A DNA stretch of 64,000 nucleotides from Squalus acanthias (taxonomy: Eukaryota). The notes below the pieces were generated by a model. That model was not told where the DNA came from, did not search any database, and saw only the letters and a program-made list of their open reading frames with translations. The stretch is from the NCBI GenBank assembly GCA_030390025.1, contig CM059431.1, positions 148,616,001 through 148,680,000 on the forward strand, read 5' to 3'. Position numbers and translations under genes: made by a program. Shown here in pieces: positions 1 through 64,000 of this stretch (the first letter of the stretch is position 1; the number at the start of each line of letters is the position of its first letter).

Positions 1-174
1 CCACATTTTGAGCACTTGTATTCAATCTCCCCCTAGAATTCGCTGCTCCACGGCGAAGATTCCCTGCTTCTCCAGTTTCTCCACATAACTGAAATCCCAC
101 ATCCCTGGTGTCATTAAAGATAAATTCTCTCCACACAAGCGCCCGACGATGACCACATCCAGCAAGAGATAATT

Positions 175-372
175 TATACTTGACAGTCATTGGCATTGCA
201 ATCACCAAACCCTCCACCATCAAAACCCGAGTGGTCGACATTGATCGGAAAATCAACTGGACCAGCCACATAAATGCCTTGGCTGCTACAGGCTGGATAT
301 TCTGCGGTGAGAAACTCACCTCCTGAATCCCTAAAGCATCTCCAACACCTAGAAGTCAATAGTGTTATGGGT
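175..372 (+). mobile_element. Degenerate fragment of CR1/L2-group LINE ORF2 (same family as 10038-11362)
   Basis: aactggaccagccacataaat...ggctgctaca and flanks align by eye with 10630-10850. Confidence 0.65.
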
Positions 373-404
373 TACTATCTGTAGACACCAAGTACATCAG
401 CATC

Positions 405-850
405 GTGTTTATGTTACTGGACCAGTAACCCAGAGACATGGAGTAATAAAGTATGAGACTTGAGTTCAATCCCACCTCGACAGCTGGGGAATTTAAAATC
501 AGTTAATTAAATACATTTGGAATTAAAATCTAGTATCAGTAATGCAGATCATGAAACTACAGGATTGTCAGGGAAAAAGCCAACTGGTTCGATAACATTC
601 TTTAAGGATGGAAACCTGCCATCCTTAGTTGGGCTGCACATATGCGGTAGAATCTTAATTGCACTCTGACACGGCCCTGCACTCTGAAATGGCCTAGCAA
701 GACACTCAGTTGTACAAAAGTCAGACACTGGGCAGTATCTTCACCACAAGGACTGCAGCGGTTCAAGGTATTATTAGAGCACCACCTCCTCAAGGACAAT
801 TAGTGATTGGCTGGAATTGCCAGCATTTCCAACATCCATGAATTAAACAT
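405..850 (+). mobile_element. tRNA-headed SINE, degenerate
   Basis: gttactggaccagtaac...gagttcaatccc (B-box-like), core ggaaacctgccatcctt...ctctgaaatggcctagcaag, 3' tail similar to LINE end at 11240-11350; reverse-complement sibling at 4925-5323. Confidence 0.7.
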
Positions 851-961
851 ATTAAAATTAATAGTCTGCAAAATAAGCAGCTTGAAAGGGGTCATATTCA
901 GGACCAGATTAGAATTTGTGAACGAACATTATTGGTCCAATAATCTGTAAGGACAGATATG

Positions 962-1028
962 GGGGCCTAGAATTTCCGATAAAAAAAAGCTGTTATGTGC
1001 CGTCGCCCGAGAAGGAATTTTTCGGCCC
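962..1028. mobile_element. Tiny TIR element remnant (Harbinger-type MITE-like ends)
   Basis: gggcctagaatttcc ... ggaatttttcggccc imperfect inverted termini; similar ends at 2801/4362, 29001, 29329, 30070, 40403-40499. Confidence 0.4.
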
Positions 1029-1049
1029 TTTTGCTTATGTCATTTTTTT

Positions 1050-2570
1050 CTCTTTGAAAAGCCTGTGTAACTGGTCCTTTATCATTTAAAAACCTGTGAC
1101 ATTGGTCTTGTCTGTTTAAAAAGCCTGAGTGACTGGCCATGTCTCTTTGAAAAGCCTGTGTGACTGATTATGTCTCTTTAAAAGCCTGTGTTACTCGTGT
1201 TGATTCTTTCAAAGCCTGTGTGACTGGTCATGTCTCTTTATAAAGCCTGTCTGACTAGTGCTGGTTCTTTAAAAATCTGTGTGACTGGTTCTGTCTGTTT
1301 AATAATTCTGTATGGCTGATTATGTCATTAAAAAATCTGTGTGACTGGTCCTGTGTCTTTCAAAAGTATAGTAAACAGAGAGTAGGATAGCGATAGAATT
1401 CAAGAGGAAATAGATAGGCTTGTGGAATGGGCGGGCAGGTGGCAGATTAAATTTAACGCAAAAAAAAGCGAAGTGATACATCTTGGTAGAAAGAATGAGG
1501 AGAGGAAATATAAACTAAAGCATACAATCCTAAAGGGGATGCATGAACAGAGAGACCGACGGATTATATGTGCACAAATCATTAAAGTTGGCCGGACTGT
1601 TTGAGAGAGCAGTTAAAAAAGCTTACAGGATCCTGTGCTTCATGAATAGAGGTATAGAGTACAAAAGCGTGGAAATTATGATGAACCAGTATAAAACACT
1701 GGTTTGGCCTCAACTGGCTTATTGTGTTCAATTCTTTGCACCGCACTTCAGGATGGATGTGAAGACCTTTGCGAGGGTGCAGCAAATATTTACGAGAATG
1801 ATTCCAGGGATGGGGGACTTCAGGTACGTAGTTAGATTGGAGAAGCTGGCGTTGTTCTCCTTGGAGCAGAAAAGTTTGAGAGGAGATTTGATAGCGGTGT
1901 TCAAATCACAATGGGTCTGGACAGAACAGATAGAGATAAACTGTTCCCATTGGCAAATGGTCGAGGACCAGAGGACACAGATTTAAGGTGATTGGCAAAA
2001 GAACCAAAGGAGACATCAGAAAAAAAAAACTTTTTACGCAAGGAGTGATTAGGATCTGGAATTCACTGCCTAAAATGCTGGTGAAGCCGGGCTTAATCAA
2101 TGGTTTCAAAAGGGAGTTAGATAAGTACCTGAATGAAAATAATGCAGAGGGAAACAGCGGGGGAGTGGGACTAGCTGACGTGCTCTTGCAGAGAGCCGAC
2201 GTGGGCTCGACGGTCCGAATTTTCTTCATCCCTGCTGTAACCATTCTATGATTCTATGAAAGCCTGTGTCACCGGTTCTTTTTCTTTAAATACCATGTGT
2301 GATTCGACTTTTCTGTTAAAATTATTGAGAGACAGGTCCAGTCTCTTTTAAAAGCATGTGTGACTGCTCCTCTCTCTTTAAAAAGGCTGTGTGACTGGTC
2401 CTGTCTCCTTAAAGCGCCCGTGTGACTGGACCTGTCTCTTAACACAGCCTGTGTGAAGTGTTCTGTCCATTAAAAAGCCTGTGTCGCTGGTGCTCTCTCT
2501 TTAAAAAGCCTGACTGGTCTTGTCTCTTTAGAAAACCTGTTTTAATGGTAGTCTCTTTAAAAAGCCATTA
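1050..2570. repeat. ~30-bp tandem repeat (aaaagcctgtgtgactggtcctgtctcttt), split by a CR1 insertion
   Basis: aaagcctgtg at 1151, 1181, 1211, 1242; array resumes at ~2258 and runs to ~2570. Confidence 0.9.
1368..2258 (+). mobile_element. 5'-truncated CR1 LINE (RT C-terminus and 3' UTR)
   Basis: ORF pieces WAGRWQIKFNAKK, YKTLVWPQLAYCVQF, FTQGVIRIWNSLP; tail ccattctatgattctatga. Confidence 0.92.
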
Positions 2571-2854
2571 TGAATGTTTCTGTGACACTGGCTGTGACTC
2601 CTCCCTCTTGTTTAGATGTCCATTGAATGTTAAGAAGATCCGGAATGGATTTTTTTTTTTTAAAGTGAACCATGCGGTTTGGGACCACAGGGGTGCTGAT
2701 GTTGCAGGATTACTGAGACTAGTTCTTGGACAAAAAAGTGGCTTCAAAGAGTTACGGAGAAACCTCTGCTGGAATATTGGTGTTAAGAATTGAAGACCTT
2801 GGCCTAGAAATCCTTAATTGACTGCGGTGGAACTCAATATCAGAAGCTGCGTGT

Positions 2855-4296
2855 AACGAAGGTAACAGATGTAACCCCACTATTTAAGAAAGGAGTGAGA
2901 GAGAAAACGGGAACTACTGACCAGTTAGCCTAACATCAGTATTAGGGAAATGCTTGAATCTATTATTAAGGACTTCATAACAGGGCACTTTGAATATTAT
3001 AATAGAATTGGCTAGCGTAAAAACGGATTTATAAAAGAGAAATTGTGTTTGACAGATCTTGAGATTGTAACTAGCGGTATAGATAAGGGGACCATGGATG
3101 CGGTGTATTTGGATTTTCAGAAGGCATTCGATAAAGTGCCAAACAAAATATTATTGAACAAATTAATTCTGATTGGATTGGGGATAATATACTAGCCTGG
3201 ATGCAGGATTGGTTAACGGACAGAAATCAAATTGTAAGAATAAACGGGTCAATGTCCTGTTGCCAGGCTGTAATTATTGGGGAACCGCAAGGATTAGTGC
3301 TTGGCCTCAGCTATTAATAATCTGCGTCAATGATTTGGATAAGGGGACTAAATGTATTATATCCATGTTTGCTGGTAATTCAAAGCTGTGCGGGAATGTA
3401 AGTTGTGAGGAGGATGCAAAAAGGCTTCAAGGGGATATATATAGGCTAAGTGATTGGACAAGAACATGGCAAATAGAATACAACGTGGAGAAATATGATG
3501 TTATCCACTTCGGTAGGAAAAATTGAAATGCAGAGCATTTTTGAAATGGTGAGAGATTGGGAAATGTTGCTGTTCAGAGGGACCTGGGTGTCCTTGTAAA
3601 CGAATCACTGAAAGTTAACATGAAGGTACAGCAACCATTTAGGAAAGCAAACGGTATGTTGCCTTTATAACAAGAGGATTCCTGTATAAGAGTAAAGACG
3701 TCATACGGCAATTATATAGAGCCCTGGTGAGACCATACCTGGAATGTTGTGTGCAGTTTTGGTCTTCTTAACTAATGAAGGATATACTTGTCATTGATGG
3801 AGTTCAAAGAAGGTTCACCAGACAGGTTCCTGGGATTGGGGATTGACCTATGAGGAGTGATTGAGTAAACTACGCCTATATTCTCTAGAGTTTAGAAGAA
3901 TGACAGGTGATCTCATTGAAACATGCACATTTCATAAAGGGTTTGGCAGGGTAGATGCACAGAGTATGTTTCCCCTGGCTGGAAAATCTAGACCCAGGTG
4001 TCACAGTCTCAGAATATGTGTTCGTCCAATTAGAATTTAGATGAGGAGACATTTATTCACTCAGAGGATGGTGAATTTTGGAATTCACTATCCCAGAGGG
4101 CTGTGGAGGATCAGACGTTGAGTATATTCAAGACAGAGTTCGATAGATTTTTGAATATTAAGGCAATCAAGGGATATGGAGATAGTGTACGAAAGTGGAG
4201 ATGAGGTACAAGATCAGCCATGATCAAATTGAATGGCGGAGCAGGGTCGAAGGGCCAAATGTTCTCCTGCTGCTCCTAAAACTTATGTTCTTATGA
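2855..4296 (+). mobile_element. 5'-truncated degenerate CR1 LINE (cttatgtt-tail subfamily)
   Basis: RT remnants (NDLDKGTKCIISMFAGNSKL, WQIEYNVEK); 3' UTR gatcagccatgatc...cttatgttcttatg. Confidence 0.9.
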
Positions 4297-4544
4297 TCCA
4301 ATACCGCCCGTTTAGCGGCAGCACAAATTTAGCGCAGCCGCCAGAGACGAATTTCTCGGCCCTTGTCTTCCGAATTCGGCACATATCAAATGTCACAGCG
4401 TGTTGACGAATTGGGCTTAGAATTTGCCTCTCAAAGTGTCAGCTTGAACCCATTCAGTGTCATTTGTTATCTTTCGTGACAGATGCTTCAGTGGTGCGGA
4501 GATATAACGTTATATCTAAAATTAATAACAATAACATTCTTTCT

Positions 4545-4680
4545 GATCCAAAATTCTGCTGTCCTTTTCATAAGTCGCACCAAGTCCCGTTCACCCAGCA
4601 CCCCTGTGCTCGCTGACTTAAATTGTCTCACGGATCGGCAATGCCTCTATTTTAAGATTTTCATCCTCGTGTTCAGCCCC
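4545..4680 (+). mobile_element. L2-type LINE ORF2 C-terminal fragment
   Basis: LIQNSAV...RTKSRSPSTPVLADLNCL...FKI resembles the L2 QNSAAR...HITPVL..LHWL...FKI motif. Confidence 0.6.
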
Positions 4681-4924
4681 AAATCATTGCCAAGGGTCCA
4701 GTAAAGGACTTGTATCCCTAAAATGCCAAACGATACATTGTTTCTGTTTAGTATTTTACCGTAAGTACCTTTCACCCGCAGGGCTGCAGCTGGATTCCTA
4801 CAAATGGCATTCGAGGGAGGAGGCACAGGCGAGGGGGTAGAATTCGGTCAGACTGTAGTTCAAAAGACCATCACCTCCAATTACTCCCTTCAACTCACAC
4901 AGCATCCAGAAATGGACTTAAACA

Positions 4925-5323
4925 GATCATTCTTGGGATGTGGGCGTCGCTGGCAAGGCCAGCATTTAATTCACTTCACTAACTGACATTGATAAGGTTA
5001 TGATGAGCCAGCGTATACAACTGAGAGGCTTGCTAGGGCATTTCAGAGGAGCAGTTAATACTCAAGCACTTTGCTGTGGGTCTGGAGTCACATTTCGTCC
5101 AGAATGAATAAGGACAGCAGGTTTTCTTCCCTAAATACCATTAGTGAACCAGATTGGTTTTATGACACTCTGGTAGTGTCATGCTCACCATTATCGACAA
5201 TCGCTTTTTCTTCCTGAATTGTTTAATTAATTTAATTTAAATTCCCCAGCTGGTGGACCTTGGATCATTCGTCCAGGTATCTGGTTTACTAGTCCAGCAA
5301 CATAACTACTATGCTACCGTACC
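4925..5323 (-). mobile_element. Near full-length tRNA-headed SINE
   Basis: Minus strand starts gggtacggtagcatagtagttatgttgctggactagt (A-box-like), has core ggttcactaatgg...agggaagaaaacctgc, ends aatgctggccttgccagcgacgcccacatcccaagaa. Confidence 0.8.
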
Positions 5324-5324
5324 C

Positions 5325-5520
5325 TTCAAACATATCGCCATTCCTTCATCGTCACTGGATCAAAAGCATAAAATTCCTTCCGTAACCGTTTTGTGGGGGC
5401 ACCTTCACTATACGGACTGCAGCGGTTCAAGATGAAAGTCCACCATTTTCTCATGGGTATCTAGTAATGGGCAAGTAATACCTGCCTTGAAAGCTTTACA
5501 ATATCCTGAGAATAAATTAA
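5325..5520 (+). mobile_element. 3' fragment of CR1/L2-group LINE
   Basis: atatcgccattccttcatcgtcactgg...ggactgcagcggttcaag matches 11160-11300. Confidence 0.7.
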
Positions 5521-5634
5521 AACAAATAATAAAATGGGAATGAGGCCTGTGATCAGAGCGGGGCGTCAACACAACTTGGTTCACCAATTCTATGATTCTC
5601 TGATTGCCACTGCCCATACTTTCCCAATTTCGCT

Positions 5635-6420
5635 ATCCTTTCAAAAGGTGTTTGATTAAGTATCACATGAAAACAAAATTGAAGTCCAAGTGATTAAAGT
5701 GGCAGTGGCAACCTGGCTCGGATTTTGGCTAAGTGACAGAATGCAGAGAGTAGTGGTAAACGGTTGTTTTTCAGACTGGATGGAAGTATACAGTGTTGTT
5801 CACCAGGGGTCCTTGTTGGGGGCATTGCTCTTTTCATGTACGTGAATGCCACAGACGTGGGTATTCAACGCATAATTTAAAAGCTTGCTGATGTCAGCAA
5901 TGTCAGCAATGTTAATAAACAATCAGAAGTGTAGCAACATTCTTGAAGAGGACACAGACAGACTGGTGTGCTGGGCAGATGCATGGCAGATCCAATTTAA
6001 CACAGAGAAGGGTGAAGTGATACAGTTTGGTAGGAGATATGAGCAAGGCAATTTAAACTAAATGGTACAATTTTATAGCGCATGTACGATCAGTGTGACC
6101 TGGGCTGTACTTACACAAATCTGTGAAGGTGGCAGGACAAGATACAACGGCAATTAAAAGAACATACTGAGTCCTTGGGTTTACAAACAGAGACACAATG
6201 TAACAAAATCCAGGATGAAATGCTAATATTTTATAAATCACTGGTTAAGCCCCAGCTGGAGCATTGTGGCCAATTCTGTGCGCCACACTTTGGGAAGCAT
6301 GTCAATGATTAGAGAAGGTGTAGGGATTTACAAGAAATTTTCCAGCGATCTGGGACGTCAGTTACGTGGAGAGACTGGCGAAGCAGGGATTGTTCATTTT
6401 AGAGCAGGGAAGGTTAAGAA
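5635..6420 (+). mobile_element. Old degenerate CR1 ORF2 fragment
   Basis: Nucleotide similarity to other CR1 copies (gagagtagtggtaaacggttgtttttcagactgg; tggcagatccaatttaac; cagctggagcattgtggccaattctg). Confidence 0.75.
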
Positions 6421-6432
6421 ACAGAAAGATGG

Positions 6433-7735
6433 AATCATAGAAATTTTCGGCACAGAAGTAGGCCATTCGGCTCATCGTGTGTGCGTCGATTGAAACAGCT
6501 ATCCAGCCTAATCCAACTTTGCAGCTCCGCCATCTGGGTGAAAAAAAATCTCCTCATCTCCCCACTAATCCATCTACCAATTACATTTAACACTATGCCT
6601 GCTGATTATTGACCGCTCTGCTCAGAGAAATTGATGCTGTCTATCCACTCTATCGATGCCGCTCATAAATTTATACTTCTTCATTAAATCTCCGCTCAGC
6701 CTCCTCTGTACCAAAGTAACAGCCCCAGCCTATCCAATATTTCCTCATCGCTAAAATTCTCCAGTCCTGGCAACATCCTCGTGATTCTCCTCTGTAAACT
6801 ATCGAGTGAAGTCACATCTTTCCTGTAATGTGGTGACCAGAAATGTATGCAGTATTCTTAGCTTTGAACTAACGTGTTTTATACAGTTCCAGCATAACTT
6901 CCCTGCTCTTATGTTCTATGCCTCGGCAAATAAAGCAAATAATCCCATATGCCTTCTTAACCTCCCCATCTACATGTCCTTCTACTTTTAGGGATCTGCG
7001 GACATGCACTCCAAGTTCCCTCTGTTCCTCTGCACTTCTCATTAACCTAGCATTTATTGTGTAATCCCTTGCCTTGTTAACCCTTCCCAAATGCATCACC
7101 TCACACTTCTCTGGATTGAATTCCATTTGCCACTTTTATGCCCATCTGACCAATCCATTGATATCTTTCTGCAGTTTACAACTATCTTCCTCACTATCAA
7201 TCACACGGCCAATTTTTGTATCATCTACAAACTTCTTAATCAAGGCCTCAGCATTGAAATATTGATCATTCGTATATACAACAAAAGGCAGGGGACCTAC
7301 AACGGAGCTCTGCGGATTCGCAGTGGAAACAGTCTTCCAGTCACAAAATCACCTTGGCAATATTTTTCATGCCCTTTCTTTGCCTTCCTAATTTCATTTT
7401 TAATTTCACCCCTGCACTTTCTACACTCCTCTGGGCTGTCTGTAGTATTGAGCACCCGGTATCTGTCATTTGCTTCCCTTTTTCTTCTTATCTGTATTTT
7501 CCTTGACATCCAGGGGACTCTAGAATTGGATTTTCATCCTAATTCTTTGTGGAAACATATTTGCTCCGAACCCTCACTACCACCTTCTTGAATGCTTCAC
7601 ACTGCTGCCACTGATTTCCCTTAAAGTAACTGTTTCCAATCCACTTTTGCTGAATTACATCGCAGCTTAGTAAAATTAGCCTTTGTGCAATTGAGAACTT
7701 TTACACATGTTCTATCTTTGTCCTTTAACATAATG
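6433..7735 (-). mobile_element. CR1 LINE fragments (3' end to RT, plus an internal ORF2 piece at ~7350-7735)
   Basis: MEFNPEKCEVMHLGR...ELGVHVRRSLKV; CRKCRGEIKNEIRKAKKGHEK; tail at 6433. Confidence 0.85.
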
Positions 7736-8107
7736 GGAGATTTAGTAATGATGATAAAAATCATGATGGGTTTTGATCGAGAGCATAAGTCGAAACTGTT
7801 TCCAGTGGCAAAATGATGGGAAACCAGCGTTCACAGATTTAGGGTAATTTGCAAAAAAAAACAGAGAAGATATGAGGGGAGTTTTCTTTATGCAGTGAGT
7901 TGTTGTGATCTGGAAGGAATAGTCTGAGAACGTGATGCAAGCAAATTATATAGTTTCGACAGGGAATTCGATTCTTAGTTGAAGGGTGCATTTTTACTGG
8001 GCTCTGGCTAAAGATTAGGCTAATTAGACAGCTCTTTCAAAGGGACGGCAAGAATACGATGGGTCGAATGGCCTCATTCTGTGCTGCAGCATTTTATGAT
8101 TCTATGA
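7735..8107 (+). mobile_element. CR1 3' fragment
   Basis: 3' UTR gggtcgaatggcctcattctgtgctg...atgattctatga. Confidence 0.8.
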
Positions 8108-8299
8108 GCACGAAACAAAAGAGAGACAGAGAGAGGAGGGAGAGAGATAAAGAGCAATAGAGAAATAAAAATAACGACTGAAAAACTGGGAGATTTACAG
8201 AGGAAAATAAATTACCTTCAAAAGGGGAATTGGATAAATACTTGAAGGGGAACAATGTTCAGTACTATGGGAAAAGAGCACGGGAATTGGACTAATTTG

Positions 8300-8590
8300 G
8301 AGGGATGAGGCCATGGTGGGATATGAACACAAGGAGGAGACTATTAAGCTCGAGGTGTTGCAAGATCGGGTGCATATCTAGGTCAGCGAACACATGACTG
8401 ATGCGTTAACGGGACATGATGCGTGTTAGGATATGGACAGCAGAGTTTTGGATGAGCTCTAGTTTATGGAGGCTTGTAACTGGGAGGCCGGCCAGGAAAG
8501 CATTGGAATAGTCGGTTCTGGATTTAACAAATGGGGTTAATGCAGCAGAATGGTTGAGACGGGGCGGAGACGGGTGAAATTGTGGAGGTG
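8300..8590 (-). mobile_element. L2-type LINE fragment
   Basis: cagcagagttttggatgagctct...ggccaggaaagcattggaatagtcg is the reverse complement of an RLxYSNALLAGL...LELIQNSAA-like region. Confidence 0.6.
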
Positions 8591-8819
8591 GTGAGTCAGA
8601 GGATTACAGATCTAATTGCTGGATATCGAGACTTAACAGGGCAAAGATGAGAGAGTAAATTACAAGAGCATTAATGCAGTTAGCAAATGTTTGCAGAGTT
8701 AAGAGTTGGATACAGAGACTTACCGGGAACAACAAAAACAACAAGGAGGGGAGAGTAAATGACAAGAACAGTAATGCAGTTAAACATGGTTAATAGAATA
8801 GCTGGAGAGACAGACTTAC

Positions 8820-9000
8820 CAGGAACACCAACAGCAGCAAGGAGCGGGTAGTAAAAGTATTGAACAATCTTTAGTGCGAAATAGAACCGGGAACTAAATG
8901 ATAATCTATCATAAGATGCAGAAAGATAGATAATATCCCAGCTGAAACTCTTGCCCATTGTTGTAACATTCCAATCTACTGTTCTCAGATTCTGATCCAT
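8820..9000 (-). CDS. First coding exon (N-terminus to TM1) of a GPR139/GPR142-like class A GPCR; exon 2 not found in window
   Basis: MDQNLRTVDWNVTTMGKSFSWD...KIVQYFYYPLLAAVGVP+G, then gtaagt donor at 8819 (phase 1); N-glycosylation sequon NVT; phase fits a TG-AAC (V-N) exon 2 like that at 32628; further in-frame ATG at 9114. Confidence 0.75.
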
Positions 9001-9169
9001 TGCTTTAACATTCCAATCTATTGTTCTTAGATTCCGACTCCCTCTCTGTGGAGCAGCGCGCTGATCCCTGTTAGTGCCGGTGGTAATGCTCTCACTGACA
9101 CTATGTGATAACATATTGAATTGAATCCCTTATTAATAGAAGAAGGAAACACTGCATTGATGCAATTAG

Positions 9170-9275
9170 TGTCCATGGAGACTGACATTTATTACATTCA
9201 CTGAAAGGACAGCTTCAGTTAACCCATGGAGACTGACATTAAATCCAGTCAGTGAGCAAACAGCTTCAGTTAGCC
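9170..9275. repeat. 50-bp tandem duplication upstream of GPCR exon 1
   Basis: ccatggagactgacatt at 9174 and 9224, each followed by acagcttcagtta. Confidence 0.8.
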
Positions 9276-9334
9276 CCTTTCAATCACGCACGCTTTGTAC
9301 CACAGTAAAGGAGAACATTTCTGCAGTCCGATTG

Positions 9335-12172
9335 GGATGTATGAGGGTTGCTGAGGGAAGGAATGATGGAAATAGCGCAAAATTTTTCCAGAATCCTTCA
9401 ATCCTCCTTGAATATGGGACTGGTGCCAGAGAATTGTAGGGTTGCAGGTGTTACATCCTGTTTAAAAAAGGAGAGAATGATAAATCCAATAACTACAGGC
9501 GAGTCAGCCTAGCGAATGTTGTGGGGAAACCTCTGGAGGCCATATTCCCGGAAAAAATATCTGTCACTAGGAAAAAACATGGATTAATAAGTGACAACCA
9601 GCACAGATATGTTAACGGCAAAATGCGTCTGACAATCTTGATTGACTTGTTTGATGAATTAACGAAGTGGGTTGATGAGCGTTGTGCGGTTCATGTTGTG
9701 CATGTGGACTTTAAAACAGGCATTTGATAAAGTGCCATTCAATAAACATGTTAGAATCAAAGGAACAATGTCAGCGGGGATCTGAGATTCTCTAATGTAC
9801 AGAAAACAGAGAGTAGTGGTGACTTTTTGTTTTTCAGACTGGAGGGAAATATACAATGGTGTCCCCCAGGGTTCGCTATTAGGACCACAGTTTTTTTTGA
9901 TAGATATTAATGATATAGACCTATATATATATATGAAGAGCATAATTTCAAGTTTGCTGATGACCTGAAACTCGGAAATATAGTAAACACTGAGAGGGAT
10001 AGTAGTTGGCTTCAGTAGGACATAGACTGGTAAAATGATAAAAGTGATAAAAGGTGTCGTCGACAGTGCTATTGAGTGGCATTTACTCAACAATAACTTG
10101 CTCAACGACGCTCAGTTTGAGTTCCAACCGGACCACTCAGCTACTGATCTCATTACCGCCTTGGTCCAAACATGGACAAAGGAGCTGAATTCCAGAGGTG
10201 AGGTAAGAATGGCTGCCCTTGAATTCAAGGCAGCATTTGACTGAGAGTGACATCAAAGGGACCTCGTAAAATTGAAGTCAATGGGAATCAGGGGGGTTGC
10301 TCTCCACTGGCACGAGTCATACCTAGCACAAAGGTTGTTGCAGGCCAATCATCACAGCCACAGAGCAACGCAGCATGTGTTCCTCAGGGCAGTGTCCGAG
10401 ACCCAACCACCTTCAGCTGCTCCATCAATAACCTTCCCTCCATCATAAGGTCAGAACTCGGGATGTTCGCTTACGATTCCAGTGTTCACTTCAATACGCA
10501 ACTCATCAGATAAAGAAGCAGTCCGTGCCCGCATGCAGCAAGAACTGGACGACTTTCAGGCTTGGGCTAATAAGTGGCAAGTAACACTCGCACCACACAA
10601 GTGCCAGTCAATGATGATCTGCAACAAGAGCCACCTCCCCTTGACATTCAATTCAATTACCATCGCCAAATCCCCCACCATCAATATCCTGAGAATCATC
10701 ATTCAACAGAAACTTAACGGGACCAGCCACATAAAAACTGTGGCTACAAGAGTGGGTCAGAACTAGATATTATGACGTGACTGTCTCACCTGCTGTCAAC
10801 CCATAGCCTTTCCACCATCTACAAGGCACAAGTCAGGAGTGTGATGGAATACTCTCAATTTGTCTGGATGAGTGAAGGTCCAAAAACTCTCAAGAAGCTC
10901 GACATCATCCAGGACTAAGCACCAGCTTTGATTGGAACCTCATGCACCACCTTAAATATTCACTCCCTACACCACTGGCGTACCGTGGCTGCAGTGTGTA
11001 CCAGCTACAAGACGCACGGCAGCAACTCGCCAAGGCTTCTTCAAAAGCGCCTACCAAATCCGCGAAGTCTACTACCTAGAAGGGCAAGGGCAGCAGGCGC
11101 ATGGAAACATCACCACCTGCAAGTTTCCTTCCAAGTCACACACCTTCCTGCCTTGGAAATATATCGCCGTTCCTTCATCGTCGCTGGGTGAAAAACCTGC
11201 AACTCTCTCCGTAACAGCCCTGTGGGAGAATCTTCGCCTCACGGACTGCAGAATTTCAAGAAATTGTCTCAACTCCACCTTCTCAAGGGCAATTAGAGAT
11301 GGACAATAATTGCTGGCCGTGCCAGCAAAGGCCACATCCCAGGAATTAATGAAAATGAAAAAAGACAGGTGAAATTTAATTAAGAGAGGTGTGAAGGATA
11401 AATCTTGGAGGAAAATGTGTAGCGGCAATACAAACGAAATTGTACAATTTTAAAGGGGGTGCAGGAAAAGGACACCTGGGAGTTTACGTACACAAGCCTT
11501 TGAAGATGGCAGGACAAGTTGACAAGATTGTTAAAAAAACGCATGGAAACCTTAGATTGATCAATAGAGGCAGGGAACAGGAGCAAGGAATTTATGCTGA
11601 GCCTTCATAAATCTCTGGTTAGGCCCCGGCTGGAGTGTTGTGTCCAATTCTTGGCAGCTTTAGGAAGGATGTCAAGGTCCTGGAGTGGGCACACAACAGA
11701 TTTAGTGGAACGTTTTCAAGGATGAGGGACTTAACTTATGCGGAGAGACAAGAGAAGCTGGAATTGTTCTCCAGCGATCCCGCAATATAAAAGGGAGATA
11801 TACTGATGATGTTCAAAATTATGACGGGTTTGATAGAGTAAATAAGGAGGAAATATTTCTACTGGCAGAAGGGCCGGTAACCAGAAGACACAGATATATG
11901 ATAATTGGGAAAATAATCACAGTGATGATGAGGAGAATTTGATCGACGCAGCGAGTTGTTATGATCGGGAATGCACTGCCTGAAAAGGTGATAGAAGCAG
12001 ATTGAACAATAACTTTCAAAAGGGAACGGGATCAATACTGGAAGTGAGGGACTTGCAGGACTATGGGGAAAGAACAGGGGAGGGGAACTAATTGAATAGC
12101 TCTTTCAAAGAGCCGGCACAGGCTCGATGGACTGAATGGCCTGCTTCTGTGCTGTATGATTCTGTGATTCTC
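9335..12172 (+). mobile_element. Degenerate CR1 LINE interrupted by nested LINE at 10038-11362
   Basis: RT remnants (HGLISDNQHRYVNGK, ccccagggttcgctattagg, tttgctgatgac) up to ~10037; resumes gacaggtgaaatttaat at ~11363; tail gctgtatgattctgtgattct. Confidence 0.85.
10038..11362 (+). mobile_element. 5'-truncated CR1/L2-group LINE (distinct family) nested in CR1
   Basis: AQFEFQPDHSATDL...AALEFKAAFD; VPQGSV; MFAYDS; WANKWQVTLAPHKCQ; 3' end aagggcaattagagatggac...ccacatcccaggaattaatgaaaa. Confidence 0.85.
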
Positions 12173-12374
12173 TGATAACAGAAGGCATTGAATCCTTGTC
12201 TCATGTTTAGAATCGACGTCCTGCAGTTTTTGAGCCGGATTGTAATCGTTTCTTGTACTTTGATAAAGTCGACAGCGGAAAAGTATACACAATGTGCTGG
12301 TGAGACAAGAAGTGCTAACAAATATTATCATAGTGTTTAAAAAACAGAAATTATGACATATTTACGAGACCGAA

Positions 12375-12668
12375 AATAGGGGCGATGAATATAAGATAGT
12401 CACCAAAAAATTGAATAAAGAATTCAGGAGAAACCTCTTTACCCAGAGAGATATGAGAATGTAGAACTCGATACAACAGAGATTGGATGAGGTGAATGGC
12501 ATTGATCCAATTAAGGGGAAGCGTGATAAACACATGAAAGAGAAAGTAATAGAAGGTAATCCTGATAGTGTAAGATGAAGAGGTTTGGGAGGAGGTTCGT
12601 GTGGATCATAAACACCGGCATGGAGCTGTTGGGCTGAATGGCCTGTTTATGTGCTGTACATTCTAGGT
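12375..12668 (+). mobile_element. CR1 3' fragment
   Basis: gaattcaggagaaacctctttacccagaga; gggctgaatggcctgtttatgtgctgtacattcta. Confidence 0.75.
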
Positions 12669-12912
12669 AATATGTTTAGCGGAGCATGACACCCCGCTCT
12701 GAAAACAGACCTTGCCTGGTTTCAATAAATGAATTAAAAATCATTAATTGCACTCCAATTACATTATTAATATCTATTTTTTCCTCAGGATATCGTGTCA
12801 GGACCTAAAAAAGACATGGATGCGGTTTCAGCAGAGGATGAGCTCAGGCAGGGGCGGAGACGGCCGATGTTATGGAAGCGGAAATCAGAATAGTGACTGA
12901 CCGTGATGCCAC

Positions 12913-14623
12913 TGTAGAATTCACAATATATCGCGATTTTATAAATAAGGAGAAAACACATAGTTTCGTTCAAACAGCTTTATTTCAGCAGAATGCTGTC
13001 AGGTTTTCAAAGTGGACACAAGCAGCCTGTAAAATGGCCGCCACGCCTCGTGGCAGAACATTCTAGACCTTTCGATAGGCAGACAAGATGGCGTTCCAAT
13101 AAACATTTGTGCAAGATCGATCAAGACTAAGCACATTTAAGATAATACACGAGACATCATGGGTTTGCAGTATACACATAAATACTGAAATCGGTTCCCC
13201 GGGTGTGAATAAGGGCTATTGTACCAAGTAATCAAGAACCCATCCAAAGACATTAATATGCAAAATCCCAACGACTCTACGATGAGAGAGCCGTTAGCGG
13301 GTGGTTACAGAAAACATTTGGAAGCCCCAAAACCCCTCCAGGGAGAACACCGACCGATTAAACAATGGGAAAAGTATTAACAGGTACTCAGACAATTACG
13401 AGTATCCCCGAAACCCATTAAAACGGAGATCACCCTATACAAGAAATTTGAGCGCCAAAGCCTAACAAAAGAAAAGACATTAAGGTTGGGCGGGAAAAAG
13501 GAAGATTTTGCACTATAACTGCAAGCTCCAACCGTCCATCTCTCTCTTATCCTCTTATCCTGCTGACGTTTATCCTCGTGGCTGCTCTTGACTCGCCATC
13601 TTGTTCCTGCTTGCCTCGTGTCTCTTTTCAAAAGACTGTTGAACTTTACGATCCGCCCGGATCTACCTCGTGGTGTGCCGCGAAGATCTGTGTGGAACTG
13701 GGCTGTGAAGCCTTGAAATCGGCGCACCATCCCGAGAAGTCGGTAAACGGTGTTGGAACCGAAGGCCCGAGATGAGATGAGATGAGATGAGATGAGATGA
13801 GATGAGATGAGAAGAGAAGAACACCATACGTATCGCCACGGTCAGTAAGCTCCGACCGCGCCTGTAGGTCGAATAGACACTTTCCTTGCCCAGGAAGACC
13901 ATCTTTTGAATTTTACAGAACAGCCAGGAAGACTATTCTTCGAATTCTATCGCATCAGTGCGAGGGCACAGGAATACTCTTCTTTGAGTAGTATCGGAAC
14001 TCCGAGGACAACACAGATCTTCATGACAGCAGACGTTCCAGCCTGCTAGCCGGAGCAGAAACGAGTAAACAAGTGGGGTACAGAGACCCCTGATCGACAC
14101 GTGGGTGATCAGGTGCTGCGGTGGAAAAACATCCGATCAGAGCTTTCGGAATTCTCCGAGTTATCACGAGTGGTGAGCATGAGTGTCGATCCTACAAGTC
14201 TAGTTTAGAGCAGATATTGATAGGGGAGGGTTCAAGTTTTAAGGATAATTGTAATGTGTGCCCCCATTTACGATGTGTCGTTCGTTCCTCATTTCCCTGA
14301 AATTAGTTACATAACTGCTTGTAAGATTGTACTGTCATTAATCTGTGCTTATGATATGTATTTCGTAATCTTGAATAATATGCAATAAAGATTTTCCATT
14401 TCGTACCATTCAACCGGGTCTATCTGAGTTTTATCTCCATTACTGCTCTCGCATCTAAGTCCAGTGTCAGAACCGTAAGGGCGAGTGGGTCGAACCACTC
14501 ACAGGTGTCTAGTGCTCCCAGACTGGCTGGAGACCAGAACAGGCAACAAGGCCTAAACCCGCACCAGCATCCAGGCTGCACAGAGCCACACGAATCTCAC
14601 AGGTTCAGAGAGAAACCCTTACA
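12913..14623 (+). mobile_element. Candidate solo LTR (~1.7 kb)
   Basis: Starts TGTA, ends TACA; flanks ccac/cctc (3 of 4 match); TATA-like ccctatacaa ~13433, AATAAA ~14384, CpG-rich unique sequence; no PBS or gag/pol adjacent. Confidence 0.55.
13768..13812. repeat. (GAGAT)n microsatellite
   Basis: About 8-9 consecutive gagat units. Confidence 0.95.
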
Positions 14624-14827
14624 CCTCCCACAATTCAATAGCAACACTCAGCACTGACCCGTGAAGGAACTGCCCGAGGAACGCGGACCCCAGCGAGAGA
14701 AAAAAAAACTAACAGGGTGAACAGGAAGGGTTTTGTAATAACAGGACTGACCAACACAAACACTGTCTCAGATTAATGCTATGCAAAGTGAAGCATGGGG
14801 AATGACAATCATCTTAGTTTAAACTGC

Positions 14828-15822
14828 TTCCCCGGCGGGTACAGCACGGGGTTAGATACAGAGTCAAGCTCAATCTACACTGTCCCATCAAACACTCTAC
14901 GTGCATGAACAGCACTGGGTAGTTACAAAGTCAAACACCATCTACACCGTCCTTTTAAATACTCCCAGGGAAAATTTAGCAAGGATTAGAAAGAGAGTAA
15001 ACTCTATCTGCACTGTCCCATCAAACACTCCAAGGGCAGGTACAGAACGTGTTAGATACAGAGTAAAGCTCCCTCTACACTGCCCATAGAACACACCCAG
15101 GGCATGGAGAGCACGTCTTAGATAGAGTGTAAATCTCTATCTACACTGTCCCATCAAACACTCCCAGGGCAAGTACAGTACGTGTTAGATACAGAGTAAA
15201 GCTCCTTCTACACTGTCCAATCAAACACTCCCAGGGCAGGTACAGCATGGGTTAGATACAGAGCAAAGCTCCCTCTTCACAGTCCCATCAAACTCTCCCA
15301 GGGCAGGTAGAGCACGGGTTAGATGCAGAGTAAATCTCCCTCTACACCTCCAATGAAACACTCCCAGGGCAAGTACAGCACGGGGTAGATTCAGATTAAA
15401 GCTACATTTACACTGTCCCATCAAACACTCCCAGGGCATGTACAGCCCGGGTCAGATACAGCGCGGTGCGCTCTCTACACTGTCCCATCAAACACTCCCA
15501 GGGCAAGTACAGCCCGGGTTAGATACAGAGTAAAGCTCCCTCTACATTGTCCCATTAAACACTCCCAGGGCAAGTACAGTTGGGTTAGATACTGATTAAA
15601 GCTCCCTCTACACTGTCCCATTAAACACTCCCAGGGCAAGTACAGCACGGGTTAGCTACAGAGTAAAGCTCCCTCTCCACTGTCCCATCAAACACTCCCA
15701 GACAGGTACAGCACGGGTTAGATACAACGCGAAGCGCTCTCTACAATGCCCCATCAAACACTTCTAGGGCAGATACAGCATGGGTTAGATATAGAGTAAA
15801 GCAGCCTCTGCAATGTCCAATT
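14828..15822. repeat. 67-bp tandem repeat, ~15 copies
   Basis: Unit ctccctctacactgtcccatcaaacactcccagggcaggtacagcacgggttagatacagagtaaag; single inverted copy at ~43845-43918. Confidence 0.95.
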
Positions 15823-16264
15823 CTCTGTGTATGTGGTGCTCATTATCACACCGGGTGTGAGTTCAGGCTAACTCGGCACAGGCCGGAGAGGGAGCCTTGG
15901 ACATTTCCCAATGATCACTCCCTCCTCACACTCTCAGTGATGCCCCTGCCTGGGATGCTGTGCTCCAGTCACTCCGTCGGATATCAATTCCTCCTTCTGT
16001 ATTCCCAGTGTATTAAATTAATCCACATTCGTCCTGGAACAACTCTACTGACCTGCCAAATAATGGCTTCGGTTTTCTTGGCAACAGCTCAGCTCTTTGT
16101 CATTAATGGAGTTAAATGATCTGGCATCACACCCAGTAATAAAACACATGCTGTCAAAGAACATTAACAGCTCAAAGGGCCCACAACACACATAATTTCT
16201 TAAAAACAAGAGAGAAACACATCTCCCTCTGTCTATAATCTGCTTCTCACTCCGTGTTTTTCTG

Positions 16265-16820
16265 CTATCATCGACCTCCCCTTTATTTCTGTCACACTCT
16301 CTCTCTCCCTAACTATATCTAATATCACTTCTCTCTATCTCCATTTATCTCTCCTCTATCTCTGTCTTCCCCTATCTCTCTCTCTATCTATATCTAATAT
16401 TCTATCCCCTATCTATCTCCATCGATCTCTCCTCTATCTCCGTCACCCTATCTCTCACTCTTTCTCATTCTCTGACTCAATCTCTCTCAGTTTCTGCCTC
16501 ACTTTCTCAGTCTCTGCCTCACTCACTCACTCTCTCTCAGGGAAGAGACAAAGACTGGGGAGAGAGAGAGACGGGAGAGATAGAGACTGTGGGAGAGAGA
16601 GACTGGGGATGGGAGAGCAAGAGAGTGAGAGAGAGAGACTGAGGGAGAGAGAGAGAATGGAGGAGAGAGACACTAGGGGAGAGAGAGACTGGGGAGAGAG
16701 AGAGAATGGAGGAGAGAGCCACTAGGGGAGAGATAGAGAGAGAGAGAAAGAGAGACTGGGGGAGAGAGAGAGAGAGAGAGAGACTGGGGAGTGAGAGAGA
16801 GACTGGGGAAGAGAGAGAGG
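16265..16820. repeat. CT-rich tract switching to GA-rich (GAGACTGGGGAGA) tract at ~16538
   Basis: Direct composition; the GA part is the reverse complement of the 49300-64000 array motif. Confidence 0.9.
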
Positions 16821-16821
16821 C

Positions 16822-17622
16822 AGGGTGGTTTCACATTTGCACCACGTTTTATTTGTAAATTGACGCTATAGGGAAGAATATATCATGAGATTTCTGCAAA
16901 TTTAAATATATATTTAAATATCCACAACGCACTTCATCAAAATATCCCCACAAAATCAGCAACATTTCCTTTTGAAATTTGGTCCCAGAACCTGAAGCTT
17001 CACAAACAGTCGCTCCCGATCCGAACTGTCAATCACTGGACTGTGCTCCGCCCATCGCAAAAGCCACTGGCTGAACTTCAAGACCGGTCCGCATTCGATT
17101 GGCCGGTGTGGCTGTCAATCACCCGCTGCATCAAGTTCGCCGGTAAAATCCACTGGCAACTTTTCACAGAGCAGCTGTTGACGTTTGCAACTCTGACTGA
17201 AGTGAGCCAGCTGGCTGATGATGCACAGAAATCACCAGCGCTGCTGCATTTTAATCGAATTTCTCACCAACCCGCTGCCCGACTGGTTAAAAACATCTTA
17301 TATTTGTTTCTTTAAACTTTGTTTTTTGAACGTGGCATTTTATGAACAATCCTTTCTCCTCACTGCAAACATCAGAATTCCTTTGAAACCTTCCAAAGTT
17401 TAAATCAGCAGAAAAGTTTAAAATCTGCTTTTGGGAGCTGGGTTTGCGGTGGAGGAACAGCCTGAGACTCACTGCCAGCATGGTTTGCCCAAGCGGCTGC
17501 TCCCTGGGCAGCAGTGTTCTCACTGGCAGCTCCCAGTAGAAATCTCTGGCTTTTCCCTCGCTTCCATCACTCTGCATTTCTTACACTTGCACAGAAAGCC
17601 ATTTGCTCTGACCCCGCACTTA
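16822..17622. promoter_or_regulatory. Promoter-like module, copy 1 (inverted paralog at 48480-49285)
   Basis: CTGTCAATCA (=TGATTGACAG) at 17026 and 17112, ATTGG at 17098; all retained in copy 2. Confidence 0.45.
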
Positions 17623-17760
17623 CGAACATAAGCACATAAGAAATAGAAGCAGGAGTCGGCCATTTGGTCCTTCGCGTCTGCTCCGCCAGGTACCAAGGAC
17701 ATAGGTAGAACTAAGAATGAGGTTCTGCTGAGCGAGTTAGAGAGGGCAGTTTGCAGTAAT

Positions 17761-17834
17761 CCCCGGCTAGCTCAGTCATTAAATCATGACATTCTATCAT
17801 CTCCCGGTCTTGGGTTCGAGCCCCACGTTGGGCG
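17761..17834 (+). pseudogene. tRNA-Lys(CTT) pseudogene
   Basis: cccggctagctcagtc...tgggttcgagccccacgttgggcg matches the ends of vertebrate tRNA-Lys-CTT; D-loop and anticodon arm heavily mutated; no encoded CCA. Confidence 0.85.
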
Positions 17835-17849
17835 GTTGTTTCTTTAATT

Positions 17850-20800
17850 TGCCCCACAGCAGCAGCAGTGCGGAGCTGGGGGGAGCGGCGAGGCGGCGGC
17901 GGCACCAACTCAGCACCGGCAGAATTTTCAAAGAGTGAAGTCAGAAGTCAAAAGTGACGTCGGCAAAAGGGGAGGGAGTTGATTGATGAGTATCTGCTAA
18001 GTGTTTTTATTTGACTTTCTTAAAGTTTTTTTAATTTATTCCAGCTAGGTTAGTAAATTAGAGGTTAATTCGAGGTATGGCAGTGCAGCTCACACCCGTG
18101 GAATGCACATCCTGTGCCATGTGGGGAGTCCTGGACAAACACCATTGTTCTGGACGACCACTTGTGCGGGTAGTGTCGCCAGATACAGCAGCTCGAGCAC
18201 CGGGTTACGGAGCTTGAGCGGCGGCTGCAGTCACTGCTGTGCCTCCGTGAGGCTGAGAGCTAACTGGATAGCACATCTCGGGAGGTGGTCACCCCGCAGT
18301 TTAAGAATTTGCAAGCAGAGAGGGAATGGGTGACAGTCAGACAGAAGTGGCGGACCAACCAGTTAGTGCAGGAATCCCCAGAGCCCATCTTGCTCACCAA
18401 CTAGTATTCAGTGCTGAGCACTGGTGAGGGCAATGGTTCATCTGGGGAGTGCAGCCAGAGCCAAGTCCACAGCACCATGGAAGGTTCAGCTGCACAGGCG
18501 GCGGGGGGGGGGGGGGGGATGTGGAAGAGGGGGAGGAAGAGGAGAGGGAGAGCAATTGTGATCGGGATTCAATATTTAGGGCAGCAGACAGGTGTTTCTG
18601 CGGCCGCAGGCGTTACTCTAGGATGGTATTTTGCCTCCATGGTTCCAGGGTCAAGCATGTCACTGAACGGCTGCAGTTCATTCTGAGGGGGGGAAGGTGA
18701 ACAGTCAGCGGTCACAGTCCATATCGGTACCAACGACATAGGTAGGAAGAGGGATGAGGTCTTGCAGGCAGGGTTTAGGGAGATAGGAAATAGTTTTAAA
18801 AGCAGTACCCCAAAGTTAGTAATCTCCGGATTATTACCAGTGACACGTGCTAGTGATTTCAGAAATGTGAAGATAAAGCAGATGAATGCGTGGCTGGAGA
18901 GATGGTGTAGGAGGGACGGCTTTAGATTCCTAAGGAAGTGGAACATTTTCTGGGGGAGGTGGGACCTCTAAAAGCCAGACGGGTTGCACCTCAACGGGAT
19001 CGGGACCAATATCCTCGCGGGAGGCTTTGCTAGTGCAGTTGGGGACTGTTTAATCTAGCTTGGCAGGGAGATGGGAACCTAATATAGAGTCAATAGGGAG
19101 GGAAGACAAACTGGAATTGGAAAACAGAAACGTAGAAAATAAATTTGAAGGACAGAGGAATCAAGAGCTAGATACTAGTGAACGAGGAGGTTTGCCTGTA
19201 CTAAATGATATGTACTTCAATGCAAGGACTATAGCGAACAGATGAGCTAAAGACACAGCTAGATACTTGGGACGATGATATTATAGCTATTAGAGAGACG
19301 TGGCTGAAAGAGGGTCTGGTATGGCAGCTCAACATTCCTGATTACAGGATTTTCAGACGGGATAGAGAGGAAGGTAAAATGGGACGGGGCGTGTGGTGGG
19401 TTTCGGGGGGTCGCGGTATATATTATAAAATATTACAGATGGAGGAGGGATGATAAGTTGGAGGGGTCATCAAACGAGGCCATATGGGTCGAATTGAAAA
19501 ACAAAAATGGGGGGTTTACACTGCTGGGAGTGTACGACAGACTCCCAAGCAGTGAGAGGGAGATAGAAGAAAAAAAATGTGGACAAATTTCTGAGAAGTT
19601 AAAAAAAATATAGGGCAGTAATAGTCGGGGATTTCAACTACCCCAATATTAACTGGGATAAAATTAGTGTGAAGGGTATGGAGAGTGCGGAATTCCTAAA
19701 ATCCATCCAGGAGAACTTTTTTAGCCTGTATGTAGCAAGCCCAATAAGGTATGGGGCGGTTCTGGACATTCATTAAGGGAATGAAGCTGGGCAGGTAGAA
19801 GATTTATCAGATGGGGGAGCATTTTGATGCTAGAGACCATAATTCTGTTAGATCTAAGGTAGTTATGGAAAAGGGCAAGGATAGACCAGGAATAAAAATT
19901 CTAAATTGGGGAAAAGCAAATTTTGCTAAGATCAGAGGGGATTTAGCCATAGTGGACTGGAAACAGCTAATTGAAGGTACATCAGTGACAGAGCAGTGGG
20001 AGGCATTCAAGGAGATCCGCAGGGTTCAGACCAAGCATGTGCCAATAAAGAAAAAAGATGGGACTAACAAATCTAGAGCCCCCTGGATGTCTCGAGACAT
20101 ATAGTGTAGGATAATGAAAAAAAGCAGGTGTATGACAGATACTGAGGGTTAAATGCTCCAGATTCTTTAGAGGAGTACAGAAAGTGCAGGGGTGCAATTG
20201 AAAATGATATTAGGGAAGCAAAGAGAGAGCATGAAAATTCTTGGCAAGTAAAATCAAGGAAAACCCAAAGATGTTTTATAAATATGTTAAGAGTAAGACG
20301 ATAACTAAAGAAAGGGTGGGGCCAATAGAGATCATGTGGGTAATCTGTGTCTGGAGGGGGGAGGCTTCGGTAGGCTTCTTAATGAATATTTTGCGTCTGT
20401 TTTCACAAAGGAGAGGGGCGAACAGACATTGCTATCGGGGGCGAGGGGAGGAGTGTGAAATATTAGATGAAATAAACATAGTGAGAGAGGAAGTATTAAA
20501 GGGTTTAGCAGCTTTAAAAGTGGATAAATCCCCAGGCCCGGATGAAATGAATACCAGGCTGTTCAGCGAAGCAAAAGAAGAAATAGCAGAGTCCCTGATA
20601 ATCGTTTTTCAATCCACTCTGTCCTCAGGTGTGGTGCCAGAGTACTGGAAGACTGCTAATGTGGTACCCTTGTTTAAAAAGGTTGAAAAGAATAGACCGA
20701 GTAATTACTGGCCAGTCAGCCTAACCTCGGTAGTGGGAACATTATTGGAAATAATTCTGAAGGACAGGATAAAACTTCATTTAGAAAGTCACGGATTAAT

Positions 20801-22078
20801 CAAGGAAATTCAGCACGGATTTGTCAAGGGAAGGTCGTGTCTGACAAATATGATTGAATATTTTGAGGAGGTAACATGGAGGGCAGATAAAGGTAGTGCG
20901 GTTGATGTACAGTCTATAGAATTTAGCAAGGTTTTTGATAAGTTTGCAAATGGCAGAACTGTCACGAAGTTAAAAGCCCATGGGATCCAGGGCCAACTGT
21001 CAAGTTGGATTCAAAACTGGCTCGGAGAGAGGAAGCAGAGGGTAATGGTTGATATGTGTTTTTGTGACTGGAAGGCTTTTTCCAGTGGGGTTCTGCAGGG
21101 TACAATACTAGGTCCCTTGCTTTTTTTGCTATATATCAACGATCTTGCCTTGAATATAGTGGTATGATTAAGAAGTATGTAGATGATACTAAAATCGGCT
21201 ATGTTTTTGATACTGAAGAAGGAAGCTGCAGAATGCAGGAAGATGTCAAAAAATTGGTCAGGTGGGCAGAACAGTGGCAAATGGAATTTAACCGGAGAAG
21301 TGTGAGGTAATGTTTTTGTGGAGGGCAATCAAGGAAAGGGAATACTCATTAAATGGTAGGACACTGATTAGTGTAGAGGAACAAAGGGACCTTGGAGTGC
21401 ATGTCCACAGATCCCTGAAGGTAGCAGGACAAGTACTTAAGGTGGTTAAGAGGGCATATCGAATGCTTGCTTTTATTAGCCGTGGAATAGAAAACAAGAG
21501 CAGCGGGGTTATGCACTAGTTAGGCCACAGCTAGAGGACTGCGTTCAGTTCTGGTGGCCACATTACTCGAAAGATGTGATTGCACTAGTGAGGGTACAGA
21601 GGAGATTTACAAGTTTGTTGCCGGGAGTGGAGAATTGGACATGAGGAAAGACTGGATGAGCTGGATTTGTTTTCCTTGGAACAGAGGAGGCAGAGAGGAG
21701 ACCAAATTGATGTGTATCAAATTATGAGGTGCCTAGATAAAGTGGATAGAAACGACCTATTTCCCTTAGCAGAGTGGTCCAAAATCAGGGGGCACACATT
21801 TAAAGTAATTGGGGGAAATTTTAGAGGGGATTTGAGGGGAAATTTCTTCACCCAGAGTGTTGTGTGGGTCTGGAACTCACTGCCTGATAGGGTGGTAGAG
21901 GCAGGAACCCTAATCACATTTAAAAAGTACTTGGATGTGCACTTGCGATGCTCTAACCTGCAGGGCTACGGATCAAGAGCTGGGAAGTGGGATTAGGCTG
22001 GATAGCTCTTTTTTGGCCGATGCCGACGCAATGGGTCGAAATAGCCTCCTTCCGTGCTGTAACTTTCTATGATTCTAG
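17850..22078 (+). mobile_element. Near full-length degenerate CR1 LINE: GC-rich 5' UTR, ORF1 (Cys Zn-finger plus SGNH esterase; ATG 18077), ORF2 (APE endonuclease plus RT), 3' UTR
   Basis: ECTSCAMW; GDS / HIGTNDIG / DGLHL esterase motifs; YFNAR, GDFNYP, DHNSV; KSPGPDE...NYWPVSLTS...QHGFVKGRSCLTN; tail tttctatgattcta; many stops and frameshifts. Confidence 0.92.
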
Positions 22079-22144
22079 GAGGTAGGGAACGTTGTAGGGG
22101 CTGTCACTTTCGATGATACTATGAATCTATAAGCCGCTAGTATC

Positions 22145-25100
22145 CAAATTAAAAAGCAGCACCACAAGGATAATAATCTCTGGAATACTACTTCAGCCAT
22201 AGCGTCCTGGCGAATTGAATAACTAGGGCTGTAGCTGGGGCTTTAAACTAAACATATGGAGAGGGGTCAGATGAGGGGAAATTTACAAATCCAAAGAGAA
22301 AGGTCATGGCAATAGACCAGTGTAGCGACTTGGGTAAAAATAAGCAGAGTGTGACAGGAAAGGACAGATAGTTTAATGGTAGCAGTGGAGCAGAGAATAA
22401 AGTCACAGCAGGGAATAATGTTAAAAAAAATATTTAATTGCTCTTTATCTGAATGCATGAAGCATTGGTGACAAGATAGACGAACTAATGGCAGAAATAG
22501 CGATAAATGGGTTTGATCTAATAGCCATTACAGAGACATTGTTGCTAAGTGGCCAAGGTTGGGAACTAAATATTCCAGGGCACTTGACGTTTCGAAAAGA
22601 TAGGCAGAATGGAAAAGGAGTCAGAGTAGTCCTAATAATAAAGGATGACATAAGGACAGTAGCGAGAAAGGATCTCGGCTCGGAAGATCAGGAAGTAGAA
22701 TCAGTATTGGTGCAGAAAACATGGTAGGAGTAGTATATAGGCCCCCTAACTGTATCTAAACAGTTGGAAAGAATATTAATCAAGAAATAACAGGAGCTTG
22801 CAACAAAGGTATTACAATAACTTTGGGGGACTTTATTCTTCATATAGACTGGACAAATCAAATTAGCAAATGTAGCCTGGAGGATCATGGATGGCATTCG
22901 GAACAGTTTCCTAAAACAAAATGTCATGGAACCAATCAGGGAACAGGCTATTTTAGAACTTGTATTGTGTAACGAGAAAGGGTTAATTAGCAATCATAAT
23001 AGTAAAGGATCCTCTGGGGCAGAGTTTTCATCATATAATAGATTTTTACATTAATTTTGAGAGTGTCTTGCCTAAGTCCGCTACTAGAGTCTTAATCCTA
23101 AATAAGGCCAATTAAGTAGGTATGAGGGGCGATTTGGATAAGGTATATTGGATAAGTAGATTAAAAGGTATGGCGGTAAATAAGCAGTGGCTAGCATTTA
23201 AAGAAATATTTCATAATTCTCAAAACTACATTCCATTCTGAAACAAAAACTACACTGGAAAAGTGATCCAACCTTGGTTAACTACACAAGTGAAGGATAG
23301 TATTAGATTTAAAGAAGAAACTTATAGTGTTGCAAATAATAATAATAAGCCTGAGGACTGGGGGAGTATCAGAAACCAGCAAATGATGACTAAAAAATTG
23401 ATTAAAAGGGAAAAAAATAGACAATGCGGGAAAACTAGCAAGACATATAAAAGCAGATTGATAGAGTTTCTGCAAGTATGTGAAAAGGAAAGGAGTAGCA
23501 AATGTAAACGTTACTACGTTAGAGGCTGAGACAGGATAAATTAGTATGGAGAATAAGGAAATGGCAGGAACGTTAAACAAATATTTTGTATTTGTCTTCA
23601 CAGTAGAAGTCACAAAAAGAATACCAAAAATGGTGGGGAAACACGTTTCTAATCAGGGTGAGGAACTTAATGTAATTAATATAAGTAGGGTAAAAGTGCT
23701 AGAGAAACTTATGGGACTAAAAGTCGGCAAATCCCCTGGACCTGACGGCCTACACCCCAGGGTTCGAAAAGAGGTGGCTGAAGAGATAGGGGAAGCATTG
23801 GTTTTGATCTTCCAAAATTCCCTAGATTCTGGAAAAGTCCCAGCGGATTGGATGGTCGCAAATGTAACAACGCTACTCAAGAAAAAATGGACAGAAAAAA
23901 CAGGGAACTACAGGCCAGTTAGCCTGACATCAGACGTCGGAAAAATGCTGGAATCCATTGTTAAGGAAGTGGCATCAAGTCACTTAGAAAATCATGAAAA
24001 GATTAGGCTGAGTCAACATGGTTTTATGAAAGGGGAATCGTGTTTGAAAAATGTATTAGTTTTGTTTGGGGATGTAACTAGCAGGGTAGATAAAGGGGAA
24101 CCAGTGGATGTAGTATGTTTCGATTTCCAAAAGACAATCGATAAGGTGCCACATAAAATATTATTACACAAGATTAGGGCTCATAGGGTTCGGGCCAATA
24201 TAATAGCATGGATAGATGATTGGTTATGGGACAGAATACAGAGAGTAGAGATAAATGGATATTTTTCAGGTTGACAAGCTATAACTAGGGAAGTGCCACA
24301 AGGATTAGTGTTGGGGCCTCAGCTATTTACAATCATATTAATGACCTAGATGAAGGGACCGAGAGAAATGTATCCAAATTTGCTGATGATGAAAAGCTAG
24401 GTGGGACAGTAATTTGTGACGAGAACACAATGAGTCTGCAGAGGTATATAGATAGGCTAAGAGATTGGGCAGTAAGGTGGAAGATGGATTATAATGTAGG
24501 GAAAGGTGAGGTAATTCACTTTTTTTGGAAGAATAGGAAAAATAGAATATTTTTAAATGGTGAGAACCTTTCAAAAGTTGCTGTTCAGAGAGATTTGGGT
24601 GGGTGTCCTCGTTCAAGGAACACAGAAAGCTAGCATGCAGGTACAGCAAGCAATAAGGGTGGCAAACGGCATGTTGGCCTTTATTTTAAGGAAGTTGGAG
24701 TATAAGAGTAAGGGAGTCTTGCGACAATTGGGCAAGGCCTTGGTGAGACCATACCTGGAGTACTGTGCACAGTTTTGGTCTCCTTATCTAAGGAAGGATA
24801 TACTTGCATTGAAGATGTTGCAACAAAGGTTCACTGGATTGATTCCTGGGGTGAGAGGGTTGTCCTATGAAGAGAGATTGTGTAGAATGGGCCTATACGC
24901 TCTGGAGTTTAGAAGAATGAGCGATGATCTCATTGAAACATACAAGATTCTGAAGGTGTTTGACAGGATAGATGCTGAGTGGCTGTTTCCCCTGGTTGGA
25001 GTGTCCTGAACTAGGGGGGCATACTCTCAGGTTAAGGGGTAGGCCATTCAAGACTGAGTTGAGGAGGAATTTCTTCACTCAGAGAGTTGGGAATCTTTCG

Positions 25101-25310
25101 AATTGTCTTCACCAGAAGGTTGTGAATGCTAAGTCTTTGATTATATTCAAGGCTCAGGTAGATAGATTATTGGACTGTAGGGGAATCAAGGGATATGGAG
25201 ATCGGGCGGGAAAGTGGAGTTGATGCTGAAGATCAGCCATGATCTTATTGAATGGCGGAGCATGCTCTAGGGGCCGTATTGCTTACTCCCGCTCTTAATT
25301 CTTATGTTAT
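22145..25310 (+). mobile_element. Degenerate CR1 LINE (ORF1 end, ORF2, 3' UTR)
   Basis: FDLIAITETLL; KSPGPDGLHPRV...NYRPVSLTS...QHGFMKGESCL; FADD; LVRPYLEYCAQFWSP; tail cttaattcttatgtt. Confidence 0.92.
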
Positions 25311-25312
25311 TA

Positions 25313-26680
25313 ATAAGATCATGGCTGGTCTTCCAAATAATCTCCATCTTCCTGCACTATCACCATCTCCCTTGATAACCTTAATATTCAAAAAATCTAA
25401 CAATATCTGCCTTGAATATACTCAACGACTAAGCCTCCACAGCTATCTGGCGTAGAGAATTCCAAAGATTCACCATCCACCGAGTTAAGAAATCTCTCCT
25501 AATCTCAGTCCTAAATGGCCGACACTTTATGCTGAGACTGTGATGCCTGGTTCTAGACTCCCCAGCCATGGGAATCATCCTCCCTGCATCTACCCTGTCA
25601 ATCCCTGAAAGAATTGTGTATGTTTCAATGAGATCACCTCTCATTCTTTTAAACTCGAGAGAATATAGGGCTAGTTCTGATAGAACAATCCCCCCATCAC
25701 AGGAATCAGTCTGGTGAACTTTCGTTGCACTCCCTCTGTGGCAAGTGTATCCTTCCTTTGGTAAGGAGACCAAAATTGAAAACAATACTCCAGGCATGAT
25801 CTCAACAGGGCACTATAGAATTGCAGTAATACGTCTGTACTCATAAACTCAAATGCTATTGTAGTGAAGCTCAACATCCATTTGTTTTCCTAATTGTTAG
25901 CTGTACCTGCATGGTAACTTTTAGTGATTCGTGCACGAGGGCACGCAGGTGCCTTTGAGCAGAAACATTTCCCAATCTCTCATCATTTAAAAAAATACAC
26001 TGCTTTTCTATGTAAATAGATAACGTCATCTTTCTCCACATTATATTCCATTTACTTATTACTTGCCCACTCACTCAGCCGATCTATATTCCCTTGAAAC
26101 CTCGTTGAGTCATCCTCACAACACACATTCCAACCCAGCTTTGTATCATCAGCAATCTTGGACATATTACATTTGGTCCCATTATCTAAATCATTGATGT
26201 AGATTGGGAATAGCTGAGGCCCAAGCACTGATTCTTGCAGATCCCCAGTAGTTAGAGCAGCCAGCCCTAAAATGACCCGTTTATTCCTACTCTCTGTTTT
26301 CTGTCCGTTAACCAAACTTCAATCCATGCTAGTATATTACCTTCAATCCCATGTGCCCTAATGTAGTTTATTAATCTCTTGTTTGGCAACTTATCGAATG
26401 ATTTCAGTAAATCCAAATACATCACATCCACTGGTTCCCCCTTATCTATTCTGCCAGTTACAACCTCAAAAATATCGAACAGATTTGTCAAACTCGATTT
26501 TCCTTTCAGGAATTCGTATTGACTCTGCCCAATACCATTATTATTTTATAAGTGCCCTGTTATCAAGTCCTTAATAATAGATTCTAGCATTTTCCCTACT
26601 ACTGATGTCAGGCTAAGTTATCTGTAGTCATTCGTGTTCACTCTCCCTCATTTCTTAAATAGTGGGGTTACATTTCCTCA
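25313..26680 (-). mobile_element. Degenerate CR1 RT and 3' part, tail-to-tail with the preceding copy
   Basis: DKGEPVDVMYLD, LGPQLFPIYINDL, IADDTKLG, LEYCFQFWSP, RMRGDLIETY. Confidence 0.9.
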
Positions 26681-26681
26681 C

Positions 26682-27262
26682 TCTCTCGGACACAGGGTAC
26701 AATGGACACTGATCAGGAGCAGGAACGCTGGCTAATTTCCCCACTCTCTAAATCAGAGTTAACTGGACAGTGCTCAGGAGCAGGAACCCTGGCTAATTTC
26801 GCCAGTCTCTAAACCAGGGGTCACTGGACAGTGCTCAGGAGCAGGAAACCTGGCTCAATCCCACCATTTCCAACACAGAAGTCCCTGGACAATGATCAGG
26901 AGCAGGAACCCTCTATAATTTCCACACTCTCTAAACCAGATGTCACTGGAAAGTGACCAGGAGCAGGAACACAGGCTCAATCAAACACTCCCAAACCCAG
27001 GCGTCACTAGAAAATTATCAGGAGCAAGAACACTGGCTAATTTCCACTCTCTATAAACCAGGGCCCAGTGGACAATGATCAGTTCCTGGAACCCTGGCTG
27101 TTTCACCTCTCTCTAAACCATGTGCCACTGGACAGTTATCAGGAGCAAAAATACTGTCTGATTTCCACTCTCGATAACCAGGGTTCACTGGATAGTGATC
27201 AGGAGCAGGAACCTGGCGTTTTCATGTCGATCTAAACCAGTGGTCAATGGACAATGATCAGA
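26682..27262. repeat. ~61-bp tandem repeat, ~10 copies
   Basis: Unit ~ccagggtcactggacagtgatcaggagcaggaaccctggctaatttcccactctctaaa; ggaca/ggaaa at 26765, 26826, 26887, 26948. Confidence 0.92.
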
Positions 27263-27374
27263 TAGATTTCATAAAAATCCGATAGTTTCATGTCACCATT
27301 ACTGATACCAGTTTTTTATTCCAGATTTATTTAATTAACTATGTTGCTCCGGGTGTTGTTGTGACGAAAACGGA

Positions 27375-27394
27375 GCTACATCTCCCAGCATGCC
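27375..27394 (+). promoter_or_regulatory. ZNF143/STAF (SBS)-like motif upstream of Harbinger ORF
   Basis: gctacatctcccagcatgcc versus consensus ACTACAnnTCCCAnnATGC. Confidence 0.4.
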
Positions 27395-27639
27395 AAGCGA
27401 GTTGGACTCCTCCACAAAGTGCAGGATGCCGGCTCCAACGATAACATTTTAAGTGATACTCACCAAAAACTCGCCCCTGACAGGGTTTTCCCGTTTGAGT
27501 GTCTGTGTGCTACTTCCTGCAACTGCAAGAGCTTTCTTCAGTTATTTCAAGTTTATTTAGTATCAGGGAGTATTCCGGCAGGTAAAACACTTCCTCATCA
27601 ATTTTGAGGCGCTTCAAACTAAAGTACTTGCTGTAATTC

Positions 27640-28769
27640 ATGGAGAATGTACTGACAGTCGAGCTCGCACTCTAGCATCTAAGGCGGAGGGAGCGGAGGC
27701 AGAGAAAAAGACGGGACAATGTGCGCAGAGGGAGGAGGAGGAGGGCTATCAGGGATCTCAAGAGGAGGCCTTACCATCCCAGGGTCTTCCGACATCAGTG
27801 CTCCTACCTTCAATTAGGCGAGGAGCAGTGTGTTCGGATAATTCGTTTCACCAAGGAGGTGGTCACAGAACTCCGCCCACCTCCTGCAACCAGACCACCA
27901 GCCTGAGACAAGGCAACTGCGGTTCTCCCAGTGTCAGTCAAGGTCACCGTCGCCCTCAATTTCTTCGCCAGAGGATCCTTCCAGTCTGCAGCAGGAGACA
28001 TAGCTAACATCGCACAGTTCGCCATTCAACGCTGCATCCGGGAGCTCACTGAGGCTCCCTACACCAGGAGAAAAGATTACATTGGCTTCCTGATCACCAG
28101 AGAGAAGCATGACGAGCTTGCATGTTGCTTTGCCATGAGAGGGGGTTTCCCCATGGTGCAGGGCGCCATCGACTGCACCCACGTGGCTTTGCAAGCACTG
28201 CATAACAATCCTGAGATCTTCCGTAACAGCAAAGGCTACCAATCACTTAATGTGCATTTGATGTGCGATCACATACCACGAATCCTCCATGTCAATGCTC
28301 AAGTCCTGGCTGCATCCATTTTGCCTTCATCCAACGCCAGACCGGTGTGCCAGCACTCTTTCAGCCATCACGTCAAGTTGCAGGTTGGCCGCTCGGAGAC
28401 AAGGGCTAGCCGCTCTCCACCCAGTGAATGACTCCTCTCCACAACTCCAACATTCATGCTCAGCATTCATATAATGGGAGCCGTGCTGCCACCAGGAACA
28501 TCATCGAGCAGATCCTCGGCTTATTGAGGCAATGGTTCTGCTGCCTTGGCCGCTCCGGAGGAGCCCTCCTGTACTACGCTGAGCCGGTATCCCATTTCGA
28601 GGTGTTCTGCTGCATGCTCCACAATTTGGTATTCATGAGAGCGCAGCCCTTGCCAGCAGGCTTTGCGGGACCACCTCAGCAGGAGGACGAGGGAGAGGAC
28701 GAGGATGAGGAGGACGAGGAGGCGGAGGAAGAGAAGCAAGAGGAACAGGGGGGAGTGTGGAGGCAGTGA
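27640..28769 (+). pseudogene. Decayed PIF/Harbinger (HARBI1-like) DDE transposase
   Basis: RFTKEVVTEL; KVTVALNFFARGSFQ; GFPMVQGAIDCTHV; RNSKGYQSLNV; ggagacaagggc (GDKG); MTPL; TRNIIEQILGLLRQWF; CCMLHN; acidic tail; several frameshifts and stops. Confidence 0.9.
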
Positions 28770-29000
28770 GACAATCGGCCTTCTGGATGGGCCGTCTGTG
28801 ACCAGCTCATCAGACTCCGATACGCATGAGGGAAACCAGAGATCCCCGTAGTTCACCACATCCCCATCATTCAATCCCTTTCTCGTGGTGGGTCACAGCG
28901 TCCCCCTGTGCGCAAGGGTGAAATGAGAGAAACCAGGAAAGATTCCAAAAACAATTAATAAATGTGCCTATAAATATATCACACATATTTAGAGAAATAC

Positions 29001-30070
29001 TGGCCCAGAAATTAAACATGTATGGTTGACGCTGGGGTAAGGATTCCCCGCGATATCGCACTCCGCGCCTACCTTTTTGCTCCGGCCCCACACGAACTTT
29101 AGTTTCAAAGGCTCTCTCTTTTGGAACCGTGCAGTGCTTGCGTGACCCAGAGGCGCAATTAGTTCGTGCGAGCTCTGGGATCACGTGATTCAGTTAGAGC
29201 CAATGGCAGCACGCCATCTTCCATTCATAGTTTTGACGGCAAGAGCTGTCAAAGCTATGAATACTACAAACCCCCAAAAGAACAACTAAACCACAATTAC
29301 ATTTAAAAAAAAGCCATCACATTAATACTGGCCCAGAAATTAAAGACTGAGTGTTGACGCGGGGGTAAGGCTTCCCCGCGATCTCTCACTCCGCGTTGGC
29401 TTTTTCAGACCCAGCTCGTCCGAACTTGATGTTCTGGACATCAGCTGGGCAGTGCTTGCGTATCCCACCGGCGTCGTGAATTCGTGCGAGCTGTGGGATC
29501 ACGTGACTCAGTTAGAGCCAATGGCAGCACACCATCTTCCATTCATAAGTTTCACATACGTGCTGTGAAAGCTATGAATCTTACACCCCCCCAAAATAAC
29601 AGCTAAACCTCAATTAAATTTAAAAAAACCATCACATTAATAAAATAAGTATAGTTAAATAAATTAAACATTTTAAATAAAAAATTAAATTTTTGAAAAA
29701 ATTTAAAATCTTTTAAAACGTTATAAAAATAAACTTACCTGTCTTTAAAGTCTCTAAAAAAGATATACATGTTAAAAAAATTCAAAATAATACTTAATTC
29801 ACTACTTACCTTGTTAAAAGTGGGTCTTACTCCTCCTTTTTTCATTTCTAAAATCTTCCGTCCTTCCCTGCGCGTCCAAAGCACTAAGTGCACAGCGTGC
29901 GCGCAGCCTGTAGCGCGCACGCGGTGCACCGAGGAACCGCCCCCTTTTCCAAAAACCAAGCGCCGGTTTTCAGCGCATGCGCAGTGCATGCAGAAAACCG
30001 GCAATTGTTGACAGAATACGCGAGAGTACACAGTGCGTACTCGCGCGTCGCGGGACTAATTTTTGCGCCC
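29001..30070. mobile_element. Non-autonomous TIR element (Harbinger-MITE-like) with tandemly duplicated left end and multiple hairpins
   Basis: ggcccagaaatt at ~29002 and ~29329, aatttttgcgccc at ~30058-30070; 29001-29327 similar to 29328-29645; high CpG content. Confidence 0.55.
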
Positions 30071-30147
30071 ATGTTACACTGTAATATTATTCTTGCTATT
30101 TACCGTGGTATACTGATTGATTACTGGTATTCTGTGTTTCAAGTTAA

Positions 30148-30846
30148 CATAGAACATAGAACAGTACAGCACAGTGCAGGCCCTTCGGCCCTCGATGTTG
30201 TGCCGAGCATTGTCCGAGACCAAGATCAAGCTATCACACTCCCTATCACTCTGGTGTGCTCCGTGTGCTTATCCAATAACCGCTTGAAAGTTCCTAAAGT
30301 GTCCGACTCCACTATCACAGCAGGCAGTCCATTCCACACACCAACCACTCTCTGAGTAAAGAATCTACCTCGGACATCCCTTCTATATCTCCCCCCATGC
30401 ACCTTATAGTTATGCCCCCTTGTAACAGCTGCCTCTACCCGAGGAAATAGTCTCTGAACATCCACTCTATCTATCCCCCTCATCATCTTATAAACCTCTA
30501 TTAAGTCGCCTCTCATCCTCCTCCGCTCTAAAGAGAAAAGCCCCAACTCCCTCAATCTTTCCTCATAAGACCTCCCCCCCAAACCAGGCAGCATCCTGGT
30601 AAATCTCCTTTGCACTCTTTGCAATGCTTCCACGTCCTTCCTATAGTGAGGTGACCAGAACTGCACACAATATTCCAAATGTGGTCTCACCAAGGTCCTG
30701 TACAGTTGCAGCATAACCTCACGGTTCTTAAACTCAAACCCTCTGTTAATAAACGCCAACACACCATAGGCCTTCTTTACTGCTCTATCCACTTGAGTGG
30801 CAACCTTCAGAGATCTGTGGATATGAACCCCCAGATCCCTCTGCTC
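30148..30846 (-). mobile_element. Young 5'-truncated CR1 LINE abutting GPCR exon 1 remnant
   Basis: Uninterrupted 208-aa ORF (QRDLGVHIHRSLKV...YRTLVRPHLEYCVQFWSP...); nearly identical to 55735-56426; acataga tail repeats. Confidence 0.95.
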
Positions 30847-33527
30847 TTGCATCTTTGTTGATGCAAGAGTTGTTTAAAAAGACTGGCACATCCTCGCTAC
30901 TGTTGGTGTCCCTGGTAAGTCTCTGTATCCCGCTATGAATTCTATAAATCATGTTTATCTGTATTTCTCTCCTTGTCATTCTCCATCCCATGCGCACTGC
31001 TGTCGGCTATTGATTCTGAAGGTGATACGGTATTACCAAGATTCAATTGTTGTATAAGCAACTCAAGAAAAAATATTGCACGAGACTCTTTGCTTAACGA
31101 ATTTCGTTCTGCTATCTACACTGAACATTTGTAACAGATCAGAAGAATGTTGTCTTGGTTGAGGAGACTTTTCACTGAATGGCGAAAGGTCATCGACCTG
31201 AAACGATAACTCTCTCTCTCTCCACAGATGCTGCCTGACCTGCTGAGCATTTAAAACATTTCCTGCTCTATTTTCGATTTCCAGCATCCTCAGTAATTTG
31301 CTTTAGTTTTCAACGAATGGTCGGTATGGTTGCTCACACAGATTCACAGGAACAAATCCTGACAGATCACAAACTGATCTATAAATGTCTGAAATATCCG
31401 CGAATCATTGAGTTCCAGTAAGTGTCTCGTTTGCTCCCATCTCCAGTTCGTTCTACATTAGTGATACTGCTTCTGATGGTAAGAATAGGATTACACGGAT
31501 AATTTAAATTCTCGAAAAACGTTCAGTCAGCCATATTTCAATGCGTTTATTACCAATTTTGTTTTGAATTTACAAGTGTGTCCCGTGCCTGTCTGTCACA
31601 GTTCAGTGGATCTCTCAGTGAGAACCAGAGTGATTCTCTATTGCCTCCTGCTGTACTGCAGGATAATCAATCCCAGCTGATTGTAACTGAAGTACTGAGG
31701 ATAAGAAAATCATTTCATATTTTCTCGACTAATATTCTCTGCACAATTTGGAAACCAACAGGTGAAAAATACAAGGAAAAATCTCTTCCATTTGTGTTCA
31801 GATACTTTACGAAAGCCTTCGGAGGCTCGTTGACTGTGGGATGAGGCGCTTGATTACGATGCTAATACATGCATTTAGTGGGATATTACCTGGTCAATGA
31901 TAACTATATATTTTAATTCAGAATCCATTCCTTGCAATGTTATTTGTAAAATCTTCCGTTCAATGAGCCACAATTTGAGCCTTTCAACAAAACTATAGAA
32001 AGCTCAATCTTCAAAACATTTCTTGCAGCCCAGTTATCTTTATAACTACAGTGCCATTGTATTAATTATCTTAGCGCTTGCATATTACAGTCGTGCATTT
32101 TAAATATAATTGCCTGTAATTATTGCACACCAAGATTGCAGTTACTGTATTTTGCCGTTACATTTATTTTCAGTGCTAAATATAATGGATATTCTAACCA
32201 GGAGCAGGAATCCAAGCGGGATTTCCCCGTCCCTAACACAGGGGAAGGGAAGCGAATTGCACCGCTCCAAATGCTGACTGATCCCGGGAGACGAAGGCTT
32301 CCTCCGAGGTTCTGGTCCTTTGGGTCACTGGTACTTCGGGTGGTGCTTCTGTCTGGTGGGCTGAAGGTAGATCTACCATGTTATCTCTCATTAATCAAAC
32401 ATCTGTTACTTTCATGTTGTATTTATCCCCGTTTCATTTCTTAATTCCACAATACATTTCCGATTATTCTTACAATAAACCCTGTATTCAACTACACGGG
32501 CAATAGAATTAGATTATATCATTGAATGTCGCTGATGAGTTGCAGATTTCTCCCAGAGTTCCTTATATCTGCTGCTCTTGCTCCCAGCCTGATGTATAAT
32601 TTCCCTGTTTATTTCCCTTCCTCACAGTGAACTTAGTTACGATTGTGATCCTGTCTCGGGGAAAGTGCGGTCTCTCCAAATGTGTCACTCGCTACCTTGT
32701 GGCCATGGTAGCGGCGGATCTACTGGTCCTTCTCCTCGATCTGATATTGAGCCAGATTCCGATTGTATTTAGGGAACAGTTTCGTTTCCTGGAGTCCATC
32801 CCCGTGTGTAATATCCACGCCGTCCTGCTTTATGCAGCCACAGACTGTTCTGTCTGGTTCTGCGTCACTTTCACTTTTGATCGATTAGTGGCCATTTGTC
32901 GCCAGAAGCTGAAAACTAAATATTGCACCGAGAATGCGGCGGCTGTGGTTCTGGGAACAGTCACTGTGCTAAGCGGTTCAAAGGACATTTTCTGGTATTT
33001 TATGTTCACAGATCGGTTTCCGCTTGCGAACCTCCCCTGGTTTTGTGAGGTGACAATGGATGTTGTGTATTCATGGGTCTGGGGGACATCGAGCTCCTTC
33101 ATTATATTCTCACCCGGGGGTCACATTTATCGTGATTCTGCTGCTCAATGCTCTCACCGTCAGACACATTTTATTGTCCAGCAGAGCCCGCAGTAGACTC
33201 CGGGGTCCCAGCAGTAGGGAGAGTCCCAAAGACCCAGAGATGGAGAGCAGCAGGAAATCCATCATTTTACTGCTTGTTATCTCCGGCAATTTCATCCTGT
33301 TGTGGGCAGTGCTTATGATGTATTATATATGGATCCGGATGAGGGATTTGGGGTCTAAATCTGTTTATGCACCTTTTTATGTAAGGGAATTGGGATTGAT
33401 GTTGCAGATGCTGAGTTGCTGCACAAACACTGGGATTTATGCCGTGACACAGACTAAATTCAGAGAGCAGTTAAAGAATGTGGGGAAATGTCCCTTCACT
33501 CTTATTGTAAAATTCATTAAAGGATGA
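30847..33527 (+). pseudogene. Two-exon GPR139/GPR142-like 7TM GPCR pseudogene (exon 1 remnant to 30914; intron 30915-32627; exon 2 32628-33527)
   Basis: HILATVGVP-G|gtaagt ... ttcctcacag|TG AAC gives VP-V-NLVTIVILSRGKCGLSKCVTRYLVAM; TM3 FTFDRLVAIC; TM7 LSCCTNTGIY; in-frame TAA in exon 1 and two 1-bp deletions near 33088 and 33113. Confidence 0.88.
31179..31310 (+). mobile_element. Short Penelope-type terminal repeat remnant with decayed hammerhead motif (intronic)
   Basis: atggcga-a-aggtc-atc-gacct-gaaacg then ccacagatgctgcctgacctgctgag...atttccagcatc; related piece at 40498-40635. Confidence 0.6.
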
Positions 33528-33623
33528 TATGAAGCGGAGACGTTGCAGCCTGAGAGCTCCCTGGGCCTGATATTGTGGCTAGCCGTTCTACCCCGAGTCG
33601 CCCGCCGGCGGGGAAATTCACAT

Positions 33624-33915
33624 AACAAAGATGGCGGCTCCGGTGACCCGCACAAAATTGCGGTCCAGGCGCCCGTCACAAATATTGCGGCCCCGGCGCC
33701 CTGCACAAAGCTGGCGGCCCCGGGTGCGCCGAAGAAAGTTGGCGTATCTGACGCCCCGCTGGAACAAAGATGGTTGCCGCGGCGCCCCTCACAATGATGG
33801 CGGAAACTGATCTACGCAAAAAATGGCGGCTCTGTCGCCCCTAACAAAGATGGCGGCTCAGACGCTCCGCATAAGGATGCTGGCCCTGAAGCCCCGAACA
33901 AAAATGGTGGCTCTC
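33624..33915 (+). repeat. ~27-bp degenerate tandem repeat carrying YY1-like AAGATGGCGGC motif in a CpG-rich patch
   Basis: acaaagatggcggc-like units at ~33625, 33652, 33678, 33705, 33733, 33764, 33791, 33817, 33844, 33871, 33898. Confidence 0.8.
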
Positions 33916-34079
33916 TCTCGCTCTCTCTGGCCTTCTCGCGCCGTTCGGTTGCTGCCATTGAGGTTTCCCTTTTCCCAGAAGCGAGGTCGGGGAGTGGCGG
34001 CGTGACACGAGAATCTGGAGCGCCGGCAGCAGGTGGCCCGTTTACCGTAGGATCGGGCGGCAATGGAAAGCAGCCCGAC

Positions 34080-37000
34080 TAGGAGATGAGGAGGCCCGTC
34101 ACTAGAATAACGGGGGAGAAAGATGGCCGGGTAGAGAGAGCAAGACAGGGGAGAGAGTCCGGGGGAGAAAGACCGTGGGTGCCAGTCTGGAGGAGATATT
34201 TTGGGGGATACAGACCGGGGGATAAAGACAGGGGAAGACAGACTGTGGCGGGTGGGGCGGGGGGGGTGTCAGACCAGGGGAGACAGACCGGGGGAGACAG
34301 ATGGATGGAGACAGACGGGGTGACAGATGGGCGGAGACAGACGCTGAGAAAGGAGGTGTGGTAGAAAGACAGCATGACACATTCGGGGCAGACAGGTAAA
34401 TGCGTGACAGAGGAGACAGACGAGGGGAGGCAGAGAGAGAGACAGACAGATGGGGTGGGCGGGACAGACGGAGCGAACCAGACAGAGAGGAAGGTGGAAG
34501 AGAGAAATACGGCATGACAAAGTCAGGGAAGACAGGCAAGTGGGTGACAGAAAGAGTGAGACTGGGGGATTCAGACTGGGTGAGACAGAAGGGTGCAGAC
34601 CGACCAGGGGAGACAGATGGGGAGGGGAAGACAGACGGGGGGAGACAGATGTTGAGGAAGGTGGGCGTGGGGAGAAAGACAGCGTGACACAGTCGGGGCA
34701 GACAGGCGAAGAGGTGAGAGAGAGAGACAGACCAGGGGAGACAGAGAGACAAACCGGCAGACTGGGGAGACAGATGGTGAGAGACAGACGGAGCAGAAGG
34801 TGGGCGGGGGGGCGGGTGGCAAAGTCGCCGTGACACAGTCAGGGCAGACAGGCGAAGGTATGACAGACAGATACAGACTAGTGGAGAAAGACCGGGTAGG
34901 ACAGAGAGAGGATGACCGGGCGAGGCAGACCGGAGAAGACAGAGAGAGACAGAACGGGGGTTGACAGACTGGGGTGACAGACCGGGGGAGGAAGACCAGT
35001 GGAGACAGACCCGGAGAGACAGAGAGAGACAGATGAGGGTGGCGGGGCGATACAGACCAGGGGAGATAGTCCGGTGCAAGCAGAGAGAGACAGATAGCGG
35101 GGTGACAGATCGGGGGAGACAAACCAGAAAGGACAGTGTGAGTGACTGACAAGGCGGGGTTGGGGTGGGGACAGAGATAGAAGGAGACAGGGGGTGGGTT
35201 AGAGAGTGAACGAGAGTCCGGGTGGGGGGGAAACACATCGAGAAGGAGAGAGATGGATAGAGACAGACGGGGGAAGATAGATAGTGGGAGACAAATGGGC
35301 GTGACAAATGGGAGGTACACTGAGAGACAGACAAAAACGGGAGATACAGACTGTGGTGACAGAGGGAGAGATACAGACGGGGAGGCAAAGGGAGAGTGCT
35401 ATAGACGGGGGTAGACAGAGAGAGAGACAGACAATGGTAACAAATGGGGTGGAGACAGACGAGGAGGACAGGTCAGATGTTCAGAGATAGCAACGGGGAG
35501 AGAGATGGGGAGGAGAATGTCTGGTGGATTCAGAGAGAGATCAACAGGGGGACAGAGAGAGAGATACGGTGTGAGACAGAGAGAGAGATGAACAAGGGGA
35601 CAGAGAGAAACATAGTGTGGAAGATAGAGAGAGAGACGAACAAGGGGACAGAGATAGACATAGGGTGGGAGTTAGAGAGAGCGAGAACAAAAAGGGGACA
35701 GAGAGAGACATAGGGTGGTAGATAGAGAGAGAGAGAGATCAACAGGAGGAGAGAGAGAGACATAGCGTGGGAGAGAGAGAGAGACAAAGAGGGGAACAGA
35801 GAGCGAGACATACGGTGGGAGAGAGAGAGAGAGAGAGAGACCAACAGGGGGACAGAGTGAGACATACGGTGGGAGATAGAGAGTGACCAACAGCGGGACA
35901 GAGTGAGAAATAGGGTGGGAGATAGAGAGAGCGAGAGACCAACAGGGGGATAGAGTGAGACATGGGGTGGGAGATAGAGATAGAGAGAGAGAGACCAACA
36001 GGGGGACAGAGAGAGACATACGGTGGGAGATAGAGAGAGAGACCAACAGAGTGACAGAGAGACATATACGGTGGGAGATAGATAGATAGAGAGAGAGACC
36101 AACAGGGGGACAGAGAGAGACATATGGTGGGAGATAGAGAGAGAGATACCAACATGGGGACAGAGAGAGACATAGGGTGGGAGAGAGAGTGAAAGAGAGA
36201 CCAACAGGAGGACAGAGAGAGACATACGGTGGGAGTTAGAGAGAGAGCGACAAACAGGGGGACAGAGAGAGAAATACGGTGGGAGATAGAGAGAGAGAGA
36301 GATCAACACGGGGACAGAGAGAGACATAGTGTGAGAGAGAGAGAGTGAGAGAGAGACCAACAGGGGGAGAGAGAGCGACATACGGTGGGAGATAGAGAGC
36401 GAGAGAGAACAACAGGGGGACAGAGTGTGAAATAGGGTGAGAGTTAGAGAGAGAGAGAGAGACCAACAGGGGGACAGAGAGAGACATACGGTGGGAGAGA
36501 GAGAAAGAGAGAGAGACCAACATGGGGACAGAGAGAGACATACGGTGGGAGAGAGAGAGAGACCAACAGGGGGTAGAGAGAGCCATACGGTGGGAGATAG
36601 AGAGAGAGCCCAACAGGGGGACAGAGTGAGACATAGGGTGGGAGATAGAGAGAGAGAGAGAGACCAACAGGGGGACAGAGAGAGAGAGGCATAGGGTGGG
36701 AGATAGAGAGAGAGAGACCAACAGGGGGACAGAGTGAGACATATGGTGGGAGATAGACAGCGACAGACAATATGGGGAGACAGACCGATTGGGATGGAGA
36801 GGGCTGGAGAGAGCCTAGGTCGAGTCAGATTGTGGGTGACAAAGAGAGAGACAGATAGGGCAGACAGACGGGGGGAGCCAGACGAGGAGACAGAAAAAAT
36901 CAGTCGGATTTGACGCAGAGAGAGATAAACAGACAGGGCGAGACAAATGAGGTGAGACCGACGGTGGAGACCGACGGGGGAGACAGTCGGGAATTCCAGA

Positions 37001-37170
37001 CCAGTCAGGCCGAGAGCTCTGGGAAGACAAAGAGAGAGTCAGACGGTAGTGGGCAGACGGGGAGGATTGGCGCGGGAAGCAGTGTAAGAGAGGTTTATGG
37101 GGGAGTGGGAGCGGGAGACAAACCGGACTAGAATGACAGAGGGTGAGAGCCTGATTGAAAGAGGCGGGGG
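34080..37170. repeat. Purine-rich low-complexity region (GAGACAGAC) with a ~50-bp minisatellite at ~35530-36760
   Basis: Unit (ga)n-ccaacagggggacagagagagacatacggtgggagata repeated roughly 25 times. Confidence 0.92.
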
Positions 37171-37459
37171 AAGAGTAATAACAATTCCTCTGGTTCCTCG
37201 CCATATATTTTCAGGATACTGAACCCCAGCTTTATTACAGTCCACTCCCGGAGGCCCCTCTCCGTGAACCTACAACCTTCAGCAAGCTCAGTGGTGGGGT
37301 TCCGGTACAGGAGTGATCCCAGAGTAACTGTCGGGATCGCACTACCGAAGATGTTCTAGGTCGTGTAATTTTAGTAATCCCGGTGTCAACAAGCATAAGT
37401 CAATCAAATAGGGTATTCCTGGAAACACGCTGGAGGTCCTTCTTTATCTGACAGAATAG

Positions 37460-37790
37460 ATTCCCCTGGCTGGGGAGTCTAAAACGAGAGGTCATAGTCA
37501 CAGAATAAGGGGTCGGCCATTTAGGACTGAAATCCGACGAGATTTCTTCACTCAGAGGGTGATGAATCTTTGGAAATCTCGACCCCAGAGGACGATGGAG
37601 GTTCAGTCGTTAAGTATATTTAATATAGAGATTGATAGATTTTTGGATATTAAGGGAATCAAGGGATATGGGGACAGTGCAGGAAAGTGCTGGTGAGGTA
37701 GAAAATCTGCCATGATCTTATTAAATGGCGGCGCAAGCTTGAAGAGCCGAATGGCCTTCTCCTGCTCCTATTCCTTACGTTCTTATTTCT
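37460..37790 (+). mobile_element. CR1 3' fragment
   Basis: ttcccctggctggggagtcta...ttcttcactcagagggt...cctgctcctattccttacgttctta. Confidence 0.88.
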
Positions 37791-37830
37791 TCTTATCTGG
37801 AGTGGAACTGCCTGTTGTATAATTGCAACA

Positions 37831-38108
37831 GCCTATACTAAAGGTGCTGCGTAATGGTGTGATTCGGTCCCAGTCACTGATTGCCCTCTAGTACCTTGCC
37901 AAGTGGTAATTCTGAGCTGCGAGCCTATACCGAATTTGCAGCGTGATGGTGGGGTTCGGTCCCAGTCACTGTTTGCCCTCCACTACCTTGCCAATTGGTA
38001 ATCCTGAGCTGCGAGCCTATACTGAATGTGTTGCATGATGATGGGATTCGGCCCCTGTCACTGTTTGCCCTCCAGTACCTTGCCAAGTGGTAATTCTGAG
38101 CTATGAGC
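37831..38108. repeat. 92-bp tandem repeat, 3 copies
   Basis: gcctata at 37831, 37923, 38015; shared ttcgg.ccc.gtcactg.ttgccctc...taccttgccaa.tggtaat.ctgagct. Confidence 0.92.
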
Positions 38109-38509
38109 GTGTACAGCAAGCTGTCAACATTTCTACCATGGGGATCAGCACAGCCTTTCAGCAAGTGTATTCCAGGACATAACAGCACGATGAGTAAACC
38201 TTTTCCCCTCTTGTCACCTCCGGTCACAGAGATAGGGAGAGACGAGGCTATAAAGGGATTCGAACAAGAGGATGAGAATTCTACAATCTGAATCCACCAG
38301 CCGTCTCTCCCAGTACAAAATGTGTCTCACTACTAACAGGAAGGATTTTACTTTAACTCCTAAAGATGCAGAAAGGTGAGACAGTATTCCTCTCAATATT
38401 ACAAATAGATGCATAATGAGGGGAAATCAATCTCTGTACCTTTAACTGACAGCGACATGGAAAGAGAGAAATGAATGACCTTTAAACAACTGGTCGATAA
38501 TCCATGACA

Positions 38510-39422
38510 AAAAGAACAGTCACTTGGACAAGTGTGGATTAATGAAAGAAACCCAGCACTGATTTGTTAAAGGCAAATCGTGTTTAACTAACGTGATTGA
38601 GTTTTTTGATGAGGTAACATAGAGGGTTGATAAGGCCAATGAGGTTGATATGGTGTATATGGATTTCCAAAAGGTGTTTGATAAAATGCCACATAACAGA
38701 AATGCCAGCGAAGGTGAAGCCAGGGGGATAAAGGAAACAGTGCCAGCATGAATACGAAATATATGTGCACAAATCGTTGAATGTGGCAGGGCAGGTTGAG
38801 AATGCGGTAAAAAAAAAACACATATGGGATCCTGGGCTTCATAAATAGAGGCAAAGCACTGTTTCGGCCTCAACAGGAGTATTGTGTCCAATTCTGGTCA
38901 CCGCAATTTAAGAAGGATGATGAGGCCTCAGCGAGGGTGCAGAAAAGATTTACGAGAATGATTCCAGGGAAGAGGGACTTCAGTTCCGTGGTTAGACTAG
39001 AGAAGCTGGGGTTATTCTCCTTAGAACAGAGAAGCTTGATAGGAGATTTGATAGATGTTTTCAAATCATGAGGGGTCTGGAGAGAGTAGATAGAGAGAAA
39101 CTGTCCCCTTTGCGGATGCGTCGAGAGCCAGAGGACACAGATTTAAGGTGATTGGCAAAAGAACCATAGGCGACATGAAGAAACACATTTTCACGCAGCG
39201 AGTGGTTATTATCTCTAATGCACTGCCTGAAAGGATGGTGGAGCCAGATTCAATCGTGGCTTTCAAATGAGAATTGGATAAACAACAGTAGGAAAACAAA
39301 TGCTGGACTGGAGGGAAAGAGCGGGGGAGTGGGACTAGCTGAAGTGCTCTTGCAAAGAGCCGTCACGGGATCGACGGGCCGAATGGCCTCCTTCTGTGCT
39401 GTAACCATTCTATGATTCTATG
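38510..39422 (+). mobile_element. CR1 RT and 3' fragment with internal deletions
   Basis: aaaggcaaatcgtgtttaactaac; atggatttccaaaagg; tail gctgtaaccattctatgattctatg, same subfamily as 1368-2258. Confidence 0.88.
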
Positions 39423-40004
39423 GTCCACTTGGCACTGAAGTGACTGAAACTCATAATAGGAAATCCAGGAAAACACAATACAAACAAATGTTAAACTGTT
39501 TCCTTGACAAACGAAATCTCAATTTAACCTTTAAACGATAAATTGTTTAACAAGGGTTCACACTGACTCACCTGACTGTCCGACTCAAGCACCGCGATTG
39601 GTTGCTGAAAAAAACTGTTCCCTTGACCTTCCGGCCTCTTAGGTCTCTTCCTGTTGGTTACCAGGGCAATCGATCACCACTCGCCAACATTACGCTGCCA
39701 GATGAGGTTCAGGGACTCAGAAGAAGAACATAAATGAGGCCTTGAATCTGAGTTGAGAAATACAATTCGAGAAGCATGATTTAATTCATAAACTAAACCA
39801 TTTAATATACGTCTTCTGTGCCAAGTGCGAAACAAGTGATATCTGGGGCTGTGCAGGAGTGTTTGCGCCTGGTTACACTGCGTGATCGATGCTCTCCACT
39901 CCAAGTGCACTTCTTTCAGCTCACGGTCTCATTCACACATCCAACTGATTGGATTAACCTCGCCCTTCTAAACCCATCACAGAAATAGCATTATTTGTTA
40001 TTTT

Positions 40005-40392
40005 GCCTTGCTAAACCTTTATAAAATACTGGTTAATCCTCAGCTGGAGAATTGTGTTCAATTCTGTGCGCAACACTTTCGGAAGGATGTCAAGGCCTTA
40101 GAGAGGGTGCAGAGAAGATTTACTAGAATGGTACCAGTGATGGGAGACTTTGTTTGTGTGGATAAACTGAAGCATCTTATTGCATGTCGGAGCTGCATCG
40201 AGGTGATGTATGATCTACTCTTTCTCTTATTTCTTATGTTATTAAGCTGGGGTAGTTCTCCTTAGAGCGGAAAAGTTTAAGAGGAGATTTAATAGATTAG
40301 AAAACAAGCAGAAACTGTTTCCACAGGCAGAAGGGTCTGTAACAGGAGGACCCAGATTTAAGGAGATTGGCAAAAGAACCACAGGTGACGTT
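40005..40392 (+). mobile_element. CR1 fragment
   Basis: LYKILVNPQLENCVQF...ALERVQRRFTRMVP. Confidence 0.8.
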
Positions 40393-40999
40393 AAATGAGG
40401 CAGGGCCTGTGTGAAACCCGTTCTCCCAGGTTTCCCCCCCGTTTTACCAGCGACTCTCCCCGCTTGCCCCCAACCTACCAAAGTATTAAAATTCAGGCCG
40501 TTAACTCTGTTTCTCTCTCTGACACCGCCCCCCCAGCCCCCACCCACAGATACTGCATGATCTGCTCAGCATATGCAGCACTTTTCTCTCTTTATTTCAG
40601 GTTTCCAGCCTCTGCAGAATTTTGCATTTGTTTTATTGCAGGCGTCGATCGCAGAACCGAGCCTGGAATCACAGGCGGACCAATTAAGTGCCGGTTTGCC
40701 CCAGGGTGAGCGTTGGATGCAGAAGTCGGTCCCTGGCCTCCCGTGAAGGTCTTTTTTGTTGCATCAGTTTGAGCTGGACTGGAGATGGGTGAGAAGCTGC
40801 TGGTTTTAACGCCGGGTACCTTTGAGCCCAGTGGGGCCCAACAATTTCCAATGTGAGAGTGGCAAAGGGGGTAGATACTTGGGGAGATTAGGTTGTTAAA
40901 CAGACACTGCCCCTAAAATGTAAGAGGTTATTGTTTTAGTAACAAGTATTTCTGTAGAGGCTTATAATCCATTTTACATGTCCAGATTTTTTTAATTAA

Positions 41000-41490
41000 T
41001 TATTGGGATGTGGGCATCGCTGACAAGGCCAGCATTTATTGCCCATCCATAATTGCCCTTAAGAAAGTGCTGGTGTGCTCCTTCTTGAATCGCTGCAGTC
41101 CTTGTGGTGTAGGTGCTCCCACAGTGCTGTTAGGGAGGGAGTTCCAGGATTTTGACCCAGCGACGATGAAGGAACAGCGATATACTTCTAAGTCAGGATG
41201 GTGTGTGACTTGGATGGAAGCTTGGATGTGATGGTGTTCCCATTCACCTGCTGCCATTGTGTTCTAGGTGGTGGAGGTCGCTGATTTGGGAGGTGCTGTC
41301 AAATTTCTGGTGAAGTTGCACATGTACAATGTCCCTCGACTTCGCCCACTCCCACCTTTCTGTCTCTGTTCCCATAGAGGCCAGAGTCATGTGTAGGCCC
41401 TGACCGGGTGACGGGTTCCCTTCCCTGAAGGACATTAGTGAACCAGTTGAGTTTTATGACAATCGGCAGCTTTCATGTTCATTTTTTTCT
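41000..41490 (-). mobile_element. CR1/L2-group LINE 3' end (41000-41325) plus SINE core fragment (41385-41490)
   Basis: Reverse complement of 11030-11345; ttcccttccctgaaggacattagtgaaccag SINE core. Confidence 0.8.
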
Positions 41491-41713
41491 CGTGTCGACC
41501 CCACACATTCCCAGACTCATTAAGCTCAATTTCACAACATGCCCTTGGCCTTCTGTGGGTTCACTCTCACGCTCCCTTTTTCCTGTTTTAAATTAATTTT
41601 ACAGGGTGTTCGAAGAGGAAGATTTGCAGTCAGGAAGCTCAATCTAAACATCAGGTCAAGATCTGACAGAGTCAATCGATTCATCGGGTCCTGAATATCT
41701 GCAGCCTTTGAAT

Positions 41714-42161
41714 ATGGAAGCAAAAAGCACCGCTCTCAGTGTGCAGAAACCGTGCACGTGTTTTGTGTTTGAACGAGGATTCAGCCGACCCACTGACCTG
41801 TCGAGACACAAGTGCAGTCACACTGGAGAGAGTCCGTTCAACTGCTCCGTTTGTAGGAATGGATTCACTCAGTCACCCACCCTGCTGACACACCAGCGGG
41901 TTCACACTGGTGAGCGGCCGTTCAGCTGCTCCGTGTGTGGGAAGGGATTCACTCAGTCACCCACACTGCTGACACACCAGCGGGTTCACACTGGAGAGGC
42001 CGTTCACCTTCTCCGTGTGCGGAAATGGATTCACTCAGTCATACAACTTGCTGAGACCCTAGCGAGTTCACACTGGGGAGAGGCCGTTCACCTATTCTGA
42101 ATGTGGGGAGGGGTTAATTTCTACATGCAGCCAGCTAACACAACAGCGAGTACACAACTGA
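41714..42161 (+). pseudogene. C2H2 zinc-finger pseudogene (~5 fingers, 2 intact)
   Basis: [27 protein letters not shown] repeats; finger 1 lacks 2nd Cys; frameshift at ~41995, stop at ~42060; acceptor ttttacag at 41604; AATAAA at 42307. Confidence 0.88.
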
Positions 42162-42944
42162 CATCAGAGGTTGGATTCTGCTGTTATTGCTGTTGTTACT
42201 CACATCCAAGACCGAACAATGTTCACTCTGACAGTTGGGGTTTGTTTCTGCTGATGTTAGAAACCCCTGTAACTGGGCAGAAGTTTAATATTCTGTATAA
42301 ATTTCAAATAAATCATTTGTTTTAAACACATCATTGTAGATTGTCGTCTTTCCCACCTGGATATTTAGCATCACCTGGCTGGAGCTCAGAAAGGACAATC
42401 TGGGGGGAGGATCGCACGGCGGGTACAGAACTTCAGTTTGGACAAATTCCTTCAAGTCCACACTGAGAGGGGCATACGGCACTTTGGTCTTTCTCGTCTC
42501 TCTTCACTGACAGCAAAATCCCCATGTGGTTTAATCTTGAGGCGTGTAAGAAATGTGTCCCAGCCGCTCTCTTCCATGGTTCAGAGCTCCTAGGCACGGA
42601 ACAGAACCCTCCATTACAGCTGTGTTTAGAGTCAGGAAGAACAACGGTGAATGCTGTACACGTGCTGTCAAATCAGAGATTGATGTAAAATTGCGATCTG
42701 TTCCTGAGTTAAAGTGAAACGGCAGGTTTCAGTTTCCAGTCTAAAAATGATGTTAATCTTCCATGAAGATTTAATATATTTGTGTGACAGTCCTGGGACT
42801 ACCATTTTAAGGCAGGTGTTAGCTCATTTAACATAAACTCATTTCAATTTGCTTATAGTCTGCATTAACATAGCAGAGTGGAGAGTTTACAGCTGCCTGT
42901 TTACTGTTTGTACAATTATAGAACAGACATTTGATCTCCAGCTG

Positions 42945-43837
42945 AAGAAGGACCTGCATCGGATTTCAGCCCAACTGGTCTGTGCCGGTGTTTATGCTCC
43001 ATTCAAGCCTCACCCATCACTCTTCTTCTAAACTAATTTGCACAATAAAATATTCCTTTCTCCCTTATGTGTTTATCGAGCTTCTCCTTAAATGCATCTA
43101 TGTTATTCGCCTCAACTACTCCCTGTGGTACCGAATTCCACATTCTCACCACTAGCAGAAAGTTTCTCCTGAATTCCCTATTGGATTTACTAATGACAAT
43201 CTTATATTGATGGCCTCTAGATTTTGACTTCCACAAGTGAAAACATTTTCATCAAGACCACCCTTTTTCATAATCTTAAATAGCTCTACCAGGTCACCCA
43301 TCAGCCTTCTCTTTTTTCAGGTGAAAAGAGCACAGCCTGTTCAGCCTTTCCTGATAAGTATATCCTCTCAGAACCAATATCATCCTTGCTAATATTTCTA
43401 CCACCTTCTCCAGTGCCTCTATTTCAAATGGAACAGCGGAGGCTGAGGGGAGACGTAATTGAGGTGTATATAATTATGAGGGCACTAGATAGAGTTGATA
43501 TGAAGGACCTATTTCCCTTAGCTGAAGTGTCAATACCAAGGGGGCCTGGATTTAACCTAATTGGTCGGAAGTTTAGGGGGGAGTTAAGGAGAAATGTTTT
43601 CACCCAGATAATGGTGGGGGTCTGGACCTCAATGTGTGAAAGAGTGGTAGAGGCAGAGAACCCCATCACTTTTGAAAAGTACTTGGATATGCATTTGAAG
43701 CGCCATAAACTACAAGGCTACGGACCAAGTGTTGGAAAGTTCAATTAAGGTGGATAGCTCTTTGTCGGCAGCACGGACACGATGGGCCGAATGGCCTCCT
43801 TCTTTGCTGTAAATTTCTATGCTTCTGTGATTCTATG
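42945..43837. mobile_element. Two CR1 3' fragments joined back-to-back (minus 42945-~43420; plus ~43425-43837)
   Basis: Minus: RGHQYKI...VRMWNSVP; plus: EQRRLRGDVIEVY...FTQIMVGVW, tail ttctgtgattctatga. Confidence 0.82.
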
Positions 43838-44150
43838 ACTGTTGAGGGAGCCTTACCCTGAATCTAACTCGTGCTATGCCTGCCCCGGGTGTATTTGATG
43901 GGACAGTGCAGACGGAGCAGTAATATAGAGAGACACCAGCAGAGGGGGCAGGGAGAGGTATTTAACTGAGTGAGCAGTGATACATAGAGACAACATCAGA
44001 GGGAAATAGATCAAGTTGAGACTGGGCACTGTGATACAGAGAGACCCCAGCAGAGGGAGATAGATAAAGGTGAGACTGAGTGCTGTGCTACGGAGATATA
44101 ATTGAGAGGTCGCACAACACCAGGTTATAGTCCAACAGTTTTATTTGAAA

Positions 44151-44188
44151 TCACAAGCTTTCGGAGCTATCGCTCCTTCCTCAGGTGA
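44151..44188 (-). ncRNA. Minimal type I hammerhead ribozyme (3' pseudo-LTR)
   Basis: RNA UCAC-CUGAGGA-A-GGAGC-GAUA-GCUCC-GAA-AGCU-U-GUGA: CUGAnGA/GAA core, 5-bp stem II, palindromic AGCU stem III, UCAC/GUGA stem I. Confidence 0.85.
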
Positions 44189-44520
44189 AGTAAATTGGAT
44201 ACAGAATCGCCAGAGCATATATAGATGGAAAAAAAAGCATGTGTACTTTACAATTGCAGACCAATAAATTAAATCATCCTGACTATCTGCCGAGGTGTGA
44301 TAAAGTTAATTAAGTCAGCCAGGAAGGTACCACATCAAAAGACATAGCAAGATACAACTGAGACAATGAGGTGTAGTCGCAGGGGTTCCAACGTGTCAAA
44401 AGCTGCCGCCTGTATGTAAAACGAAAAGCTTTAAAAAAAATTACTTTTTTACTGGGAAAATTTTTACTTTTTTACTGGGAATCACATCTGTGAACAAGCT
44501 AACGACGACTTGAGTCCGGA

Positions 44521-47199
44521 TCACGTCATGTATCGTGACATAAACCCAAGATCCCGATTGAGACCGTCTTCATGAGTGCGGAACTTGGCTATCAGTTTCT
44601 GCTCGATGATTTTGCGTTGTCGTGTGTTTCTAAGGTTGCCTTGGAGAACGCTTACCCGCAGATCCGAGGCTGAATGTCCTTGACTGCTGAAGTGTTCTCC
44701 GACTGGGAGGTAACAATCCTGCCTGGCGATTGTTGCGCGGTGCTCGTTCATACGTTGTCTCAGTGTCTGCATGGTCTCGCCGATGTACCATGCCGCGGTG
44801 CATTCTTTCCTGCAACGTATGAGGTAGACAACGTTGGCCGAGTCACATGAGTATGTACCATGTACCTGGTGGGTAGTGTCCTCACGTGTGATGGTGGTAT
44901 CTGTGTTGATGATCTGGCATGTCTTGCAGAGTTTGCCATGGCAGGGTTGTGTGGTGTCGTGGTCGCTGTTATCCTGAAAGCTGGGTAATTTGCTGCGAAC
45001 GATGGTACTTCTGAGGTTAGGCGGCTGTTTGAAGGCAAGTAGTGGAGGCGTGGGGATGGCCTTAGCGAGGTGTTTGTCGTCATCGATGACATGTTGAAGG
45101 CTGCGAAGAACATGTCGTAGTTTCTCCGCTCCGGGGAAGTACTGGACGACGTAGGGTACCCTGTTGGTTGTGTCCCGTGTTTGCCTTCTGAGGAGGTCTA
45201 TGCGATTTTTCGCTGTGGCCCGTCGGAACTGTCGATCGATGAGTCGAGCGTCATATCCCGTTCTTACGAGGGCGTTTTTCAGCGTCCGTAGGTGTCCATC
45301 GCGTTCCTCCTCGTCTGAGCAGATCCTGTGTATTCGCAGGGCTTGTCCATAGGGGATGGCTTCTTTAACATGGTTAGGGTGGAAGCTGGAGAAGTGGAGC
45401 ATCGTGAGGTTGTCCGTGGGCTTGCGGTAGAGTGAAGTGCTGAGGTGTCCGTCTTTGATGGAGATTCGTGTGTCCAGGAATGAGACCGATTCTGAGGAGT
45501 AGTCCATGGTGAGTTTGATGGTGGGATGGAACTTGTTTATGTTATCGTGTAGTCTTTTCAGTGATCCTTCGCCATGGGTCCAAAGGAAGAAAATGTCGTC
45601 GATGTATCTGGTGTACAGCGTTGGCTGGAGGTCCTGTGCAGCGAAGAAGTCTTGCTCGAACTTGTGCATGAAGATGTTGGCGTATTGGGGTGCGAATTTG
45701 GTCCCCATGGCTGTTCCGTGTGTTTGGGTAAAAAAATGGTTGTCGAAGGTGAAGACATTGTGGTCAAGGATGAAGCGGATGAGTTGTAGGATGGCGTCTG
45801 GAGATTGGCTGTTGTTGATGTTGAGTACTGAGGCTGTTGCAGCGATGCCGTCATCGTGGGGGATACTGGAGTAGAGTGCCGATACGTCCATCGTGGCAAG
45901 GAGTGTTCCTGGTTCAACTGGTCCGTGGGTGCTGAGTTTCTGTAAGAAGTCTGTAGTGTCGCGACAGAAGCTGGGGGTTCCCTGTACGATGGGTTTCAGA
46001 ATGCCCTCGACGTATCCAGAGAGGTTCTCACACAGGGTTCCATTGCCTGATACGATAGGACGTCCGGGTGTGTTGGCTTTGTGTATCTTTGGGAGGCAGT
46101 AGAAGTCTCCCACGCGGGGAGTACGTGGGATGAGAGCGCGTAGGATGTTTTGAAGGTCTGGATCGAAGGTCTTGATCAGTCTATTGAGTTGGCGGGTGTG
46201 TTCTTTGGTCGGATCTGCGGGTAGCTGTCTGTAGTGTTCCTGGTTGTCCAGTTGTCGGTATGCTTCTTTACAATAGTCCGTTCTGTTCTGTATGACGATG
46301 GCTCCTCCTTTGTCCGCTGGTTTGATGACAATGTTGCGGTTGGTCTTGAGAGCGTGGATGGCGTTGCGTTGTGCTCGGGTGACATTCTGGACTGTCTTGT
46401 GAGTGCGGCTGATGAATCTGGCGTTGATGCATTTCCTGACAGCTTGAGCATACATGTCAAGCTTGGGGCAGCGACCCTCCGGAGGGGTCCAGTTTGACTC
46501 TTTTTTCTTCGGTTGCTGCACTGCGAGTCCCTCTGTCTGCTGTTCTGGATCATTGATTGTCTCATTGGGTTTGTTGCTGACATCTTGGGATTTGTGGAAG
46601 TATTCCCGGAGCCTCATTCTCCTGATGAATTCCTCCGTGTCTGCCGCGAGACCGATGGGGTCCATTTTGGTGGTTGGGCAGAACTTGAGCCCTAGGGCGA
46701 GAACTTCGATTTCGTCTGGTTGAAGGGTATGGTCGGACAAGTTGACGATGGACTTCCCTGTGGTTGCAGCCGTGGTACCGGGGGAGGCTTGGTTGCTGCT
46801 GGTGGTGATGCCGAGTTTCTCAAGCTTCCTGTTCTTGATGCGCATGTAGGCAGCGTAGTTCCGTTGCCTCGTCTGTTTGGTGGTGTCTCGTAACTGGTCT
46901 GCTGTGTCCTGAGCACAGGCTGAGAGCATGGACTCTATCTTGGTTTCGAGGTTGTGGCGTTTGCTGTAGAGCTGGTGTACGAGATGGTTGAGGAGTGTGC
47001 GAGAGGTACGACGGCAGAGTCTCTCAGCGTAGTCTGTGTTGTATGTCGACTTGAGTGGGTTCGTGATCTGTAGTCCTTTCGGGATCTTGTCTGCTTTCTT
47101 GCATCTCTGTAGATACTTGATGTCGGTGTCGATATGCGCGATCTTCTTGGCGATTCTCTCCACTTTGAGCCGGCAGTTTGTGGTGTCGATAGTGGTCAT
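44521..47199 (-). CDS. Penelope-like reverse transcriptase plus GIY-YIG endonuclease (892 aa from first ATG; open frame extends to 47271)
   Basis: IKPADKGGA, FYCLPKIHK..PGRPIVS, MDVSALY, GTAMGTKFAP, RYIDDIF, FLD, YRKPT; C-terminal C..C..C, VVYLIRC...YIGET...RMNEH...EHF; no stops. Confidence 0.96.
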   Translation of the reverse strand: MTTIDTTNCRLKVERIAKKIAHIDTDIKYLQRCKKADKIPKGLQITNPLKSTYNTDYAERLCRRTSRTLLNHLVHQLYSKRHNLETKIESMLSACAQDTADQLRDTTKQTRQRNYAAYMRIKNRKLEKLGITTSSNQASPGTTAATTGKSIVNLSDHTLQPDEIEVLALGLKFCPTTKMDPIGLAADTEEFIRRMRLREYFHKSQDVSNKPNETINDPEQQTEGLAVQQPKKKESNWTPPEGRCPKLDMYAQAVRKCINARFISRTHKTVQNVTRAQRNAIHALKTNRNIVIKPADKGGAIVIQNRTDYCKEAYRQLDNQEHYRQLPADPTKEHTRQLNRLIKTFDPDLQNILRALIPRTPRVGDFYCLPKIHKANTPGRPIVSGNGTLCENLSGYVEGILKPIVQGTPSFCRDTTDFLQKLSTHGPVEPGTLLATMDVSALYSSIPHDDGIAATASVLNINNSQSPDAILQLIRFILDHNVFTFDNHFFTQTHGTAMGTKFAPQYANIFMHKFEQDFFAAQDLQPTLYTRYIDDIFFLWTHGEGSLKRLHDNINKFHPTIKLTMDYSSESVSFLDTRISIKDGHLSTSLYRKPTDNLTMLHFSSFHPNHVKEAIPYGQALRIHRICSDEEERDGHLRTLKNALVRTGYDARLIDRQFRRATAKNRIDLLRRQTRDTTNRVPYVVQYFPGAEKLRHVLRSLQHVIDDDKHLAKAIPTPPLLAFKQPPNLRSTIVRSKLPSFQDNSDHDTTQPCHGKLCKTCQIINTDTTITREDTTHQVHGTYSCDSANVVYLIRCRKECTAAWYIGETMQTLRQRMNEHRATIARQDCYLPVGEHFSSQGHSASDLRVSVLQGNLRNTRQRKIIEQKLIAKFRTHEDGLNRDLGFMSRYMT

Positions 47200-47286
47200 G
47201 ATGCGGAGATGCCGGTGTTGGACTGGGGTGGACAAAATTGAGAGGTCGCACAACACCAGGTTATAGTCCAACAGTTTTATTTGAAA

Positions 47287-47324
47287 TCACAAGCTTTCGG
47301 AGCTATCGCTCCTTCCTCAGGTGA
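47287..47324 (-). ncRNA. Minimal type I hammerhead ribozyme (5' pseudo-LTR)
   Basis: Identical to 44151-44188. Confidence 0.85.
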
Positions 47325-47925
47325 AGTAAATTGGATACAGAATCGCCAGAGCATATATAGATGGAAAAAAAAGCATGTGTACTTTACAATTGCAGACCAA
47401 TAAATTAAATCATCCTGACTATCTGCCGAGGTGTGATAAAGTTAATTAAGTCAGCCAGGAAGGTACCACATCAAAAGACATAGCAAGATACAACTGAGAC
47501 AATGAGGTGTAGTCGCAGGGGTTCCAACGTGTCAAAAGCTGCCGTCTGTATGTAAAACGAAAAGCTTTAAAAAAAAATTACTTTTTTACTGGGAAAATTT
47601 TTACTTTTTTACTGGGAATCACATCTGTGAACAAGCTAACGACGACTTGAGTCCGGATCACGTCATGTATCGTGACATAAACCCAAGATCCCGATTGAGA
47701 CCGTCTTCATGAGTGCGGAACTTGGCTATCAGTTTCTGCTCGATGATTTTGCGTTGTCGTGTGTTTCTAAGGTTGCCTTGGAGAACGCTTACCCGCAAAT
47801 CCGAGGCTGAATGTCCTTGACTGCTGAAGTGTTCCCCGACTGGGAGGTATACAGAGATATACCAGCAGAGGGAGATAGAGATAGGTGAAACTGAGCACTG
47901 TGAAACAGAAAGACACCAGCAGAGA

Positions 47926-48473
47926 CACCTGTAGTATTGTGTACAGTTTTGGTCTCCTTTCCTCATGATGGATATACTTGCCTTAGAGGGAGTGCAACGA
48001 AGATTCACCAGACTGGTTCCTGGGATGGGTGCATTGACCTATGAGGAACGATTGAGTAGACTAGGACTATATTTCGTAGAGATTATTGGAATGAGAGGTG
48101 ATCTCATAAAACATGCAACATTCATATAGCGCTTGACAGGGCATTGCTGGGAGGATGTTTCCCCTGGCTGTGGAGACCAGAACCAAAGGTCACAGTCTCA
48201 GAATAAGGGGTCAGCCATTTAGGACTGATATGAGACATTTCTTCACTCAGAGGGTGGTGAATCTTTGGAATTCTCTCCCCTAGAGAGCTGTGGAGGCTCA
48301 GTCGTTGAGTATATCCAATACAGTGAGCGATAGATTTTTGAATATTAGGGGAATCAAGGGATATGGGGATAGTGCAGGAAAGGAGATGAGGTACGAGATC
48401 AGCCATGATCTTATGGAATGGTGGAGCAGGCTCGAAGGGCCAAATGACCGACTCCTGCTATTATTTCTTATGT
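47926..48473 (+). mobile_element. CR1 3' fragment
   Basis: gtattgtgtacagttttggtctcc...gatcagccatgatctt...atttcttatgtt; its tail is mirrored at 17624-17688. Confidence 0.88.
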
Positions 48474-48479
48474 TGTTTT

Positions 48480-49285
48480 GATCTAAAGTGCGGGTTCAGA
48501 GCAAATGGCTGGTTGTGCAAGTGTAAGAAATGCACAGTGAAGGAAGCGAGTGAAAAGCCAGAGGTTTGTACTGAGAGCTGCCAGTGAGAACACTGCTGCC
48601 CAGGGAGGAGACGCTTGGGCAAACCATGCTGGCAGTGAGTCTCAGGCTGCTCCTCCACCGCAAACACAGCTCCCAATAGCGGATTTTAAAACTCCAAATA
48701 ATTTCGTCTGATTTAAACGTTGGAGGGTTTCAAGGGAATTCTGATTTTTTGCAGTATGGAGAAAGGATTTTGAAAAAAATGCCACATTACCAAACAAAGT
48801 TTAAAGAAATAAATACATGATTTTATTTAACCAGTCGGGCAGCGGGATGGTGAGAAACTCCTTTAAAATGCAGCAGCGGTGGTGATTTCTGTGGAATATC
48901 AGCAAGCTGGCTCACTTCAGTCAGAGTTCCAAACGCCAACAGCTGCTCTGTGAAAAGTTGCCAGCGGATTTTCCCGCACAACTTGATGCCTCGGATGATT
49001 GACAGCCGCACCAGCCAATCCAGTGCGGACCGGTCTTGCACGACAGCCAATTGTCGGTGAGCGGTGCACAATCCGGTGATTGACAGGTTGGATCCGGAGT
49101 CGTGTTTGATAAGCTTCTGGTTCAGGGATGAAACTTCAAATGGAAATGTTGCTGATTTTGTGGGGCTATTTTGCTGATGCGCGTTGTGCATATTTAAAAA
49201 AATATATTTTTTCAGAGATGTCGTGATGGATTATTCCCTATAGCGTCAATTTAGAAATAGAAAGTGGTGAGAATGTGAAACGTCC
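48480..49285. promoter_or_regulatory. Promoter-like module, copy 2 (inverted paralog of 16822-17622)
   Basis: TGATTGACAG at 48996 and 49077, CCAAT at 49015 and 49047; collinear reverse-complement match. Confidence 0.45.
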
Positions 49286-51441
49286 TCCCGCCTCGCTCTC
49301 TCTCTCGCTCTGAGTGTCCAGCTCTCTCTCCCCGCATCGCTCTCTCTCACCCCCAGTCTCTTTCTCTATATAATACATCCAGTCTCTCTTTCTCACCCCC
49401 AGTCTCTCTCTCTCCCAGTCACCCTCTATCAACCCCAGTCTCTCTCTCCCCCAGTCTCTCTCTCTCAACCACTCTCTCTCTCTCTCCCCCTGTTTCGCTC
49501 TCCCCCGTCTCTCTCTCTCAACCACTCTCTCTCTTCACCAGTCTCTCACTCTCTCCAGTATTTCTCGCACTGCCCCGTCTCACTCCCCGCCTGTCTGCCA
49601 CTCACTCCCCAGTCAATCTCTCCCGCTGTTACTCTCTCTCCTGTCTCCCTCTCCCCCAGTCTCTCACTCTCTCCCCCGTCTCTCTCTCTCTCTTTCTTGT
49701 CACTCTCCCTCCCCCAGCCTCTCTCGCTCTCTCCCAGTCATCCACTCTCTCCAGTCTCTCTCTCCGCAGTCTCTCTCTAACCCCTGTCTGCTCTCTCTCC
49801 AGTCCCTCATCTCTTCACCCAGTTTATCTCTTCTCTCTCCAGTCTCTCTCTCTCTCTTTCCCCCAGTCTCTCTCAGCCCCAGTCTCTCTCCCTCTTCCCC
49901 AATATCGCTCTCTACCCAAGAATCTCACTCTCTCTAGTCTATCTCTCTCCCCAGGCTCTCACTCGCCGAATCTATCTCTCTCCCAAGTCTCACACTCTCT
50001 CCCCAGTACCTCCATCTCCCCCAGTCACTCTCTCTCTCTCCCCCAGTCTCTCTCTCTCTCCCACATTCTCTTTCTCTCTCCCCAGTATATTTCTCTCCCC
50101 CAGTCTCTCTTTCACTCCGTCAGATTCTCTCTCTCTCTCCAGTCTCTCTCTCTCTCCCCAATCTCTCTCAGCCTAGTCACTCTCTCGCCCAATCTCTCCC
50201 TCTCCTCCAGTCTCTCTCTCTCTCCAGTCTCTCTCTCTCCACTCTCTCTCCCACCCCCGGAATCTCTCTATCTCCAGTCTCTCTCTCCCCAGTCACCCTG
50301 TCTCACCAGTCTCACTCACCCCAATCTCCCGCTCTCTGCAGCCTCTCTCTCTCTCTGTCTCTCACCCCAGTCTCTCTCTCCCCCAATCTCTCTCTCACTG
50401 GTCTTTCTCACCCCAGTCTATCTCTCTCCCCTGACCCTCACTCTCTCCAGTCTCTCTCCCTTCCCCAATCTCTCTCTCTCCCCAGTCCATCCAACTCCCC
50501 CAGTCACTCTCTCTCTCCCGTCTCTCTCCAGCCCCCGTCTCCTCCATCTCCAGTCCCTCTCACTCCCCAATCTCTCTCAATCTCCAGTCTCTCTCTCTCT
50601 CTCCGACAGTCTCTCTGACCCCCAGTCTCTCTCTCTCCCCCAGTCTGTACTATCGGCCCCAGTCTCTCTCTCTTTCTCTCTCTCTCTCTCTCCTGTCTCT
50701 CTCTCTCTCTCCCCAGTCACTCACTCTCTCCAGTCTCTCTCTAGTCCCGTCTTCTCTCTCTCCAGTCTCTCTCTCTCCCCAGTCTCTCTCTCTCGCCGAA
50801 TCTCTCTCTCTCCCTAGTCTCTCACTCTCTCCCCAGTGCCTCCAATTCCTCCAGTTTCTCTATCTCTTCTCCAGTCTCTCTCTCTCTCAACACCCCTCTC
50901 CCTCTCCCCCAGTTTCGCTCTCCCCCATCTCTCTCTCTCAACCACACTCTCTCTTCACCAGTCTCTAACTCTCTCCAGTCTTTCTCTCTCTGCCCCAGTC
51001 TCACACCCCGCCTGTCTATCACTCACTCCCCAGTCACTCTCTCCCCCCGTCACTCTCTCTCCTGTCTCCCTTCCCCCAGTCTCTCACTCTCTCCCCCGTC
51101 TCTCTCTCTTTCTTGTCACTCTCCCACCCCCAGCCTCTCTCGCTCTCTCCCAGTCATTTACTCTCTCCAGTCTCTCTCTCCGCAGTCTCTCTATAACCCC
51201 CGTCTGCTCTCTCTCCAGTCCCTCATCTCTTCACCCAGTTTCTCTCTCTCACTCTCCAGTCTCTCTCACTCTCTTTCCCCCAGTCTCTCTCAGCCCCAGT
51301 CTCTCTCCCTCTCTCTTCCCAATTTATATCTCTACCCCAGAATCTCAGGCACTTCAGTCTATCTCTCTCCCCAGTCTCACTCTCGCCGAATCTCTCTCTC
51401 TCCCAAGACTCACACTCACTCCCCAGTACCTCCATCTCCAC

Positions 51442-51478
<37 letters not shown>

Positions 51479-51729
51479 AGTCTCTCTCTCTCTCTCCCAC
51501 ATTATATTTCTCTCACCCATTCTCTCTTTCACTCCGCCAGATTCTCTCTCTCTCTCCAGTCTCTCTCTCCTCCCAGTCTCTCTCTCCCCAATCTCTCTTT
51601 CCTAGTCTCTCTCTCGCCCAATCTCTCACTCTCCTCCAGTCCCTCTCTCTGCAGTCTCTCTCTCTCTCCACTCTCTCTCCCACCCCGGAGTCTCTCTATC
51701 TCCAGTCTCACTCTCCCCAATCTCCCGCT

Positions 51730-52730
51730 AAGTAAGTGGGCAGAGATTTGGCAGATGGAATACAACACTGGAAAGTGTGAGGTGATGCACTTTGGCAGGA
51801 AAAATCCTAGAGCAATTTATTATCTTAATGGCAAGAAACTGGAGAGTACTGAAGTGCAAAGGGATCTGGGGGTCCTGGTGCACGAAACTCAAAAGGTTAG
51901 TATGCAGGTGCAGCAAGTGATTAAGAAGGCAAATGGAATGTTGGCTTTCATTGCTAGGGGGATAGAATATAAAAACAGGGAGGTATTGCTTCAGTTGTAC
52001 AAGGTATTGGTGAGACCGCACCTGGAATACTGCATACAGTTTTGGTGTCCTTACTTAAGGAAAGACATCCTTGCTCTCGAGGCAGTGCAAAAAAGGTTCA
52101 CTCGGTTAATCCCGGGGATGAGGGGGTGGTCATATGAGGAGAGGTTGGGTAGATTGGGACTCTACTCATTGGAGTTCAGAAGAATGAGAGGCGATCTTAT
52201 TGAAACATAAAAGATTGTGAAGGGGTTGGATCGGGTGGATGCGGGGAGGATGTTCCCGATGACGGGTGAGACTAGAACTAGGGGACATAGTCTTAGAATA
52301 AGGGGCTGCTCTTTCAAAACTGAGATGAGGAGGAACTACTTCACTCAGAGGGTGGTAGGTCCATGGAATATGCTGCCACAAAAAGCTGTAGAAGCTACAA
52401 CATTAATTAAATTTAAAACAGAAATAGACAGTTTCCTAGAAGTAAAGGGCATTAAGGGTTACGGGGAGCGGGCAGGAATTTGGACATGAGTCTAGGTTCG
52501 GATCGGTCATGGCCCTGTGGGTAGTGGAGCGGGCCCAGGGACTGTGTAGCCTGATTCTGCTCCTATTTCGTGTGTGCAATTCTGTTAGATGCAGGAGATG
52601 GTTCTGTGATAGAGAGTAGATTGGCGGTTAGGATCAGATCAGCCATGATCTTATTGAATGGCGGAGCAGGCTCGAGGGGCCAATTGGCCTACTCCTGCTC
52701 CTATTTCTTATGTTCTTATGTTCTTATGTT
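51730..52730 (+). mobile_element. Young 5'-truncated CR1 LINE with duplicated 3' UTR
   Basis: ORF2 C-terminus open except one stop (52208); two successive 3' UTR modules; (cttatgtt)3 tail. Confidence 0.93.
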
Positions 52731-54559
52731 CTCTCTGCAGTCTCTCTCCCCAGTCTCTCTCTCCCTCAATCTCTCTCTCACTAGTCTTTCTCACCCCCAG
52801 TCTCTCTCTCTCCCCCTGACCCTCACTCTCTCCAGTCTCTGTCCCTCCCCCAATCTCTCTCTCTCCCCAGTCCATCTCTCTCCCCCAGTCACTCTCTCAC
52901 TCCCGTCTCTCTCTAGCCCCCGTCTCCTCCATCTCCAGTCCCTCTCACTCCCCAGTCTCTCTCAATCTCCAGTCTCTCTCTCTCTCCCACAGTCTCTCTG
53001 ACCCCCAGTCTCTATATCTCCCCCAGTCTGTACTATCGGCCCCAGACTCTCTCTCTCTCTCTCTCCAGTCTCTCTCTCTCTCCCCAATCACTCTCTCTCC
53101 AGTCTCTCTCTAGCACCCGTCTTCTCTCTCCCCAGTCTCTCTCTCTCCCCAGTATCTCTCTCCCGCCGAATCTCTCTCTCTCACCCTAATCTCTCACTCT
53201 CTCCCAAGTGTCTCCAATTCACCCAGTTTCTCTCTCTCTTCTCCAGTCTCTCTCTCTCTCTCCCCCAGGCCCTCTCTCTCCAGTCTTTCTATCTCCGAGG
53301 TCTCTCTCTCTCTCCCAGTCGCTCTCTCGACAGTAACTCTATCTCCAGTTTCTCTCTCCGCCAGTCTCTCTCTCTATCCCCAGTCGCTATCTCTCTCCCC
53401 AGACTCTATCTCTTTCCCCCAGTCTCTCTCTATCCTCAGTCTAACTATCTCTCCTCCACTATCTCTCCTCCAGTCTCTCTCTCTCCTCCAGTCTCTCTCT
53501 CTCCATTTTCTCTCTCCCCCAGTTTCCCTCACTCTCCCCCAGTCTCTCTCTGCCCCGCTCTCTCTCTCCAATGTATCCCTTCCCAGTACCTCAATCTCAT
53601 CCCTGTCTCTCTCCCTCCCCAATCTCTCTCTCTCCCTCAATCTCTCTCTCTCCCCAGTCTATTTCTCTCCCCCAGTCACTATCTCTCTCCAGTCTCTCTC
53701 TCTATCCCCAGTCTCTCTCTAAACCCCATCTCCTCTCTCTCCAGTCCATCTCTCTCCCCCAGTCTCTCTCTCCCCAGTCTCTCTCTCCCCTGTCCGTCTC
53801 TATGTCCTGTCTCTCTCTCCCAAGTCTCTCTCGCTCCCCCGTCTCAATCTCTCCCCCCGTCTCTCTCTCTCTCTCTCCGGTCACTCTCTCTCTCCCCCCG
53901 TCTCACTCTCTCCCCATTCTCTCTTTTTTCCCTTTCTCTCTCTCTCCCAGTCTCTCTCTCCCCAATCACTCTTCAACTCCAGTTTCTCTCTCTGCCAGTC
54001 TCTCTCTCTCTCCCCCCAGTCTCTCTCTCTCCCCAGTATCTCTCTCTCTCTCTCTCTCTCTCTCTCCCCCGTCTCTCTCTCTCTCTCCCCCAGTCTCACT
54101 ATCTCCCCTCCACTCTCTCTCTCTCCTCCAATCTTTCTCGCTCCCCAGTCTCTCTCTCTCCCCCATTCTCTCGCTATCTCCAGTCTCTCTCTCCACAGTC
54201 TCCATGTCTCAACAATCTCAGTCTCCCCAGTCTCTCACTCTTCTGTCTCTTTATCGCACCCCGTCTCTCTCTCTCTCTCTCCAGTCTCTCTTACATCCAT
54301 TCTCTCTCTCCCCCTTCTCCCTGCCACCCCCAGTTTCACTCTCACCAGTCTCTCTCTCCCCAGTCTCTTAATCTCAGCCAGTCTCTCTCTCTCTCCAGTC
54401 TTACTCACCTCCAGTCTCTCTCTCTCCCGTCTCTCTCACTCTCTGGTCTCTCTCTATCCCCCACTCTTTCTCGCTCGCCGCCAATCGCTTTCTCTCTCTC
54501 CTCTAGTCTCTCTCTCTTTGCCGGACTCTCTCTCCCCCCCATTCTCTCTCTCTCTCTCA

Positions 54560-54905
54560 AATAGTTATTTGCCTTAGATGGAGTATCTAGAACTAGGGCA
54601 CATAGTCTCAGGATAAGGGGTAGGCCATTTAAGACTCAGATGAGGAGGAATTTCATAACTCAGAGGAGTGTGGTGAATGTTTGGAATTCTCTGCCCCATA
54701 CGGCTGTGAAAGCTGAGTTTTGAATATATTCAAGACTGGGTTAGATAGATTTTTGGACTCTCGGGGAAACAAGTGATTTGGAGATCGGGCGGGCTAGTGG
54801 AATTGAGGTGTATGATCAGCCATGGTCTCATTGAATGGCGGAGCAGTCTCGAGGTGCCGTAAGGCCTTCTCCAGTTCTTATTTCTTATTTTCTTATCTTC
54901 TTATT
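54560..54905 (+). mobile_element. CR1 3' fragment within CT array (copy 1 of 3)
   Basis: ggagtatctagaactagggcacatagtctcaggataagggg...gatcagccatgg. Confidence 0.85.
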
Positions 54906-55611
54906 ATCTTTCATTCTCCCGAGTCTCTCTCTCTCTCTATCTCTCAGTCTCTCTCTCTCCCTCAGTCTCTCTCTATCTCCAGTCTCTCTCTCTCACAATC
55001 GATCTCTAACGAGTCTCACTCTCCCCCAGTCTCTCTCTCGGCCCCAGTCTCTCCAAATCTCTCCCAGTTTCTCTCCAACCCCCTGTCTTTCTTTCTCAAC
55101 ATTCTCTCTCTCTCCCCAGGCTCTTCCTCTCTCCAGTCTCTCTCTCTCCCCAGTCTCTCTCACTTCACCAGTCTGTAACTCTCTCCAGTCTCTCTCTCCC
55201 CAGGCTCTCTCTCTCCCCAGTCTCTCTCTCACCTCAGTCCCTCTCTCTCCCCAATTATTTCCTCCTCTCCAGTCTCTCTCTCTGCGACAGTCTCTCTCTG
55301 CCCTCCCCATTCTCTCTCTCCGCAGTCTCTCTCTCACTCCCGATTCTCTCTCTCCCCAGTCTCTCTCTCTCCAGTCTCTCTCTCTCCCACAATCTCTCTC
55401 TCTCTCCCCATTCTCTCTCTCCCCAGTCTAACTCTTTCTATCCCCTCCCTCTCTTTCTCCAGTCTCTCTCTAGCTCTGCCCCAGTCTCCCCCTCATCCTC
55501 AGTTTCTCTCTCTCTGCTCCAGTATCTCTCTCTCGCCCGCATTTGCTCTCTCACTCTCTCCCCCTGCCTCTCTCTCTGTTTCAGACTCTCTCTCTCCCAC
55601 AGTCTCGCTAT

Positions 55612-58600
55612 CTGTACCAGTCGTTTCCATTGGCTGGAGTGTCTCGAACTGGGGCACATAGTCTCAAAATAAGGTGTAGGCCATTTAAGACACAGCTTAG
55701 GAGGAATTTCATAAGAGAGAGTAGATACATAGATACATAGAACAGTACAGCACAGTACAGGCCCTTCGGCACTCGATGTTGTGCCGAGCATTGTCCGAGA
55801 CCAAGATCAAGCTATCACACTCCCTATCACTCTGGTGTGCTCATGTGCTTGTCCAATAACCGCTTGAAAGTTCCTAAAGTGTCCGACTCCACTATCACAG
55901 CAGGCAGTCCATTCCACACCCCAACCACTCTCTGAGTAAAGAATCTACCTCGGACATCCCTTCTATATCTCCCCCCATGCACCTTATAGTTATGCCCCCT
56001 TGTAACAGCTGCCTCTACCCGAGGAAATAGTCTCTGAACATCAACTCTATCTATCCCCCTCATCATCTTATAAACCTCTATTAAGTCGCCTCTCATCCTC
56101 CTCCGCTCTAAAGAGAAAAGCCCCAACTCCCTCAATCTTTCCTCATAAGACCTCCCCCCCAAACCAGGCAGCATCCTGGTAAATCTCCTTTACACTCTTT
56201 CAAATGCTTCCACGTCCTTCCTATAGTGAGGTGACCAGAACTGCACACAATATTCCAAATGTGGTCTCACCAAGGTCCTGTACAGTTGCAGCATAACCTC
56301 ACGGTTCTTAAACTCAAACCCTCTGTTAATAAACGCCAACACACCATAGGCCTTCTTTACTGCTCTATCCACTTGAGTGGCAAACTTCAGAGATCTGTGG
56401 ATATGAACCCCCAGATCCCTCTGCTCCTCCACGTTCCTCAGAACCCTGCCGTTGACCCTGTAATCCTTATTCAAATTTGCCCTACCAAAATGAATCACCT
56501 CGCACTTATCAGGGTTAAATTCCATCTGCCATTTTTCGGCCCAGCTCTGCATCCTATCACTGTCTCTTTGCAGCCTACAACTGCCCTCCACCTCATCCAC
56601 TACTCCACCAATCTTGGTGTCATCAGCAAATTTACTGATCCACCCTTCAGTCCCCTCCTCCAAGTCATTGATAAAAATCACAAACAGCAGAGGACCCAGC
56701 ACCGACCCCTGTGGCACACCGCTGGTAACTGGTCTCCAGTCCGAAAATGTTCCACCCACCACCACCCTCTGCCTTCTAAGAGATAGCCAGTTACTTATCC
56801 AATCGGCCAAATTTCCCTCTATCCCACAACTCCTTACTTTCTTCATGAGCCGACATGGTGAACCTTATCAAACGCCTTACTAAAATCCATGTATACGACA
56901 TCAACTGCTCTACCTTCATCTACACACTTAGTTACCTCCTCAAAGAATTCAATCAAATTTGTTAGGCAAGACTTACCCTTCACGAATCCGTGTTGACTAT
57001 CCCTGATTAAGTTGCCCCTTTCCAAATGGTCATAAATCCTATCCCTCAGGACCTTTTCCATTATCTTACCAACCACCGAAGTAAGACTAACCGGTCTATA
57101 ATTACCAGGGTCATTCCTATTTCCTTTCTTGAAGAGAGGAACAACATTCGCCACTCACCAGTCCTCTGGCACCATCCCCGTGGACAGTGAGGACCCAAAG
57201 ATCAAAGCCAGATGCTCTGCAATCTCCTCCCTTGCCTCCCAAAGAATCCTAGGATATATCCCATATGGCCCAGGGGACTTATCGACCCTCAGGTTCTTCA
57301 AAATTGCTAAAACATCTTCCCTCAGAACATCTACCACCTCCAGCCTATCCACCTTTATCACACTCTCATCCTCAAGAACATGGCCCCTCTCCTCGGTGAA
57401 CACTGACGAAAAGTATTCATTCATCACCTCTCCTATCTCTTCTGACTCCATGCACAAGTTCCCACTACTGTCCTTGACCGGCCCTACCCTCACCCTGGTC
57501 ATTCTTTTATTTCTCACATAAGAGTAAAAAGCCTTGGTGTTTTTCTTGATCCGACCCGCCAAGGACTTCTCATGCCCCCTCCTAGCTCTCCTAAGCTCTT
57601 TTTTTAGCTCATTCCTTGCTAACTTGTACCCCTCAATCGACCAAACTGAACCTTGTTTTCTCATCCTTACATACGCTTCCTTTTTCCTCTTGACTAGACA
57701 TTCAACCTCTTTTGTGAACCATGGTTCTCTCACTTGGCCATTTCCTCCCTGCCTGACAGGGACATAACTATCAAGGACACGCAGTAATAGCTCCATGAAA
57801 AAGCTCCACTTTTCCTTTGTGCCTTTCCCTGATAGTTTCTGTTCCCATCTTATACTCCCTAATTCTTGCCTAATCGCATCATAATTACCCCTCCCCCAAT
57901 TATAAACCCTGCCCTGCCGTATGGCCCTATCCCTCTCCATTGCAATAGTGAAAGTTACCGAATTGTGGTCACTATCTCCAAAGTGCTCTCCCACATACAA
58001 ATCAAACACTTGGCCCGGTTCATTACCCAGTACCAAATCCAACGTGGCCCCAGCTCTTGTCGGCCTATCCACATATTGTGTCAGGAAACCCTCCTGCACA
58101 CACTGTGCAAAAACTATCCCATCCGAACTGTTTGACCTATAAAGGTTCCAATCAATATTTGGAAAGTTGAAGTCACCCATGACAACTACTCTGTGACCTC
58201 CACACCTATTCATAATCTGCTTTGCAATTTCTTCCTCCACATCTTTATTACTATTTGGGGGCCTGTAGAAAACTCCTAACAACGTGACCGCTCCTTTCCT
58301 ATTTCTAACTTCAGCCCATATTACCTCAGACGGCAGATCCCCCTCGAACTGCCTTTCTGCCGCTGTTAAACTATCCTTGATTAACAATGCTACTCCTCCA
58401 CCTTTCTTACCAACTTCCCTACTCTTACTGAGTTATGTGAACATTTTGAATTCTCTGCCCCAGAAGGCTGTGAATGCTGAGTTTTGAGTTAGATGGATTG
58501 TTGGTCTCTAGGGGAAACAAGAGAATTGCTGATCGGGCGGGAATGTGGAGTTGAGATGTATGAACAGCCATGTTCTCATTGAATGGCGGTGCAGTCTCGA

Positions 58601-58653
58601 GGGACCTTATGGCCTACTCCTGTTCTTATTTATTATTTTCCCATGTTCTTATG
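55612..58653 (+). mobile_element. CR1 3' fragment (copy 2 of 3), split into 55612-~55722 and ~58430-58653 by a younger CR1
   Basis: ...aggaggaatttcataagagagagt | insertion | agttatgtgaacattttgaattctctgccccag... Confidence 0.85.
55723..58429 (-). mobile_element. Young 2.7-kb CR1 LINE (most of ORF2: endonuclease plus RT) with few lesions
   Basis: YRPPN, GDFNFP, SDHNSV, KSPGP, NYRPVSLTS, VPQGSVLGP, FADDTK; two stops (57155, 56190) and one frameshift (~56845). Confidence 0.96.
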
Positions 58654-61635
58654 TTCACTCAATTTCCAAATCTCTCTCTCTCCGCAGTCTCACTCTCTCT
58701 CCAGCCTCTCTCTCCCAGACTCTCTTTCTCTCTCCAGTCTCTCTCTCTCCCCCAGTTTCTCTCTCTCTTCAGTCTCTCTCTCTCCGACAGTCTGTCTCTC
58801 TCCCCATTCTCTCTCTCTCCCACAATCTCCCTCTCTCCATTCTCTCTCTCTCCCAGAGTCTCTCTCTCTCTCTCTCACCCAGAGTCTCTCTCTCCCCCAT
58901 TTTCTCTCTCTCTCTTCAGTCTCTCTCTCTCCGACAGTCTCTATCTCTCCCCATTCTCTCTCTCTCCCCCAATCTCTCTCTCTCCAGTCTCTTTCTCTCC
59001 CACAGTCTCTCTCTCTCCCCATTCTCTCTCTCTCCCCCAATCTCTCTCTCTCCAGTCTCTTTCTCTCCCACAGTCTCCCTCTGTCCCCATTCTCTCTCTC
59101 TCCCCCAATCTCTCTCTCTCCAGTCTCTTTCTCTCCCACAGTCTCCCTCACTCCCCATTATCTCTCTCCCCCAATCTCTCTCACTGCAGTCTATCTCTCT
59201 CCCCCAGTCTCTCTCTCTCTATTAGTCTCTCTTTCCCCAGTCTTACTCTCACTGCTCCAGTTGCTCTCTCTCCAGACTTTCTTTCTCTCCAGTCTCGCTC
59301 GCTCCCCAATCTCTCTCTCTACCCAGTCTCTCTCTTCCCCGTCTCTCTCTCTCTCCAGTCTCTCTCTCCCCCAGTTTCTCTCTCTCTTCAGTCTCTCTCT
59401 CTCCGAGAGTCTCTCTCTCTCCCCATTCTCTCTCTCCCCCCCAATCTCTCTCTCTCCAGTCTCTTTCTCTCCCACAGTCTCTCTCTCTCCCCATTCTCTC
59501 TCTCTTCCCCAAACTCTCTCTCCAGTCTCTTTCTCTCCCACAGTCTCCCTCTCTCCCCATTCTCTCTCTCCCCCCCCATTCTCTCTCTCTGCAGTCTCTC
59601 TCTCTCCCCCAGTCTCTCTCTCTCTCCAGTCTCTCTCCCCAGTCTTACTCTCACTGCTCCAGTTGCTCTCTCTCCAGACTTTCTTTCTCTCCAGTCTCGC
59701 TCGCTCCCCAATCTCTCTCCCCCCAGTCTCTCTCTTCCCCGTCTCTCTCTCTCTTCAGTCTCTCTCTCTCCCAGTCACTGTCTCTTTGCAGATTATCTCT
59801 CCCACAGTATCTCAATCTCTCCTCATTGTCTCTCTCGACAATTCCATTTCTCTCACCAGTCGCTCTCGCTCTGCTTTCTATCTCAGCCCTAGTACCTCTT
59901 TCTCGACAAAGCTCTCTCTCCCGCAGACTCTCTAAATCTACAGTCGTTCACTCCCCCAGTCTCACTCTCCTCCAGTTTCCCTCTCTCACCACTCTCTCTC
60001 TGTCTCTCACCACTCTCATCTCTCTCTCCGAAAGTCTCTCTCTCTCTCCCCATTCGCCCTCTCTCCCCAATCTCTCTCTCGCCAATCTCTCTCCAGTCTC
60101 TCTCTCCCCCAGTCTCTCACTCTCTCCCCAGTCCCTCTCTCCCAGTCTCTCTCTCTCCACTCTCTCCGACAGTCTCTCTCTCTCTCTCTCCCCATTCGCC
60201 CTCTCTCCCCAGTCTCTCTCTCTCCAAAAACTCTCTCCAGTCTCTCTCTCCCCCAGTCTCTCTCTCTCTCCCCAGTCCCTCTCTCTCTCCCAAGTCTCCC
60301 ATTATCTCACCCCCGTCTCTCTCTCTCTCCAGTCTCCCTCTCCCCAGTCTCTCTCTCTCTCCCCAGACCCTCTCTCTCTCCCAACTCTCGCAGTCTCTCA
60401 CCCCCAGTCTCTCTCTCTCCCCAGTCTCCCTCTCCCCAGTCTCTCTCTCTACAGTATCTCACCCTCCTCAGTCTCTCTCTCTGCCAGTCTTTCTCTCTCT
60501 GCAGACTCTCTCTCCAGCAGTCTCTCACACTCTCTCCATTGTCTCTCTCCCCCATTTTATCTCTCTTATAGGTCTCTCTCTCTCTGCTTTCGATCTCTCC
60601 CTAGTACCTCTCACTCCCGCAGTCTCACTCTCCCCCAGTTTCTCCCTCCCCCCAGTCTCTCTGTCTCCCCATCACTCCCTCGCCCAGTCTCTCTCTATTT
60701 CCAGTCTCTCTCTCTCCCCAGTCTCGCTCTCCCCAGTCCCTCTCTCATACTCCCAAGTCTCCCAGTCTCTCACCCCAGTCTCTCTCTCTATCCCCATTCT
60801 CTCTCTCCCCCATTCTTTCTCTCTACAGTCTCTATCTTCCCAGTCTCTCTATCTCTCTCTGCCAGTATTTCTCGCTCTGCAGACTCTCTCTCCCACAATC
60901 TCTCACAAACTCCCCATTGTCTCTCTACCCCATTCCATCTCTCTCACCAGTCTCTCTGTGTCTGCTTTCGATCTCTCCCAATTACGTCTCTCTCCCCCAG
61001 ACTCAATCTCCTCCAGCCTATCTCTCTCCCCAGTCTCTCTCTCTCCCCAGTCACTCCCTCGCTCAGTCTCTCTCGATCTCCAGTGTCTCCCTCTCCCCAG
61101 TCTCTCTCTCCCCCAGTCTCTCTCGCTACAGTCTCTCTCTCCCCGCAGTCACGCTCTATCTCCAGTCTCTCGCTCCCCCATCCTCACTCGCTCTCTCCCA
61201 ATATTGCTCTCCATAGTATCTATCTCCCTCTTCTCTCTTTCGCTCAGTCTCTCTCTCTCTCCAGTCTATCTCTCTCCCCAGTCTCTCTCTCCCCCAGTTT
61301 CTCTCTCTCCAGATAGTCTATCTCCCCAGTCTCTCTCTCTCCCTAGCCTCTCCCACCCTCAGTCTCTCTCTATCTCCAGTCTCTCTCTCTCCGCTGTCTC
61401 TCTCCCCAGACTCTCTCGCTCCCCCAGTCACTCCCTCTCTCCAGTCTTTCTCTCCCCCAGTCTCTCTCTCTATCTCTCCCAAATCGCTCTCCCTTGTCTC
61501 TCTCTCACACCAGTCTCTCACTCTACCCCAGTCTCTCTCTCTCCAGTATCTCTCTCGCTCTCCAGTCTCTCTCTCTCTCCTAGCCTCTCTCTCTGTGCCA
61601 GTCTCTCCCTCACCCCAAGTCTCTCTCTCTCTCTC

Positions 61636-61972
61636 TACCAGTTCTTTCCCCTGGCAGGTGTGTCTAGAATTAGTGGGCATAGTCTCAGGATAAGGGGTAA
61701 GCCATTTAAAACCGGGATGATGAGGAATTTCTTATGTCAGAGTGTTGTGAATCTTTGTAATTCTCTGGCCCAGACGGTTGTGACTGCTGAGTCTTTGAGT
61801 ATATTGAACGCTGAGATAGATAGTATTTTGGATTCTTTGGGAATCAAGGGATATGGAGATCGGGCGAGAAAGTTGAGGTCGATCATCATCCATGATCTGA
61901 TTGAAAGGCAGAGCATTGTCGGGGCCCCGTATGGCCTACTCCTGTTCTAATTTCTTATTTTCTTATGTTGTT
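61636..61972 (+). mobile_element. CR1 3' fragment within CT array (copy 3 of 3)
   Basis: FFPLAGVSRISGHSLRIRGKPFKT...; tail tttcttattttcttatgtt. Confidence 0.85.
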
Positions 61973-62043
61973 ATGATCTCTCTCTCTTCAAGTCTCTATC
62001 TCTCTCTCCTAGTCTCTCTCTCTCTCCAGTCTCTCTCTCTCTC

Positions 62044-62074
<31 letters not shown>

Positions 62075-62464
62075 AGTCTCTCTCCTATCGGTCTCTCTCT
62101 CTATCTCCCTGTCTCTCTCTCGCACAGTCTCTCTCCTTATCCCTATTATCTCTCTCTTCCCAGTCATTCTCTCCCCCAATCTCTCTCTCTCTCCCTCTGC
62201 CCCAGTTTCTCCCTTTCCCCCAGTCTCTCTCTCTCTCCAGTCTCACTCTCTCGCCAATATTTCTCTACCACAATCACACTCTCTCCCCATTCTCTCTCTC
62301 TCTCTCAGTCTCTATCTCCCCAATCTCTCTATCCCCAGTTTCTCTCTCCCCAAGTTTATCTCTCTCCAGTCTCTCTTTCCAACAGTCTGTCTCTCTCTCC
62401 CCATTATCTCTTCTCCCCAGTCTCACTCTCTCCATTCCCTTTCTCTCACACTGTCTCCCAATCT

Positions 62465-63717
62465 CATAGAAGCATACAAACATAGAAGATAGGAGCAGGA
62501 GTAAGCCATTCGGACCCTCGAGCCTGCTCCGCCATTCAATGAGATCATGGCTGATCATCCAAATTCAGTACCCTGTTCCTGCTTTCTCCCCATATCCCTT
62601 GATCCGTTTGGCCTTAAGAAATATATCTATCTCCTTCTTGATTATATTTAATGAATTGGCCTCAACTGCCTTCTGTGGTAGATAATTCCACAGGTTCACC
62701 AATATCTGGGTAAATAAATTCCTCCTCATCTCAGTCCTAAATGGCTTACCCCTTATACTTAGACAGTGACCTCTGGTTCTAGACTCCCCCGCCATCGGGA
62801 ACATCCTTCCTGCATCTAGTCTGTCTAGTCCTGTTAGAATTTTATAAGTTTCAATGAGATCGCCTCTTATTCTTCGAAACTCTAGCGAATATAAGCCTAA
62901 TCGACCCAATCTCTATTTATATTTCATTCCTGCCACCCCAGGTATAAGTCTGGTAAATCTTCGCTGCACTCCCTCCATGGCAATTACATCCTTCCTCAGA
63001 TAAGTCGACCAAAACTGCACACAATTCTCAAGGTGTGGTCTCACCAAGGCCTTGTACAACTGCAGCAAGACATTCTTGCTCCTTTACTCGAATCCTCTCG
63101 CTATGAAGGCCAACATACCATTTGCCTTCTTAACCGGCTGCTGCACCTGCATGCTTACCTTCAGCGACTGATTCGCAAGGACACCCAGGTCTCGTTGCAC
63201 TTCCCCTTTTCCCAATCTATTGCCGTTCAGATAATAATCTGTCTTCCTATTTTTGCCACCAAAGTGGATAACCTCGCATTTATCCACATTATACTGCATC
63301 TGCCATGCATCTGCCCAATCACCCAACCTGTCCGAATCATACTGGAGTTTCTCTGCATCCTCCTCACAGCACACACGCCCACCCAGTTTTGTGTCGTCTG
63401 CAAACAGAGATATTACATCTAGTTCCCTCGTCTAGAGCATTAGCATTAATATATATTGTGAATCGCTGGGGTGCTAGCACCGATCCCTGTCGTAGCCTAC
63501 TAGTCACTGCCTGCCACTTGGAAAAAGACCCGTTTATTCCAACTCTTTGCTTCCTGTCTGCCAACCAGTTCTCTATCCAAATCAGTACCTCACCCCCAAT
63601 CCCATGTGCTTTAACTTTGCACGCTAATCTCTTATGCGGGACCTTATCAAAATCCTTCTGAAAGTCCAAATACACCACATCCACTGGTTCTCCCTTATCT
63701 ATTCTACCAGTTACATT
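62465..63717 (-). mobile_element. 5'-truncated CR1 LINE
   Basis: DVVYLDFQKDFDKVPH, WQMQYNVDKCEVIHFG, RRIRGDLIETYK; tail at 62465-62490. Confidence 0.93.
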
Positions 63718-64000
63718 CTCTCTCTCTCCCCCAGTCTCTCTCTCCCCAGTCTATCTCTCTCCGACTATGTCTCTCTCCCCATTCTCTTTCTCTCTCCAGT
63801 TTCCCTCTCTCCCGTATCTGTCACCAATCTCTCTCCTCTAGTCTCTCTCTCTCTCTCAGCAGACCCTCACTCTCTCCCAAGTCTCTCAGTCTTTCACCCC
63901 AGTCTCTCTCTCTCCTCAATCTCTCTCTCTCTCCCCGTCTTTCTCTCCCCCAGTCTTCTCTCTCCAGTCGCTCTCTCCCCAGTCTTTCTCTCTCCCAGTA

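Follow-up and report, generated by a model that had tools for sequence, protein, structure and literature searches.

Penelope-like elements are the sister group of telomerase reverse transcriptase (RT). In the Neptune clade (Arkhipova 2006, as described in PMC8557442) a single ORF encodes an RT with a DKG motif followed by a C-terminal GIY-YIG endonuclease (EN), the two are joined by a CX2-5CxxC linker accompanied by CCHH-type residues, and the elements form partial tandems with pseudo-LTRs, hammerheads and an optional tail of 30-40 bp. The same account treats Neptune as paraphyletic and places its insertions in simple repeats (di- and trinucleotide). The minimal hammerheads of metazoan Penelope-like elements, reported from fish Neptune elements as well, occur once per repeat about 3 kb apart, and they share an extra base after position 9, a G10.1-C11.1 pair, a palindromic 15.2-16.2 and a short helix I, as outlined in PMC4209133. 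Two further vertebrate systems are of interest, i.e. PAc, an EN+ Poseidon of Anolis carolinensis that is active in vitro (PMC11167929), and the abundant Neptune subfamilies of Fundulus killifish, whose activity was inferred from a 3- to 4-fold accumulation in hybrids (PMC12602865).

The locus discussed here lies in a window of 64 kb, the whole stretch of DNA that was analysed. In our view it is most likely a Neptune-type element of a family abundant in sharks, represented by a copy that is structurally complete and has probably been resident for a long time. Like the Neptunes, it has a single ORF (44521..47199, minus strand; 892 aa from the ATG at 47199). Of the 55 frames of at least 150 aa in the window, the stop-to-stop frame (44521-47286, minus strand, 921 aa) has the greatest length; the runners-up, 696 and 685 aa, belong to (TC)-rich arrays that happen to contain no stops, and the other retroelement pieces reach 425 aa at most. 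The sequence-only reading, which had described the only long uninterrupted ORF among decayed elements, is thus borne out.

The protein consists of an N-terminal helical region, RT, thumb, Zn linker and GIY-YIG endonuclease, in this order. The RT core (45529..45921, minus strand; aa 427-557) matches Pfam RVT_1 with an E-value of 1.5e-8 and contains D438, GxxMG (495-499) and YIDD (532-535), while DKG is found upstream of it at aa 296-298 and GxKF motifs are present in the N-terminal region. The zinc-finger-like CX4CxxC linker (44917..44943, minus strand; aa 753-761), a Neptune/Nematis marker that the sequence-only reading had passed over, is well preserved, each of its cysteines being conserved in 107-110 of 110-111 covering homologs. 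In the endonuclease (44557..44832, minus strand; aa 790-881) the residues Y792, Y805-I-G807, R816, E866 and N881 are recognisable, and the Y, Y, G, R, E and N are conserved across homologs. The same is true of C796, C800, H836 and H842, which probably represent the CCHH motif. PF01541 is matched just above its cut-off (22.8 versus 22.6 bits) when the C-terminal 149 aa are the query, and gives no match with the whole protein. The predicted protein model has a pLDDT of 88.6, and ranks 1-5 of a PDB fold search are telomerase RTs (E 4e-9 to 1.5e-7) with low TM-scores of about 0.3; a sequence search of the PDB returned a single weak RT match (E 0.89). Conserved columns are matched at 171 of 188 positions and all catalytic and metal-binding residues are retained, which agrees with the intact RT/GIY-YIG ORF claimed earlier.

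Several features place the element among the EN+ Penelope-like elements of vertebrates, as had been proposed: RT and GIY-YIG in one ORF, a telomerase-like RT, tandem pseudo-LTRs, hammerheads, a 37-nt tail, and relatives in sharks. Within this group, the CX4CxxC linker between RT and C-terminal EN and the CCHH-type residues suggest a Neptune-type element, an assignment by motifs rather than by a reference tree. Nematis also carries the linker, in reduced form, and thus shares this marker with Neptune. Penelope/Poseidon, where no Zn linker is expected, was rejected because the linker is present; Naiad/Chlamys, with N-terminal EN and no canonical hammerhead, because the EN is C-terminal and hammerheads are found; and Hydra, with DKT, a CxCX5C linker and no CCHH, because of the DKG, the CX4CxxC and the CCHH-type residues. 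Among the 120 homologs listed, C-terminal EN and Zn linker occur together in 91 and an N-terminal EN in none; the linker is also found in 49 of the 54 related loci that could be scored. The closest named relatives are shark proteins (92% for Heptranchias, among the homologs listed). In an RT tree composed of unnamed or host-named homologs, with no named Neptune, Nematis, Poseidon or Naiad references, the element groups with Heptranchias (100/97) within a shark clade (97/93). The tree clusters the shark sequences by genus, and horizontal transfer need not be invoked. A 5'-UTR spliceosomal intron, which some EN+ Penelope-like elements have, was sought as well: no intron-type joint is present among the 15 of 139 joints listed, and a motif scan gave no convincing donor/acceptor pair. 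The 450 pattern matches in viral contigs include no relative of the element, and we found no published description of this shark Neptune-type family.

The element is organised as a partial tandem. The upstream pseudo-LTR (47237..47849, minus strand; 613 bp, delimited by blastn and tblastn) is a 5'-truncated second unit that comprises the final 63 ORF codons (tblastn, 63 aa, 100%), the 3' UTR and one hammerhead; by analogy with other Penelope-like elements it presumably acts as the promoter. The downstream pseudo-LTR (44101..44712, minus strand; 612 bp) is the element's own 3' end, with an AATAAA starting at 44145. The two are 99.35% identical in blastn, the differences being three substitutions (44409/47545, 44661/47798, 44698/47835) and one indel within an A-run, much as previously estimated. 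Both coding differences are synonymous, and we set aside a reading of selection from them, as a sample of two out of two is too small and each difference appears confined to one of the repeats. The variant at 44511/47648, on the other hand, is common to both repeats yet makes up 0.02% of family depth in run X2, which indicates that both repeats come from one template lineage.

The insertion target is a short degenerate 54-bp satellite (left part 43920..44100, right part 47850..47926), which differs from the di- and trinucleotide repeats described for Neptune. A 12-bp target-site duplication (TSD) flanks the element (44089..44100 and 47850..47861; 11 of 12 positions identical), and if the element and one TSD copy (3761 bp) are excised, the next satellite unit begins at 44139, one exact 54-bp period past 44085. 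The insertion into a satellite of about 54 bp is therefore as first described, and so are its exact ends, except that base 44100 is compatible with either repeat or duplication and leaves that end uncertain by 1 nt. The TSD itself stands too, although its G/A mismatch had been read as CpG decay; the remaining satellite units have A at this position, and decay is just one of two possible directions. Target preference is represented by this one site in the satellite, the joints found beside the short tandem end of another repeat having been ascertained by the stretch searched.

Between the upstream pseudo-LTR and the ATG there is a C/A-rich tail of 37 nt (47200..47236, minus strand), a known Penelope-like feature that was overlooked at first. 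It occurs once in this copy and is lacking at the downstream end (44101), while other family copies terminate at the tail: contig joints and read ends lie at 47197-47199, and the depth of the tail bin exceeds that of the next bin by 19x (X2), 228x (X7) and 9x (X14), ratios of summed contig depth from public runs rather than of copy number. The family depth has a 3' bias of 28x in X2. PAc likewise has two end types with an AC-rich tail between them, and we suggest that the shark tail marks a second window of reverse-transcription starts; in PAc, as characterised in PMC11167929, reverse transcription starts at sites inside the ORF, whereas the shark tail ends at the start codon.

The partial tandem form is also seen outside the assembly. 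Head-to-tail joints of tail to repeat reach depths of 288-3422 in X2 (among 12 of 124 joints listed), which argues against the view that repeat copies were collapsed in the assembly to give a false tandem, or even a false insertion as a whole. The junction 44100/44101 is admittedly unbridged in four runs (among 24 of 42,302 contig pieces listed), but the window is without any N, the satellite phase is restored exactly and a 12-bp duplication is present, and 14 of 78 related loci have repeats separated by more than 2 kb, though many of these loci reach a contig end and are possibly collapsed tandems. We regard an artefact as highly improbable.

Each pseudo-LTR carries a predicted minimal hammerhead, again a known Penelope-like feature that had escaped the sequence-only reading. 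The upstream motif is of type I (47287..47324, minus strand; predicted cut after 47291) and the downstream motif has the same sequence (44151..44188, minus strand; predicted cut after 44155), giving a predicted cut-to-cut unit of 3136 nt. With a 4-bp helix I, a core with an extra base after position 9, a 5-bp helix II and a palindromic 2-nt helix III region, these predicted motifs show no essential difference from those of PMC4209133, in spacing as well as in structure. PAc, too, has its hammerhead near the pseudo-LTR/ORF junction; there the ORF starts inside the hammerhead (PMC11167929), whereas the upstream shark core begins 121 nt before the ATG. The motifs were located with a purpose-written descriptor and checked with antisense and Markov controls. 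It gave 2 matches on both strands of the 64 kb and 1 in 3000 Markov controls; in the related loci it matched 18 of 78 in sense and 0 of 78 in antisense. Rfam returned no match over 43800-48100 at E up to 5, hammerhead included. Helix II is predicted with a probability of 0.92-1.00, and helix I is unstable in monomer folds (at most 0.12 with at least 60 nt of upstream sequence). The tail is predicted to pair with the 3' end of the repeat in 11 of 12 tail-containing folds. A switching of the hammerhead by the tail was considered and rejected, as helix I stays at or below 0.12 with or without the tail, given at least 60 nt upstream, and the outcome depends on the window folded.

The age of the copy needs to be discussed with some care. 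The earlier proposal of a recent insertion from a possibly active family holds in so far as the element is younger than its neighbours (CpG observed/expected 0.88 versus 0.33-0.54). Both recency and present activity are overstated, however, in view of changes private to this copy, one of which affects a conserved position of the RT, and of the repeat divergence of 0.25%. Repeats and TSD together already carry four substitutions, and with the published shark rate of PMC10587355 (7e-10 per base and generation) the 0.25% on each repeat corresponds to 3.5 million generations (0.7-10 million; in rounder terms about 10^5.5-10^7), an estimate that depends on 3-4 substitutions and on a rate taken from a different shark. 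We conclude that the copy is young in sequence (about 0.2-0.4% private change), with a probable age of hundreds of thousands to millions of generations. This age would be lower if differences came along with the donor or are errors of the assembly.

It is conceivable, though we doubt it, that the insertion is very recent and still polymorphic in a family transposing today, its differences being of these two kinds. The open ORF and the CpG ratio speak for such a history, as do the closest contig pieces among those listed, which differ by 0-3 bases per 100-536 (X7 pieces 19-23: 5/1208; X14 piece 8: 1/495). The element is also present in runs guessed to be RNA (X7 among them; none is on record as RNA), and 0.25% is close to epaulette-shark diversity, 0.2%. 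Yet a donor cannot pass on a mismatch inside the TSD, and the base at 44698 occurs in one repeat only (the family letter has 99.8% of X2 depth). Residue 444 sets the copy apart from five of five shark homologs and from about 100% of the depth in each of the four runs. An inactive ORF would moreover still be open at 0.25-0.4% change with a chance of about 0.2-0.4, under rough assumptions. The read tables contain no insertion junction, empty or filled. In X14 (organism C) the element has a depth of 4-172 and the single-copy flank 0.28; this is possibly shark material present at low coverage in a different sample, and with so shallow a flank we set the run aside as evidence from a related species. 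X21 (organism G) has 48 partial reads only.

The same changes raise the somewhat unlikely alternative that this intact-looking copy was dead on arrival or later disabled, and unable to act as a master. At least 5 ORF sites differ from at least 98% of family depth in X2, among them residue 444 in RT motif A, and the private changes at aa 444 and 461 are non-synonymous. The tail, furthermore, is missing at 44101, and the priming sequence of the anole element lies beyond the pseudo-LTR end in the account of PMC11167929. On the other hand, the catalytic and metal-binding residues are all kept, serine is found at residue 444 in four of the 120 homologs listed, residue 461 varies among homologs, and the tail is kept at the upstream junction; a circular RNA would rejoin it with the 3' end.

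By analogy with the published elements, as presented in PMC8557442, PMC4209133 and PMC11167929, the following cycle may be envisaged for our preferred reading, a long-resident copy of a Neptune-type family. A transcript would begin in the upstream pseudo-LTR and pass through hammerhead, tail, ORF and downstream pseudo-LTR, and the 892-aa protein would bind its own RNA. The GIY-YIG domain, guided by the Zn linker to simple repeats, would cut both target strands 12 nt apart; the telomerase-like RT would then prime on the cut and start within the RNA at either of two sites bracketing the 37-nt tail. A start at the pseudo-LTR end would give a tail-less copy such as this one, a start beside the ATG the tailed copies, and early stops in most events would account for the abundant 3' fragments. 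Here the whole unit and another 613 nt would have been copied, yielding the partial tandem; the extra 613 nt could stem from a passage round a hammerhead-derived 3136-nt circle, from a jump between templates or from a donor transcript that was itself tandem. In its strongest form, the proposal is that the family is mobile in living sharks via a circular RNA of 3136 nt, which the two minimal hammerheads, acting as a dimer, would excise. The RT would start at either edge of the tail that ends at the start codon and run for more than one round, making a single template the source of both repeats. The rare variant common to both repeats fits such copying, but hammerhead cleavage was unnecessary for insertion of the anole element in vitro (PMC11167929), which weakens the circle route, and we think the full proposal quite unlikely.

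As a discovery, one copy in an abundant family of a known class is ordinary, and a general caution follows for sharks, where "99% identical repeats" need not imply recent insertion. The suggestion that the copy suits reconstitution is reasonable, but it is not unique: the one in vitro reconstitution we found in the literature, as covered by PMC11167929, is the anole Poseidon, with none for a Neptune, and active Neptunes are reported from killifish (PMC12602865). PAc and the Fundulus subfamilies are known by their activity, in vitro or in hybrids, whereas the shark copy is judged from its sequence; it has the Zn linker that Poseidon is without (PMC11167929). A cleanly bounded Neptune copy with both hammerheads, tail and exact duplication is a convenient natural substrate for biochemistry, and it could address the role of the Zn linker in targeting and the origin of the second repeat. 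If the circle reading were true, biochemistry would gain its first accessible Neptune, on which the 2014 circle model and targeting by the Zn linker could be tested directly.

The Penelope-like element occupies 44101-47849 on the minus strand of a window that contains no N bases. Its ORF runs from stop to stop over 44521-47286 (minus strand, 921 aa); counted from its ATG at 47199, it has 892 aa. It is the longest of the 55 window frames of at least 150 aa; behind it come frames that (TC)-rich arrays leave free of stops, and a broken LINE's endonuclease piece of 425 aa. The two pseudo-LTRs (downstream 44101-44712, upstream 47237-47849) are 3 substitutions and 1 indel apart, and the flanks 44089-44100 and 47850-47861 are identical at 11 of 12 positions. 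If the 3749 bp of the element and the 12 bp of the duplication are deleted, the next satellite unit, at 44139, lies exactly 54 bp past 44085; since the 54-bp phase is restored in this way, the target-site duplication (TSD) is genuine and not a product of the satellite period. The long uninterrupted ORF, the direct repeats separated by about 3 substitutions plus 1 indel, and the 12-bp TSD with one mismatch, all noted in the sequence-only reading, are thus upheld, but that reading overlooked the hammerheads and the tail. The observed/expected CpG ratio is 0.88 in the ORF and repeat, as opposed to 0.44 in the remaining window and 0.33-0.54 in four nearby LINE pieces. No second copy of the element was found within the 64-kb window.

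These broken, CpG-depleted LINE ORF2 pieces, which we take to be CR1/L2-like, lie at 56190-58432 (-), 20235-21167 (+), 23540-25009 (+) and 30226-30873 (-), three of the four having endonuclease and reverse transcriptase (RT) matches. A rhodopsin-family 7TM receptor gene (Pfam 7tm_1) extends across two overlapping frames at 32600-33527 (+), i.e. it is a frameshifted pseudogene or an assembly error, and directly downstream of it are two 27-bp tandem arrays (33625-33723 and 33819-33914) whose unit holds a YY1-like motif within GC-rich sequence. C2H2 zinc fingers recur every 84 bp at 41648-42100 (+), in an array apparently interrupted by a frameshift, and a fragment with a weak DDE_Tnp_4 match (27907-28431, +) is presumably a Harbinger/PIF-like transposase remnant. 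Extended (TC)-rich arrays, with units of 15-17 bp and 52 bp, and a 67-bp satellite (14.7 copies) are found at 49379-64000, 34100-37040 and 14834-15818; the stop-free frames of the (TC)-rich arrays, up to 696 aa, are not genes.

A minimal hammerhead is present on the coding (minus) strand of each repeat (upstream 47287-47324, downstream 44151-44188), as detected by our own descriptor, which was composed with PMC4209133 and the present motif already seen; the Rfam search gave no hammerhead match. With both strands of the window searched, the descriptor matches these 2 places alone; it also matches 1 of 3000 Markov controls, and, among 78 related metagenome loci, 18 in sense (20 matches) and none in antisense. 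The features agree with those given in PMC4209133, which reports such motifs for fish Neptune elements, where they probably act as dimers, with low in vitro activity. One compact relative among the metagenome loci (L001:21-3577) has a 1053-codon open frame flanked by 138-bp repeats, both of which carry the same minimal hammerhead, and L077/L078 hold a relative as a near-perfect 4.3-kb tandem array.

The public run search listed 22 runs from 9 studies, 20 of them with all or part of the stretch, and four (X2, X7, X14 and X21) were compared over 43400-47236. The element is very abundant in X2, where the 3' end of the ORF is 28-fold deeper than the 5' end, as expected from 5' truncation; summed contig depth is no measure of copy number. 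The sequence-only reading had named read-level evidence of an artefactual tandem as one of its refuters. Tail-to-repeat joints are present in X2 at a depth of 288-3422 (12 of 124 rows shown), which makes the head-to-tail form a family property; X2 may share its source with the assembly. The left flank was found in X2 as well (43816-44046, zero differences, depth 8); the 24 pieces listed of 42,302 include none that crosses 44100/44101 in either the filled or the empty state.

The 37-nt stretch separating the ATG from the upstream repeat (47200-47236, minus strand) stands out by a depth step and by joints. The bin holding this stretch exceeds the next bin in summed depth 19x in X2, 228x in X7 and 9x in X14. 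Of 139 joints 15 are shown, and 6 of these attach other flanks at 47197-47199; the raw X21 reads include loose ends both at 47198 and at 44105 (3 reads each). The present copy lacks the tail, its end being at 44101. The stretch behaves as the known 30-40 bp Penelope-like tail. In the Poseidon of Anolis carolinensis (PAc), PMC11167929 describes the tail as the stretch separating two RT start sites, which lie within the ORF, whereas the shark tail terminates at the start codon. At 43771-43812 an abundant retroposon-like repeat has its 3' end, which closes in short tandem repeats, and in X2 and X7 contigs tailed family ends (47197-47199) adjoin copies of this end; it may be a favoured target, but came to light only because it fell within the compared stretch.

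By analogy with PAc, target-primed reverse transcription with internal initiation is the most likely mechanism. Transcription would begin in the upstream repeat, the target would be cut on both strands with a 12-nt stagger, and priming would take place at one or other edge of the tail; early termination would be frequent, and occasional copying beyond one unit would give the partial tandem. One option for the template would be a 3136-nt circle made by the hammerheads, as proposed in PMC4209133; PAc hammerhead mutants still insert in vitro (PMC11167929).

The protein has RVT_1 at aa 427-557 (Pfam), the motifs DKG 296, D438, GxxMG 495 and YIDD 532, a CX4CxxC zinc linker at aa 753-761, and a GIY-YIG endonuclease (EN) with Y792, YIG 805, R816, E866, N881 and C796/C800/H836/H842 (CCHH-type); its Pfam match is barely over the cut-off when the C-terminal 149 aa are searched alone. 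The predicted structure (pLDDT 88.6) has telomerase RTs as its fold matches at ranks 1-5, with low TM-scores, and the PDB sequence search gave no close relative. The homologue search returned 228 proteins, and the nearest named ones among the 120 listed are from sharks: Heptranchias (92%, a cluster of 54 members), Scyliorhinus (85%) and Mustelus (82%). Two Heptranchias RefSeq entries (P0013, P0128) carry ORF pieces within host models, an epn2 isoform and a divergent protein kinase domain 2Ab isoform, i.e. exonisation or mis-annotation. Sorted by regular expressions, the 120 comprise 91 in which a CX2-5CxxC linker accompanies a C-terminal EN, 6 whose C-terminal EN has no linker match, 18 with no EN match and 5 with no YxDD match; an N-terminal EN occurs in none. 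The protein agrees at 171 of the 188 columns conserved in at least 70% of homologues; 14 of the 17 deviations are common to most covering shark homologues, one has no shark coverage and two (444, 731) are unshared. It pairs with Heptranchias (100/97) within a shark clade (97/93) in the RT tree, whose 38 rows include 37 hand-picked from a set of 157 proteins, all unnamed or named by host. Under the motif criteria of PMC8557442, the linker is incompatible with Penelope/Poseidon, the C-terminal EN with Naiad/Chlamys, and DKG plus CCHH with Hydra. On motifs Neptune is the best-fitting clade, Nematis also being possible.

As to age, the closest contig pieces differ at 5 of 1208 bases in X7 (pieces 19-23, omitting 17, 18 and 24 with 5-8 differences per 100) and at 19 of 2399 in X14 (pieces 1-6 and 8, omitting 7). 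Among the 120 difference rows 40 are shown, and 30 of these fall in the ORF, 15 synonymous and 15 non-synonymous; most have a share of 0.5-0.9 and mark subfamilies. Five, three of them synonymous and the others at aa 444 and 461, reach a share of at least 0.98 in X2 and appear confined to this copy. At residue 444 this copy has serine, as do 4 of 120 homologues, whereas 95 of 120 have threonine, including 5 of 5 from sharks. Repeat divergence per copy is 0.25% (95% range 0.05-0.72%), which at 7e-10 per base per generation, a rate from another shark (PMC10587355), gives 3.5 million generations, within a range of 0.7-10 million and falling to 0.36 million if the most favourable ends are taken. 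Pseudo-LTRs are no sure clock, as repeat differences may be inherited from the donor, and assembly errors would also lower the age. Two findings count against inheritance from the donor: the TSD mismatch, which unless it is an error can only postdate insertion, and the base at 44698, which is confined to one repeat and almost absent from the family. A rare base common to both repeats (44511/47648; 0.02% of X2 depth) suggests that they were copied from a single template lineage. The insertion had been called recent, which holds for its sequence but probably not in calendar terms. Under rough assumptions, the chance of an inactive ORF staying open at this divergence is about 0.2-0.4.

In the literature searched, largely open-access papers, neither an account of this shark family nor a reconstituted Neptune turned up; supplements could hold shark Neptune consensus entries. 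Every anatomical feature of the element has already been described for the Penelope-like class. Neptune and Poseidon are widespread among vertebrates (bioRxiv 10.64898/2026.07.22.740005), killifish Neptunes are reported active (PMC12602865), and for anoles there is a table of polymorphic insertions of both Penelope and Neptune (PMC7561263). The shark element is a further member of this known class; judged by its sequence the copy is young, and present-day activity is possible.

What the first reader, a model, noticed from the sequence alone, without database searches (positions are those of the whole stretch)
44151..47324. Paired minimal hammerhead ribozymes bracket the ORF and could excise a unit-length (~3136 nt) RNA
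Seen: identical CUGAGGA...GAA cores with perfect GGAGC/GCUCC stem II, palindromic AGCU in place of a stable stem III, predicted CUU cleavage triplets (cuts at 47291/47290 and 44155/44154) and AATAAA just downstream. Known: PLE pseudo-LTRs carry minimal type I hammerheads proposed to cleave as dimers. Inference: the two copies could pair in cis to release, and perhaps circularise, a monomer containing the whole ORF. The upstream cut lies ~90 nt before the ATG, implying an uncapped message.
Basis: partly seen in the sequence, partly recalled or inferred. Interest (0 to 1): 0.72.

Follow-up and report, generated by a model that had tools for sequence, protein, structure and literature searches.

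The report
Shark Penelope hammerheads likely make circles
The two small self-cutting-RNA motifs are real and of a known kind, sitting in the end repeats of a young, intact Penelope-type jumping gene, and the ends of its many genomic copies suggest that long copies were likely made from a cut-and-rejoined RNA circle, a published but still unproven idea.

Summary
Observation confirmed. Two identical minimal type I hammerheads (cores at 47320 and 44184, minus strand; predicted cuts 3136 nt apart) lie in the 614-nt pseudo-LTRs of an intact 892-aa Neptune/Nematis-type Penelope-like element, likely of a shark. The genome holds 3,339 exact copies. The dimer-cut-circle idea is the 2014 model of Cervera and De la Pena, and this scan reached it before on other DNA of this genome (e1-7807315). 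What I add comes from copy ends. None of 100 sampled copies begins at the cut. 3' ends sit about 55 or 91 nt past it. Short copies pile up 36-37 nt before the cut (14 of 92), at a TATA/Inr-like start. After a full round that stop nearly vanishes (2 of 108, p=0.0005). So stubs likely come from an uncut, probably capped RNA, and long copies from a template with no end there, most simply a circle. 'Uncapped message' is not supported. Cis pairing is untested. Junction reads cannot prove circles, because the junction is identical to genomic sequence. No usable RNA data. Known kind, but a good test system.

The parts
44100..47849 (-). Whole insertion: partial-tandem Penelope-like element (559 nt + 3136-nt unit + 55 nt)
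47236..47849 (-). Upstream pseudo-LTR (5'-truncated second round of the unit), 614 nt
   Evidence: 99.3% identical to the downstream repeat
44100..44712 (-). Downstream pseudo-LTR (ORF end, 3' UTR, hammerhead, 55 nt past the cut)
44521..47199 (-). Intact 892-aa ORF: RT (YIDD at 532), CX4CxxC linker (753-761), C-terminal GIY-YIG-type endonuclease with two Cys between the motifs
47287..47324 (-). Upstream minimal type I hammerhead; predicted cut 47291|47290
44151..44188 (-). Downstream minimal type I hammerhead; predicted cut 44155|44154
44155..47290 (-). Predicted cut-to-cut monomer or circle, 3136 nt (inferred, not observed as RNA)
   Evidence: 35 of 36 such units measure 3100-3147 nt
47352..47359 (-). 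TATA-like box, 32 nt before the inferred start (second copy at 44216-44223)
   Evidence: spacing to the core 37-41 nt in 51 of 85 copies with a full hammerhead
47323..47329 (-). Initiator-like motif; inferred transcription start at 47327, 37 nt before the cut (second copy at 44191)
   Evidence: pile-up of 5' ends at -36/-37; Inr consensus YYANWYY recalled
47276..47281 (-). AATAAA in the upstream repeat
44140..44145 (-). AATAAA in the downstream repeat (candidate poly(A) signal, untested)
47200..47235 (-). 36-nt 'tail' between the two preferred 3' ends (about +55 and +91), the likely two RT start sites
   Evidence: compare PMC11167929
47850..47860 (-). Target-site duplication, left copy (11 nt, one mismatch)
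44089..44099 (-). Target-site duplication, right copy

Best explanation
This is a young, intact Penelope-like retroelement whose two end repeats each carry a minimal hammerhead; its RNA likely starts capped 37 nt before the first cut site, and a minority of molecules is predicted to be cut at both hammerheads and rejoined into a 3136-nt circle that would template the long, more-than-unit genomic copies. Shown: the anatomy, fold-preserving variation of the hammerhead, two fixed 3' ends about 55 and 91 nt past the cut, intact cut sites in all sampled copies, and a 5' stop at -36/-37 in short copies that is nearly absent after a full round. Inferred: transcription from the TATA/Inr-like site. Inferred: the element's RT starts inside the 5' leader at +55 or +91. 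On uncut linear RNA it runs off at -37 and leaves 90-130-nt stubs. On a circle it crosses the rejoined site, copies the 3' UTR and ORF, and runs on into a second round, which rebuilds the upstream pseudo-LTR and its promoter. Untested: cleavage itself, cis versus trans pairing, help from the ORF protein, and ligation (a host RtcB-type ligase, by analogy with retrozymes).
For: 0 of 100 position-ordered copies of the post-cut segment begin at the cut (95% upper bound 3%). 1 of 101 hammerhead copies ends near it. First-pass stop at -36/-37 in 14 of 92 terminal copies (13 of 71 insertions), 7.6% per nt against 0.7% per nt just upstream. The same stop occurs in at most 2 of 108 ORF-start-bearing copies (Fisher p=0.0005), while four control windows do not differ (p=0.12-0.68). 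No two uncensored copies among those 108 share a 5' flank, so there is no sign of host read-through. Upstream repeats range from 39 nt to several units. The two repeats of one element usually match each other as well as or better than the nearest other element: 18 better, 15 equal, 3 worse, of 36. Across 18 recurring variants stems I and II stay 98.8% paired, with 2 pairs showing compensatory change. In 225 copies GAAA and the AGCT palindrome are kept in 224, N7 varies freely and H17 is only U or C. The model is published as a proposal (PMC4209133). Related retrozyme RNAs do circularise, mainly through RtcB (PMC7229834 passages).
Against: No RNA end, cut or circle was observed. In the anole Poseidon element no RNA-seq reads ended at the cut, hammerhead mutants did not affect insertion in vitro, and uncut RNA was the main substrate (PMC11167929). 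Naiad PLEs form the same tandems without canonical hammerheads (PMC8557442 passages). Minimal PLE hammerheads cleave poorly even as dimers. The double hammerhead is not favoured over two monomers in the energy model, and with flanks stem I is not in the MFE fold. The window element is itself one of the 3 units whose repeats differ more from each other (3 sites) than from the nearest other element (2), though its 3 discordant alleles are absent from the other 35 units. In the longest array one variant is shared by two units but not the third, which one pass round one circle does not explain. 16 of 225 copies carry U4C in the core. The loss of the -37 stop could also reflect a more processive RT late in synthesis. 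Copies are related and not independent; the first half of the core was required by my filter.
Confidence: 0.5

Rival explanations
1. No cleavage needed. RT starts in the leader of the uncut capped RNA, reaches the 5' end at -37, and jumps to the matching repeat at the RNA's 3' end, like retroviral strong-stop transfer; repeated jumps give tandems.
For: The start at -37 and AATAAA at +10 would give a terminal redundancy made almost only of the hammerhead. Stubs starting at -37 exist. Uncut RNA was the main substrate for the anole element. Hammerhead-less Naiads also form tandems.
Against: Each round would meet the same 5' end, yet the stop falls from 14 of 92 to at most 2 of 108 after a full round. 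It does not explain why the catalytic fold is kept across subfamilies.
Confidence: 0.2
2. Long copies come from uncut linear read-through RNA of multi-unit arrays or host transcripts; arrays are regrown by DNA-level duplication.
For: Arrays with 2 or more consecutive full units exist at 3 loci (L106, L109+110, L117+118). One variant is shared by two adjacent units. This is the scenario of PMC11167929.
Against: RNA from the element's own promoter would give full-length copies starting at -37, which are at most 2 of 108. Host read-through would give shared 5' flanks, and none were seen. Linear copying can only shorten the upstream repeat.
Confidence: 0.15
3. The hammerheads cut, but for another purpose: removing the cap or poly(A) tail to switch the RNA out of translation, or promoting cap-independent translation. 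Pairing may be in trans between two RNAs.
For: Fold conservation implies selection. 5'-UTR self-cleavage can drive cap-independent translation in fungi and plants (PMC13725137, abstract only). There is no ATG between the cut and the ORF start.
Against: No genomic copy starts at the cut (0 of 100), though a cut linear RNA still holds both RT start sites. A promoter-like start lies upstream of the cut.
Confidence: 0.1
4. The hammerheads are inert passengers; the conserved sequence serves as promoter or protein-binding site.
For: The motif overlaps the inferred start site. U4C variants spread. PMC8557442 raises that hammerheads may parasitise PLEs.
Against: Variation follows the hammerhead rules: free N7 and loop II, paired stems, H17 never G.
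Confidence: 0.05

Closest known systems
Minimal hammerheads (min-HHR) in pLTRs of metazoan PLEs, including fish Xena, Poseidon and Neptune (Cervera and De la Pena 2014, PMC4209133; parts 1-2 of 4 read)
   Same: Type I topology, short helix I (4 bp), no helix III with palindromic 15/16 positions, an extra nucleotide between 9 and 10.1, G10.1-C11.1 pair, two copies about 3 kb apart around the ORF, thousands of dispersed single copies. The paper proposes dimer cleavage, ligation to circles and more-than-unit reverse transcription.
   Different: Helix II is 5 bp here, not the 7-8 bp of the Schistosoma motifs. The parts I read do not analyse copy ends or a start site at the hammerhead's edge.
Poseidon from Anolis carolinensis, PAc (Frangieh et al. 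2024, PMC11167929; parts 1-2 of 4 read)
   Same: Two internal RT start sites that define a 30-40-nt tail; both target strands primed (here 23 of 25 head-to-head pairs have one long and one short tail); AT-rich targets.
   Different: In PAc the hammerhead overlaps the start codon and the RT starts lie 111-118 nt inside the ORF. Here cut and both starts lie in the 5' leader. This ORF has the CX2-5CxxC linker that Penelope/Poseidon lack.
EN+ PLE clades Neptune and Nematis (Craig et al. 2021, PMC8557442; Introduction and passages read)
   Same: RT followed by a C-terminal GIY-YIG endonuclease, linker Zn finger, pLTRs, inverted 5'-truncated copies, optional tail.
   Different: No tree was built, so Neptune versus Nematis is not settled.
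Metazoan non-LTR retrozymes (PMC7229834, passages; bioRxiv 10.64898/2026.07.22.740005, part 1 of 5)
   Same: Tandem type I hammerheads; in retrozymes double cleavage and RtcB ligation give circles.
   Different: Retrozymes are 170-400-nt non-coding units with canonical hammerheads and demonstrated circles. This is a 3.1-kb coding unit with minimal hammerheads and no demonstrated circle.
Drosophila virilis Penelope promoter (Schostak et al. 2008, PMC2377424; passages read)
   Same: The transcript starts inside the upstream pseudo-LTR; a 34-37-bp tail; pLTR regeneration is stated there to have no obvious mechanism.
   Different: No leader intron is evident here (not tested with RNA), and a TATA-like box is present.

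Membership tests
EN+ Penelope-like element | Single ORF with RT and C-terminal GIY-YIG endonuclease with Cys pair between the motifs | tested here: met
   RVT_1 E=1.5e-8; VVYLIRC, CRKEC, YIG, RMNEH, GLN. Pfam gave no GIY-YIG hit for this protein; more distant homologues carry PF01541 (family name recalled).
EN+ Penelope-like element | Partial-tandem pseudo-LTRs, inverted copies, 30-40-nt tail, TSD | tested here: met
Neptune/Nematis clades | CX2-5CxxC linker between RT and EN | tested here: met
   CHGKLCKTC at 753-761; definition
Neptune clade specifically | RT phylogeny | not tested
   no named reference sequences were at hand
Minimal type I hammerhead of PLEs | Core CUGANGA...GAAA...UH with stems I and II | tested here: met
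   Rfam models do not detect it
Minimal type I hammerhead of PLEs | Extra nucleotide 9/10.1, G10.1-C11.1, palindromic 15/16 positions | tested here: met
   extra A in 225 of 225 and AGCT in 224 of 225 copies; first G-C pair of stem II in 18 of 18 variants
Minimal type I hammerhead of PLEs | Self-cleavage as a dimer | not testable with these tools
   only an energy estimate: -24.9 vs -25.8 kcal/mol
Ribozyme-generated circular RNA (retrozyme-like) | Covalently closed unit-length RNA in cells | tested here: inconclusive
   only assembled contigs of runs of guessed type; indirect support from copy ends
Non-LTR retrozyme | Short non-coding tandem unit | tested here: not met
   3136-nt unit with an intact ORF

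The most novel reading that the evidence does not exclude
An autonomous vertebrate retrotransposon runs on two RNA templates from one promoter: an uncut capped mRNA, which leaves the 90-130-nt stubs, and a 3.1-kb protein-coding circle made by its two hammerheads (perhaps brought together by its own dimeric protein), on which the RT rolls to rebuild the pseudo-LTR. The loss of the -37 stop after one full round would be genomic evidence for the circular intermediate proposed in 2014.
Probability: 0.4. Interest if true: 0.65.

Novelty: new member of a known kind. Interest (0 to 1): 0.32.

Why it matters
How PLEs rebuild their pseudo-LTRs and what their hammerheads do are both stated as open in the papers read (PMC2377424, PMC8557442), and the one in vitro study found the ribozyme dispensable (PMC11167929). 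This family is very young: 26 of 36 sampled units have an ORF of 880 aa or more, and about 1,500 places are candidates for an ORF-start copy (first-look count, a rough figure). It also has natural allele markers in stem II. It is therefore a good system in which to test the circle model, and the first-pass versus second-pass comparison can be repeated in any genome with a young PLE family. The motif and the hypothesis themselves are not new.

Tried and rejected
Rfam search: no hammerhead model matched. PDB sequence search: no hit. Sequencing runs: no RNA holder on record; 23 runs listed, and those I laid are contigs of guessed type. Laying 4 of them on the element and 4 on the downstream hammerhead (6 distinct runs in all) showed no pile-up of ends, no poly(A) loose end among the rows shown, and depth that cannot be read as expression; this is neither for nor against. 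The first genome search was biased towards copies ending like the window's, so end counts use position-ordered samples instead. A shared upstream-T/downstream-C difference at +43 in two elements first looked like inheritance from a linear template. The site is a CpG, and 8 of 10 inverted stub pairs with that T have it in one arm only, so I rejected it as recurrent decay. Its genome-wide frequency among ORF-start copies was not measured. Private variants shared by both repeats (28, against 32 in one repeat only) are weak evidence, as 15 come from one divergent locus. A non-templated G at the -37 junction (a cap trace) was not evident: 3 of 8 such junctions, read by eye. Lunse et al. on dimer cleavage was not held; I saw only its title in a reference list. 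Searches for Penelope + shark + Neptune + retrotransposon (0 papers), for strong-stop or template-switch models of PLEs and for circular PLE intermediates listed nothing showing a full-length PLE circle; listings only were seen, and subscription papers are missing. No supplements were read; those of PMC4209133 may hold closely related fish or shark motifs.
Full report
Observation. On the minus strand each reads stem I 5' arm UCAC, core CUGAGGA, one extra A, stem II GGAGC/GAUA/GCUCC, GAA, AGCU, U, then GUGA. Core C3 is at 47320 and 44184, cuts after CUU fall at 47291|47290 and 44155|44154, the unit is 3136 nt, and 91 nt separate the first cut from the ATG. AATAAA starts at 47281 and 44145. A descriptor finds 2 sites in the window and at most 1 in any of 200 shuffles. 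Rfam has no matching model. The two are copies inside a 614-nt direct repeat with 3 substitutions and 1 indel.

What carries them. [quoted passage not shown] An 11-nt target duplication with one mismatch bounds the insertion. The best of 652 homologues listed are shark proteins at up to 92-94% identity over part of the length, so the host is likely a shark. By the definitions in PMC8557442 this is an EN+ Penelope-like element of the Neptune/Nematis type; I built no tree. The family is young and abundant: 3,339 exact hammerhead matches, control 0. In the loci fetched plus the window I found 36 hammerhead-to-hammerhead units; 35 measure 3100-3147 nt and 26 have an ORF of 880 aa or more. Three loci hold two or more consecutive full units.

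Is the ribozyme under selection? Among 18 variants seen at least twice, stems I and II are 98.8% paired, and two pairs change on both sides (4 of 500 shuffles reach the pairing value; the structure was derived from these related sequences, so this is not a probability). In 225 copies with their native 5' context, GAAA and AGCT are kept in 224 and the extra A in all; N7 takes all four bases and H17 is U or C. My filter required the first half of the core, and 16 copies have U4C. The computed double hammerhead (-24.9 kcal/mol) is not more stable than two monomers (-25.8), and with flanks the MFE fold lacks stem I. Cleavage would therefore likely need help, as found for the anole element, whose hammerhead cut only with protein.

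Copy ends. I took the first 100 exact matches along contig C1, which gave 101 copies at up to 2 mismatches. Their 3' ends lie at +48 to +69 (59) or +80 to +106 (34); 4 run into the ORF; 3 scored +23 to +28 (two of these scored +57 and +102 with a different cut-off); 1 ends at +5. These two ends are the PLE 'tail', which PMC11167929 ties to two internal RT start sites. In 23 of 25 head-to-head pairs one arm is long and one short. A second sample, anchored just downstream of the cut, showed that 0 of 100 copies begin at the cut: 85 have the whole hammerhead upstream, 14 a truncated or inverted one, and 1, flagged by the script, still has AGCTC before the cut at an inverted junction. Of 42 ORF starts inspected, 3 begin 15-31 nt past the cut and none at it. 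So all sampled DNA copies were made from RNA that was intact, or rejoined, at the cut.

The start site. 5' ends pile up 36-37 nt before the cut: 14 of 92 terminal copies that reach that point, from 13 of 71 insertions, 7.6% per nt against 0.7% per nt over the next 27 nt. In the second sample 10 of 34 TATA-less copies match to the same position. That base (47327) is the A of an initiator-like motif, 32 nt below a TATA-like box whose spacing is kept across subfamilies (consensus recalled). D. virilis Penelope also starts inside the upstream pLTR, and a rotifer Penelope has a TATA/Inr pair there. Earlier notes of this scan gave me this lead (e1-10284256, e1-9990874), and I tested it here. The primary RNA is thus likely a capped transcript that begins at the hammerhead, and 'uncapped message' does not follow. 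It is not excluded either: PMC13725137 (abstract only) reports cap-independent translation after 5'-UTR self-cleavage in fungi and plants.

The discriminating test. If every template were linear and RT jumped at its 5' end, or if full-length copies came from uncut RNA read from the element's own promoter, the -37 stop should reappear after a full round. From 120 loci I kept 108 distinct ORF-start-bearing copies that span the upstream cut; duplicates and copies not spanning the cut were dropped. Four control windows further upstream do not differ (p=0.12-0.68), and no uncensored pair shares a 5' flank. Long copies therefore likely come from a template with no end at -37. A cut-to-cut circle is the simplest such template. 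Caveats: copies are related, arms of inverted pairs are not independent, the second-pass set mixes subfamilies, and late synthesis may be more processive.

Repeat identity. The two repeats of one element match each other better than the nearest other element in 18 of 36 units, equally in 15 and worse in 3, the window among them (3 differences against 2). The window's 3 discordant alleles are absent from the other 35 units, and it has 1 private allele in both repeats. This fits copying twice from one template but also fits a self-jump. One array has a variant in two of three units, which a single rolling pass does not explain. A shared discordance at +43 proved to be CpG decay.

RNA. No run on record as RNA holds the element, and the runs laid are contigs, which cannot show ends. 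The circle junction would be identical to genomic sequence over 254 + 55 nt, so junction reads prove nothing.

Comparison and verdict. PMC4209133 describes these motifs in fish Neptune, Poseidon and Xena pLTRs and proposes dimer cleavage, ligation to circles and more-than-unit reverse transcription; a 2019 review repeats it. Against it stand PMC11167929 (ribozyme dispensable in vitro, no reads at the cut) and hammerhead-less Naiads. My searches listed no demonstration of a full-length PLE circle. The scan's own earlier report on other DNA of this genome reached the same leaning (e1-7807315); that is not independent support. The finding is a new member of a known kind with a published, unproven mechanism. 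I put the two-template, circle-for-long-copies model at 0.5, strand transfer at 0.2, linear multimers at 0.15, another role for cleavage at 0.1, and inert at 0.05. Interest 0.32.

Noticed in passing
L061-L090, L147-L193 (G000:C1): 23 of 25 head-to-head inverted pairs have one long (+84 to +106) and one short (+50 to +60) tail, as if each target strand were primed at a different RT start site.
   Followed up: partly
window 47256-47283 and genome-wide: The 28 nt just past the cut occur 46,936 times exactly in G000, against 3,339 for this subfamily's hammerhead; many subfamilies with different stem II loops share this leader.
   Followed up: partly
L093, L094, L099 and relatives: Subfamilies with U4C in the catalytic core (16 of 225 copies), one sampled unit (L093) with an intact ORF; their cleavage activity is unknown.
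   Followed up: no
L109+L110 (G000:C2:211.21-211.22 Mb): Array of three full units plus a 3'-most unit lacking unit positions 1202-2806; one variant is shared by two units only.
   Followed up: partly
L096:7208-7635: A 428-nt insert in the last codons of the ORF, similar to a repeat that is common in the window.
   Followed up: no
window 43980-44099 and 47850-47924: The element sits inside a short array of about 54-nt imperfect repeats.
   Followed up: no
window 41714-42136 (+): C2H2 zinc-finger-like ORF fragment with 84-nt repeats; the family name is recalled from the HTGE linker.
   Followed up: no
window 32705-33527 (+): Two overlapping ORFs that read like a frameshifted G-protein-coupled receptor gene (judged by eye).
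   Followed up: no
window 20271-21167, 23546-25009, 55827-58213: Decayed CR1/L2-type LINE ORF2 fragments (judged by eye).
   Followed up: no
window 44458-44483: A short direct duplication of about 22 nt in the 3' UTR, present in both pseudo-LTRs.
   Followed up: no
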